NCBI GenBank assembly: GCA_964016885.1
Contig: OZ024757.1
Span: 682,001 to 746,000 of the forward strand
Reading direction: 5' to 3'
DNA: 64,000 nucleotides
From: Eledone cirrhosa
Taxonomy: Eukaryota
In this document: piece by piece, positions 1 through 64,000 of the stretch
Layout: each line of letters starts with the position of its first letter
How positions within the stretch are numbered: position 1 is the stretch's first letter
The notes under the pieces: model-generated
What the model saw: only the letters and a program-made list of their open reading frames with translations
Told to the model about the DNA's origin: nothing
Database searches by the model: none
Program-made: the position numbers and the translations under genes

Positions 1-770
1 CAGTGCAACAGGCAACTGATAAACCTCAAGTGTGCCAAATTCAGCGAATTTGACATGAAAGGAGCTGTCCATCTCCTCTCTTCTCTGTCCTCCCTTACTC
101 CGTGTAACTCTGATTCACTTGATAGACTGAAAGAGAAGCACCCATCGGTACCCCCATATGATCAGTTACACTGGCCTGAACCACCAGAATACTCAAGACT
201 GGTCTACACTACTGATAACATCAGAAAGGTGATTACATCCTTCCCCACTAGTTCAGGCTCAGGATTGACGGCCTTCGACCTCAGCACCTCAAGGATGGTA
301 TCTCCTTATCCTCCTGTGACCCCAGACTCGAGTTCTTGGAGAATCTGACTCAGTTTGTGAATCAGTTCTCTTCAGTGAACGTACTCCCCTATATCTCCCC
401 ACTGTTCTTCGGTGCCAAATTATTCGGTCTCACTAAACCCAACAGAGACCTGCGCCCCATTGTGGCTGGGTGCATCCTTCGTTGTCTCACTGCAAAGGTG
501 TGTTTGCTATCGCTCTGACTCACTGTCAGAGGAAATTTCCACCATCCCGCTAGGGGTTTGTACCAAGCTGGGATGTGAGGCTGCTCCCCACACTACCAGA
601 GCCTTTACCAACTTGCCTTCCTTGTCCCCCAGGGTCATCCCCAAACTTGACCACAAGAACACATTCAACTCCGTCAGCTGCAATGTCATCCTCAGCTCAG
701 TAAGAGAGAAGGTCCCACAACTCTACCACTTTGCTTGAGAGGCTTATCGGGAGCCCTCCTACCTCTCTTT
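1..770 (+). mobile_element. Decayed non-LTR retrotransposon reverse-transcriptase fragment, CRE-like clade
   Basis: Frameshifted ORFs 55-348, 336-518 and 412-738 give FGAKLFGLTKPNRDLRPIVAGCILRCLTAK, LGVCTKLGCEAA.H and KLDHKNTFNSV, matching the early RT motifs of CRE-type elements (LIALxKxxGGIRPIAVG..LRRL, QxGVG..GCEA, DFxNAFNS). Confidence 0.65.
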
Positions 771-1430
771 ATATGTGTATATATGTTAAACTGTTTGTAT
801 ACACGCATTATACAAGCTGCTCCTTGTTTTCAGGGAAAAGCCTATAGTAGATAGCAGTGGTTGTGGCTCCCTGAACTTTTTCTATTCCATGTTCACTCAG
901 ACTACTGTACTTACAGAACACCTACCTCCGCTGCTGATTTGGTCACCAAGGTAGCAGGAGCTGTCTACTTCTATGGAACCCCCCAAGAATTTGATAGAGC
1001 TTCTTTCCTGTGGCCATTTGTTGCCTACTGACCCTGTGCAATGACCACATGTAAAACATATGTTGTTAGCTAAATGAAATCAGATATTGTATGGCTTCAT
1101 ACAGACTTGTAACTCCTGGTCTAAACACAGCTGATTTCTCCCAGAGAAGGAGAGAGAGTGATATAGAAATGAGAAAGAGATACAGAGAAAGAATTGACTC
1201 CCGCTAATCAAAAGGTGGAGGTTAAAATGGTGTTGACATGTCATCAGCAGAGGAGATGATAGCTATGTTAGAAAGTTGTATTAGAATAGATTTCCTGGGA
1301 AAATGCCAGAGAGCAGACCTCCCAAGAGGTTGAATGATAAACTTTATAGAATATGCTGGGATACCACAACTGACATTGGAGAGAATTGCTCTGGACAGGA
1401 AAGTTGATATCTACAGTTTACCAATGTTGA

Positions 1431-1646
<216 letters not shown>

Positions 1647-1664
1647 TAAATATGTGATTATATG

Positions 1665-2135
1665 TACATCATCAACATCGTTTTTACATCTGTTTTTCCT
1701 GCTTGCATGTGCTGGATGGGTCCTTCTCAACATGGCTTCTCTCACAGCAAACATTATCCATGTACATCACATGTCCATACTAAAGCAGTTTTCTCTCCTA
1801 CACACCCCTTAAGATCCCTCTTAAACCCAGCATCACCCTCAACATGTCCTTTCTCTCCCACTTCCAAGACACATCCAATGAAGCATGGTTGCTTCATTTC
1901 TCTCCAGTCCACAGCCCATGTTTCACTACTATGCAACATCACACTTTCCACACAGGCGTCATACAGTCGTATTATTGTACAGAGAGAGAAACGTTTTGTG
2001 GTCAACAGTGGGAGTAGCTCTCTAAACTTTTTCCATCTTATCCTTATTCTAGCTATTATTCTCGCAGGGCAACCTCCTGCTCTGCTATTTAAGTCACCTA
2101 GATTGCAGAAGCTATCAACCACTTCTACGTGGGTA
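1665..2135 (-). mobile_element. RTE-clade LINE 3' fragment
   Basis: ORF 1754-2122 (VDSFCNLGD..ARIRIRWKKFRELLPLLT..RLYDACV.SVMLHSSETW) is homologous to the C-terminus of ORF 24139-25290; it ends in a CAT-rich tail on the + strand. Confidence 0.85.
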
Positions 2136-2403
2136 TAATTATAACTATATATTTATGTGTTCATGTGTATATATCTGTAGATTTACAGTGTTTGTTTCAA
2201 CACTCAACTCTGAGTTTAAATCCTACTATGGTCAATTTTATTTCTATTATTTGAAGTCTTTATATAACATACCAGGAATAGGTTTTCTACAGAGAAATTA
2301 AAACATGCAAGATTTCACAGCACTAGCATCACCATTAATTCTTTATAGTTAGCCTGTGAACTTTTCAGCCTACCTCCGTGTGTGTGTGTATATGTCTATA
2401 TAT

Positions 2404-2570
2404 ATCATCATCATCATTTTACGTCCGCTTTTCCCTGCTTGCAATGGTTGGATGGGTCCTATTCAGCACAGCATCTCTCCACTTGTCACGGTCCTTTGTC
2501 ATCTCCACCATGAGCTTCAGCAATCTGAGGTCTGCTCTCACCACCTCCGCCCATGTTTTTCGTGGTCTAT
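2404..2570 (-). mobile_element. RTE LINE extreme 3' end with (ATG)n tail
   Basis: Highly similar to 25793-25957. Confidence 0.8.
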
Positions 2571-2734
2571 ATATATATCTATCTATATATATATATATAT
2601 AGTGTTATTTCTATTTATCATTTACACACACACACACACACACATATATATATGTATATATTTAAATGTATAAGAAAAACAAATGACTAGGCATGAAGTA
2701 TAGGTTAGAAGAGAAGAATTTAATCAAAGTGCAT

Positions 2735-2841
2735 TCTTTAACCCATGTTTCAATACAATATCAGTCTACGAGAGCTGGTTACATATTATTATTATGCGCA
2801 GTCACTAGCAATACATAAAATACTACATTTCATCAGAAAGA
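2735..2841 (-). ncRNA. Type I hammerhead ribozyme-like motif with long stem II (Penelope-like repeat)
   Basis: Minus strand reads tcttt CTGATGA aatgtagtatt...gatattgtatt GAAAC atgg GTT aaaga. Stem I is tcttt/aaaga, the stem II base is 11 bp with G-U pairs, and the triplet is GUU. Confidence 0.5.
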
Positions 2842-2989
2842 TTTCAAAGTTCGAGGTGAGGTCGCTGCATCTTACAATATACAAAGACCATGTCGAGAAA
2901 AATACTTTGGTAAGCAATCTTACTTGTTTTTGTTTGTACACTGATCCACACATCAAATTTTATCCGTACATATCTTTATATATATATAT

Positions 2990-3180
2990 AATGAAGGAAG
3001 TGTGGTAAGGAACCAGGTGGACCATAACACACCAGAGTACTCGATACTTAGGGTAGTAGAGTGGGTAACAGGAAAAGAGTCAAGACCCCGACGGCTGAGT
3101 TCTGGCCGTTTTGACAGCTGGATCTGAACTAGCTGTCAAAACGGCCAGAACTCAGCCGTCGGGGTCCTGACTCTTTTCCC
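2990..3180. mobile_element. TA-flanked interspersed element ending in a 49-bp-arm hairpin (probable Penelope-like terminus)
   Basis: Sits between (TA)n runs. Arms 3071-3119 and 3131-3179 have one mismatch and an 11-nt loop. Shares cagag(t/c)actc(g/a)a with ~5830 and ~22903. Confidence 0.55.
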
Positions 3181-3299
3181 ATATATATATATAATATGTG
3201 TGTGTGTGTGTATGTGTGAATTTACTACATCTAAGATATACGGCATGTTTAATAAATAAACATTTTGAAAGCCTCAGTTATAAATAGAAGACTGACAGC

Positions 3300-3315
3300 C
3301 AGCGCCATCTGGTGG
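3300..3315 (-). promoter_or_regulatory. Consensus CTCF-type motif
   Basis: Minus strand reads CCACCAGATGGCGCTG, matching the CTCF core CCACCAGRKGGCRS. Confidence 0.6.
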
Positions 3316-4679
3316 AATTCAGCAAAGTCAAGGACTATATTTGTCTCTGCATTTCAAACTAAAATGGTTCTCGTCATCACAGTGCTTACCTCTGCCTACA
3401 GCTGGACTTTGAGACAGGTGAAAATATATAGTTTTTTCACCTGTGTAAATGACTAATTAGCCTCATTTACAATCAACATAGCTGACACTAAAGCAACAAA
3501 CACAAGCTTCAGTATTGAACGTCTCTCTCTCCTACATGAAAGGTGGTACTACTAAAACCAGTAAACAACACCTGTTCAATCAACATTAACCAACAACATA
3601 CACCTGCTTTAATATCAACATCTGCTCTCTCCTCTATTGGCTGCAGCACATTTTGTCATACATACTTTATATCTCTTCTGTGTGTATGTCATATCTACTT
3701 AATATTTAGCCCTTGAACAAAAACACCTCCATACAGTTTGAGGGTATTGTGTTTGTATTTGAACACACTCTAAGGTAGGTAACTCTAAGTCATGTTTGTA
3801 GTTGGTGGTGGTGGTGGCACTGTTGACATCTTACTGTTACCATGACTACCAATGTTATTTTCCCAAACTCAATGTTTCTAGATATAAGTTGGAAACCAGA
3901 GGCAACAAAGTGGGGTTCCAGCTAGATCCTGTCAACCAAAACTCCATGTGACTTAATTGACCTGGATTGGGCCTGGCCCCTATAAAGTGTAAGCAGTTAA
4001 TGACTGAAACACTTGTGTGAGAGGTGTTTCTTCTCTGAAGAACTTCTGCTATCCAGCTCTCTTGAGAGTTTCTTACCACTATCTTCTTCATATCTTTTCC
4101 CTGTGTATGTATATATGCCACATTTTCTTCTATAGCTCCATGTATATATATATATATGTGTGTGTGTGTTAGCCTCACATTAAATTTTGGGTCTTTATTG
4201 AATTTATAAAAACACTACTAAAAATATCACATGTGGAACCTGTAATATTATTTTACATATTCATTTCTGTTAGTTTTTGGTTGTTGTTTCTGAAATATAA
4301 CTGAAAGTGAGTCCTCAATCAATGGAATTTGACTCCAACAGAACTAGTTCTGGCTTGGTTTTTATGGTGAATGTCCTTCCTAACGCCAAATATATTTAGC
4401 GTGTGCAGTTGGTGATCTTTGTTATGACACCTACACAACCACTTTACAATTTGGGTTGGGCGCTTTTTGTCATGTCACACATGACCACTTTACTGTGTTT
4501 ATATATATATATAACATGTATATCAAAATATGTCTTCACTTATAAATATATAAAGTATATAGCAAGAGTGAGAGAAATTCAATCCTATTTCCCGAATGCA
4601 GACTCTGGGACACAAGAGATGTACAAGGTAAGTTAACTAAGAACGTAGGTTTTATATGTGGTCATTGTATTGGAACAGT

Positions 4680-5597
4680 AAACAGCAATCACTCTCAGGG
4701 GACAAGCTCTATGAAATTCTTTGAGGGTTCTATAGAACAGTTGACAGATTCTGTTACCTGGGTGACCTAATCAACAGTGAAGGTAGGTGTTCTGAAAGTA
4801 CAGTAACCAGAGTAAGAAGGGGATGGCAAAGTTCAGGGTGCTACTACAGCAAATAGCTACATTTAGTGGTCTAAAGTATGCATCACTTCTCCCCCTCCAC
4901 ACACCATAACCCTACCATTCCTTAACACCCCACCACCTTCCAGCTCAGTATCCCACACTGACCTACCTCTCCAATCCACACCCTACATACACACCCCAAC
5001 ACCATTTTCCACCTCTAATGCACCTCTCTTGACCAACCAATGTAGTCAAGTATAGAAAGCTTAACATGCTCTCCCACAATGCTGCTGAAATGGCTAAAAG
5101 CCCTCAGTCCACCCTCAGTAAGGTTGTCATACAGGTGTTATGACAAAACAGCAGCTAACCTTCCCTGTAAGGTAGATGTGCTGGTGACATGACAAATAAG
5201 TAATCAGTCCACCCTGTGAGGTGGTCATGTTGGGGACATGACAGAAGGTACCCAGCTCATTTTGTAAAGTGGTCATGTTAGTGGCAAGACAGATGGCACC
5301 TGAACTGCCCTGATGAGCACACAAGTTGGTGACATGACAAAGAGCACCTACTCTGCCTTCTAAGGTGATGGTGGTTGTTGTGATGGTGACACAACAATAG
5401 TACCCAGTCCACCCTATAGAGTGGTCATGTTAGTGACATGAGACAACAATAACTGCACAGTCCACCTTGTAAATGTGGTTGGTGTTAGGAAGACCATCCA
5501 GCAATAGAAACCAAGGCAGAAATGGTTTGTGAGCAAGAAATGGTCGTCTGATCTGACTTGTTTCACAACAGGACGACTAGTCTGACCCATGCTATCG
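4680..5597 (+). mobile_element. Old RTE LINE 3' end and 3' UTR with expanded internal repeats
   Basis: 4725-4850 matches the VDSFCYLGD..CSES..RVR segment. 5480-5595 matches the RTE 3' UTR at 25430-25550. Degenerate cagtccaccctgtaa..gtggtcatgttagtgacatgac repeats lie between. Confidence 0.65.
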
Positions 5598-5729
5598 TAT
5601 ATATATATGTATATATATTTATATATACATATTCATACATTCATATCTAAATATATGTATATAAACTTTGTTGGTCATTCATGACAGAGTGAGTTCGTCA
5701 ATGTATGTATATATATATATATGTATGTT

Positions 5730-5774
<45 letters not shown>

Positions 5775-5777
<3 letters not shown>

Positions 5778-6130
5778 CAAAGGGATATTTAATTTGTTGG
5801 TAATTCAACAGATATATTTATAACAGATTCAGAGCACTCGACTGGTTTTCTGGAGTATAATATCAATGATATTAATAAATGGAAACTATTTATAAAACCA
5901 TATTTATTCTATTATATATATATTTCAAGGGTACCAAAACTTTGGTACGCTCTCATCAGATAAAATACAAAGTTTGTTTTATAAATAGTGACATATCCAG
6001 GAATGAGACTTCACCGGTTCAAGTTCCGTCTGGAACTTGAACCGTTAAGGTCTGATTCTTGAAATATATATAATAGAATAAATATGGCTATATAAATATA
6101 GCTTCCATTTATTAATATCATTGATATATA
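5775..6130. mobile_element. TA-flanked palindromic element (Penelope-like inverted pLTR remnant)
   Basis: Imperfect inverted arms 5861-5929 and 6057-6125, an internal hairpin cggttcaagttcc-gtct-ggaacttgaaccg, and a hammerhead core. Confidence 0.6.
5905..5967 (-). ncRNA. Minimal type I hammerhead ribozyme motif
   Basis: Minus strand reads tattttat CTGATGA gagcgtaccaaa-gt-tttggtaccctt GAAA tatatat ATA atagaata. Stem I is 8 bp, stem II is paired, and stem III is palindromic. Confidence 0.65.
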
Positions 6131-6512
6131 TATATAAAGAATCTTACTTTATTAACAAATACGGACCCCGTCTAAACACTTCTTCCTAAGACGAACCCAC
6201 AACATACACACGTTGTCATACATACCTACATCAGCATACATCCTACATACATTTCTATCCACATATAAACACAATGACATACGTAAACACACGTTCTATG
6301 GCGCAACACAAATATACACAAATTCGCATACCTTTTGATGTTTATAGATATACATGTGCCGACATGCACACATACGCATACACACACATGTATTGAACAT
6401 TGATGGGTGCATACATATTTGTACACAAGTATCCCATACGGCAGGGCCCCATCGATTCCCCTTGCAGTACGTCCAATTTGGACTCACACACGCCTTGTTG
6501 TTATGACAATAC

Positions 6513-9500
6513 TATAACGGCGGCGAAGATTCGAAAACGAATCTGAGCTTTCCCGCCTCTGGGACAAGCCGTGGTAACTTGTTTACGCTCAAGAGACTTG
6601 GGAGAGGCTAAACACAGGTCAGAGGTGTTTACGCCTGACAGAAAATAGGTCAGAGGATATACCCATCTTTCTGACTTGTTTACGCTTCGCAAACTAATCC
6701 CTTGGGAGACTAACCAAAGTTCAGAGGATATATCTATCCTTCTAACTTCAACTCTTATAAAGACAGGGATTGTTTACGCCCAACCACACACAGATTTGCT
6801 GCGGCAGCATACAACCAAAAACGCAAACATCAAGCTCAGCGAAAAAGAATGTACTGCTTTCGCTGAGTTGAAGAAAATGTTTTCCGAGGCTACAATGCTG
6901 AGTTACCCCAAATCTGACGCCCCAATGTGTTTATTGACTGATGCATCCGATTTCGGAGTTGGAGGTGTGCTTCAACAACTCTCTGGCGATATTTGGCGAC
7001 CTGTATCTTTTTTCTCTAAGCGATTAAAACCCGCCGAAACTAAGTACAGCACATTCAGTCGTGAATTATTGGCAGCATATCTTGCTGTCAAGCATTTTCG
7101 ACACATGCTAGAAGGTCGTGTGTTCGCTATATACACCGACCACAAACCACGAGTGTACGCGTTCAATGCCAAGCCTGACCGACACTCACCCAGGGAGGTC
7201 CGACATCTGGACTTCATTTCTCAGTACACTACTGATATTCGGTACATTAAGGGTGCCACCAATTCAGCAGCTGATGCTCTATTGCGCATGGAGCTTAACG
7301 CAATCCACACCACTGCCACTATCGACCTCCGGAAGATTGCAGCGGATCAACAGAATGACGAGGAACTGCTGCAACTCCGGAAATCATCCTTGAAATTGAA
7401 GGAATGCCCGCTGCCCTCTTCTTCGGGTTATATTTGGTGCGACATCTCCACAGGCCACGAGCGCCCATACGTGCCCCGGAAACATCGACGCGACGTTTTC
7501 TCGGCACTGCATTCACTGGCTTTGTGTGGCCCAACATCAACAAGGACACCCGCGAATGGGCTAGGAACTGCATCGCGTGCCAGAAGGCGAAAATTCACCG
7601 GCACATCAAAGCCCCGATCGGTTCTTTCGCAACACCTGATGCACGGTTCCAACATGTGCATATAGACATAGTTGGACCTTTGCTTCCTTCCCACAACTAC
7701 ACTCATCTTCTCACCTGTGTCGACCGATTTTCTCCTCTGACGGATATTACTGCGGAAACTGTCGCCAAAACGCTAGTGTTTCACTGGGTTTCGCGTTTCG
7801 GCACACCCGCGACCATCACTACGGATAGAGGACGTCAGTTCGATTCGCACCTATTTACCGAGCTGACTCGTCTCCTCGGGTGCAAACACATCCGTACAAG
7901 AGCGTATCACCCTGCCGCTCACGGCATGGTAGAACGCTTACACCGCCAGCTAAAATCATCTAGCAAGGCTTACGAAGACTCCACTAACTGGTTCGAATAC
8001 CTCCCACTCATTCTTCTTGGTATTCGTTCCACTGTTAAGGAGGGAGTCGGACATTCTCTGGCTGAAATGGTGTATGGCACCGTACTCACTCTACCCGGAC
8101 AAATGATTGCTCCTGTTTCGCCACAAGAACTTCCAGACCCTACAAAATTTGTGCACTGTTTACGGTCATCGATGTCGCATCTGTCTCCTTCAGCCCCTAA
8201 ACAACAGCACGTTACTTCACACATACCAAAAGACATCGATACATGGACGCATGTTTTCGTTAGAAATGACTGTATTCCATCGCAACTTCGTCCGCCGTAT
8301 TCCGGGCCCTATAAGGTGATACAGAAATGCCCTAAGTATTTCGTCCTCGACTTGAACGGGAAACGAAATACTGTCTCCATTGATCGTTTAAAAAAAGCGT
8401 TCATAGAACAGGAATTGCCACCAGTACCCATCGTTTCTCCGGCAGACTTACCAACAACTTTGTCCGACACAAACACGACAAATTCTGCACAACCCCGACA
8501 CACCAAATCCGGAAGAACAGTCCGATGGCCCACGCTATACATACAAGTTTATCGGATAAGTACAAATTATGCATCTGGTCGACATTTCGGCTAATTTGTA
8601 TATTTCAGTGAATCGGCCAATTTCTGTGGTCATGAACTATTGCTACACACAAATCAATTAACTCTGTGCATCACCCACATCAAAAGAACAGACAAAAGAA
8701 CATTTTTCCGTTTCTATGAAATGAACGAACTTTTAATCAACAAACTTTTCGTACGAACATTTTCAATTTTATGTAACATCACAGTACATTTTCCTGCATG
8801 TAAATTTCTTTTGCTTTACATGTTTTCTTTCATGTCTCCTATTTGTAAATGACTTTCATGTGTTTTTTTATTTTTACTGATTTTCTTCAACAACACACCT
8901 AGTCATACCTATCTTCATTTCACATGCACCTAGATCGTTCAATCTTAGCTTTCTCACTGGAAGGGGGATACTATAACGGCGGCGAAGATTCGAAACCGAA
9001 TCTGAGCTTTCCCGCCTCTGGGACAAGCCGTGGTAACTTGTTTACGCTCAAGAGACTTGGGAGAGGCTAAACACAGGTCAGAGGTGTTTACGCCTGACAG
9101 AAAATAGGGCAGAGGATATATCCATCTTTCTGACTTGTTTACGCTTGGCAAACTAATCCCTTGGGAGACTAACCAAAGTTCAGAGGATATATCTATCCTT
9201 CTAACTTCAACTCTTATAAAGACAGGGATTGTTTACGCCAAAAATAGAAAAGAAGTGGATACAGACAAGACGACGTTTTTTACAAGCTCTCGTCACGAAA
9301 AACCAGTCTGCCATTTATTTTCACCTTCCTGGCTGATCGCTGACTCCTGCAATACAAATAAGTAAATATACTGATACGCCGCTCACACGCATTCATAGTG
9401 AGTCCACCATTTGTACACGCACCATTCATTTCTGTTTACACATATTATAATCGTATTCTGTGATATTTGAATTTACGTGGCTCGATGAGCCACCAAATTA

Positions 9501-9678
9501 TTGTATGAATATTTTGTGTCAATTATTTTATCATTCAATATTCAAATTGAATATTGTGGTAATAAAATAAACTTTGTAACAACACTCCTGGTATTTTTCT
9601 TTACATCGAAACCACCATACCAACAGTTACATCCATCCATCCACTTGTCGTTACAACCACACATAATATTCCGTTACA
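6513..9678 (+). mobile_element. Internally deleted Ty3/Gypsy LTR retrotransposon
   Basis: 5' LTR stub 6513-6780; full 3' LTR 8972-9678 (TATAACGG...CCGTTACA); polypurine tract GGAAGGGGGA at 8959-8968; 4-bp ATAC duplication at 6509-6512 and 9679-9682; domain order RNase H then integrase. Confidence 0.93.
6781..8594 (+). pseudogene. pol: Gypsy pol remnant (RT connection, RNase H, integrase)
   Basis: RNase H motifs LLTDASDFGVGGVLQQ, YSTFSRELLA, YTDHKP, NSAADAL. Integrase motifs [32 protein letters not shown] frameshifting deletion lies in the HHCC finger (~7520) and a short in-frame deletion follows CVDRFS. Confidence 0.9.
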
Positions 9679-10019
9679 ATACTCTACATCATTTCACCTC
9701 TTTTATTATTGATGTTATTTAGAGAGAATCGTTTTTGCAAATGACTGAAATTATCGAATATTATGTACGCCATTTTTACCTGTACCACAAAAATACTGGT
9801 CCATACACACACACACTCGAACACTAACATACAGACAGACACACACACTTCTCCGTATAAGACAAGAGCTGAAAAATATGTTTCAACATGTTAAAATAAA
9901 CCCCCACACATTCCTACTGACCGATTCATTTCCCTTATCACAACAATGAACCACTTTGCTACTCCCCCCCCCCCCCCCACACATTCCTACTGACCGATTC
10001 ATTTCCATTATCACAACAA

Positions 10020-10373
10020 GGCGGTGGATTGGCAGTATCGGTAGAGGGTCGGACGCCATGCTTTCCAGCATAGTTACGTCCCTTTACGATCTGAGTTCAA
10101 ATCCCGCCGAGGTTGACTTTGCCTTTCATCCTTACGGAGTCGATAAAATAAAGTACCAGTAATGCACTGGGTAATTGCTGGCCTTGTGCCTAAAGTAGAG
10201 ACAATTATCACAACAATGGGCGGTCGAGTGGCGGATGCCATGCTTTCCAGCATAGTTACGTCCCTTTACGATCTGAGTTCAAATCCCGCCGAGGTTGACT
10301 TTACCTTTCATCCTTACGGGGTCGATAAAAATAAATTACCAGTAATGCTGGCCTTGTGCCTAAAGTAGAAACA
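10020..10373 (+). mobile_element. Tandem dimer of a tRNA-derived SINE
   Basis: A-box-like tggcagtatcggtag, B-box gagttcaaatccc and core gccgaggttgactttgcctttcatcc..gtcgataaa..gtaccag. ATTATCACAACAA occurs at 10007, 10204 and 10374. Confidence 0.85.
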
Positions 10374-10479
10374 ATTATCACAACAAATGAACCACTTTGC
10401 TACACACACACATATAGTTGTCTTAATAGACATCTGAACTGTTGACCTCTCAACATGACTGCAACTAAATCAAGCGGAA

Positions 10480-10780
10480 AAGGTCACTCTTCGACAAACC
10501 TACATTTGGCGCGAAACCAGCTCGCGCTAAAATCAATTTAAACATTCACGTGACCTCTACCGATCAATCAAAATTGTTTTGACTACAAGAATTTATGCCA
10601 TACGAATAGGCGCAAATTTTATAGTGTTTATTCACGTGACATTCAACAACCAACCAAATTTTAATGCCTCTCAAGCCACTTTTTTCACATAAAACTGATC
10701 AGATTAGAGCAAAAATCACGAGCACTCTATCTCAAAATTATTTTTTGAAAAGCATAAGAAATGCGCAACCGGTAAAAACT
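10480..10780. promoter_or_regulatory. Candidate promoter with E2F and E-box sites
   Basis: TTTGGCGCGAAA at 10505-10516 (double E2F site), further GCGC-core variants at ~10522 and ~10608, ATTCACGTGAC twice (~10544, ~10630), locally CpG-enriched. Confidence 0.45.
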
Positions 10781-11160
10781 TAAAACTAAAACTGAATACT
10801 AATTAATACTTATTACTAATTTATACTTATTCCTAATTGAACTATTTTTCACTGGGAAAAATTTGTCAGCATTTACTTTTCCTTTTTACTAATATATCAC
10901 AACTCGTGTGTCACACCTCTATTTTATATATATATACAATTAAGTTAAAAATGTACATCTACATATGCATACTGAAATACTAGTGTGTATATGAATACAC
11001 ACACGTATACATATGCAGATGTAACAAGTCTTTCACTGGTTGCTTTACTGTGAGCAACTCAGCTATTCTGTATGTAAACACACAGACAAACCGGTTTTTA
11101 GAGTCATACTGGTTTTCGAGGAAACATCTTCCCTCTATTCTTCAGAAAGCCAGACAAGGA

Positions 11161-11203
11161 ATATTGAACTAGTTTCGTTGTTGTTACAACTCATCAGCAA
11201 TAT
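11161..11203 (-). ncRNA. Minimal type I hammerhead ribozyme, intact core
   Basis: Minus strand reads atattg CTGATGA gttgt-aaca-acaac GAAAC ta GTT caatat. Stem I is a perfect 6 bp, stem II is 5 bp with a G10.1-C11.1 pair, and stem III is the palindrome AACTAGTT. Confidence 0.8.
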
Positions 11204-11369
11204 TTCGTTATTTGTTTTTATTATTTCGTTATTTGTTTTTATCGTCTCCGCTGAACCGGTGCGTACTCACACTCTATGCAAATTAGTCTGCCCACTACTA
11301 ATTTTCATAGAAAAAGCATATAACGATATGTGCTTTTACAATTCTCCAGAAAGGCCGGTAGATAGGTAA

Positions 11370-11412
11370 ATATTGCTGATGGGTTGTAACAACAACGAAA
11401 CTAGTTCAATAT
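11370..11412 (+). ncRNA. Hammerhead motif copy with A9>G core substitution (likely impaired)
   Basis: atattg CTGATGG gttgtaacaacaac GAAACtaGTT caatat. Confidence 0.7.
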
Positions 11413-11721
11413 TCCTTGTCTGGCTTTCTGGGGAATAGAGGGAAGATGTTTCCTCGAAAACCAGTATGACTCTAAAAACCGGTTTGTCTGTGTGTTTACA
11501 TACAGAATAGCTGAGTTGCTCACAGTAAAGCAACCAGTGAAAGACTTGTTACATCTGCATATGTATACGTGTGTGTATTCATATACACACTAGTATTTCA
11601 GTATGCATATGTAGATGTACATTTTTAACTTAATTGTTTAAGCGTCAGTCATACAAAAGTGAGTTACAAACGAAACGAAATTTAATTTCGTTTCGTTATT
11701 TGTTTTTATATATATATATAT

Positions 11722-11932
11722 CAAAGACCCCCCTAGGTCACAAATGCCCATGTGATTTGCACCTAGAAAGTTTACCTCTGAGGCACAGGTCCGGGCAAAG
11801 TTGTATTAATAAGACCAACAGTCGACCATGCATATCACCTTTCACTTTCCACGCCACCAGTGATGTCCACCGGAAAGGCTATGGCCGATACAGCTTGGCA
11901 ATAAAGTGTCTTGCTCAAGGACACAACACATC
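11722..11932 (-). mobile_element. SINE-like interspersed repeat, truncated
   Basis: GC-richer block ending aaagtgtcttgctcaaggacacaac, the usual antisense signature downstream of tRNA-SINE heads; recognised from memory only. Confidence 0.5.
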
Positions 11933-13025
11933 ACTTTTCGATCTAACCCCTAACGCATGTTCCTCAACATGTATTTATATATATGTATATATATTAACAC
12001 ACCCGTGCATCTTCTGACGGTCTCCCACCGTATTCCGAAGTCTGAACAAAAGACTTACTGTTGTTGATTGTATAACCAAAATTAAGAGAGTCTAAACAAA
12101 AAACAAAGTTGTAAAAGATAATTTAGCTGCTATTTCTAGCAGTGTGAGATACTACGTAGAGGTTTCCTTATCGATATTTAACTGAGTGATACTTTTCGAT
12201 TTACCATCAATTAGATACGATTGGAAATGTGTTTGAATAAAATAAATTATATCAGGGACTTTTAACGTACAACACCGGTAAGAAAGTTTAAACATTGTCA
12301 ACGCACCGCGTACCTGCTGTCTTCATTACAATTTTAATTAGTCTAATTATATCTTGTGTAACAATTAAATATATATATACACACATAATTTTCTTTCCCT
12401 GACATCAGTCTTACACTGTCATATCTATTAACTTTACAATTGTGTCTACTAAGAGTTCCATTATAATCTGTAGTAGAAAAACGTCTATTTCACCAGAATA
12501 TCTGATATCAGTCATTTGTAGACAATATATATATTTAAACCACATATCAACCTAATATATACATATTTCCTATCAAATCTCTGGCTAAAGACATAAAGTC
12601 GGCCTCACTACTTTATTCTGACAAGATATCAATTCATGACTAAATATGAAGAAGTTACACCAACGTTGATGTCCTGAAATAAAGCTGATAACATCTTTGA
12701 AATTTCTAATTTAACAACAAAGAGATTATTTCTTTTGTTGCTTAGTAAAAACTAACAACTCTACACATTGATTATATATGAAGGAGGTAAGTGGACAAAG
12801 ATTCATTTGAAGTCTATAATAATGTATGTAAAAAATAGAATTATGTGAACCTTTCAACGATACAGTAATTATATAAAAGTGAAATTATATAACAACATTG
12901 AGAGAAGATATTTCAACCTCGTCATTTTATATATAGAGAAAAATACTTCCAAACTGAAATGGGTTATTTTTCAATAGACAGATTCCACTGTAACATGTAA
13001 TATAAAATATATTGTTATCATGACT

Positions 13026-13245
13026 GTCTTTATTATTTCAATTACCTCCATCTATTTATGTTATTTACTACCTTATATTATAAAATATATTTTATATTTA
13101 ACTGTACCTCGTTGTTAGAATAAATTAAAGATATCTTTATTATTTCAATTACCTCTGTCTATTTATTATGTTATTTACTACCTTATATTATAAAATATAT
13201 TTTATATTTAACTGTACCTCGCTGTTTGACGTAAATTAAAGTTAT
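13026..13245. repeat. Two-copy tandem repeat, ~110-bp unit
   Basis: tctttattatttcaattacctc...aactgtacctcg...taaattaaag occurs twice. Confidence 0.85.
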
Positions 13246-13539
13246 CGTGGTTTTAGTCTAAATCTCTTTCAAATTAATTCACTTCATCTGCTTATGGTTG
13301 AAACTTATTTAAACGTGGGTTTCGTTTCATTGACTAAAGTACCAGTAATACACTGTGATAATTGCTGGCCTTGTGCCAAAAGTAGAAACAATTATGACTA
13401 TGTCAGGATTAGCCAGCCAAGTAGGGATTGTATATCAGGGAGCTGCTTTGATGGTGAAGGGACATTTGTTGGTGGCTGTACATAATAGGGTTCTAATAGA
13501 GTTAGCTGAAACACCGTCTGATACATGTCTTGTGGACAC

Positions 13540-13852
13540 GATGATATATATGTAAGTCCTGGGGTACTCTATGTAATATATGTGTAGTACCTAGTAGTGC
13601 TACTTTCTGTTGTATAGATATGTGTGTGTGTGTGTAAGTTGTGAGGTTTCTGTTATGTGTCTTGCTGTTTTGTTTTATTCCCAGAGCAATTATTATTACG
13701 GGTATTGTTTCTGTTTTCACCGTCCACGTTTGAATTATTTCTACCTCAAGATCTTTATATTTAGATAATTTCTCCATTTCCTTGAGAGAGATATTATCGT
13801 CCAAGAGGATTGTTACATTAATTAGAAGGCATAATTATTTGCCTTTTTATCA
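13540..13852 (-). mobile_element. Non-LTR retrotransposon restriction-like endonuclease fragment (R4/Dong-like)
   Basis: DKK..CLLINVTI..DDNISLKEMEKLSKYKDLEVEI..W.VKTETIPVII.ALG...IQQKVALLGTTHIL matches the C-terminal RLE domain pattern. Confidence 0.75.
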
Positions 13853-16800
13853 CATATCATTCCTTGTTATATCACTACCAGTAGTCAATAGCCTGTCATA
13901 TCATTCCTTGTTATATCACTACCAGTAGTCTATAACCTGTCATATCATTCCTTGTTATATCACTACCAGTAGTCAATAACCTGTCATGTCATTCCTTGTT
14001 ATATCACTACCAGTAGTCAATAACCTGTCATATCATTCCTTGTTATATCACTACCAGTAGTCAATAACCTGTCATATCATTCCTTGTTATATCATTACTA
14101 GTAGTCAATAACCTGTCATATCATTCCTTGTTATATCACTACCAGTAGTCTATAACCTGTCATATCATTCCTTGTTATATCACTACCAGTAGTCAATAAC
14201 CTGTCATATCATTCCTTGTTATATCACTACCACTAGTCAATAACCTCTTATATCATTCCTTGTTATATCACTACCACTAGTCAATAACCTCTCAAATCAT
14301 TCCTTGTTATATCACTACCACTAGTCAATAACCTCTCAAATCATTCCTTGTTATATCACTACCAGTAGTCAATAACCTGTCATATCATTCCTTGTTATAT
14401 CACTACCAGTAGTCAATAACCTGTCATATCATTCCTTGTTATATCACTACCAGTAGTCAATAACCTGTCATATCATTCCTTGTTATATCACTACCAGTAG
14501 TCAATAGCCTGTCATATCATTCCTTGTTATATCACTACCAGTAGTCAATAACCTGTCATATAATTCCTTGTTATATCACTACCAGTTGTCAATAACCTGT
14601 CATATCATTCCTTGTTATATCACTACTAGTAGTCAATAACCTCTCATATCATTGCTTGTTATATCACTACCAGTAGTCAATAACCTGTCATATCATTCCT
14701 TGTTATATCACTACCAGTAGTGAATAACCTCTCATATAATTCCTTGTTATATCACTACCAGTTGTCAATAACCTGTCATATCATTCCTTGTTATATCACT
14801 ACTAGTAGTCAATAACCTCTCATATCATTGCTTGTTATATCACTACCAGTAGTCAATAACCTGTTATATCACTACCAGTAGTCAATAACCTCTCATATCA
14901 TTCCTTGCTATATCACTACCAGTAGCCAATAACCTCTCATATCATCGTTGTTATATCACTACCAGTAGTCAATAACCTGTCATATCATTCCTTGTTATAT
15001 AACTACCAGTAGCCAATAACCTCTCATATCATTCCTTGTTATATCACTACCAGTAGTCAATAATCTGTCATATCATTCCTTGTTATATCACTACCAGTAG
15101 TCAATAACCTCTCATATCCTTCCTTGTTATATCACTACCAGTAGTCAATAACCTGTCATATCATTCCTTGTTATATCACTACCAGTAGAAAATAACCTGT
15201 CATATCATTCCTTGTTATATCACTACCAGTAGAAAATAACCTGTCATATCATTCCTTGTTATATCACTACCAGTAGTCAATAACCTCTCATATCATTCCC
15301 TGTTATATCACTACCAGTAGTCAATAACCTGTCATATCATTCCTTGTTATATCACTACCAGTAGTCAATAACCTCTCATATCATTCCTTGTTATATCACT
15401 ACCAGTAGTCAATAACCCGTCATATCATTCCTTGTTATATCACTGCCAGTAGTCAATAACCTCTCATATCATTCCTTGTTATATCACTACCAGTAGTCAA
15501 TAACCTGTCATATCATTCCTTGTTATATCACTACCAGTAGTCAATAACCTCTCATATCATTCCTTGTTATATCGCTACCAGTAGTCAATAACCTGTCATA
15601 TCATTCCTTGTTATATCACTACCAGTAGTCAATAACCTGTCATATCATTCCTTGTTATATCACTACCAGTAGTCAATAACCTGTCATATCATTCCTTGTT
15701 ATATCACTACCAGTAGTCAATAACCTGTCATATCATTCCTTGTTATATCACTGCCAGTAGTCAATAACCTGTCATATCATTCCTTGTTATATCACTACCA
15801 GTAGTCAATAACCTGTCATATCATTCCTTGTTATATCACTACCAGTAGTCAATAACCTGTCATATCATTCCTTGTTATATCACTACCAGTAGTCAATAAC
15901 CTGTCATATCATTCCTTGTTATATCACTACCAGTAGTCAATAACCTGTCATATCATTCCTTGTTATATCACTACCAGTAGTCAATAACCTGTCATATCAT
16001 TCCTTGTTATATCACTACCAGTAGTCAATAACCTGTCATATCATTCCTTGTTATATCACTACCAGTAGTCAATAACCTCTCATATCATTCCTTGTTATAT
16101 CACTAACAGTAGTCAATAACCTGTCATATCATTCCTTGTTATATCACTACCAGTAGTCAATAACCTCTCATATCATTCCTTGTTATATCACTACCAGTAG
16201 TCAATAACCTCTCATATCATTCCTTGTTATATCACTACCAGTAGTCAATAACCTCTCATATCATTCCCTGTTATATCACTACCAGTAGTCAATAACCTGT
16301 CATATCATTCCTTGTTATATCACTACCAGTAGTCAATAACCTGTCATATCATTCCTTGTTATATCACTGCCAGTAGTCAATAACCTCTCATATCATTCCT
16401 TGTTATATCACTAACAGTAGTCAATAACCTGTCATATCATTCCTTGTTATATCACTACCAGTAGCCAATAACCTGTCATATCATTCCTTGTTATATCACT
16501 ACCAGTAGTCAATAACCTCTCATATAATTCCTTGTTATATCACTACCAGTAGTCAATAGCCTGTCATATCATTCCTTGTTATATCACTAACAGTAGTCAA
16601 TAACCTGTCATATCATTCCTTGTTATATCACTACCAGTAGTCAATAACCTCTCATATCATTCCTTGTTATATCACTAACAGTAGTCAATAACCTGTCATA
16701 TCATTCCTTGTTATATCACTACCAGTAGTCAATAACCTATCATATAATTCCTTGTTGTATCACTACCAGTAGTCAATAGCCTGTCATATCATTCCTTGTT

Positions 16801-19378
16801 ATATCACTACTAGTAGTCAATAGCCTGTCATATCATTCCTTGTTATATCACTACTAGTAGTCAATAGCCTGTCATATCATTCCTTGTTATATCACTACTC
16901 GTAGTCAATAGCCTGTCATATCATTCCTTGTTATATCACTACCACTAGTCAATAGCCTGTCATATCATTCCTTGTTATATCACTACCAGTAGTCAATAAC
17001 CTGTCATATCATTCCTTGTTATATCACTACCAGTAGTCAATAGCCTGTCATATCATTCCTTGTTATGTCACTACCAGTAGTTAATAACCTGTCATATCAT
17101 TCCTTGTTATATCACTACCAGTAGTCAATAACCTCTCATATCATTCCTTGTTATATCACTACCAGTAGTCAATAACCTCTCATATCTTTCCTTGTTATAT
17201 CACTACCAGTAGTCAATAACCTGTCATATCATTCCTTGTTATATCACTACTACCAGTAGTCAATAGCCTGTCATATCATTCCTTGTTATATCACTACTAG
17301 TAGTCAATAGCCTGTCATATCATTCCTTGTTATATCACTACTCGTAGTCAATAGCCTGTCATATCATTCCTTGTTATATCACTACCAGTAGTCAATAACC
17401 TCTCATATCATTCCTTGTTATATCACTACCAGTAGTCAATAACCTCTCATATCATTCCTTGTTATATCAATACCAGTAGTCAATAACCTGTCATATCATT
17501 CCTTGTTATATCACTACTACCAGTAGTCAATAGCCTGTCATATCATTCCTTGTTACATCACTACTAGTAGTCAATAGCCTGTCATATCATTCCTTGCTAT
17601 ATCACTACTAGTAGTCAATAGCCTGTCATATCATTCCTTGTTATATCACTACCAGTAGTCAATAACCTCTCATATCATTCCTTGTTATATCACTACCAGT
17701 AGTCAATAACCTGTCATATCATTCCTTGTTATATAACTACCAGAAGTCAATAACCTGTCATATCATTCCTTGTTATGTCACTACCAGTAGTCAATAACCT
17801 GTCATATCATTCCTTGTGATATCACTACCAGTAGTCAATAACCTCTCATATAATTCCTTGTTATATCACTAACAGTAGTCAATAACCTATCATATCATTC
17901 CTTGTTATATCACTACCAGTAGTCAATAACCTCTCATATCATTCCTTGTTATATCACTACCAGTAGTCAATAACCTCTCATATCATTCCTTGTTATATCA
18001 CTACTACTAGTAGTCAATAACCTCTCATATCATTCCTTGTTATATTACTACCAGTAGTCAATAACCTGTCATATCATTCCTTGTTATATCACTACCAGTA
18101 GTCAATAACCTCTCATTTCATTCCTTGTTATATCACTACCAGTAGTCAATAACCTGTCATATCATTCCTTGTTATATCACTACTACCAGTAGTCAATAGC
18201 CTGTCATATCATTCCTTGTTATATCACTACTAGTAGTCAATAGCCTGTCATATCATTCCTTGCTATATCACTACTAGTAGTCAATAGCCTGTCATATCAT
18301 TCCTTGTTATATCACTACCAGTAGTCAATAGCCTGTCATATCATTCCTTGTTATATCACTACTAGTAGTCAATAGCCTGTCATATCATTCCTTGTTATAT
18401 CACTACTCGTAGTCAATAGCCTGTCATATCATTCCTTGTTATATCACTACTCGTAGTCAATAACCTCTATCATTCCTTGTTATATCACTACTAGTAGTCA
18501 ATAACCTGTCATATCATTCCTTGTTATATCACTACTACCAGTAGTCAATAGCCTGTCATATCATTCCTTGTTATATCACTACTCGTAGTCAATAACCTCT
18601 CATATCATTCCTTGTTATATCACTACTAGTAGTCAATAACCTGTCATATCATTCCTTGTTATATCACTACTACCAGTAGTCAATAGCCTGTCATATCATT
18701 CCTTGTTATATCACTACTAGTAGTCAATAACCTCTCATATCATTCCTTGTTATATCACTACCAGTAGTCAATAGCCTGTCATATCATTCCTTGTTATACC
18801 ACTACCAGTAGTCAATAGCCTGTCATATCATTCCTTGTTATATCACTACCAGTAGTCAATAGCCTGTCATATCATTCCTTGTTATACCACTACCAGTAGT
18901 CAATAGCCTGTCATATCATTCCTTGTTATATCACTACCAGTAGTCAATAGCCTGTCATATCATTCCTTGTTGTACCACTACCAGTAGTCAATAGCCTGTC
19001 ATATCATTCCTTGTTATATCACTACCAGTAGTCAATAGCCTGTCATATCATTCCTTGTTATACCACTACCAGTAGTCAATAGCCTGTCATATCATTCCTT
19101 GTTATATCACTACCAGTAGTCAATAGCCTGTCATATCATTCCTTGTTATACCACTACCAGTAGTCAATAGCCTGTCATATCATTCCTTGTTATATCACTA
19201 CCAGTAGTCAATAGCCTGTCATATCATTCCTTGTTATATCACTACCAATAGTCAATAGCCTGTCATATCATTCCTTGTTATATCACTACCAGTAGTCAAT
19301 AGCCTGTCATATCATTCCTTGTTATATCACTACCAGTAGTCAATAACATCTCATATCATTCATTGTTATTTCACTACT
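13853..19378. repeat. 44-bp satellite array, ~125 monomers
   Basis: Consensus CATATCATTCCTTGTTATATCACTACCAGTAGTCAATAACCTGT; period 44 measured directly. Confidence 0.98.
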
Positions 19379-19559
19379 ACTACTATTCATGATACATATG
19401 CCAGCTGACATTACTACAGGATATTTATACATGCCCACTGACATATCCCAATCATTACATAACTGTAACTATGATTGTGTAAGAATCTGATAATGTCACG
19501 TGAATAACCATATCACAGAAATATATATCATGCAATAAACAATTATGCTGAACCCAACG

Positions 19560-22400
19560 TGTCCCCGTCCAATAGGAAGGTCTGGCAGGTTTTCTACAGC
19601 TGGATGCCCTTCCTAACACCAACAACGTATACAGTGTGGACTGGGAGGTTTTTACCGTGTTACCTACACAGCCACATTACAGTGTGGACTGTGTGTTTTT
19701 TTGTTGTGACACTTACATGATCTCGATCTCATCTCATTTATTTGGACTGGATGTTGTGGTCCCAACATAACTTTATAGAGAAAAGGTGGTGTTGGTGGGA
19801 GTAGGGGTAGTGGGATGGGGGTGTATATTTGGTTAAGAGGTGCCTACTGACTAGGTTTTGCTTTATACATAGGCAAGGCGGCTCTTCTGTATTACTGTGT
19901 AGCACCAAAGATCTCAGTTCAGTGACATTGTCTTAGAGAGGTGTAAGTGTGTAAGGTTGGAATTTATCAAATCGTCTCAGGTTTTTCTGGGTCTACCTAC
20001 ACCATAGCTACCGTCTATTTTGTACTCATAGTTTGCATTTGGGACATAAAATGGAATTTCTGTCTACTCCTTTCCTACACACTAAGCATGGCCATTTCCC
20101 AGAGGGAACCTGTGCCCTATTTTCCTTTCTACATACTAGAACTTTCGTCTTAGACAAGTTAACTTTAAGGCCTTTTGATTCTAGGCCATGCTTCCATGTT
20201 TGGAATTTCTTCTCTAGTTCACCCATCGATTCTGCTATGAGAGTTAGATCGTCTGCATATAGAAGTTACCATGGGCAGCCAGTCTTAAACTCCTCTGTTA
20301 TAGCCTGAACGGCAATAATAAATAGGAGGGGGCTAAAGACAGAGCCTTTATGAACACCAACTTTTACGCTAAATTCTTCACTATATTCATTGTTAATTCT
20401 AACCTTGCTGACTGTTTCTTTATACATGGCTTGTATAGCTCTCACAAGCCATTCATCAACACCTAGTTTTCTAAGAGCCGACCAGATAATGGAGCAGGGG
20501 ACTCTGTCAATGGCTTTCTCCAAGTCAACAAAAGCTAAGTATAGGGGTTTACTTTTAGCTAGGTACTTCTGTAGTTGTTGTACAAGGAAAAGAGCATCTG
20601 TGGTACTTTTACCTGACACAAACCCAAACTGCATTTCATCTAGATCAATTCGCTCTCTGATTAGTTGAGCTATAACTCTTTATGTGACCTTCATGACCTG
20701 GTCAACTAATTTAATGCCTCTATAGTTTCCTCTATCTAGGGCATCTCCTTTACCCTTGTAGCAGTTAATGATGATGCTGCTACGCCAGTCATTTGCATGA
20801 TCCCATTCTGTATGACTTGGTTTACTATCTGGGTGACCATAGTGTGTCCTACCATTCCAGATGCTTTCAGCATTTCAGCAACTATCCCCAAAGTCCCAGC
20901 TGCCTTGCCTGTCTTCATATCTTTGATTGCCTTACTTATTATACTACCTTTAATTTGCACTGCTGGTCCCTCTATTGGATCAATTTGGGGCAGACTATCT
21001 TTTTTCCATTTATTCTTCTCATTTAGTAGTCTCTCGTAGTGACACTTCCAAGCTACTTTCTTATCAGCATCAGTGATGGCAAGTACACCATCATCATTAC
21101 GGTAACACTTCTCCCCGACAATATCACGGTTTTCCTTGAGACATTGCCTAGCAATCCTGAACACCTCACGTTTTTGGTCCTCGCGTTGTAGAACATGCTT
21201 GAACTTTCTGTCCTCTGCTTCCCTTCTTGCAAAGTACATGTGTCTCCTAGCTTCTCTCCTGGCCACTTGATAGTGTTCTCTACTTCCCCCATCCTGCCAT
21301 ACTTCCCAAGCCTGTTTTTTGGCCTTGTTTTACACCTCCACCTTACTGTTCCATCACCAAGTTACTCTCCTCCTGCCTATAGGCCTGCTCCAGCCACTGA
21401 TTTCATATTTTGCCTTCAGCAGGTTAACTTTCAGGAATTCTCCTATTCCTCTATATTGTATATCTCTAATTGCTCTTCCTTACTGTCAAAAGCATCAAGT
21501 AATATGCTTTAAAATTTGTTACTGGCTGAGGGGTCCTTCAATTTCCATATTCTTCTCCTCAAAGTATTCTTCTGTTGTCGAGTATGTCTAGTCCTGACTA
21601 TGAGGTCACTAACTATGAGGCTATGTTGGGAGGTGCATTCTTCACGGGGGAGGGATTTAGTGTTTACAATAGACACTCTGTTACGTCTTCTAGTAAGGAT
21701 ATAATCTATCTGACTGGCGTGTTCCCCTGATCTATAGGTGATCAAGTGATTGTTTCGTTTTTTGAAGTTTGTGTTACACATAGTTAGGTTATTTGCATCA
21801 CAGAATTCCAGGATTCTGAAGCCTTCCTTATTTCTAGTACCAAACCCATAGCCGTCACAATGTTGTCCAACATGACCATTTAGGTCACCAGCAATAATTA
21901 TGTAGTCACTGTCGGTTATTTGGGAGGTAGTGAGCAATAGCGACTCATAGAATCTTTTATAATGCCAGGTAGTCCAGATTGGGGTGCATAAGCGGATATT
22001 ATTGTCACGGTAGTTCTATTTAGGACTAGTCTTATTTTAACTATTCTGTTGTTCACTCTATTTACAGCAATTACCTTATCTACCCATTTTTCTGCTAACA
22101 TAATTCCTCCTCCACCCAGTCCATTGTCATTTCCCAGCCAGAGTAGTTTATAGCATCGTTTTTTACCCACAATGAATCTAGTAGACCCACCCCTCCACCT
22201 GGTCTCTTGGACACAACACACATCAACTTCCTTATGTTGAAGCATCTCTACAACCTTGTTAGAGTGACCTTTTAAAGTACCTACATTCATGGTGCCAACT
22301 CTGAAGTTTTGGATTTCGTTTGGTGGGTGGAAGGGACGGGTTGGAGGTGTGAGGGAGATGAGGTTATGTTCAGCCCTCCGTGTCTGAAATAGAGAGGAGT
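19560..22400 (-). mobile_element. Near full-length decayed RTE LINE (APE endonuclease + RT) with a 562-bp internal deletion
   Basis: Motifs VGTMNVGTL, CCVQETRW, IISAYAPQ, IAGDLNGHVG, SQIDYIL, QFGFVSGKSTTDA, AFVDLEKA.DRVP; multiple stops and frameshifts; deletion junction at 20022/20023. Confidence 0.92.
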
Positions 22401-22840
22401 CCTTGCATTCTCGTCCAGCAACATTTATCTTTATCTTTGACATTGTCATTGAGTGTCAAGATTCTACAAACTCTCCAAATTCTATAGTCCATCTAGCATA
22501 TCAAAAGCAACCAAGTCTAAACTTAAGGAGTGATAGCCGAGACAGTGGTTTTGTGGAAGAGATTGGTAAGAGAAACATAATTATAAGCCACTGAATTATG
22601 ATTGGACCAAATAGTAATAGTGGCGTGGGGGGAGTTAACGAGAAGATTATTTTTATAAAGGACCTACAGATTCGACCATCATTATGAAAAGTTAAAGGGA
22701 CAATATAAATACTGATAGGTAAATTAGACCAAGAAAGATGGAGAGACAAGGAAATGAAGTGAAATACATTACATTTCTCAAAACAACAATTCGGCAACAG
22801 TAAGATTCGACAAATTCTGATTCATAACTCTCGACAGGTT

Positions 22841-22890
<50 letters not shown>

Positions 22891-23074
22891 CATTATTCTA
22901 CAGAGTACTCAATACTTGAGATAGTAGAGCATGACAACTGAGCTGACAGCTTGCCATTGGAACAGCTAGTTCCATATATATATGTATATATATATATTAT
23001 TGAAAGCCTATTGTGAACTACTGATGAGATTTGTGGCTGGAGCAATGCACCAGACTGACAGACATTGACAAATG

Positions 23075-23883
23075 TATATATGTCTATATATAGACATTAC
23101 ACAAGGTTGTATAATGTAACATATGTATATATATGTCTATATATATATAGACATTACACAAGGTTGTATAATGTAACATATGTATATATATGTCTGTATA
23201 TATATAGACATTACACAAGGTTGTATAATGTAACAAATGTATATATATGTCTATATATATATAGACATTACACAAGGTTGTATAATGTAACATATGTATA
23301 TATATGTCTATATATATATAGACATTACACAAGGTTGTATAATGTAACATATGTATATATATGTCTATATATATATAGACATTACACAAGGTTGTATAAT
23401 GTAACATATGTATATATATGTCTGTATATATAGACATTACACAAGGTTGTATAATGTAACATGTGTATATATATGTCTATATATAGACATTACACAAGGT
23501 TGTATAATGTAACATATGTATATATATGTCTATATATATATAGACATTACACAAGGTTGTATAATGTAACATATGTATATATATGTCTATATATAGACAT
23601 TACACAAGGTTGTATAATGTAACATATGTATATATATGTCTATATATATATAGACATTACACAAGGTTGTATAATGTAACATATGTATATATATGTCTAT
23701 ATATATAGACATTACACAAGGTTGTACAATGTAACATATGTATATATATATATGTCTGTATATATAGACATTACACAAGGTTGTATAATGTAATATTGAC
23801 ATATGTAGATATATTTCTGTATATATAGACATTAGACAAGGTTGTATAATGTAATATTGACATATGTATATATATATATATAT
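23075..23883. repeat. TA-rich minisatellite (~55-60-bp unit)
   Basis: Unit gacattacacaaggttgtataatgtaacatatg(ta)n-tgtc(ta)n; the array resumes at 25595-25790 and 28031-28400. Confidence 0.95.
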
Positions 23884-25593
23884 GTCATGAAAGTAACAGA
23901 AAGAGTTATAGCACAGCTGATTAAGGACCGGAGGAAAATAGACGAGATGCAATTTGGGTTTGTACCAGGAAGAGGCACCACTGATGCCCCCTTCCTTGTG
24001 AGGCAATTACAGGAAAAGTACCTAGCTAAAAGTAAGCCTCTCTACTTGGCATTTGTCGACCTTGAGAAAGCCTTTGACAGAGTTCCACGTGCTGTAATCT
24101 AGTGGGCTCTTAGAAAACTAGGAGTAGATGAATGGCTTGTGAAAGCGGTACAAGCCATGTATAAGGGAGCAGTCAGCAAAGTTAGGATTAGCAATGAGTA
24201 TAGCGAGGAATTTAGCGTACAGGTTGGGGGCCACCAGGGCTCTGTTCTTAGCCCTCTCCTGTTCATCATAGTCCTGCAGGCAATAATGGAGGAGTTTAAG
24301 ACCGGATGCCCATGGGAACTCCTGTATGCTGATGACCTCGCACTCATAGCTGAATCTATGGTAGAACTAGAGAATAAATTCCAAACTTGGAAGCAGGGAC
24401 TAGAAAGAAAGGGTCTCAAAGTCAACATGACAAAGACTAAGGTCCTTGTAAGTAGACGAGAAAACAGAACCCAGATCCCCTCAGGGAAATGGCCTTGCTC
24501 AGTATGTAGGAAAGGTGTAGGTAGCAACTCCATTCTCTGCCCCAAATGCAAACAATGGGTACACAAGAGATGTAGCGGGATCTCAGGAAGCTTAATTAAG
24601 AATATAGGATTCACATGCAGCAGCTGTGCTGAGACAGCAAGCAGCAAACAGCCACAGGAATCAAGTACCACCAATCTCTGGGAGGGCCCTGTAGAAACAG
24701 TAGACAGCTTCTGCTACCTAGGTGACCGAATTAGCAACGGAGGTGGGTGTTCAGAAAGTACAATAACTAGGGTAAGAACGGGATGGAAGAAGTTTAGGGA
24801 ACTACTACCACTGCTAGCTGCAAAAGGCTTCTCCCTCAGAATGAAAGGCAGACTGTATGATGCGTGTATCCGAACAGCGATGCTGCATGGTAGTGAGACC
24901 TGGGCGCTGAAGGTGGAAGACTTACGTAGATTAGAGAGAAACGAAGCCTGCATGCTCCGATGGATGTGTAACAGTAATATACGTGAACGACAAATCATAA
25001 ATGAATTGAGAGAGAGACTGAGCATAAGAGGAATCAAATGCTGTATGCAGGAGAGGCGGTTGCGCTGGTATGGACATGTGATGCGTATGAAGGATGACAG
25101 CTGCATAAAAAGGTGCAGAGCACTAGAAGTTGATGGAAACCGCGGAGTGGGGAGACCCAAGATGACCTGGGATGAGGTGATAAAAGCTGACCTTACCCAA
25201 TTACACCTCTCAAAGACAATGACATACGACCGTGACTTCTGGCGTCACGCAGTAATACAGAGTACCCAACCTCCCATGGGTACAAGCTGAAGCATATAGA
25301 CAATATGCCCCCACACCCTCCACCGCAAGGTGGTCGTGGAGGTGCCACGGCAAAAAAAGCACCCAGCCCACACTGTAAAGTGGACGTGTAGGCGCCACGA
25401 AAAAGCACCCAGCACTCACTGTAAATGAGGTTGGTGTTAGGAAGGGCATCCAGCTGTAGAAATCAAGCCAGATCAGTTCCTGTATGAGCAAGGCATGGTC
25501 AGCCGACCAGACACTGCCCACAACAGGACAACCCGTCTAACCCATGCTAGCGTGGAAGAACGGACGTAAAACGGTGATGATGATGATGATGAT
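23884..25593 (+). mobile_element. 5'-truncated RTE LINE with (GAT)n tail
   Basis: ORF with one stop (24100-24102) then 383 aa open: HQGSVLSPLLF, YADD, C4HC3 finger, RRLRWYGHV; then 3' UTR and gatgatgat tail. Inserted in the minisatellite. Confidence 0.95.
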
Positions 25594-25792
25594 ATATATA
25601 TATATATATATATATTGACATTACACAAGGTTGTATAATGTAATATATATATGTCTGTATATATATATAGACATTACACAAGGTTGTATAATGTAATATA
25701 TATATGTCTGTATATATATATAGACATTACACAAGGTTGTATAATGTAATATTGACATATGTATATATATGTCTGTATATATAGACATCACA

Positions 25793-28030
25793 CATCATCA
25801 TCATTTTACGTCTGCTTTTCCCTGCTTGCAAGGGTGGGACGGGTCTTATTCAGCACAGCATCTCTCCACTCGTCACGGTCCCTCGTCATCTCCACCGTGA
25901 GCTTCAATGATCTGAGGTCTGTTCTCACCACCTCCGCCCATGTTTTTCGTGGTCTACCTCTACCACGTCTTCCTTCAACTGGCATTTCCTGGCACTTCTT
26001 CACCCATCGGTCATCCTCCATGCACATCACATGTCCATACCACCTCAGTCTCCTCTCCCGTACACTACATTCTATCCCTCTCAGACACAGTTTCTCTCTC
26101 AACACATTTATGCTGGGTCGTTCACGCACATTTACACTGCACATCCAACGGAGCATGCTTGCCTCATTTCTCTTCAACCGTCGCATATCCTCTGCAGTTG
26201 CTGCCCATGTCTCACTACCATGCAGCATCGCGCTCCTCACACAGGCATCATACAACCGGCCTTATTCTAGATACTATGGCCTCGGAACACCCTCCTCCCA
26301 TGCTAATCTGATCTCCTAGGTACCGGAAGCTATCCACCACTATAGCGCCCTCTTGCATTTGAAAAATGTGTCTATCAGTGCGACTTCTACTGTCTAATTT
26401 CCCTGTACATCTACTGCATACATATGTTAGTTTGCCTGCTATCCCGCTACATCTCTTGTACCCAGGATCTGCATTGTGTGCATTTTATAGAATTTATGCC
26501 AGTTCCTTTTCTGCATATCGAACATAGCCATTTCCCTGACGGAATCAGGGTTTTGTCCTCTTTTTTACTCATCAACACTTTTGTCTTAGCTAGATTCACT
26601 CTCAGTCCTCTTGCTTCCAACTGCTGTTTCCATAGCCAGAATTTATTCTCTAGCTCCTCTACTGATTCTGCTATAAGAACCAGATCGTCAGCATAGAGAA
26701 GTTCCCATGGACAGCCAGTCTTAAACTACTCTGTTATGGCTTGGAGGACTATAATGAACAAGAGTGGGCTGAGGACCGAACCCTGATGTACTCCTACTTG
26801 TATCTGGAATTCCTCACTAAACTCCATTCCTACCCTGACTTTACTGAGAGTACCTCTGTACAAAGTTTGCACTGCCCTCGCAAGCCATTCCTCAACACCT
26901 AGCTTCCTTAGGGACCACCAGATGACAGATCGGGGTACCCTATCAAAGGCCTTCTCTAGGTCAACAAAGGCTAAGTATAGTGGCTTATTCTTCTCTAAGA
27001 ACCTCTCTTGCAATTGTCTCACCAAGAAGAGGGCATCTGTTGTACTCTTCCCAGGCACAAAACCAAACTGCATCTCATCTAATTTGACCCTTTCTCTAAT
27101 TAGTTGTGCTAAAATCCTTTCTGCCACTTTCATAACCTGTTCTATCAGTTTTATACCCCTATAATTGCTCCTCTCCAAAGCATCCCCTTTACCTTTGTAG
27201 CAATTTATGAGAATACTGCTGCACCAGTGTTTGGGTATGACACCACCATATATAGCCTGATCGATGATGCATGCAACCAGTTTAGTGCCTACGTCCCCTG
27301 ATGCCTTCCGCATCTCAGCAACTATTCCCGATGGTCCGGCCGCGTTACCATTTTTCATTTCCCTAATCGCCTCTTGGACCCTATATTCGTCAATCTCAAT
27401 AGCTGGTCCCTCTGTCGGATCTACCAAGGGTAATTTCTCTCTCTCCCATTCGTTCTCCACATTCATCAGTCTCTCATAATGACATTCCAGGCCTCCTTTT
27501 TCTGATCATTCGTGACACTAAGTACACCGGCATCATTTCGCACACATTTATCTCCAACAACATCCTGATTTGCATTGACACACTGCCTTGCAATGTGGAA
27601 CACTGCACTTCTCTGATCTTCCCGTCGCAGAACATTGGCAAACCTCCTACTCTCTGCCTCCCTGCGTGCTAAGTACACCTGACGTCTAGCTTCTCTCTTA
27701 GTGGCTGTATATTCTTCCCTACTCCCACCCTTTTTCCAAGCTTTCATGCTAGTCTTTTGTCTCTAATAGCCTTATCTACTGTGCTGTTCCACCACCAGGT
27801 CACTCTCTGTCTGGTTGGAGCTCTGCTCCAGCCACAGGTTTCATCAGTAGCCTGCAGCAAGTTGTCACGGAAGAAGTTCCAGTTATTATCTATGTCATAC
27901 GTCTCTAAATCGTCTTCTTTTTCGTCATATACATCTTGAAGGGCTTTCCTAAATTTGTATTTTAGTGAAAGGTCTTTTAGCTTCCAGACCTTTCTTCTCC
28001 ACACCTTCCTATATGTCTCATTCCATCTCA
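25793..28030 (-). mobile_element. 5'-truncated RTE LINE, second subfamily
   Basis: ORFs 27744-28085, 27466-27747, 26726-27466 and 25806-26255 are RT pieces; (CAT)n tail at 25793; the minisatellite flanks both sides. Confidence 0.93.
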
Positions 28031-28905
28031 TACACAAGGTTGTATAATGTAACATATGTATATTTATGTCTATATATATAGACATTACACAAAGTTATAT
28101 AATGTAATATATATATATATGTCTGTATATAGAGACATTACACAAGGTTGTATAATGTAATATTGACATATGTATATATATGTCTGTATATATAGACATC
28201 ACACAAGGTTGTATAATGTAACATATATATATATTTATGTCTATATATATAGACATTACACAAGGTTATAAAATGTAATATATATATATATGTCTGTATA
28301 TATAGACATTACAGACGGTTGTACAATGTAATATTGACATATGTATATATGTCTGTATATATAGATATCATACAAGGTTGTATGATGTAATATTGATAAC
28401 AAATTAAAAAACTAAAGTAAGTTGATTTTTCAATTAAAGGTCTATATCTAGAGATTATTGATGTAAAAGTCTAAAATTTTCTCTAATAGATCTATCTCTA
28501 GTATTTAAGTATTCTCTATTATCTCATACTGTTTCTTTCTTATTTCAGAATACCAGATGACATTGGGATAAATTTTTAAACCTTGGATACATCAACATTT
28601 ATCATCAAAGACTAAAGTGTTTTATACAGAACTGATATAACACTGTTTATATAAATCTATGACTGACTTAGTGTACAATATTTCATCAGAAGTGAGTTTA
28701 TTGGCAAATGTTCGTTTCTTCACTATCTCGAATGAAGATTTTGTATTTTAATTAAACTTGGATGACAAAGAAGTTTTCATAATCTTCAGATATTAACTGA
28801 GATCAAAGTTGATAGAAATATAGAATCAGACAATATTTCTAGAAATATAATATAAATAAAACACAAGAAAAACGTCTATATACTTTGGTGAGAAGAAGAA
28901 ACATT

Positions 28906-30435
28906 ATGGAAAATAAGTTGGGTGAAAAGAAGGTTAAATGTGAAACATTGCCTAAAGGTATTAGTATTCCTAATGAGATAACAAAGAATAGAGGAGAGAA
29001 GCCATACCATTGTGATATCTGTGGTAAATCATTCTCTCAGAAAGGACACTTAACAAGACACAATCTCATCCATACAGGAGAGAAACCATACCATTGTAAT
29101 ATCTGTGGTAAATCATTCTCTCGAGATAATGTCTTCACAAATCACAAACGTATTCATACAGGAGAGAAACCATACCACTGTGATATCTGTGGTAAATCAT
29201 TTTCAAAGAAAGGAAACTTATTAACACACAATCTTACTCATACAGGAGAGAAGCCATACCATTGTAATATCTGTGGTAAGTCATTTTCACAGAAAGGAAG
29301 CTTATTAACACACAATCTTACTCATACAGGAGAGAAACCATACCACTGTGATATCTGTGGTAAATCATTCTCTCTGAAAAGACACTTAACAACACACAAT
29401 CTCATCCATACAGGAGAGAAACCATACCATTGTAATATCTGTGGTAAATCATTCTCTCAAAATAATGCCTTAACAAATCACAAACGTGTTCATACAGGAG
29501 AGAAACCATACCAGTGTGATATCTGTGGTAAATCATTCTCTCAGAAAGTACACTCAGCAACACACAATCTCATCCATACAGGAGTGAAGCCCTATCACTG
29601 TGATATCTGTGGTAAATCATTCTCTCTGAAAAGACACTTAACAACACACAATCTCATCCATACAGGAGAGAAACCATACCATTGTAATATCTGTGGTAAA
29701 TCATTCTCTCAAAATAATGTCTTAACAAATCACAAACGTATTCATACAGGAGAGAAACCATACCACTGTGATATCTGTGGTAAAGCATTCTCTCTGAAAG
29801 GACACTTAACAACACACAATCTCATCCATACAGGAGAGAAACCATTCCACTGTGATATCTGTGGTAAATCATTTTCAAAGAAAGGAAACTTATTAACACA
29901 CAATCTTACTCATACAGGAGAGAAGCCATACCATTGTAATATCTGTGGTAAGTCATTTTCACAGAAAGGAAGCTTATTAACACACAATCTTACTCATACA
30001 GGAGAGAAACCATACCACTGTGATATCTGTGGTAAATCATTCTCTCTGAAAAGACACTTAACAACACACAATGTCATCCATACAGGAGAGAAACCATACC
30101 ATTGTAATATCTGTGGTAAGTCATTTTCACAGAAAGGAAGCTTATTAACACACAATCTTACTCATACAGGAGAGAAGCCATACCATTGTAATATCTGTGG
30201 TAAATCATTTTCACAGAAAGGACACTTATTAGCACACAATCTTACTCATACAGGAGAGAAGCCATACCATTGTAATATCTGTGGTAAGTCATTTTCACAG
30301 AAAGGAAGCATATTAACACACAATCTTACTCATACAGGAGAGAAACCATACTACTGTGATATCTGTGGTAAATTATTCTCTCTGGAAGGACATTTAACAA
30401 CACACAATCTCATCCATATAGGAGAGAAACCATAG
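28906..30435 (+). CDS. Tandem C2H2 zinc-finger protein, 17 fingers, 509 aa, no recognisable KRAB/ZAD-type effector domain
   Basis: ATG at 28906 (the ORF-track start at 28885 is TTG). 33-aa leader then 17 x 28-aa CxxC..HxxxH-TGEKP units. Strong acceptor AG at 28547-28548; AATAAA at 31517. Confidence 0.92.
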
Positions 30436-31420
<985 letters not shown>

Positions 31421-31649
31421 CTCCTGTAAAAGTTTAATGAAACACAAACGCAATAAGACAAGATAAAAACCACACCAGTCACCCAGGATTGTGCCACCTA
31501 TGTTGTAAATGTTCATAATAAAACTGGTTTACTAAAAAATTACCCTCCTCTCAGTTTATTTGTAGAAGATCTAACCAAGACTTGTGTTGAAACTACTGTA
31601 TGGTATAGAATTTACTAATTTAGTCAATTTATTATCAAAGTTGAATATG

Positions 31650-32840
31650 TTCCCGAATGAATAGAAGGGATCACACACAGTTAACCCTGTAAAATGGTAA
31701 ATAACTGAAAAGAGAGACTACCTCCAACTAACCCCAAAGAGGGACCAGCTATTGAAATAGATAGTTATAGGGTCAAAGAAGCAATCAAGGGGAATAAAAA
31801 TGGTAAAGCTGCTGTTCCATTAGAAATAACTGAGATGTTGAAAGATTCTGGGGAAGTAGATGTCAAACTAGTTACGTACATAGTCAATCAGATAATATAG
31901 GATGGGGCCATAACCAATAACTGACATAGTAGTATACTAATATAATGCTATAAAGGAAAAGGTGAGGTACTAGAAAGGAGCAACTACTCAGGCATGAAAC
32001 TAATGGAACAAGTAATGGAAATGTGAGAAAGAGTTTTAATACAACTACTTAGAGAAATAATCAAATTAGATGAGATGTTAGATTTTATGCCAGGGAGAAG
32101 TACTACAGATATACTCTTTTCTTAATGACAAAACTACAAGAGAAGTTACTAGCTAAGAATAAGCCTCTGTATCTAAATATTGTTCATGTGGAGAAGTCCT
32201 TTGACAGAGTATCTATCTGTCATCTGGTGGTCCTTAAGGAAACTAGGTGTAGGAGAATGCCTTGTAAGAGAAGTGCAAGCTATGTGCAGAGAAACTGTTA
32301 GTAAAGTGAGTTTGGTTCTGAGTTTAGTGTGGAAATGTACAGGTAGGAGTCCATCAGAGTTCAGTCCTCAGCCCAATCCTGTTTATCATTATCCTTCAGG
32401 CCATCATTAAGCAGTTTAACATTGGCAATCCCTGGGACGTCCTATGTGCTGATGATGTAGTACTCATAGCTGAATCTGTAGGAAAGTTAGGGACGAAATT
32501 TCAAGCATGGAAGAAGAACCAAAAGGTGAAAGGACTAAAAGTAAACTTAGCAAGCATACAATGTATGTAATGTTAGTGTGCATGAGTGAAATAGCATAAG
32601 CAGAATTTGGCATAAGAGGAATTGGATAGAGTGTGCAAGAGAGAAGATTGTGTTGGTATGGCAAATAGAAGGTGGATAAAGAAATACAGAGAAACCCCAG
32701 TAGCTAGGACCCTTGGAAGAGGTAGACCCAGGAAGACATGGTATGAGGTTGTGAAGACTGACCTTATAAAACTAAACCTCACAACAGAAATGATAAAAGC
32801 CCATAACTGCTAGTACTATGTTGTGCAAATGAAGACCTCA
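31650..32840 (+). mobile_element. Old, heavily decayed RTE LINE fragment
   Basis: Remnants EGPAIEID, VIWWSLRKLGV.E and GRGRPRKTW with many stops. Confidence 0.85.
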
Positions 32841-33111
32841 TTAACAACATTGAATGTGGCCTAACTTCTCATGTCCCCTTCACATCTTCCACTAACACGC
32901 CCTAACATCTATGTTCACCATCATTACACACCTAGAATCGTCAGCTGCTGCCCCCTTAAAAGCCCTTAGATACCCCCATTATCATGCCCTGGTTGTTACT
33001 CTCTTCCCTTTATACCCTTCACACTGGCTGCTGCACTCTCTACCCCCCCCCCCCCATGGCTCCATATGTATTCATTTCCTTTCTACTGACACCCCGTCCT
33101 TAGATCCCCTC

Positions 33112-33550
33112 TCTATCTCACCCTAGTAGCTACAGTCTTCACCCTAATGTCACTATCTCACCCTAGTAGCTACTGTCTTCACCCCAATGTCAGTCTCACC
33201 CTAGTAGCTACTGTCTCCATCCTAATGTCACTATCTCACACTAGTAGCTATTGTCTCCACCCCAATGTCACTATCTCACCCTAGTAACTACTGTCTCCAC
33301 CCCAATGTCACTATCTCAACCTTGTATCTACTGACGTCACCCCAATGTCACTATCTCACCCTAGTAGCCTCTGTCTTCACCCCAATGTCACTATCTCACC
33401 CTAGTAGCTATTGTCTTCACCCCAATGTCACTATCTCACCTTAGTAGCTATTGTCTTCACCCCAATGTCACTATCGCACCCTAGTAGCTACTGTCTTCAC
33501 ACCAATGTCACTATCTCACCCTAGTAGCTATTGTCTTCACCCCAATGTCA
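33112..33550. repeat. 40-bp minisatellite, ~11 copies
   Basis: Unit ctatctcaccctagtagctactgtcttcaccccaatgtca. Confidence 0.95.
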
Positions 33551-33654
33551 CGAGGCATGAAGTATAGGTTAGAAGAGAAGAATTTAATCAAAGTCTATTC
33601 TTTAACCCATGTTTCAATACAATATCAGTCTACAACTGCTGGTTACATATTATT

Positions 33655-34216
33655 AGTATCGGTAGAGGGTCGGACGCCATGTTTTGACGCATAGAGTTAC
33701 GGTCCTTGCCATTCTGAGTTCAAATCCCGCCGAGGTTAACTTTGCCTTTCATCCTTTCGGGGTCGATAAAATAAAGTACCAGTAATGCACTGGGTAATTG
33801 CTGGCCTTGTGCCAAATGTAGAAACAATTATTATGCACAATTGACAGTATCGGTAGAGTGTTGGAAGCCATGCTTTCTAGCATAGTTACATCCCTTTATG
33901 GTCTGAGTTCAAATCCTGCCAAGGTTAAATTTGCCTTTCATCCTTACGGGGGTCGATAAAATAAAGTACCAGTAATGTACTGATTAATTGCTGGCCTTGT
34001 GCCTAAAGTAGAAATTATTATTATGCACATTCAGCGGTGGATTGGCAGTATCAGTAGAGTCAGGCGCCATGCTTTGCAGCAAAGAGTTACGGCCCTTTAT
34101 GGTCTGATTTCAAATCCCGCGAAGGTTAACGTAGCCTTTCATCATTATGGGGTCGATAAAATAAAGTACCAGTAATGTACTGGTTAATTGCTGGCCTTGT
34201 GCCAAAAGTAGAAACA
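33655..34216 (+). mobile_element. Tandem trimer of the tRNA-derived SINE, present only in unit 2
   Basis: Three ~175-bp units, each followed by attattatgcaca. The empty site is at ~2785-2795. Confidence 0.88.
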
Positions 34217-34686
34217 ATTATTATGCACATTCACTAGCTATATATAAAATACTACATTTCATCAGAAAGATTTCAAAGTTCGAGGTGAGGTCGCTGCATC
34301 TTACAATATACAAAGACCATGTCGAGAAAAATACTTTGGTAAGCAATCTTACTTATTTTCATTTGTACACTGATCCACACATCAAATTTTATCCATACAT
34401 ATCTTTATATATATATATATATAATGAAGGAAGTGTGGTAAGGAACCAGGTGGACCATAATGCACCAGAGTACTCGATACTTAGGGTTCTGGCCGTTTTG
34501 ACAGCTGGATCTGAACTAGCTGTCAAAACGGCCAGAACTCAGCCGTCGGGGTCCTGACTCTTTTCCCATATATATATATAATATGTGTGTGTGTGTGTAT
34601 GTGTGAATTTACTACATCTAAGATATACGGCATGTTTAATAAATAAACATTTTGAAAGCCTCAGTTATAAATAGAAGACTGACAGC

Positions 34687-34702
34687 CAGTGCCATCTGGT
34701 GG
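34687..34702 (-). promoter_or_regulatory. CTCF-type motif, unit 2 copy
   Basis: CCACCAGATGGCACTG; a CpG/TpG difference relative to unit 1. Confidence 0.55.
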
Positions 34703-37118
34703 AATTCAGCAAAGGCAAGGAGTATATTTGTCTCTGCATTTCAAACTAAAATGGTTCTCGTCATCACAGTGCTTACCTCTGCCTACAGCTGGACTTTGAG
34801 ACGGGTGAAAATATATAGTTTTTTCACCTGTGTAAATGACTAATTAGCCTCATTTACAATCAACATAGCTGACACTAAAGCAACAAACACAAGCTTCAGT
34901 ATTGAACGTCTCTCTCTCTCCTATATGACAAGTGGTACTACTAAAACCAGTAAACAACACCTGTTCAATCAACATTAACCAACAACACACACCTGCTTTA
35001 ATATCAACATCTGCTCTCTCCTCTATTGGCTGCAGCACATTTTGTCATACATACTTTATATCTCTTCTGTGTGTATGTCATATCTACTTAATATTTAGCC
35101 CTTGAACAAAAACACCTCCATACAGTTTCAGGGTATTGTGTTTGTATTTTAACACACTCTAAGGTAGGTAACTCTAAGTCATGTTTGTAGTTGGTGGTGG
35201 TGGTGGCACTGTTGACATCTTACTGTTACCATGACTACCAATGTTATTTTCCCAAACTCAATGTTTCTAGATATAAGTTGGAAACCAGAGGCAACAAAGT
35301 GGAGTTCCAGCTAGATCCTGTCAACCAAAACTCCATGTGACTTAATTGACCTGGATTGGGCCTGGCCCCTATAAAGTGTAAGCAGTTAAGGACTGAAACA
35401 CTTGTGTGAGAGGTGTTTCTTCTCTGAAGAACTTCTGCTATCCAGCTCTCTTGAGAGTTTCTTACCACTATCTTCTTCATATCTTTTCCCTGTGTATGTA
35501 TATATGCCACATTTTCTTCTATAGCTCCATGTATATATATATATATGTGTGGGTGTGTTAGCCTCACATTAAATTTTGGGTCTTTATTGAATTTATAAAA
35601 ACACTACTAAAAATATCACATGTGGAACCTGTAATATTTTTTTACATATTCATTTCTGTTAGTTTTTGGTTGTTGTTTCTGAAAAATAACTGAAAGTGAG
35701 TCCTCAATCAATGGAATTTGACTCCAACAGAACTAGTTCTGGCTTGGTTTTTATGGTGAATGTCCTTCCTAACGCCAAATATATTTAGCGTGTGCAGTTG
35801 GTGATCTTTGTCATGACACCTACACAACCACTTTACAATTTGGGTTGGGCGCTTTTTGTCATGTCACACATGACCACTTTACTGTGTTTATATATGTATA
35901 TAACATGTATATCAAAATATGTCTTCACTTATAAATATATAAAGTATATAGCAAGAGTGAGAGAAATTCAATCCTATTTCCCGAATGCAGACTCTGGGAC
36001 ACAAGAGATGTACAAGGTAAGTTAACTAAGAACGTAGGTTTTATATGTGGTCATTGTATTGGAACAGTAAACAGCAATCACTCTCAGGGGACAAGCTCTA
36101 TGAAATTCTTTGAGGGTTCTATAGAACAGTTGACAGATTCTGTTACCTGGGTGACCTAATCAACAGTGAAGGTAGGTGTTCTGAAAGTACAGTAACCAGA
36201 GTAAGAAGGGGATGGCAAAGTTCAGGGTGCTACTACAGCAAATAGCTACATTTAGTGGTCTAAAGTATGCATCACTTCTCCCCCTCCACACACCATAACC
36301 CTACCATTCCTTAACACCCCACCACCTTCCAGCTCAGTACCCCACACTGACCTACCTCTCCAATCCACACCCTACATACACACCCCAACACCATTTTCCA
36401 CCTCTAATGCACCTCTCTTAACCAACCAATGTAGTCAAGTATAGAAAGCTTAACATGCTCTCCCACAATGCTGCTGAAATGGCTAAAAGCCCTCAGTCCA
36501 CCCTCAGTAAGGTTGTCATACAGGTGTTATGACAAAACAGCAGCTAACCTTCCCTGTAAGGTAGATGTGCTGGTGACATGACAAATAAGTAATCAGTCCA
36601 CCCTGTGAGGTGGTCATGTTGGGGACATGACAGAAGGTACCCAGCTCATTTTGTAAAGTGGTCATGTTAGTGGCAAGACAGATGGCACTTGAACTGCCCT
36701 GATGAGCACACAAGTTGGTGACATGACAAAGAGCACCTACTCTGCCTTCTAAGGTGGTGGTGGTTGTTGTGATGGTGACACAACAATAGTACCCAGTCCA
36801 CCCTATAGAGTGGTCATGTTAGTGACATGAGACAACAATAACTGCACAGTCCACCTTGTAAATGTGGTTGGTGTTAGGAAGACCATCCAGCAATAGAAAC
36901 CAAGGCAGAAATGGTTTGTGAGCAAGAAATGGTCGTCTGATCTGACTTGTTTCACAACAGGACGACTAGTCTGACCCATGCTATCGTATATATATATGTA
37001 TATATATTTATATATACATATTCATACATTCATATCTAAATATATGTATATAAACTTTGTTGGTCATTCATGACAGAGTGAGTTCGTCAATGTATGTATA
37101 TATATATATATGTATGTT

Positions 37119-37162
<44 letters not shown>

Positions 37163-37289
37163 CAAAGGGATATTTAATTTGTTGGTAATTCAACAGATAT
37201 ATTTATAACAGATTCAGAGCACTCGACTGGTTTTCTGGAGTATAATATCAATGATATTAATAAATGGAAACTATTTATAAAACCATATT

Positions 37290-37352
37290 TATTCTATTAT
37301 ATATATATTTCAAGGGTACCAAAACTTTGGTACGCTCTCATCAGATAAAATA
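37290..37352 (-). ncRNA. Minimal hammerhead motif, unit 2 copy of 5905-5967
   Basis: Same sequence as unit 1. Confidence 0.65.
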
Positions 37353-37898
37353 CAAAGTTTGTTTTATAAATAGTGACATACCCACGAATGAGACTTCACC
37401 GGTTCAAGTTCCGTCTGGAACTTGAACCGTTAAGGTCTGATTCTTGAAATATATATAATAGAATAAATATGGCTATATAAATATAGCTTCCATTTATTAA
37501 TATCATTGATATATATATATAAAGAATCTCACTTTATTAACAAATACGGACCCCCGTCTAAACACTTCTTCCTAAGACGAACCCACAACATACACACGTT
37601 GTCATACATACCTACATCAGCATACATCCTACATACATTTCTATCCACATATAAACACAATGACATACGTAAACACACGTTCTATGGCGCAACACAAATA
37701 TACACAAATTCGCATACCTTTTGATGTTTATAGATATACATGTGCCGACATGCACACATACGCATACACACACATGTATTGAACATTGATGGGTGCATAC
37801 ATATTTGTACACAAGTATCCCATACGGCAGGGCCCCATCGATTCCCCTTGCAGTACGTCCAATTTGGACTCACACACGCCTTGTTGTTATGACAATAC

Positions 37899-40800
37899 TA
37901 TAACGGCGGCGAAGATTCGAAAACGAATCTGAGCTTTCCCGCCTCTGGGACAAGCCGTGGTAACTTGTTTACGCTCAAGAGACTTGGGAGAGGCTAAACA
38001 CAGGTCAGAGGTGTTTACGCCTGACAGAAAATAGGTCAGAGGATATACCCATCTTTCTGACTTGTTTACGCTTCGCAAACTAATCCCTTGGGAGACTAAC
38101 CAAAGTTCAGAGGATATATCTATCCTTCTAACTTCAACTCTTATAAAGACAGGGATTGTTTACGCCCAACCACACACAGATTTGCTGCGGCAGCATACAA
38201 CCAAAAACGCAAACATCAAGCTCAGCGAAAAAGAATGTACTGCTTTCGCTGAGTTGAAGAAAATGTTTTCCGAGGCTACAATGCTGAGTTACCCCAAATC
38301 TGACGCCCCAATGTGTTTATTGACTGATGCATCCGATTTCGGAGTTGGAGGTGTGCTTCAACAACTCTCTGGCGATATTTGGCGACCTGTATCTTTTTTC
38401 TCTAAGCGATTAAAACCCGCCGAAACTAAGTACAGCACATTCAGTCGTGAATTATTGGCAGCATATCTTGCTGTCAAGCATTTTCGACACATGCTAGAAG
38501 GTCGTGTGTTCGCTATATACACCGACCACAAACCACGAGTGTACGCGTTCAATGCCAAGCCTGACCGACACTCACCCAGGGAGGTCCGACATCTGGACTT
38601 CATTTCTCAGTACACTACTGATATTCGGTACATTAAGGGTGCCACCAATTCAGCAGCTGATGCTCTATTGCGCATGGAGCTTAACGCAATCCACACCACT
38701 GCCACTATCGACCTCCGGAAGATTGCAGCGGATCAACAGAATGACGAGGAACTGCTGCAACTCCGGAAATCATCCTTGAAATTGAAGGAATGCCCGCTGC
38801 CCTCTTCTTCGGGTTATATTTGGTGCGACATCTCCACAGGCCACGAGCGCCCATACGTGCCCCGGAAACATCGACGCGACGTTTTCTCGGCACTGCATTC
38901 ACTGGCTTTGTGTGGCCCAACATCAACAAGGACACCCGCGAATGGGCTAGGAACTGCATCGCGTGCCAGAAGGCGAAAATTCACCGGCACATCAAAGCCC
39001 CGATCGGTTCTTTCGCAACACCTGATGCACGGTTCCAACATGTGCATATAGACATAGTTGGACCTTTGCTTCCTTCCCACAACTACACTCATCTTCTCAC
39101 CTGTGTCGACCGATTTTCTCCTCTGACGGATATTACTGCGGAAACTGTCGCCAAAACGCTAGTGTTTCACTGGGTTTCGCGTTTCGGCACACCCGCGACC
39201 ATCACTACGGATAGAGGACGTCAGTTCGATTCGCACCTATTTACCGAGCTGACTCGTCTCCTCGGGTGCAAACACATCCGTACAAGAGCGTATCACCCTG
39301 CCGCTCACGGCATGGTAGAACGCTTACACCGCCAGCTAAAATCATCTAGCAAGGCTTACGAAGACTCCACTAACTGGTTCGAATACCTCCCACTCATTCT
39401 TCTTGGTATTCGTTCCACTGTTAAGGAGGGAGTCGGACATTCTCTGGCTGAAATGGTGTATGGCACCGTACTCACTCTACCCGGACAAATGATTGCTCCT
39501 GTTTCGCCACAAGAACTTCCAGACCCTACAAAATTTGTGCACTGTTTACGGTCATCGATGTCGCATCTGTCTCCTTCAGCCCCTAAACAACAGCACGTTA
39601 CTTCACACATACCAAAAGACATCGATACATGGACGCATGTTTTCGTTAGAAATGACTGTATTCCATCGCAACTTCGTCCGCCGTATTCCGGGCCCTATAA
39701 GGTGATACAGAAATGCCCTAAGTATTTCGTCCTCGACTTGAACGGGAAACGAAATACTGTCTCCATTGATCGTTTAAAAAAAGCGTTCATAGAACAGGAA
39801 TTGCCACCAGTACCCATCGTTTCTCCGGCAGACTTACCAACAACTTTGTCCGACACAAACACGACAAATTCTGCACAACCCCGACACACCAAATCCGGAA
39901 GAACAGTCCGATGGCCCACGCTATACATACAAGTTTATCGGATAAGTACAAATTATGCATCTGGTCGACATTTCGGCTAATTTGTATATTTCAGTGAATC
40001 GGCCAATTTCTGTGGTCATGAACTATTGCTACACACAAATCAATTAACTCTGTGCATCACCCACATCAAAAGAACAGACAAAAGAACATTTTTCCGTTTC
40101 TATGAAATGAACGAACTTTTAATCAACAAACTTTTCGTACGAACATTTTCAATTTTATGTAACATCACAGTACATTTTCCTGCATGTAAATTTCTTTTGC
40201 TTTACATGTTTTCTTTCATGTCTCCTATTTGTAAATGACTTTCATGTGTTTTTTTATTTTTACTGATTTTCTTCAACAACACACCTAGTCATACCTATCT
40301 TCATTTCACATGCACCTAGATCGTTCAATCTTAGCTTTCTCACTGGAAGGGGGATACTATAACGGCGGCGAAGATTCGAAACCGAATCTGAGCTTTCCCG
40401 CCTCTGGGACAAGCCGTGGTAACTTGTTTACGCTCAAGAGACTTGGGAGAGGCTAAACACAGGTCAGAGGTGTTTACGCCTGACAGAAAATAGGGCAGAG
40501 GATATATCCATCTTTCTGACTTGTTTACGCTTGGCAAACTAATCCCTTGGGAGACTAACCAAAGTTCAGAGGATATATCTATCCTTCTAACTTCAACTCT
40601 TATAAAGACAGGGATTGTTTACGCCAAAAATAGAAAAGAAGTGGATACAGACAAGACGACGTTTTTTACAAGCTCTCGTCACGAAAAACCAGTCTGCCAT
40701 TTATTTTCACCTTCCTGGCTGATCGCTGACTCCTGCAATACAAATAAGTAAATATACTGATACGCCGCTCACACGCATTCATAGTGAGTCCACCATTTGT

Positions 40801-41064
40801 ACACGCACCATTCATTTCTGTTTACACATATTATAATCGTATTCTGTGATATTTGAATTTACGTGGCTCGATGAGCCACCAAATTATTGTATGAATATTT
40901 TGTGTCAATTATTTTATCATTCAATATTCAAATTGAATATTGTGGTAATAAAATAAACTTTGTAACAACACTCCTGGTATTTTTCTTTACATCGAAACCA
41001 CCATACCAACAGTTACATCCATCCATCCACTTGTCGTTACAACCACACATAATATTCCGTTACA
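37899..41064 (+). mobile_element. Internally deleted Ty3/Gypsy element, unit 2 copy
   Basis: ORF translations identical to those of 6513-9678; same ATAC flanks. Confidence 0.93.
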
Positions 41065-41406
41065 ATACTCTACATCATTTCACCTCTTTTATTATTGATG
41101 TTATTTAGAGAGAATCGTTTTTGCAAATGACTGAAATTATCGAATATTATGTACGCCATTTTTACCTGTACCACAAAAATACTGGTCCATACACACACAC
41201 ACTCGAACACTAACATACAGACAGACACACACACTTCTCCGTATAAGACAAGAGCTGAAAAATATGTTTCAACATGTTAAAATAAACCCCCACACATTCC
41301 TACTGACCGATTCATTTCCCTTATCACAACAATGAACCACTTTGCTACTCCCCCCCCCCCCCCCCACACATTCCTACTGACCGATTCATTTCCATTATCA
41401 CAACAA

Positions 41407-41760
41407 GGCGGTGGATTGGCAGTATCGGTAGAGGGTCGGACGCCATGCTTTCCAGCATAGTTACGTCCCTTTACGATCTGAGTTCAAATCCCGCCGAGGT
41501 TGACTTTGCCTTTCATCCTTACGGAGTCGATAAAATAAAGTACCAGTAATGCACTGGGTAATTGCTGGCCTTGTGCCTAAAGTAGAGACAATTATCACAA
41601 CAATGGGCGGTCGAGTGGCGGATGCCATGCTTTCCAGCATAGTTACGTCCCTTTACGATCTGAGTTCAAATCCCGCCGAGGTTGACTTTACCTTTCATCC
41701 TTACGGGGTCGATAAAAATAAATTACCAGTAATGCTGGCCTTGTGCCTAAAGTAGAAACA
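41407..41760 (+). mobile_element. SINE dimer, unit 2 copy
   Basis: Copy of 10020-10373. Confidence 0.85.
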
Positions 41761-42322
41761 ATTATCACAACAAATGAACCACTTTGCTACACACACACAT
41801 ATAGTTGTCTTAATAGACATCTGAACTGTTGACCTCTCAACATGACTGCAACTAAATCAAGCGGAAAAGGTCACTCTTCGACAAACCTACATTTGGCGCG
41901 AAACCAGCTCGCGCTAAAATCAATTTAAACATTCACGTGACCTCTACCGATCAATCAAAATTGTTTTGACTACAAGAATTTATGCCATACGAATAGGCGC
42001 AAATTTTATAGTGTTTATTCACGTGACATTCAACAACCAACCAAATTTTAATGCCTCTCAAGCCACTTTTTTCACATAAAACTGATCAGATTAGAGCAAA
42101 AATCACGAGCACTCTATCTCAAAATTATTTTTTGAAAAGCATAAGAAATGCGCAACCGGTAAAAACTTAAAACTAAAACTGAATACTAATTAATACTTAT
42201 TACTAATTTATACTTATTCCTAATTGAACTATTTTTCACTGGGAAAAATTTGTCAGCATTTACTTTTCCTTTTTACTAATATATCACAACTCGTGTGTCA
42301 CACCTCTATTTTATATATATAT

Positions 42323-43107
42323 ACAATTAAGTTAAAAATGTACATCTACATATGCATACTGAAATACTAGTGTGTATATGAATACACACACGTATACATA
42401 TGCAGATGTAACAAGTCTTTCACTGGTTGCTTTACTGTGAGCAACTCAGCTATTCTGTATGTAAACACACAGACAAACCGGTTTTTAGAGTCATACTGGT
42501 TTTCGAGGAAACATCTTCCCTCTATTCTTCAGAAAGCCAGACAAGGAATATTGAACTAGTTTCGTTGTTGTTACAACTCATCAGCAATATTTCGTTATTT
42601 GTTTTTATTATTTCGTTATTTGTTTTTATCGTCTCCGCTGAACCGGTGCGTACTCACACTCTATGCAAATTAGTCTGCCCACTACTAATTTTCATAGAAA
42701 AAGCATATAACGATATGTGCTTTTACAATTCTCCAGAAAGGCCGGTAGATAGGTAAATATTGCTGATGGGTTGTAACAACAACGAAACTAGTTCAATATT
42801 CCTTGTCTGGCTTTCTGGGGAATAGAGGGAAGATGTTTCCTCGAAAACCAGTATGACTCTAAAAACCGGTTTGTCTGTGTGTTTACATACAGAATAGCTG
42901 AGTTGCTCACAGTAAAGCAACCAGTGAAAGACTTGTTACATCTGCATATGTATACGTGTGTGTATTCATATACACACTAGTATTTCAGTATGCATATGTA
43001 GATGTACATTTTTAACTTAATTGTTTAAGCGTCAGTCATACAAAAGTGAGTTACAAACGAAACGAAATTTAATTTCGTTTCGTTATTTGTTTTTATATAT
43101 ATATATA
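42323..43107. mobile_element. 270-bp inverted-repeat element with hammerheads, unit 2 copy
   Basis: Arms 42323-42592 and 42755-43024; intact hammerhead on the - strand at 42548-42590; same three arm mismatches as unit 1. Confidence 0.75.
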
Positions 43108-44929
43108 TCAAAGACCCCCCTAGGTCACAAATGCCCATGTGATTTGCACCTAGAAAGTTTACCTCTGAGGCACAGGTCCGGGCAAAGTTGTATTAATAAG
43201 ACCAACAGTCGACCATGCATATCACCTTTCACTTTCCACGCCACCAGTGATGTCCACCGGAAAGGCTATGGCCGATACAGCTTGGCAATAAAGTGTCTTG
43301 CTCAAGGACACAACACATCACTTTTCGATCTAACCCCTAACGCATGTTCCTCAACATGTATTTATATATATGTATATATATTAACACACCCGTGCATCTT
43401 CTGACGGTCTCCCACCGTATTCCGAAGTCTGAACAAAAGACTTACTGTTGTTGATTGTATAACCAAAATTAAGAGAGTCTAAACAAAAAACAAAGTTGTA
43501 AAAGATAATTTAGCTGCTATTTCTAGCAGTGTGAGATACTACGTAGAGGTTTCCTTATCGATATTTAACTGAGTGATACTTTTCGATTTACCATCAATTA
43601 GATACGATTGGAAATGTGTTTGAATAAAATAAATTATATCAGGGACTTTTAACGTACAACACCGGTAAGAAAGTTTAAACATTGTCAACGCACCGCGTAC
43701 CTGCTGTCTTCATTACAATTTTAATTAGTCTAATTATATCTTGTGTAACAATTAAATATATATATACACACATAATTTTCTTTCCCTGACATCAGTCTTA
43801 CACTGTCATATCTATTAACTTTACAATTGTGTCTACTAAGAGTTCCATTATAATCTGTAGTAGAAAAACGTCTATTTCACCAGAATATCTGATATCAGTC
43901 ATTTGTAGACAATATATATATTTAAACCACATATCAACCTAATATATACATATTTCCTATCAAATCTCTGGCTAAAGACATAAAGTCGGCCTCACTACTT
44001 TATTCTGACAAGATATCAATTCATGACTAAATATGAAGAAGTTACACCAACGTTGATGTCCTGAAATAAAGCTGATAACATCTTTGAAATTTCTAATTTA
44101 ACAACAAAGAGATTATTTCTTTTGTTGCTTAGTAAAAACTAACAACTCTACACATTGATTATATATGAAGGAGGTAAGTGGACAAAGATTCATTTGAAGT
44201 CTATAATAATGTATGTAAAAAATAGAATTATGTGAACCTTTCAACGATACAGTAATTATATAAAAGTGAAATTATATAACAACATTGAGAGAAGATATTT
44301 CAACCTCGTCATTTTATATATAGAGAAAAATACTTCCAAACTGAAATGGGTTATTTTTCAATAGACAGATTCCACTGTAACATGTAATATAAAATATATT
44401 GTTATCATGACTGTCTTTATTATTTCAATTACCTCCGTCTATTTATTATGTTATTTAATACCTTATATTATAAAATATATTTTATATTTAACTGTACCTC
44501 GTTGTTAGAATAAATTAAAGATATCTTTATTATTTCAATTACCTCTGTCTATTTATTATGTTATTTACTACCTTATATTATAAAATATATTTTATATTTA
44601 ACTGTACCTCGCTGTTTGACGTAAATTAAAGTTATCGTGGTTTTAGTCTAAATCTCTTTCAAATTAATTCACTTCATCTACTTATGGTTGAAACTTATTT
44701 AAACGTGGGTTTCGTTTCATTGACTAAAGTACCAGTAATACACTGTGATAATTGCTGGCCTTGTGCCAAAAGTAGAAACAATTATGACTATGTCAGGATT
44801 AGCCAGCCAAGTAGGGATTGTATATCAGGGAGCTGCTTTGATGGTGAAGGGATATTTGTTGGTGGCTGTACATAATAGGGTTCTGATAGAGTTAGCTGAA
44901 ACACCGTCTGATACATGTCTTGTAGACAC

Positions 44930-45242
44930 GATGATATATATGTAAGTCCTGGGGTACTCTAAGTAATATATGTGTAGTACCTAGTAGTGCTACTTTCTGT
45001 TGTATAGATATGTGTGTGTGTGTGTAAGTTGTGAGGTTTCTGTTATGTGTCTTGCTGTTTTGTTTTATTCCCAGAGCAATTATTATTACGGGTATTGTTT
45101 CTGTTTTCACCGTCCACGTTTGAATTATTTCTACCTCAAGATCTTTATATTTAGATAATTTCTCCATTTCCTTGAGAGAGATATTATCGTCCAAGAAGAT
45201 TGTTACATTAATTAGAAGGCATAATTATTTGCCTTTTTATCA
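44930..45242 (-). mobile_element. RLE-domain LINE fragment, unit 2 copy
   Basis: ORF 44892-45194 matches 13502-13804. Confidence 0.75.
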
Positions 45243-48200
45243 CATATCATTCCTTGTTATATCACTACCAGTAGTCAATAGCCTGTCATATCATTCCTTG
45301 TTATATCACTACCAGTAGTCTATAACCTGTCATATCATTCCTTGTTATATCACTACCAGTAGTCAATAACCTGTCATGTCATTCCTTGTTATATCACTAC
45401 CAGTAGTCAATAACCTGTCATATCATTCCTTGTTATATCATTACTAGTAGTCAATAACCTGTCATATCATTCCTTGTTATATCACTACCAGTAGTCTATA
45501 ACCTGTCATATCATTCCTTGTTATATCACTACCAGTAGTCAATAACCTGTCATATCATTCCTTGTTATATCACTACCACTAGTCAATAACCTCTTATATC
45601 ATTCCTTGTTATATCACTACCACTAGTCAATAACCTCTCAAATCATTCCTTGTTATATCACTACCACTAGTCAAAAACCTCTCAAATCATTCCTTGTTAT
45701 ATCACTACCAGTAGTCAATAACCTGTCATATCATTCCTTGTTATATCACTACCAGTAGTCAATAACCTGTCATATCATTCCTTGTTATATCATTACCAGT
45801 AGTCAATAACCTGTCATATCATTCCTTGTTATATCACTACCAGTAGTCAATAGCCTGTGATATCATTCCTTGTTATATCACTACCAGTAGTCAATAACCT
45901 GTCATATAATTCCTTGTTATATCACTACCAGTTGTCAATAACCTGTCATATCATTCCTTGTTATATCACTACTAGTAGTCAATAACCTCTCATATCATTG
46001 CTTGTTATATCACTACCAGTAGTCAATAACCTGTTATATCACTACCAGTAGTCAATAACCTCTCATATCATTCCTTGCTATATCACTACCAGTAGCCAAT
46101 AACCTCTCATATCATTCCTTGTTATATCACTACCAGTAGTCAATAATCTGTCATATCATTCCTTGTTATATCACTACTAGTAGTCAATAACCTCTCATAT
46201 CATCCTTGTTATATCACTACCAGTAGTCAATAACCTGTCATATCATTCCTTGTTATATCACTACCAGTAGCCAATAACCTCTCATATCATTCCTTGTTAT
46301 ATCACTACCAGTAGTCAATAATCTGTCATATCATTCCTTGTTATATCACTACCAGTAGTCAATAACCTGTCATATCATTCATTGTTATATCACTACCAGT
46401 AGTCAATAACCTCTCATATCCTTCCTTGTTATATCACTACCAGTAGAAAATAACCTGTCATATCATTCCTTGTTATATCACTACCAGTAGAAAATAACCT
46501 GTCATATCATTCCTTGTTATATCACTACCAGTAGTCAATAACCTGTCATATCATTCCTTGTTATATCACTACCAGTAGAAAATAACCTGTCATATCATTC
46601 CTTGTTATATCACTACCAGTAGAAAATAACCTGTCATATCATTCCTTGTTATATCACTACCAGTAGTCAATAACCTCTCATATCATTCCCTGTTATATCA
46701 CTACCAGTAGTCAATAACCTGTCATATCATTCCTTGTTATATCACTACCAGTAGTCAATAACCTCTCATATCATTCCTTGTTATATCACTACCAGTAGTC
46801 AATAACCCGTCATATCATTCCTTGTTATATCACTGCCAGTAGTCAATAACCTCTCATATCGTTCCTTGTTATATCACTACCAGTAGTCAATAACCTGTCA
46901 TATCATTCCTTGTTATATCACTACCAGTAGTCAATAACCTCTCATATCATTCCTTGTTATATCGCTACCAGTAGTCAATAACCTGTCATATCATTCCTTG
47001 TTATATCACTACCAGTAGTCAATAACCTGTCATATCATTCCTTGTTATATCACTACCAGTAGTCAATAACCTGTCATATCATTCCTTGTTATATCACTAC
47101 CAGTAGTCAATAACCTGTCATATCATTCCTTGTTATATCACTGCCAGTAGTCAATAACCTGTCATATCATTCCTTGTTATATCACTACCAGTAGTCAATA
47201 ACCTGTCATATCATTCCTTGTTATATCACTACCAGTACTCAATAACCTGTCATATCATTCCTTGTTATATCACTACCAGTAGTCAATAACCTGTCATATC
47301 ATTCCTTGTTATATCACTACCAGTAGTCAATAACCTGTCATATCATTCCTTGTTATATCACTACCAGTAGTCAATAACCTGTCATATCATTCCTTGTTAT
47401 ATCACTACCAGTAGTCAATAACCTGTCATATCATTCCTTGTTATATCACTACCAGTAGTCAATAACCTGTCATATCATTCCTTGTTATATCACTACCAGT
47501 AGTCAATAACCTCTCATATCATTCCTTGTTATATCACTAACAGTAGTCAATAACCTGTCATATCATTCCTTGTTATATCACTACCAGTAGTCAATAACCT
47601 CTCATATCATTCCTTGTTATATCACTACCAGTAGTCAATAACCTCTCATATCATTCCTTGTTATATCACTACCAGTAGTCAATAACCTCTCATATCATTC
47701 CCTGTTATATCACTACCAGTAGTCAATAACCTGTCATATCATTCCTTGTTATATCACTACCAGTAGTCAATAACCTGTCATATCATTCCTTGTTATATCA
47801 CTGCCAGTAGTCAATAACCTCTCATATCATTCCTTGTTATATCACTAACAGTAGTCAATAACCTGTCATATCATTCCTTGTTATATCACTACCAGTAGCC
47901 AATAACCTGTCATATCATTCCTTGTTATATCACTACCAGTAGTCAATAACCTCTCATATAATTCCTTGTTATATCACTACCAGTAGTCAATAGCCTGTCA
48001 TATCATTCCTTGTTATATCACTAACAGTAGTCAATAACCTGTCATATCATTCCTTGTTATATCACTACCAGTAGTCAATAACCTGTCATGTCATTCCTTG
48101 TTATATCACTACCAGTAGTCAATAACCTGTCATATCATTCCTTGTTATATCATTACTAGTAGTCAATAACCTGTCATATCATTCCTTGTTATATCACTAC

Positions 48201-51200
48201 CAGTAGTCTATAACCTGTCATATCATTCCTTGTTATATCACTACCAGTAGTCAATAACCTGTCATATCATTCCTTGTTATATCACTACCACTAGTCAATA
48301 ACCTCTTATATCATTCCTTGTTATATCACTACCACTAGTCAATAACCTCTCAAATCATTCCTTGTTATATCACTACCACTAGTCAAAAACCTCTCAAATC
48401 ATTCCTTGTTATATCACTACCAGTAGTCAATAACCTGTCATATCATTCCTTGTTATATCACTACCAGTAGTCAATAACCTGTCATATCATTCCTTGTTAT
48501 ATCACTACCAGTAGTCAATAACCTGTCATATCATTCCTTGTTATATCACTACCAGTAGTCAATAGCCTGTCATATCATTCCTTGTTATATCACTACCAGT
48601 AGTCAATAACCTGTCATATAATTCCTTGTTATATCACTACCAGTTGTCAATAACCTGTCATATCATTCCTTGTTATATCACTACTAGTAGTCAATAACCT
48701 CTCATATCATTGCTTGTTATATCACTACCAGTAGTCAATAACCTGTTATATCACTACCAGTAGTCAATAACCTCTCATATCATTCCTTGCTATATCACTA
48801 CCAGTAGCCAATAACCTCTCATATCATTCCTTGTTATATCACTACCAGTAGTCAATAATCTGTCATATCATTCCTTGTTATATCACTACTAGTAGTCAAT
48901 AACCTCTCATATCATCCTTGTTATATCACTACCAGTAGTCAATAACCTGTCATATCATTCCTTGTTATATCACTACCAGTAGCCAATAACCTCTCATATC
49001 ATTCCTTGTTATATCACTACCAGTAGTCAATAATCTGTCATATCATTCCTTGTTATATCACTACCAGTAGTCAATAACCTGTCATATCATTCCTTGTTAT
49101 ATCACTACCAGTAGTCAATAACCTCTCATATCCTTCCTTGTTATATCACTACCAGTAGAAAATAACCTGTCATATCATTCCTTGTTATATCACTACCAGT
49201 AGAAAATAACCTGTCATATCATTCCTTGTTATATCACTACCAGTAGTCAATAACCTGTCATATCATTCCTTGTTATATCACTACCAGTAGAAAATAACCT
49301 GTCATATCATTCCTTGTTATATCACTACCAGTAGATAATAACCTGTCATATCATTCCTTGTTATATCACTACCAGTAGTCAATAACCTCTCATATCATTC
49401 CCTGTTATATCACTACCAGTAGTCAATAACCTGTCATATCATTCCTTGTTATATCACTACCAGTAGTCAATAACCTCTCATATCATTCCTTGTTATATCA
49501 CTACCAGTAGTCAATAACCCGTCATATCATTCCTTGTTATATCACTGCCAGTAGTCAATAACCTCTCATATCGTTCCTTGTTATATCACTACCAGTAGTC
49601 AATAACCTGTCATATCATTCCTTGTTATATCACTACCAGTAGTCAATAACCTCTCATATCATTCCTTGTTATATCGCTACCAGTAGTCAATAACCTGTCA
49701 TATCATTCCTTGTTATATCACTACCAGTAGTCAATAACCTGTCATATCATTCCTTGTTATATCACTACCAGTAGTCAATAACCTGTCATATCATTCCTTG
49801 TTATATCACTACCAGTAGTCAATAACCTGTCATATCATTCCTTGTTATATCACTGCCAGTAGTCAATAACCTGTCATATCATTCCTTGTTATATCACTAC
49901 CAGTAGTCAATAACCTGTCATATCATTCCTTGTTATATCACTACCAGTAGTCAATAACCTGTCATATCATTCCTTGTTATATCACTACCAGTAGTCAATA
50001 ACCTGTCATATCATTCCTTGTTATATCACTACCAGTAGTCAATAACCTGTCATATCATTCCTTGTTATATCACTACCAGTAGTCAATAACCTGTCATATC
50101 ATTCCTTGTTATATCACTACCAGTAGTCAATAACCTGTCATATCATTCCTTGTTATATCACTACCAGTAGTCAATAACCTGTCATATCATTCCTTGTTAT
50201 ATCACTACCAGTAGTCAATAACCTCTCATATCATTCCTTGTTATATCACTAACAGTAGTCAATAACCTGTCATATCATTCCTTGTTATATCACTACCAGT
50301 AGTCAATAACCTCTCATATCATTCCTTGTTATATCACTACCAGTAGTCAATAACCTCTCATATCATTCCTTGTTATATCACTACCAGTAGTCAATAACCT
50401 CTCATATCATTCCCTGTTATATCACTACCAGTAGTCAATAACCTGTCATATCATTCCTTGTTATATCACTACCAGTAGTCAATAACCTGTCATATCATTC
50501 CTTGTTATATCACTGCCAGTAGTCAATAACCTCTCATATCATTCCTTGTTATATCACTAACAGTAGTCAATAACCTGTCATATCATTCCTTGTTATATCA
50601 CTACCAGTAGCCAATAACCTGTCATATCATTCCTTGTTATATCACTACCAGTAGTCAATAACCTCTCATATAATTCCTTGTTATATCACTACCAGTAGTC
50701 AATAGCCTGTCATATCATTCCTTGTTATATCACTAACAGTAGTCAATAACCTGTCATATCATTCCTTGTTATATCACTACCAGTAGTCAATAACCTGTCA
50801 TGTCATTCCTTGTTATATCACTACCAGTAGTCAATAACCTGTCATATCATTCCTTGTTATATCATTACTAGTAGTCAATAACCTGTCATATCATTCCTTG
50901 TTATATCACTACCAGTAGTCTATAACCTGTCATATCATTCCTTGTTATATCACTACCAGTAGTCAATAACCTGTCATATCATTCCTTGTTATATCACTAC
51001 CACTAGTCAATAACCTCTTATATCATTCCTTGTTATATCACTACCACTAGTCAATAACCTCTCAAATCATTCCTTGTTATATCACTACCACTAGTCAAAA
51101 ACCTCTCAAATCATTCCTTGTTATATCACTACCAGTAGTCAATAACCTGTCATATCATTCCTTGTTATATCACTACCAGTAGTCAATAACCTGTCATATC

Positions 51201-54200
51201 ATTCCTTGTTATATCACTACCAGTAGTCAATAGCCTGTCATATCATTCCTTGTTATATCACTACCAGTAGTCAATAACCTGTCATATAATTCCTTGTTAT
51301 ATCACTACCAGTTGTCAATAACCTGTCATATCATTCCTTGTTATATCACTACTAGTAGTCAATAACCTCTCATATCATTGCTTGTTATATCACTACCAGT
51401 AGTCAATAACCTGTTATATCACTACCAGTAGTCAATAACCTCTCATATCATTCCTTGCTATATCACTACCAGTAGCCAATAACCTCTCATATCATTCCTT
51501 GTTATATCACTACCAGTAGTCAATAATCTGTCATATCATTCCTTGTTATATCACTACTAGTAGTCAATAACCTCTCATATCATCCTTGTTATATCACTAC
51601 CAGTAGTCAATAACCTGTCATATCATTCCTTGTTATATCACTACCAGTAGCCAATAACCTCTCATATCATTCCTTGTTATATCACTACCAGTAGTCAATA
51701 ATCTGTCATATCATTCCTTGTTATATCACTACCAGTAGTCAATAACCTGTCATATCATTCCTTGTTATATCACTACCAGTAGTCAATAACCTCTCATATC
51801 CTTCCTTGTTATATCACTACCAGTAGAAAATAACCTGTCATATCATTCCTTGTTATATCACTACCAGTAGAAAATAACCTGTCATATCATTCCTTGTTAT
51901 ATCACTACCAGTAGTCAATAACCTGTCATATCATTCCTTGTTATATCACTACCAGTAGAAAATAACCTGTCATATCATTCCTTGTTATATCACTACCAGT
52001 AGAAAATAACCTGTCATATCATTCCTTGTTATATCACTACCAGTAGTCAATAACCTCTCATATCATTCCCTGTTATATCACTACCAGTAGTCAATAACCT
52101 GTCATATCATTCCTTGTTATATCACTACCAGTAGTCAATAACCTCTCATATCATTCCTTGTTATATCACTACCAGTAGTCAATAACCCGTCATATCATTC
52201 CTTGTTATATCACTGCCAGTAGTCAATAACCTCTCATATCGTTCCTTGTTATATCACTACCAGTAGTCAATAACCTGTCATATCATTCCTTGTTATATCA
52301 CTACCAGTAGTCAATAACCTCTCATATCATTCCTTGTTATATCGCTACCAGTAGTCAATAACCTGTCATATCATTCCTTGTTATATCACTACCAGTAGTC
52401 AATAACCTGTCATATCATTCCTTGTTATATCACTACCAGTAGTCAATAACCTGTCATATCATTCCTTGTTATATCACTACCAGTAGTCAATAACCTGTCA
52501 TATCATTCCTTGTTATATCACTGCCAGTAGTCAATAACCTGTCATATCATTCCTTGTTATATCACTACCAGTAGTCAATAACCTGTCATATCATTCCTTG
52601 TTATATCACTACCAGTAGTCAATAACCTGTCATATCATTCCTTGTTATATCACTACCAGTAGTCAATAACCTGTCATATCATTCCTTGTTATATCACTAC
52701 CAGTAGTCAATAACCTGTCATATCATTCCTTGTTATATCACTACCAGTAGTCAATAACCTGTCATATCATTCCTTGTTATATCACTACCAGTAGTCAATA
52801 ACCTGTCATATCATTCCTTGTTATATCACTACCAGTAGTCAATAACCTGTCATATCATTCCTTGTTATATCACTACCAGTAGTCAATAACCTCTCATATC
52901 ATTCCTTGTTATATCACTAACAGTAGTCAATAACCTGTCATATCATTCCTTGTTATATCACTACCAGTAGTCAATAACCTCTCATATCATTCCTTGTTAT
53001 ATCACTACCAGTAGTCAATAACCTCTCATATCATTCCTTGTTATATCACTACCAGTAGTCAATAACCTCTCATATCATTCCCTGTTATATCACTACCAGT
53101 AGTCAATAACCTGTCATATCATTCCTTGTTATATCACTACCAGTAGCCAATAACCTGTCATATCATTCCTTGTTATATCACTACCAGTAGTCAATAACCT
53201 CTCATATAATTCCTTGTTATATCACTACCAGTAGTCAATAGCCTGTCATATCATTCCTTGTTATATCACTAACAGTAGTCAATAACCTGTCATATCATTC
53301 CTTGTTATATCACTACCAGTAGTCAATAACCTGTCATGTCATTCCTTGTTATATCACTACCAGTAGTCAATAACCTGTCATATCATTCCTTGTTATATCA
53401 TTACTAGTAGTCAATAACCTGTCATATCATTCCTTGTTATATCACTACCAGTAGTCTATAACCTGTCATATCATTCCTTGTTATATCACTACCAGTAGTC
53501 AATAACCTGTCATATCATTCCTTGTTATATCACTACCACTAGTCAATAACCTCTTATATCATTCCTTGTTATATCACTACCACTAGTCAATAACCTCTCA
53601 AATCATTCCTTGTTATATCACTACCACTAGTCAAAAACCTCTCAAATCATTCCTTGTTATATCACTACCAGTAGTCAATAACCTGTCATATCATTCCTTG
53701 TTATATCACTACCAGTAGTCAATAACCTGTCATATCATTCCTTGTTATATCACTACCAGTAGTCAATAACCTGTCATATCATTCCTTGTTATATCACTAC
53801 CAGTAGTCAATAGCCTGTCATATCATTCCTTGTTATATCACTACCAGTAGTCAATAACCTGTCATATAATTCCTTGTTATATCACTACCAGTTGTCAATA
53901 ACCTGTCATATCATTCCTTGTTATATCACTACTAGTAGTCAATAACCTCTCATATCATTGCTTGTTATATCACTACCAGTAGTCAATAACCTGTTATATC
54001 ACTACCAGTAGTCAATAACCTCTCATATCATTCCTTGCTATATCACTACCAGTAGCCAATAACCTCTCATATCATTCCTTGTTATATCACTACCAGTAGT
54101 CAATAATCTGTCATATCATTCCTTGTTATATCACTACTAGTAGTCAATAACCTCTCATATCATCCTTGTTATATCACTACCAGTAGTCAATAACCTGTCA

Positions 54201-57200
54201 TATCATTCCTTGTTATATCACTACCAGTAGCCAATAACCTCTCATATCATTCCTTGTTATATCACTACCAGTAGTCAATAATCTGTCATATCATTCCTTG
54301 TTATATCACTACCAGTAGTCAATAACCTGTCATATCATTCCTTGTTATATCACTACCAGTAGTCAATAACCTCTCATATCCTTCCTTGTTATATCACTAC
54401 CAGTAGAAAATAACCTGTCATATCATTCCTTGTTATATCACTACCAGTAGAAAATAACCTGTCATATCATTCCTTGTTATATCACTACCAGTAGTCAATA
54501 ACCTGTCATATCATTCCTTGTTATATCACTACCAGTAGAAAATAACCTGTCATATCATTCCTTGTTATATCACTACCAGTAGAAAATAACCTGTCATATC
54601 ATTCCTTGTTATATCACTACCAGTAGTCAATAACCTCTCATATCATTCCCTGTTATATCACTACCAGTAGTCAATAACCTGTCATATCATTCCTTGTTAT
54701 ATCACTACCAGTAGTCAATAACCTCTCATATCATTCCTTGTTATATCACTACCAGTAGTCAATAACCCGTCATATCATTCCTTGTTATATCACTGCCAGT
54801 AGTCAATAACCTCTCATATCGTTCCTTGTTATATCACTACCAGTAGTCAATAACCTGTCATATCATTCCTTGTTATATCACTACCAGTAGTCAATAACCT
54901 CTCATATCATTCCTTGTTATATCGCTACCAGTAGTCAATAACCTGTCATATCATTCCTTGTTATATCACTACCAGTAGTCAATAACCTGTCATATCATTC
55001 CTTGTTATATCACTACCAGTAGTCAATAACCTGTCATATCATTCCTTGTTATATCACTACCAGTAGTCAATAACCTGTCATATCATTCCTTGTTATATCA
55101 CTACCAGTAGTCAATAACCTGTCATATCATTCCTTGTTATATCACTACCAGTAGTCAATAACCTGTCATATCATTCCTTGTTATATCACTACCAGTAGTC
55201 AATAACCTGTCATATCATTCCTTGTTATATCACTACCAGTAGTCAATAACCTGTCATATCATTCCTTGTTATATCACTACCAGTAGTCAATAACCTGTCA
55301 TATCATTCCTTGTTATATCACTACCAGTAGTCAATAACCTCTCATATCATTCCTTGTTATATCACTAACAGTAGTCAATAACCTGTCATATCATTCCTTG
55401 TTATATCACTACCAGTAGTCAATAACCTCTCATATCATTCCTTGTTATATCACTACCAGTAGTCAATAACCTCTCATATCATTCCTTGTTATATCACTAC
55501 CAGTAGTCAATAACCTCTCATATCATTCCCTGTTATATCACTACCAGTAGTCAATAACCTGTCATATCATTCCTTGTTATATCACTACCAGTAGTCAATA
55601 ACCTGTCATATCATTCCTTGTTATATTACTGCCAGTAGTCAATAACCTCTCATATCATTCCTTGTTATATCACTAACAGTAGTCAATAACCTGTCATATC
55701 ATTCCTTGTTATATCACTACCAGTAGCCAATAACCTGTCATATCATTCCTTGTTATATCACTACCAGTAGTCAATAACCTCTCATATAATTCCTTGTTAT
55801 ATCACTACCAGTAGTCAATAGCCTGTCATATCATTCCTTGTTATATCACTAACAGTAGTCAATAACCTGTCATATCATTCCTTGTTATATCACTACCAGT
55901 AGTCAATAACCTCTCATATCATTCCTTGTTATATCACTAACAGTAGTCAATAACCTGTCATATCATTCCTTGTTATATCACTACCAGTAGTCAATAACCT
56001 ATCATATAATTCCTTGTTGTATCACTACCAGTAGTCAATAGCCTGTCATATCATTCCTTGTTATATCACTACTAGTAGTCAATAGCCTGTCATATCATTC
56101 CTTGTTATATCACTACTAGTAGTCAATAGCCTGTCATATCATTCCTTGTTATATCACTACTCGTAGTCAATAGCCTGTCATATCGTTCCTTGTTATATCA
56201 CTACCAGTAGTCAATAGCCTGTCATATCATTCCTTGTTATATCACTACCAGTAGTCAATAACCTGTCATATCATTCCTTGTTATATCACTACCAGTAGTC
56301 AATAGCCTGTCATATCATTCCTTGTTATATCACTACCAGTAGTCAATAACCTGTCATATCATTCCTTGTTATATCACTACCAGTAGTCAATAACCTCTCA
56401 TATCATTCCTTGTTATATCACTACCAGTAGTCAATAACCTCTCATATCTTTCCTTGTTATATCACTACCAGTAGTCAATAACCTGTCATATCATTCCTTG
56501 TTATATCACTACTACCAGTAGTCAATAGCCTGTCATATCATTCCTTGTTATATCACTACTAGTAGTCAATAGCCTGTCATATCATTCCTTGTTATATCAC
56601 TACTAGTAGTCAATAGCCTGTCATATCATTCCTTGTTATATCACTACCAGTAGTCAATAACCTCTCATATCATTCCTTGTTATATCACTACCAGTAGTCA
56701 ATAACCTCTCATATCATTCCTTGTTATATCACTACCAGTAGTCAATAACCTGTCATATCATTCCTTGTTATATCACTACTACCAGTAGTCAATAGCCTGT
56801 CATATCATTCCTTGTTATATCACTACTAGTAGTCAATAGCCTGTCATATCATTCCTTGCTATATCACTACTAGTAGTCAATAGCCTGTCATATCATTCCT
56901 TGTTATATCACTACCAGTAGTCAATAACCTCTCATATCATTCCTTGTTATATCACTACCAGTAGTCAATAACCTGTCATATCATTCCTTGTTATATAACT
57001 ACCAGTAGTCAATAACCTGTCATATCATTCCTTGTTATATCACTACCAGTAGTCAATAACCTGTCATATCATTCCTTGTGATATCACTACCAGTAGTCAA
57101 TAACCTGTCATATCATTCCTTGTTATATCACTACCAGTAGTCAATAACCTCTCATATAATTCCTTGTTATATCACTACCAGTAGTCAATAACCTCTCATA

Positions 57201-58245
57201 TCATTCCTTGTTATATCACTACTACTAGTAGTCAATAACCTCTCATATCATTCCTTGTTATATTACTACCAGTAGTCAATAACCTGTCATATCATTCCTT
57301 GTTATATCACTACCAGTAGTCAATAACCTCTCATATCATTCCTTGTTATATCACTACCAGTAGTCAATAACCTGTCATATCATTCCTTGTTATATCACTA
57401 CTACCAGTAGTCAATAGCCTGTCATATCATTCCTTGTTATATCACTACTAGTAGTCAATAGCCTGTCATATCATTCCTTGCTATATCACTACTAGTAGTC
57501 AATAGCCTGTCATATCATTCCTTGTTATATCACTACCAGTAGTCAATAGCCTGTCATATCATTCCTTGTTATATCACTACTAGTAGTCAATAGCCTGTCA
57601 TATCATTCCTTGTTATATCACTACTCGTAGTCAATAGCCTGTCATATCATTCCTTGTTATATCACTACTCGTAGTCAATAACCTCTCATATCATTCCTTG
57701 TTATATCACTACTAGTAGTCAATAACCTGTCATATCATTCCTTGTTATATCACTACTACCAGTAGTCAATAGCCTGTCATATCATTCCTTGTTATATCAC
57801 TACTAGTAGTCAATAGCCTGTCATATCATTCCTTGCTATATCACTCCTAGTAGTCAATAGCCTGTCATATCATTCCTTGTTATATCACTACCAGTAGTCA
57901 ATAGCCTGTCATATCATTCCTTGTTATACCACTACCAGTAGTCAATAGCCTGTCATATCATTCCTTGTTATATCACTACCAGTAGTCAATAGCCTGTCAT
58001 ATCATTCCTTGTTATACCACTACCAGTAGTCAATAGCCTGTCATATCATTCCTTGTTATATCACTACCAGTAGTCAATAGCCTGTCATATCATTCCTTGT
58101 TATATCACTACCAATAGTCAATAGCCTGTCATATCATTCCTTGTTATATCACTACCAGTAGTCAATAGCCTGTCATATCATTCCTTGTTATATCACTACC
58201 AGTAGTCAATAACATCTCATATCATTCATTGTTATTTGACTACTA
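45243..58245. repeat. 44-bp satellite array, ~295 monomers, with a ~2.7-kb higher-order repeat
   Basis: The variant marker ctgtcatGtc recurs at 45378, 48090, 50802 and 53338. Confidence 0.97.
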
Positions 58246-58429
58246 CTACTATTCATGATACATATGCCAGCTGACATTACTACAGGATATTTATACATGC
58301 CCACTGACATATCCCAATCATTACATAACTGTAACTATGATTGTGTAAGAATCTGATAATGTCACGTGAATAACCATATCACAGAAATATATATCATGCA
58401 ATAAACAATTATGCTGAACCCAACGTGTC

Positions 58430-61400
58430 ACGGTCCAATAGGAAGGTCTGGCAGGTTTTCTACAGCTGGATGCCCTTCCTAACACCAACAACGTATACAG
58501 TGTGGACTGGGAGGTTTTTACCGTGTTACCTACACAGCCACATTACAGTGTGGACTGTGTGTTTTTTTGTTGTGACACTTACATGATCTCGATCTCATCT
58601 CATTTATTTGGACTGGATGTTGTGGTCCCAACATAACTTTATAGAGAAAGGGTGGTGTTGGTGGGAGTAGGGGTAGTGGGATGGGGGTGTATATTTGGTT
58701 AAGAGGTGCCTACTGACTAGGTTTTGCTTTATACATAGGCAAGGCGGCTCTTCTGTATTACTGTGTAGCACCAAAGATCTCAGTTCAGTGACATTGTCTT
58801 AGAGAGGTGTAAGTGTGTAAGGTTGGAATTTATCAAATCGTCTCAGGTTTTTCTGGGTCTACCTACACCATAGCTACCGTCTATTTTGATTTCCCTGCAC
58901 TTTTTTATACAGCTGTCGTTTTTCATGCGCATCACGTGACCGTACCAACGTAGTCTTCTCTCGAGTAAACAGCATCTGATCCCTCTTATTCCTAATTTCT
59001 CACTTAGTTCATTTATGCTTTGCCGTTCACGTATATTACTATTACACATCCAACAGAGCATGCATGCTTCGTTCCTCTCTGGTCTGCGCAGGTCCTCTGC
59101 ACACAGTGCCCATGTCTCACTGCCATGTAACATTGCTGTTCGTATGCAGGCATCATACAATCTGCTTTTCATTTTTAGAGAGAAACCTTTAGTGGCCAAT
59201 AGTGGTATAAGCTCTCTGAACTTTTTCCATCCCGTTCTGACTCTGGCTACTGTACTTTCAGAGCACCCTCCACCACTGCTGATTTTGTCACCCAGGTAAC
59301 GGAAGGTGACCACTATTTCTATAGAACCATCTGGGCAATAGAAGGAGCTAGTGTCCTGTGGGCACTTGCTACTTATTGCACCTGAGCATCAGCCACATAT
59401 AAAATCTACATTCTTAGATAGCTTACCTGTGATCCCATACATCTTTTATGTACTCATAGTTTGCATTTGGGACATAAAATGGAATTTCTGTCTACTCCTT
59501 TCCTACACACTAAGCATGGCCATTTCCCAGAGGGAACCTGTGCCCTATTTTCCTTTCTACATACTAGAACTTTCGTCTTAGACAAGTTAACTTTAAGGCC
59601 TTTTGATTCTAGGCCATGCTTCCATGTTTGGAATTTCTTCTCTAGTTCACCCATCGATTCTGCTATGAGAGTTAGATCGTCTGCATATAGAAGTTACCAT
59701 GGGCAGCCAGTCTTAAACTCCTCTGTTATAGCCTGAACGGCAATAATAAATAGGAGGGGGCTAAAGACAGAGCCTTTATGAACACCAACTTTTACGCTAA
59801 ATTCTTCACTATATTCATTGTTAATTCTAACCTTGCTGACTGTTTCTTTATACATGGCTTGTATAGCTCTCACAAGCCATTCATCAACACCTAGTTTTCT
59901 AAGAGCCGACCAGATAATGGAGCAGGGGACTCTGTCAATGGCTTTCTCCAAGTCAACAAAAGCTAAGTATAGGGGTTTACTTTTAGCTAGGTACTTCTGT
60001 AGTTGTTGTACAAGGAAAAGAGCATCTGTGGTACTTTTACCTGACACAAACCCAAACTGCATTTCATCTAGATCAATTCGCTCTCTGATTAGTTGAGCTA
60101 TAACTCTTTATGTGACCTTCATGACCTGGTCAACTAATTTAATGCCTCTATAGTTTCCTCTATCTAGGGCATCTCCTTTACCCTTGTAGCAGTTAATGAT
60201 GATGCTGCTACGCCAGTCATTTGCATGATCCCATTCTGTATGACTTGGTTTACTATCTGGGTGACCATAGTGTGTCCTACCATTCCAGATGCTTTCAGCA
60301 TTTCAGCAACTATCCCCAAAGTCCCAGCTGCCTTGCCTGTCTTCATATCTTTGATTGCCTTACTTATTATACTACCTTTAATTTGCACTGCTGGTCCCTC
60401 TATTGGATCAATTTGGGGCAGACTATCTTTTTTCCATTTATTCTTCTCATTTAGTAGTCTCTCGTAGTGACACTTCCAAGCTACTTTCTTATCAGCATCA
60501 GTGATGGCAAGTACACCATCATCATTACGGTAACACTTCTCCCCGACAATATCACGGTTTTCCTTGAGACATTGCCTAGCAATCCTGAACACCTCACGTT
60601 TTTGGTCCTCGCGTTGTAGAACATGCTTGAACTTTCTGTCCTCTGCTTCCCTTCTTGCAAAGTACATGTGTCTCCTAGCTTCTCTCCTGGCCACTTGATA
60701 GTGTTCTCTACTTCCCCCATCCTGCCATACTTCCCAAGCCTGTTTTTTGGCCTTGTTTTACACCTCCACCTTACTGTTCCATCACCAAGTTACTCTCCTC
60801 CTGCCTATAGGCCTGCTCCAGCCACTGATTTCATATTTTGCCTTCAGCAGGTTAACTTTCAGGAATTCTCCTATTCCTCTATATTGTATATCTCTAATTG
60901 CTCTTCCTTACTGTCAAAAGCATCAAGTAATATGCTTTAAAATTTGTTACTGGCTGAGGGGTCCTTCAATTTCCATATTCTTCTCCTCAAAGTATTCTTC
61001 TGTTGTCGAGTATGTCTAGTCCTGACTATGAGGTCACTAACTATGAGGCTATGTTGGGAGGTGCATTCTTCACGGGGGAGGGATTTAGTGTTTACAATAG
61101 ACACTCTGTTACGTCTTCTAGTAAGGATATAATCTATCTGACTGGCGTGTTCCCCTGATCTATAGGTGATCAAGTGATTGTTTCGTTTTTTGAAGTTTGT
61201 GTTACACATAGTTAGGTTATTTGCATCACAGAATTCCAGGATTCTGAAGCCTTCCTTATTTCTAGTACCAAACCCATAGCCGTCACAATGTTGTCCAACA
61301 TGACCATTTAGGTCACCAGCAATAATTATGTAGTCACTGTCGGTTATTTGGGAGGTAGTGAGCAATAGCGACTCATAGAATCTTTTATAATGCCAGGTAG

Positions 61401-61830
61401 TCCAGATTGGGGTGCATAAGCGGATATTATTGTCACGGTAGTTCTATTTAGGACTAGTCTTATTTTAACTATTCTGTTGTTCACTCTATTTACAGCAATT
61501 ACCTTATCTACCCATTTTTCTGCTAACATAATTCCTCCTCCACCCAGTCCATTGTCATTTCCCAGCCAGAGTAGTTTATAGCATCGTTTTTTACCCACAA
61601 TGAATCTAGTAGACCCACCCCTCCACCTGGTCTCTTGGACACAACACACATCAACTTCCTTATGTTGAAGCATCTCTACAACCTTGTTAGAGTGACCTTT
61701 TAAAGTACCTACATTCATGGTGCCAACTCTGAAGTTTTGGATTTCGTTTGGTGGGTGGAAGGGACGGGTTGGAGGTGTGAGGGAGATGAGGTTATGTTCA
61801 GCCCTCCGTGTCTGAAATAGAGAGGAGTCC
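58430..61830 (-). mobile_element. Near full-length decayed RTE LINE, unit 2 copy (undeleted)
   Basis: Same ORF pieces as unit 1 plus the extra 58889-59450 segment (ORF 58843-59313). Confidence 0.93.
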
Positions 61831-62268
61831 TTGCATTCTCGTCCAGCAACATTTATCTTTATCTTTGACATTGTCATTGAGTGTCAAGATTCTACAAACT
61901 CTCCAAATTCTATAGTCCATCTAGCATATCAAAAGCAACCAAGTCTAAACTTAAGGAGTGATAGCCGAGGCAGTGGTTTTGTGGAAGAGATTGGTAAGAG
62001 AAACATAATTATTAGCCACTGAATTATGATTGGACCAAATAGTAATGGTGGCGTGGGGGGAGTTAACGAGAAGATTATTTTTATAAAGGACCTACAGATT
62101 CGACCATCATTATGAAAAGTTAAAGGGACAATATAAATACTGATAGGTAAATTAGACCAAGAAAGATGGAGAGACAAGGAAATGAAGTGAAATACATTAC
62201 ATTTCTCAAAACAACAATTCGGCAACAGTAAGATTCGACAAATTCTGATTCATAACTCTCGACAGGTT

Positions 62269-62306
<38 letters not shown>

Positions 62307-62489
62307 CATTATTCTACAGAGTACTCAATACTTGAGATAATAGAGCATGACAACTGAGCTGACAGCTTGCCATTGGAACAGCTAGTTCCATATATATATG
62401 TATATATATACATTATTGAAAGCCTATTGTGAACTACTGATGAGATTTGTGGCTGGAGCAATGCACCAGACTGACAGACATTGACAAAT

Positions 62490-63250
62490 GTATATATGTC
62501 TATATATAGACATTACACAAGGTTGTATAATGTAACATGTGTATATATATGTCTATATATATATAGACATTACACAAGGTTGTATAATGTAACATATGTA
62601 TATATATGTCTATATATATATAGACATTACACAAGGTTGTATAATGTAACATATGTATATATATGTCTATATATATAGACATTACACAAGGTTGTACAAT
62701 GTAACATATGTATATATATGTCTATATATATATAGACATTACACAAGGTTGTATAATGTAACATATGTATATATATGTCTATATATATATAGACATTACA
62801 CAAGGTTGTATAATGTAACATATGTATATATATGTCTATATATAGACATTACACAAGGTTGTATAATGTAACATATGTATATATATGTCTATATATATAT
62901 AGACATTACACAAGGTTGTATAATGTAACATATGTATATATATGTCTATATATATATAGACATTACACAAGGTTGTATAATGTAACATATGTATATATAT
63001 GTCTATATATATAGACATTACACAAGGTTGTACAATGTAACATATGTATATATATATATGTCTGTATATATAGACATTACACAAGGTTGTATAATGTAAT
63101 ATTGACATATGTAGATATATTTCTGTATATATAGACATTACACAAGGTTGTATAATGTAATATTGACATATGTAGATATATTTCTGTATATATAGACATT
63201 AGACAAGGTTGTATAATGTAATATTGACATATGTATATATATATATATAT
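62490..63250. repeat. TA-rich minisatellite, unit 2 copy
   Basis: Same unit as 23075-23883, slightly different length. Confidence 0.95.
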
Positions 63251-64000
63251 GTCATGAAAGTAACAGAAAGAGTTATAGCACAGCTGATTAGGGACCGGAG
63301 GAAAATAGACGAGATGCAATTTGGGTTTGTACCAGGAAGAGGCACCACTGATGCCCCCTTCCTTGTGAGGCAATTACAGGAAAAGTACCTAGCTAAAAGT
63401 AAGCCTCTCTACTTGGCATTTGTCGACCTTGAGAAAGCCTTTGACAGAGTTCCACGTGCTGTAATCTAGTGGGCTCTTAGAAAACTAGGAGTAGATGAAT
63501 GGCTTGTGAAAGCGGTACAAGCCATGTATAAGGGAGCAGTCAGCAAAGTTAGGATTAGCAATGAGTATAGCGAGGAATTTAGCGTACAGGTTGGGGGCCA
63601 CCAGGGCTCTGTTCTTAGCCCTCTCCTGTTCATCATAGTCCTGCAGGCAATAATGGAGGAGTTTAAGACCGGATGCCCATGGGAACTCCTGTATGCTGAT
63701 GACCTCGCACTCATAGCTGAATCTATGGTAGAACTAGAGAATAAATTCCAAACTTGGAAGCAGGGACTAGAAAGAAAGGGTCTCAAAGTCAACATGACAA
63801 AGACTAAGGTCCTTGTAAGTAGACGAGAAAACAGAACCCAGATCCCCTCAGGGAAATGGCCTTGCTCAGTATGTAGGAAAGGTGTAGGTAGCAACTCCAT
63901 TCTCTGCCCCAAATGCAAACAATGGGTACACAAGAGATGTAGCGGGATCTCAGGAAGCTTAATTAAGAATGTAGGATTCACATGCAGCAGCTGTGCTGAG
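63251..64000 (+). mobile_element. 5'-truncated RTE LINE, unit 2 copy (runs off window)
   Basis: Copy of 23884-24633. Confidence 0.93.

What the first reader, a model, noticed from the sequence alone, without database searches (positions are those of the whole stretch)
10936..11637. 270-bp inverted repeat carrying opposed hammerhead ribozymes
Seen: the - strand of the left arm holds a well-formed minimal type I hammerhead (atattg CTGATGA gttgt aaca acaac GAAAC ta GTT caatat) plus a second degenerate core (CTGAAGA..gagggaa gatg tttcctc GAAA). The element is flanked by (TA)n and its 3' end is reiterated at the inner junction. Established: palindromic stem III minimal hammerheads act as dimers in Penelope-like elements and retrozymes. 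Inference: a non-autonomous ribozyme retroelement whose full-length transcript would fold into long dsRNA that masks its own ribozyme.
Basis: partly seen in the sequence, partly recalled or inferred. Interest (0 to 1): 0.75.

Follow-up and report, generated by a model that had tools for sequence, protein, structure and literature searches.

The report
Two-armed ribozyme repeat, Penelope footprint
This inverted repeat is one damaged copy of a 467-base, protein-free repeat with a hammerhead-ribozyme motif, present in thousands of copies that nearly always sit back to back with one long and one short fixed end, a footprint suggesting that Penelope-type jumping-gene enzymes likely paste the RNA in from both cut DNA strands rather than the hairpin being a built-in switch.

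Summary
The 270-bp inverted repeat and the left-arm hammerhead are real. The 'second core' is not a hammerhead, and the right-arm hammerhead has a private core mutation. The mobile unit is a 467-nt tandem monomer (11224-11690), a non-LTR retrozyme: 5,114 exact cores in a 3-Gb genome, plus about 14,000 cores of a sister family. Its hammerhead covaries, obeys NUH and is conserved. Insertions are head-to-head, target (TA)n and show 10-12-bp duplications where these can be read. One arm ends at 11709 and the other about 70 nt earlier in 32 of 33 end pairs. Autonomous Neptune-type Penelope-like elements (PLEs) here do the same (9 of 9). Both arms share one haplotype; their lengths and inner ends are independent. 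Best reading: PLE enzyme primes both nicked strands at two different sites of one retrozyme RNA; fold-back with central trimming is not excluded. The masking duplex would form only on read-through and looks like a by-product. No RNA data, no partner with homologous ends. The scan described this family before (e1-8803865, e1-8805983, e1-8668616).

The parts
9676..10924 (+). Host site: degenerate 3' end (pLTR region, long end) of an autonomous Neptune-type PLE family (here F4); the retrozyme sits in its TA tract
   Evidence: 77-92% matches to the 3' regions of GIY-YIG loci L076, L087, L117
10925..10936 (.). (TA)6 target tract, left; compatible with a ~12-bp target-site duplication but not provable in pure TA
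   Evidence: 10-12-bp duplications readable at other loci
10936..11205 (-). Short-ended (B) arm: 5'-truncated copy of unit positions 11368-11637, outer end at the fixed B site
11160..11205 (-). Type I hammerhead with intact core, GUU triplet, predicted cut between 11167 and 11166; distal helix I strand missing
11114..11145 (-). 'Second core': a side hairpin of the monomer, not a hammerhead
11201..11223 (+). Inner head-to-head junction with an extra 21-nt copy of the 3'-end motif
11224..11690 (+). One full 467-nt retrozyme unit (long-ended A arm continues to 11709)
   Evidence: tandem period 467 in arrays and in other runs
11276..11283 (+). Octamer ATGCAAAT, candidate snRNA-type promoter element (function untested)
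   Evidence: kept in 53 of 66 R1 and 36 of 42 R2 distinct 5' segments
11358..11424 (+). Full type I hammerhead with distal helix, but private A9G core change at 11382; predicted cut 11406/11407
11629..11642 (+). Small hairpin CTTAA-TTGT-TTAAG; short (B) ends fall in or beside its loop (11635-11640); sister family has an equivalent hairpin
11638..11709 (+). 'Tail' of about 70 nt between the B and A ends, with a 13-bp hairpin (11669-11697); long (A) end at 11707-11709
11707..11721 (.). (TA)n target tract, right
42320..43100 (+). Identical second copy of the whole insertion, part of a 31,387-bp segmental duplication
   Evidence: 1000 of 1000 bases identical

Best explanation
This is one two-armed insertion of a 467-nt hammerhead-bearing tandem repeat (a non-LTR retrozyme) that was likely written into a (TA)n tract by the reverse transcriptase/endonuclease of a Penelope-like element, which likely primed one cDNA from each nicked strand. 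Shown: unit, copy number, head-to-head layout, two fixed outer ends used one per insertion, TA target, 10-12-bp duplications, shared haplotype of the arms, random inner ends joined mostly by 1-9 nt of microhomology, same end rule in autonomous Neptune-type PLEs of this genome. Inferred: tandem copies are transcribed and cut by the hammerhead (probably as a dimer through the palindromic helix III) into monomers or circles; a PLE enzyme dimer nicks both strands about 12 bp apart, starts one cDNA at 11709 and the other at 11635-11640 on the same RNA (circle or uncut multimer, since arms run through the cut site), and the two cDNA ends are joined by repair. This copy has one hammerhead per direction, the full one mutated, so it is predicted to be a dead end; its long hairpin is a by-product of insertion.
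For: 5,114 exact 33-nt cores, control 0; 2,316 long ends on TA. Divergent end pairs under 5 kb on the first 96.7 Mb of C1: 32 of 33 long+short (36 of 38 under 15 kb, p 2.7e-9 against 50%). Position-sampled fetched loci: 34 of 48 long+short, 12 long only, 2 short only, none like+like (two of the 34 are duplicates). Neptune family F4: 9 of 9 long+short; two-armed Neptune loci L076, L116, L126, L127 likewise. Arms of one locus differ at 19 of 996 diagnostic sites against 39% across loci (38 loci). Inner ends not mirrored (7 of 41 within 30 nt, 5.4 expected; 29 of 41 with microhomology); in 18 of 65 pairs neither arm can be contained in the other, as expected for independent arms (18.4). Readable duplications at L009 (12 bp), L034 (11), L003, L023 (12), L028 (10). 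Hammerhead: position 17 is U 50, A 44, C 37, G 1 of 132 distinct motifs; 7 of 16 pairs change on both sides across 12 sequences; locus-wide changes 0 of 3,360 in the hammerhead vs 48 of 31,643 elsewhere, p 0.013. Circular monomer folds at -161 kcal/mol, z -10.9, hammerhead formed. Chimeric insertions join a retrozyme arm to Neptune F4 sequence (L145, L239). In vitro, a PLE protein cuts and extends both strands from two RNA sites that bound the tail (PMC11167929, parts 1-2 of 4 read).
Against: No RNA data: transcription, cleavage and circles are unshown. No autonomous PLE with homologous ends among 70 GIY-YIG loci fetched of 10,595 candidates. Shared haplotype and, in 4 of 7 informative loci, private variants in register from the centre fit fold-back or later gene conversion equally well; asymmetric central deletion of a palindrome would also give non-nested arms. 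Inner ends show no pile-up at whole turns, at the cut site or at the B site, so nothing singles out a circle. Long arrays show nested periods that look like later expansion. The two F4 chimeras could be deletions between neighbours, F4 being very abundant (4,817 long ends); one is long+long. Exceptions exist: L005 long+long, L272 short+short. The covariation rests on about three lineages. Single-copy changes are also rarer in the hammerhead (27 of 13,618 vs 511 of 129,716), so part of the conservation signal may not be selection during transposition.
Confidence: 0.68

Rival explanations
1. Same element and enzyme, but one priming only: the first cDNA (or an antisense template) folds back and is copied outward, the second end is fixed by sequence-specific cutting at the other site, and the palindrome centre is trimmed later (close to the self-priming idea in PMC3846280).
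For: Explains identical haplotypes and centre-registered variants at L009, L025, L110, L140; one junction is a perfect palindrome (L098).
Against: Symmetric centres are not enriched (7 of 41 vs 5.4); 18 of 65 pairs non-nested and arm lengths uncorrelated; tiny insertions with disjoint arms (L131, L136, L121) need large trims; both strands are extended in vitro (PMC11167929).
Confidence: 0.2
2. One reading: the inverted repeat is a functional part of the element, whose transcript forms long dsRNA that masks and so regulates its ribozyme.
For: A read-through transcript of this locus is predicted to fold into a 270-bp duplex covering the hammerhead; most insertions are two-armed.
Against: Arm length and junction are random, the core is in both arms in 50 of 77 loci; the repeating, selected unit is the monomer; arms diverge from the centre; coding PLEs show the same layout.
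Confidence: 0.06
3. The inverted repeat is unrelated to retrotransposition: a foldback/MITE-like DNA transposon or a later inversion inside a hammerhead satellite.
For: Terminal inverted sequence and TA-rich targets resemble MITEs; long arrays do expand after insertion.
Against: The two ends are different fixed points, not identical termini; inner ends are 5'-truncated; duplications are 10-12 bp; Neptune PLEs share the rule.
Confidence: 0.03

Closest known systems
Metazoan non-LTR retrozymes (PMC7229834, parts 2-4 of 6 and passages read; bioRxiv 10.64898/2026.07.22.740005, parts 1-3 of 5 read)
   Same: Non-coding tandem unit of a few hundred bases with one type I hammerhead, short palindromic helix III as in axolotl, low GC, thousands of copies, strongly self-paired monomer, co-occurrence with PLEs.
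   Different: Unit (467 nt) a little above the 150-450 bp range; head-to-head arms with two fixed ends are not described in the parts read ('inverted' occurs 0 times in PMC7229834); here no PLE with a homologous pLTR was found; RNA forms untested.
Insertions of endonuclease-bearing PLEs with an inverted 5'-truncated copy and one-sided tail (PMC8557442 passages; PMC3846280 passages and Discussion; PMC11167929 parts 1-2 of 4)
   Same: Head-to-head arms, tail at one end only, AT/microsatellite target, duplications near 9-12 bp, two start sites bounding the tail.
   Different: No ORF; both arms can hold many tandem units; tail about 70 nt rather than 30-40; pairing is near strict (32 of 33) rather than 'optional'.
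Opposed minimal hammerheads of Schistosoma PLE remnants (PMC4209133, parts 1-2 of 4)
   Same: Two hammerheads 100-700 bp apart on opposite strands were already noted.
   Different: The motif here is of the canonical type with a distal helix, in a retrozyme unit.
L1 twin priming (recalled, not read here)
   Same: Two primings from the two target strands on one RNA, joined by microhomology.
   Different: The second site is fixed, and the arms usually overlap in sequence.

Membership tests
Non-LTR retrozyme | Short tandem unit with a type I hammerhead in each unit | tested here: met
   467-nt period with one core per unit; this locus itself has only one unit
Non-LTR retrozyme | No protein coding, no LTR/PBS/PPT layout | tested here: met
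   No frame of 150 aa or more over the element; units are head-to-tail without LTRs; PBS/PPT not searched separately
Non-LTR retrozyme | Dispersed multicopy family with duplications longer than 4 bp | tested here: met
Non-LTR retrozyme | Highly self-paired monomer with foldable hammerhead | tested here: met
   z -10.9 against 60 shuffles; prediction only
Non-LTR retrozyme | Transcribed, self-cleaved, circular RNA | not testable with these tools
   No RNA holder listed
Type I hammerhead ribozyme | Core CUGANGA/GAAA/NUH with three helices and covariation | tested here: met
   Family level; right arm of this locus fails at A9
Type I hammerhead ribozyme | Rfam gathering score | tested here: not met
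   35.2 and 30.6 bits against 52 for HH9; short helix III costs score
Type I hammerhead ribozyme | Self-cleavage | not testable with these tools
   needs in vitro assay
Minimal PLE hammerhead (PMC4209133) | No helix III, long helix II with bulged base, poorly defined loop 1 | tested here: not met
   2-bp helix III, 5-bp helix II, distal helix I
Hammerhead (second core) | Conserved core with stems I and III and NUH | tested here: not met
EN+ PLE insertion signature | Inverted 5'-truncated copy, tail at one end, AT-rich target | tested here: met
Autonomous PLE | ORF with RT and GIY-YIG | tested here: not met
   None in the element; present in separate families of the genome
Non-autonomous derivative of a named PLE family | Ends homologous to a PLE pLTR | tested here: inconclusive
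   None among 70 of 10,595 GIY-YIG candidates; two chimeras with F4, one with another family
Neptune clade (candidate helpers) | RT then GIY-YIG with a CX2-5CxxC linker | tested here: met
   C-x4-C-x2-C read by eye in L111, L113, L114, L117, domains; no tree built, Nematis shares the linker

The most novel reading that the evidence does not exclude
A Penelope-type enzyme dimer loads on one small ribozyme circle and copies it by rolling from both nicked DNA strands at once, each subunit bound to use a different one of two start sites; thousands of these insertions would then be a direct record both of how animal retrozyme circles enter genomes and of why PLEs insert with an inverted arm and a one-sided tail.
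Probability: 0.33. Interest if true: 0.75.

Novelty: new variant of a known kind. Interest (0 to 1): 0.5.

Why it matters
Which enzyme mobilises animal retrozymes, and how PLEs make their inverted arm and tail, are open in the papers read. Here a 467-nt RNA with no coding constraint carries the whole PLE footprint, with a near-strict one-long-one-short rule that autonomous Neptune-type elements of the same genome share. That gives a minimal RNA substrate and two predicted start sites for the existing in vitro PLE assay. The locus itself is an ordinary damaged copy; the value lies in the family.

Tried and rejected
Second hammerhead: rejected. Simple fold-back: symmetric centres not enriched, arms often non-nested. 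Circle signature from arm length: phase flat; 17 of 59 long-ended and 10 of 30 short-ended arms end near a whole turn, about 20% expected; an apparent pile-up of inner ends at 11641-11690 (8 of 36) did not hold in the larger set. Inner ends at the cut site: 4 of 128 within 5 nt of 11407, about 3 expected (read). Dead hammerhead defining a dimer circle (L102): dropped, because longer arrays show periods unrelated to dead cores. Partner search by homology: no hit; the R2-F5 score was a TA/TG run; weak L114-family hits were not meaningful. RNA editing: locus-wide changes are A>G in 15 of 46 vs 38 of 405 single-copy changes (p 5e-5), but A>G vs T>C is not significant (15 vs 8, p 0.15), so only a hint. 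No RNA holder listed. A Pfam accession recalled from memory was not in the library. The bacterial promoter scan is not applicable. PMC9977147 (passages) had nothing relevant; PMC308520 was not held. The TSD script flagged 17 of 63 loci; only five clear ones are cited, and six had no call because an internal site was picked.

Full report
Observation. The inverted repeat is real: arms 10936-11205 and 11368-11637, with three internal mismatches and one at the TA edge. Each arm holds a hammerhead motif, found by Rfam HH9 below its gathering score. The left one has an intact core with a GUU triplet (allowed by the NUH rule, PMC9217987, passages) but lacks the 5' strand of the distal part of helix I. 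The right one is complete but reads CUGAUGG; 86 of 87 arms have A there. That A9 matters for cleavage is recalled, not read here. The 'second core' is not a hammerhead: most arms read CTGGAGA (G in 81 of 88), G12 is A in 34 of 89, and no stems I and III could be placed.

The unit. The window lies in a 3-Gb genome, probably a cephalopod (C2H2 arrays; host not tested). The sequence 11224-11690 recurs as a 467-nt tandem unit. A 33-nt core occurs 5,114 times exactly, control 0. A homologous sister family with a unit of about 440-500 nt gives 13,993 pattern matches, control 1. The 467-nt tandem joint also stands in contigs of four other coded organisms and in raw DNA reads of a fifth. Across these families helices I and II change on both sides in 7 of 16 pairs (12 sequences, about three lineages) and position 17 is G in 1 of 132 distinct motifs. 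Changes shared by all copies of a locus avoid the hammerhead (0 of 3,360 vs 48 of 31,643), though single-copy changes are also rarer there. The monomer folded as a circle is far more stable than shuffles (z -10.9) and shows the hammerhead. This meets the sequence criteria of a non-LTR retrozyme (PMC7229834); RNA forms could not be tested.

The inverted layout is a family rule. Insertions are mostly two arms pointing away from each other, each from a few bases to many units long. Outer ends fall at two points: long end at 11707-11709, short end at 11635-11640 in the loop of a small hairpin, about 70 nt apart. From pattern positions alone on the first 96.7 Mb of contig C1, 32 of 33 divergent end pairs under 5 kb are one long plus one short. 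Among 48 position-sampled insertions 34 are long+short, 12 long only, 2 short only, none like+like (two of the 34 are duplicates); among 29 similarity-sampled, 20 long+short and 1 long+long. Of 40 further long ends, 18 had a short end opposite, 22 were unresolved (several with short arms of a few bases by eye, four running off the stretch), none long+long. One short+short case exists. Targets are (TA)n; where readable the duplication is 10-12 bp (five clear loci of 63 examined), so both arms came in one event.

The same footprint in coding elements. The genome has 10,595 GIY-YIG candidates. The 70 loci fetched are mostly PLEs with RT, a C-x4-C-x2-C linker and GIY-YIG, i.e. Neptune type. They end in (TA)n, carry atypical hammerhead-like motifs with palindromic helix III, and pair long with short ends in 9 of 9 cases for family F4. 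The inverted truncated copy and one-sided tail are known PLE traits (PMC8557442, PMC3846280); the tail equals the distance between two RT start sites, and both strands are cut and extended in vitro (PMC11167929). No family shares ends with the retrozyme. Two insertions join retrozyme to F4 sequence (L145 long+short, L239 long+long) and one to another family (L035); template switching or deletion between neighbours could explain them. This locus sits in the TA tract at the end of an old F4 copy, which shows shared targets, not partnership.

Mechanism. Arms of one locus share their haplotype (19 of 996 vs 39%), so they come from one template or one from the other. Inner ends are not mirrored, arm lengths are uncorrelated and 18 of 65 pairs cannot be nested, and some tiny insertions have disjoint arms. 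This favours two primings on one RNA joined by microhomology. Fold-back followed by uneven trimming remains possible, and centre-registered variants in 4 of 7 informative loci fit it or gene conversion. Arms run through the cut site, so the template is a circle or an uncut multimer; arm phases do not tell these apart and long arrays look expanded after insertion.

The masking idea. A read-through transcript would form a 270-bp duplex, which could feed editing or silencing, but this is not a conserved design: the core is in both arms in 50 of 77 two-armed loci, junctions are random, and sense transcripts from either arm lead away from the other. With one hammerhead per direction this copy cannot release a unit-length RNA by double cleavage (inference).

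Novelty. Retrozymes, PLE inverted arms, tails and opposed hammerheads (PMC4209133) are all known. PLE mobilisation of retrozymes is proposed in PMC7229834 and supported by distribution and phylogeny in the 2026 preprint. Nine searches found no paper showing the PLE end signature on retrozymes or a strict end-pairing rule; an Octopus repeat annotation has no 'ribozyme' in its main text (PMC13282606, passages). I read no supplements, and those of PMC7229834, PMC11167929 and the preprint may bear on this; subscription papers are not covered. The scan's own earlier notes already describe this family in this genome; they agree but are not independent evidence. Verdict: new variant of a known kind, interest 0.5.

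Noticed in passing
window 3099-19376 and 34486-50735: A 31,387-bp segmental duplication; the element region is identical in both copies (recent duplication or assembly artefact).
   Followed up: partly
window 10745-10785: Atypical hammerhead-like motif of Neptune family F4 (U instead of C3, GCAA instead of GAAA, palindromic ACCGGT helix III); families F1 and F2 have similar variants, F3 a CUGAAGA core with a CUU triplet.
   Followed up: partly
window 11276-11283: Octamer kept in both retrozyme families; newt satellite 2 uses an snRNA-type promoter (passage in PMC2220036; that this involves an octamer is recalled).
   Followed up: partly
L085:2730-3100, L171, L188, L202-L231: Sister retrozyme family with GUA or GUU triplet, about 14,000 cores, same two-ended layout and a 62-nt tail.
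   Followed up: partly
L145:453-4218; L239:367-3430; L035:929-1835; L231:1079-1810: Chimeric insertions joining retrozyme arms to Neptune-type PLE sequence.
   Followed up: partly
L278+L279+L132, L240+L280, L259+L282: Arrays of up to about 30 units with nested higher-order periods: retrozyme insertions turning into satellites.
   Followed up: partly
all R1 loci: Changes inherited by all copies of a locus are rich in A>G (15 of 46), a possible trace of RNA editing or RT error.
   Followed up: partly
L126:2760-6025: A 3.3-kb near-perfect palindrome made of two Neptune F3 arms, one short-ended and one long-ended.
   Followed up: partly
window 6649-8594; 28843-30435; 13853-19377 and 45243-58243: Ty3/gypsy-type RNase H-integrase frames, a C2H2 zinc-finger array and a 44-bp satellite.
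   Followed up: no

What the first reader, a model, noticed from the sequence alone, without database searches (positions are those of the whole stretch)
11368..11425. All three arm differences are A>G and fall in CTGA(T/A)GA boxes
Seen: the right arm has CTGATGG versus CTGATGA and CTGGGGA versus CTGAAGA; the other ~267 bp match, and both units agree. The hammerhead consensus polarises at least the first change as A>G. On the + strand the mismatches become G-U pairs; on the - strand they are A:C, the ADAR-preferred context. Inference: either ADAR-edited RNA was reverse-transcribed into the genome, or sense-strand ribozymes were selectively silenced inside a host transcript. All intact cores I found in the window are antisense to the ZNF gene. 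Three events is a small sample.
Basis: partly seen in the sequence, partly recalled or inferred. Interest (0 to 1): 0.7.

Follow-up and report, generated by a model that had tools for sequence, protein, structure and literature searches.

The report
Ribozyme retroelement inherits RNA-editing marks
The three flagged base differences are not a coherent editing or silencing signal (one is G-to-A and two sit in a mutation hotspot), but the jumping ribozyme family they belong to carries recurrent one-strand A-to-G changes shared by all repeats of an insertion, likely RNA edits copied back into inherited DNA.

Summary
The three arm differences exist (11382, 11431, 11432) and both 31.4-kb units agree, but the reading fails. 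The inverted repeat is a Penelope-type inverted insertion of a 467-nt non-LTR retrozyme with over 5,000 copies. The family reads GA at 11431-11432 (409 of 452 monomers). So the left arm carries G>A and the right arm A>G, in a 4-nt hotspot of single-monomer changes (32 events against 3.7 expected) that lies in a stem, not a hammerhead box. The core change A9G is essentially private (4 genomic copies, 2 events). Core changes across the family run at background (10 against 9.4), so there is no selective silencing. The editing idea does hold at family level. Changes shared by all monomers of an insertion are A>G-biased (46 against 18 T>C). They lie in stems, favour a 3' G and recur on unrelated haplotypes; UAG site 11285 is G in 21% of copies. 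One insertion elsewhere has 10 A>G shared by both arms. Single-monomer changes, the class of the window's bases, show no bias (28 against 37). No RNA data were available. The scan noted ADAR write-back before on other DNA of this genome.

The parts
10936..11205 (-). Left arm: inverted, 5'-truncated retrozyme copy (matches element positions 11368-11637); intact hammerhead core; G>A at the 11431-equivalent base (window 11142)
11160..11204 (-). Type I hammerhead with intact CUGAUGA/GAAA core (C3 at 11197, A9 at 11191)
11201..11242 (.). 21-bp duplication at the inversion junction
11224..11707 (+). Right arm: one full 467-nt monomer (11241-11707) plus 17 nt, ending at the family's fixed 3' end next to (TA)n; differs from its closest sister insertion only at 11382 and 11432
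11369..11413 (+). Type I hammerhead: stem I 11369-11375/11407-11413, core 11376-11382 with A9G, stem II 11383-11396 (11384/11395 covary U-A to A-U in the family), GAAA 11397-11400, 2-bp palindromic stem III, predicted cut after 11406
   Evidence: core numbering recalled
11382..11382 (+). A9G core change, private to this insertion and one multiply edited insertion elsewhere
11430..11433 (+). Hotspot of single-monomer substitutions in the distal stem (pairs with 11344-11347); holds two of the three differences
11276..11309 (+). Stem holding the family's most recurrent template-borne A>G sites (11280-11282, UAG 11285, 11309); unchanged in the window's copy
42323..43094 (.). Second copy of the whole insertion in the 31,387-bp segmental duplicate
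28843..30432 (+). C2H2 zinc-finger open frame; inclusion of the element in its transcript not shown

Best explanation
The inverted repeat is an inverted insertion of a 467-nt hammerhead retrozyme whose three arm differences are single-arm changes that likely arose during or after reverse transcription, while the family as a whole likely inherits ADAR edits from its RNA template. Shown: architecture, allele counts, hotspot, and a strand-specific A>G excess only among changes shared by all monomers of an insertion. Inferred: a folded, probably circular, monomer RNA is edited A-to-I in its stems; a Penelope-like reverse transcriptase primes at both nicked strands of a (TA)n target and copies the same molecule repeatedly, so each inosine appears as G in every monomer and both arms; edited copies go on to act as sources, so lineages accumulate A>G, some later completed by U>C to G-C pairs. 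The 11430-11433 hotspot is likely polymerase misreading where the enzyme enters the long stem or meets a modified base (untested).
For: Window bases: family GA 409 of 452; A9G 4 copies against 5,257 exact intact 24-mers; hotspot 32 against 3.7; single-monomer A>G 28 against T>C 37; core changes 10 against 9.4 expected. Family: array-fixed A>G 46 against T>C 18 counted once per haplotype background, p=2e-4, and 10 of 14 alleles on 2 or more backgrounds are A>G; tree count 72 against 32; in 147 insertions chosen only by their junction, fixed 69 against 22 (insertions not independent) and mosaic 20 against 28. 11285 shows four gametes with 11263, 11271, 11282 and 11340, while 11261, 11263, 11271 and 11340 show three G/A-type combinations among the pairs tested, pointing to recurrent change, not recombination. 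3' G in 12 of 26 changed against 14 of 109 other A sites, p=4e-4. Wobble-forming changes in stems are 34 A>G to 5 C>T where the DNA spectrum predicts 22% A>G. G000:C2:86.97 Mb has 10 A>G shared by both arms, 9 of 10 with 5' U or A; L268 has 8 A>G, 5 of them shared with sister insertions.
Against: No RNA run was available, so editing itself was not observed. Array-fixed changes private to one insertion are A>G 2 against T>C 7, and distinct sites are 26 against 17 (p=0.17). No 5' G depletion at site level (4 of 26 against 17 of 109), although that is the strongest ADAR rule in PMC9989829; per-event rates lean the right way (5' U 0.64, A 0.53, C 0.29, G 0.30). Four of 8 UAG sites have no event. 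The excess is almost all in paired sites (unpaired 12 against 7), as selection on structure would also give. The tree rests on 467 columns and may overcount recurrence. The window's right monomer differs from its sister by exactly two A>G, A9 is changed in the multiply edited copy, 11432 is array-fixed in L205, and 2 multi-monomer arrays are mosaic at 11285, so an edited template is not excluded for those two bases.
Confidence: 0.66

Rival explanations
1. The right arm was copied from an ADAR-edited monomer of a dimeric or multimeric template (A9 and 11432 edited), the left arm from an unedited monomer with a hotspot error at 11431.
For: Right monomer differs from its closest sister only by two A>G; mosaic arrays exist at the top site 11285; A9 is among the changes in the multiply edited insertion.
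Against: Both sites are GAG; the right monomer has none of the recurrent edits; monomer pieces with 2 or more private A>G (6, from 4 insertions) are about as common as those with 2 or more T>C (3); 11432 G is mosaic in 7 of 8 multi-monomer arrays; A9G occurs in 4 copies only.
Confidence: 0.17
2. The family A>G excess comes from ordinary DNA mutation in source copies filtered by selection on RNA structure (A-U to G-U tolerated), or from a non-ADAR template error process.
For: Excess confined to paired sites; 7 of 19 paired T>C events face a G partner; private array-fixed changes show no excess; no site-level 5' G depletion.
Against: DNA A>G rate is 4e-4 per site per monomer, too low for 4-8 origins at one site; C>T in stems should dominate but is 5 against 34; clusters of 3 to 10 A>G occur.
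Confidence: 0.17
3. Sense-strand ribozymes inside host transcripts are selectively silenced by core mutations.
For: The one plus-strand core in each unit is the changed one, and the two intact cores are antisense to the ZNF frame. A preprint reports retrozyme depletion in Xenopus introns.
Against: 16 of 428 whole hammerheads have any core change and only the window's is A>G; mosaic core changes 10 against 9.4 expected; in 68 of 75 insertions with hammerheads on both strands each strand keeps an intact one. Intronic position is unshown. A lone 2-bp-stem-III hammerhead probably cuts weakly (by analogy with PMC7229834).
Confidence: 0.05

Closest known systems
Metazoan non-LTR retrozymes (PMC7229834, passages read; bioRxiv 10.64898/2026.07.22.740005, first fifth and passages read)
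   Same: Tandem, non-coding, low-GC monomers each with a type I hammerhead; thousands of copies; short helix III as in dimer-acting amphibian forms.
   Different: Monomer of 467 nt is slightly above the 150-450 bp range given; 124 of 205 insertions are inverted; PMC7229834 only floats RNA editing as a possible cause of circRNA heterogeneity and the passages show no edits fixed in genomic copies.
Penelope-like element insertions (PMC8557442, passages read)
   Same: Inverted 5'-truncated copy at the 5' end, partial tandems, (TA)n targets, different ends on the two sides.
   Different: No ORF; the two fixed 3' ends lie about 70 nt apart against a 30-40 bp tail; autonomous partner not identified.
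ADAR editing of repeat dsRNA and of HDV circular RNA (PMC9989829, passages; PMC3185552, abstract and outline)
   Same: One-strand A>G in stems, 3' G and 5' U/A leaning, top site UAG, clusters; heritable change in a small structured RNA.
   Different: Here recorded in chromosomal DNA and passed through retrotransposition; 5' G depletion not shown per site. For LINE-1, ADAR1 acts mainly without editing (PMC5224506, passages).

Membership tests
Non-LTR retrozyme | Type I hammerhead in each tandem monomer | tested here: met
   HH9-like match (35 and 31 bits, below the gathering score of 52); intact core in 412 of 428 whole hammerheads; covarying stem II pair
Non-LTR retrozyme | Short, low-GC, non-coding tandem monomer in many copies | tested here: met
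   467 nt, 36% GC; over 5,000 copies in arrays
Non-LTR retrozyme | Expressed as self-cleaved linear and circular RNA | not testable with these tools
   No RNA holder listed; sharing of variants along arrays fits a circle but is indirect
Penelope-like mobilisation | Inverted 5'-truncated copy and microsatellite target | tested here: met
   124 of 205 insertions inverted; (TA)n flanks and two fixed 3' ends
Penelope-like mobilisation | Autonomous partner with matching pLTR or 3' end | not tested
   No dedicated search; the ORF scan of flanks was not followed up
ADAR signature, family level | Strand-specific A>G in template-borne changes | tested here: met
   46 against 18 and 72 against 32; but private-only 2 against 7
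ADAR signature, family level | Double-stranded context, clustering, recurrence | tested here: met
   54 of 72 events at predicted pairs; clusters; four-gamete test
ADAR signature, family level | Neighbour rule (5' G depleted, 3' G favoured) | tested here: inconclusive
   3' G p=4e-4, 5' G no site-level depletion; per-event trend in the expected direction
ADAR signature, family level | Inosine seen in RNA | not testable with these tools
ADAR signature, the window's three bases | All A>G on one strand and shared by both arms | tested here: not met
   11431 is G>A; none is shared between arms

The most novel reading that the evidence does not exclude
ADAR is the main source of heritable sequence change in this retrozyme: site-specific edits of its circular RNA are written into the germline at insertion, edited copies stay active, and lineages ratchet A-U pairs through G-U to G-C, so the genome holds a multi-generation record of the editome of one circular RNA, with a second, non-ADAR hotspot marking a modified base or stall site on the template.
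Probability: 0.45. Interest if true: 0.72.

Novelty: new variant of a known kind. Interest (0 to 1): 0.52.

Why it matters
RNA editing is normally transient. If the family pattern is ADAR's, low-level site-specific editing becomes inherited DNA change and shapes the evolution of a mobile ribozyme (one UAG site is G in 21% of about 7,000 copies). The fixed-versus-mosaic split within arrays is also a simple genomic test that separates template-borne changes from later ones, and it supports one RNA molecule being copied repeatedly into both arms. The three flagged bases themselves are ordinary.

Tried and rejected
No RNA holder listed; no evidence either way on expression. Raw RAD reads of three DNA runs show A at 11382 in 503 of 504, 299 of 300 and 245 of 246 reads; a non-A base (the window's G) at 11432 is frequent there (169 of 344 in X22) but from few start points, so not a family frequency. 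Contigs of unrecorded type show only A at 11382 and almost only A at 11432; run kind unknown and contigs drop rare variants, so not used. Genome-wide 24-mer counts (73 with A>G against 21 with T>C) agree in direction but count tandem copies, so not treated as events. Recombination as the cause of recurrence at 11285: rejected by the gamete tables. CpG decay: accounts for recurrent G>A and C>T at 11677 and 11689, which are mostly mosaic, not for A>G. Hotspot as a template-jump or ligation scar: no deletion excess at 11430-11433 (insertions not counted), no pile-up of 5' truncations, and the predicted cut is about 25 nt away. Hotspot age test inconclusive (7 events in 166 monomers in the least diverged third, 14 in 108 in the most diverged). 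No paper on A9G activity found, so inactivation is inferred from the general statement in PMC3088659.

Full report
Observation. The arms 10933-11205 and 11368-11640 differ at 11382, 11431 and 11432, plus the junction base 11638. The insertion is duplicated 31,387 bp away with no difference over bases 10000-13000 (the units are 99.6% alike over 10.7 kb), so the agreement of both units is one observation. Rfam gives HH9-like matches below the gathering score on both arms.

What the element is. The arms are copies of a 467-nt monomer: 5,257 exact copies of its hammerhead 24-mer lie in the genome, many in tandem and in head-to-head inversions. Insertions sit in (TA)n and end at one of two fixed points, near 11635-11640 or at 11707. 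This matches non-LTR retrozymes (PMC7229834, passages; bioRxiv 10.64898/2026.07.22.740005, first of five parts and passages) and the inverted 5'-truncated copies and microsatellite bias of Penelope-like elements (PMC8557442, passages). The inverted repeat is therefore likely a product of insertion. I did not establish the host taxon; earlier notes call the genome octopus-like.

Sample. I aligned 226 regions; 205 held the element at 88% identity or more over 60 nt or more, 21 held only a short end or a diverged sister family, and 82 overlapping or weak alignments were dropped. The window's twin and two redundant loci were removed beforehand and three duplicates afterwards, leaving 202 insertions and 622 monomer pieces. 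Of these, 147 were chosen only by their flanking junction; the rest were best matches to the right arm or the first places on contig C1.

The three bases. At 11431-11432 the family reads GA in 409 of 452 monomers, GG in 19, AA in 13, TA in 9. The left arm thus carries G>A and the right arm A>G. These bases pair with 11346 and 11345 in the predicted distal stem; CTGAAGA is a chance likeness to a box. Positions 11430-11433 hold 32 single-monomer events against 3.7 expected, mixed G>A, G>T and A>G. A9G occurs in the two window units and in one other insertion; A6G in none. Of 428 whole hammerheads 16 have a core change and only the window's is A>G; mosaic core changes number 10 against 9.4 expected; 7 of 75 insertions with hammerheads on both strands have lost one strand's only copy. 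Single-monomer changes are strand-symmetric (A>G 28, T>C 37, G>A 86, C>T 68 of 402). The window's arm divergence is matched or exceeded by 18 of 84 inverted insertions. The intact cores antisense to the ZNF frame (28843-30432) are two independent elements, and no data place them in its transcript. That A9G inactivates is inferred from the general statement on core mutations in PMC3088659 (passages); core numbering is recalled.

Family-level signal. Changes shared by all monomers of an insertion behave differently. A>G alleles are fixed in 86 and mosaic in 30 multi-monomer arrays, all other types in 90 and 374 (not independent). Counted once per haplotype background, A>G is 46 and T>C 18; on a tree of 165 insertions 72 and 32. 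The top site, UAG at 11285 in an A-U stem, is G in 1,501 of 7,077 genomic matches, arises on 4 (clustering) to 8 (tree) backgrounds, and shows four gametes with flanking sites that are compatible with each other. A 3' G is enriched, as in the metazoan motif (PMC9989829, passages). An insertion at G000:C2:86.97 Mb has 10 A>G, including A9, shared by both arms, and its arms differ at five other places, among them the 11431 hotspot: this is what a template-borne edit looks like, and the window does not look like it. One sublineage shares five A>G across several insertions and L268 adds three more, so changed copies likely remain active.

Against the ADAR reading. No RNA was available. Array-fixed changes private to one insertion are 2 A>G and 7 T>C; distinct sites are 26 and 17; there is no site-level 5' G depletion; unpaired sites show little excess (12 and 7). 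Selection on structure predicts an excess in stems, but it also predicts many C>T there (observed 5 against 34 A>G, expected share of A>G 22%) and cannot easily give repeated origins at a DNA rate of 4e-4.

Mechanism. Shown: architecture, counts, spectra. Inferred: a folded, probably circular monomer is edited in its stems, then copied repeatedly from both nicked target strands by a Penelope-like enzyme, fixing edits in every monomer; reverse-transcription errors and later DNA mutations stay in single monomers. The window's bases fall in the second class; I put the chance that its two true A>G are edits at about 15-20%.

Novelty. Retrozymes, Penelope-type inversions and ADAR editing of repeats are known. 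Searches listed no paper on ADAR edits fixed in genomic retrozyme copies; most subscription journals and all supplements were not seen. PMC5224506 (passages) reports editing-independent action on LINE-1; PMC3185552 (abstract and outline) covers site-specific editing of a circular RNA. Earlier notes of this scan describe hyper-edited Penelope and retrozyme copies on other DNA of this genome; my family-level reading was formed before that look-up, and the notes prompted the search. Verdict: the finding as written is mostly wrong; its general idea is likely right for the family.

Noticed in passing
window 5959 and 37344, minus strand: A second type I hammerhead-like motif with an intact CTGATGA/GAAA core and (TA)n in stem III, from another family; Rfam did not list it.
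   Followed up: partly
window 11430-11433 (family-wide): Non-ADAR hotspot of single-monomer substitutions, about 9-fold over background, cause unknown.
   Followed up: partly
L263/L264 (G000:C2:86.970 Mb): Inverted insertion with 10 A>G shared by both arms, including the A9 core base.
   Followed up: yes
L083, L101, L112, L117, L119, L157, L194, L200, L214, L252: A diverged sister family shares the same 3' end.
   Followed up: no
window 13853-19377 and 45243-58243: 44-bp satellite of 5.5 kb in one unit and 13 kb in the other, within a 31-kb tandem duplication holding a C2H2 zinc-finger frame (530 open codons in the first unit, 894 in the second, L261).
   Followed up: no
window 6509-6780 and about 8968-9239: Another inverted repeat of about 272 bp at 98.5% identity, seen in the unit-against-unit comparison.
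   Followed up: no
run X22 on window 11459-11466: Reads from about one start point carry A>G at 11459, 11460 and probably 11466 with 15 other differences: possibly a multiply edited genomic copy in another individual.
   Followed up: no
L078 (G000:C18:1.449 Mb): Array with heterogeneous monomers in a higher-order repeat, 11432 G in 6 of 9 monomers.
   Followed up: no
runs X2 and X3: Contigs on the element have very high summed depth; run kind is not on record, so abundant RNA is possible but not shown.
   Followed up: no
window 3078-3172: Near-perfect GC-rich hairpin of about 95 nt, with a related copy near 34486-34566.
   Followed up: no
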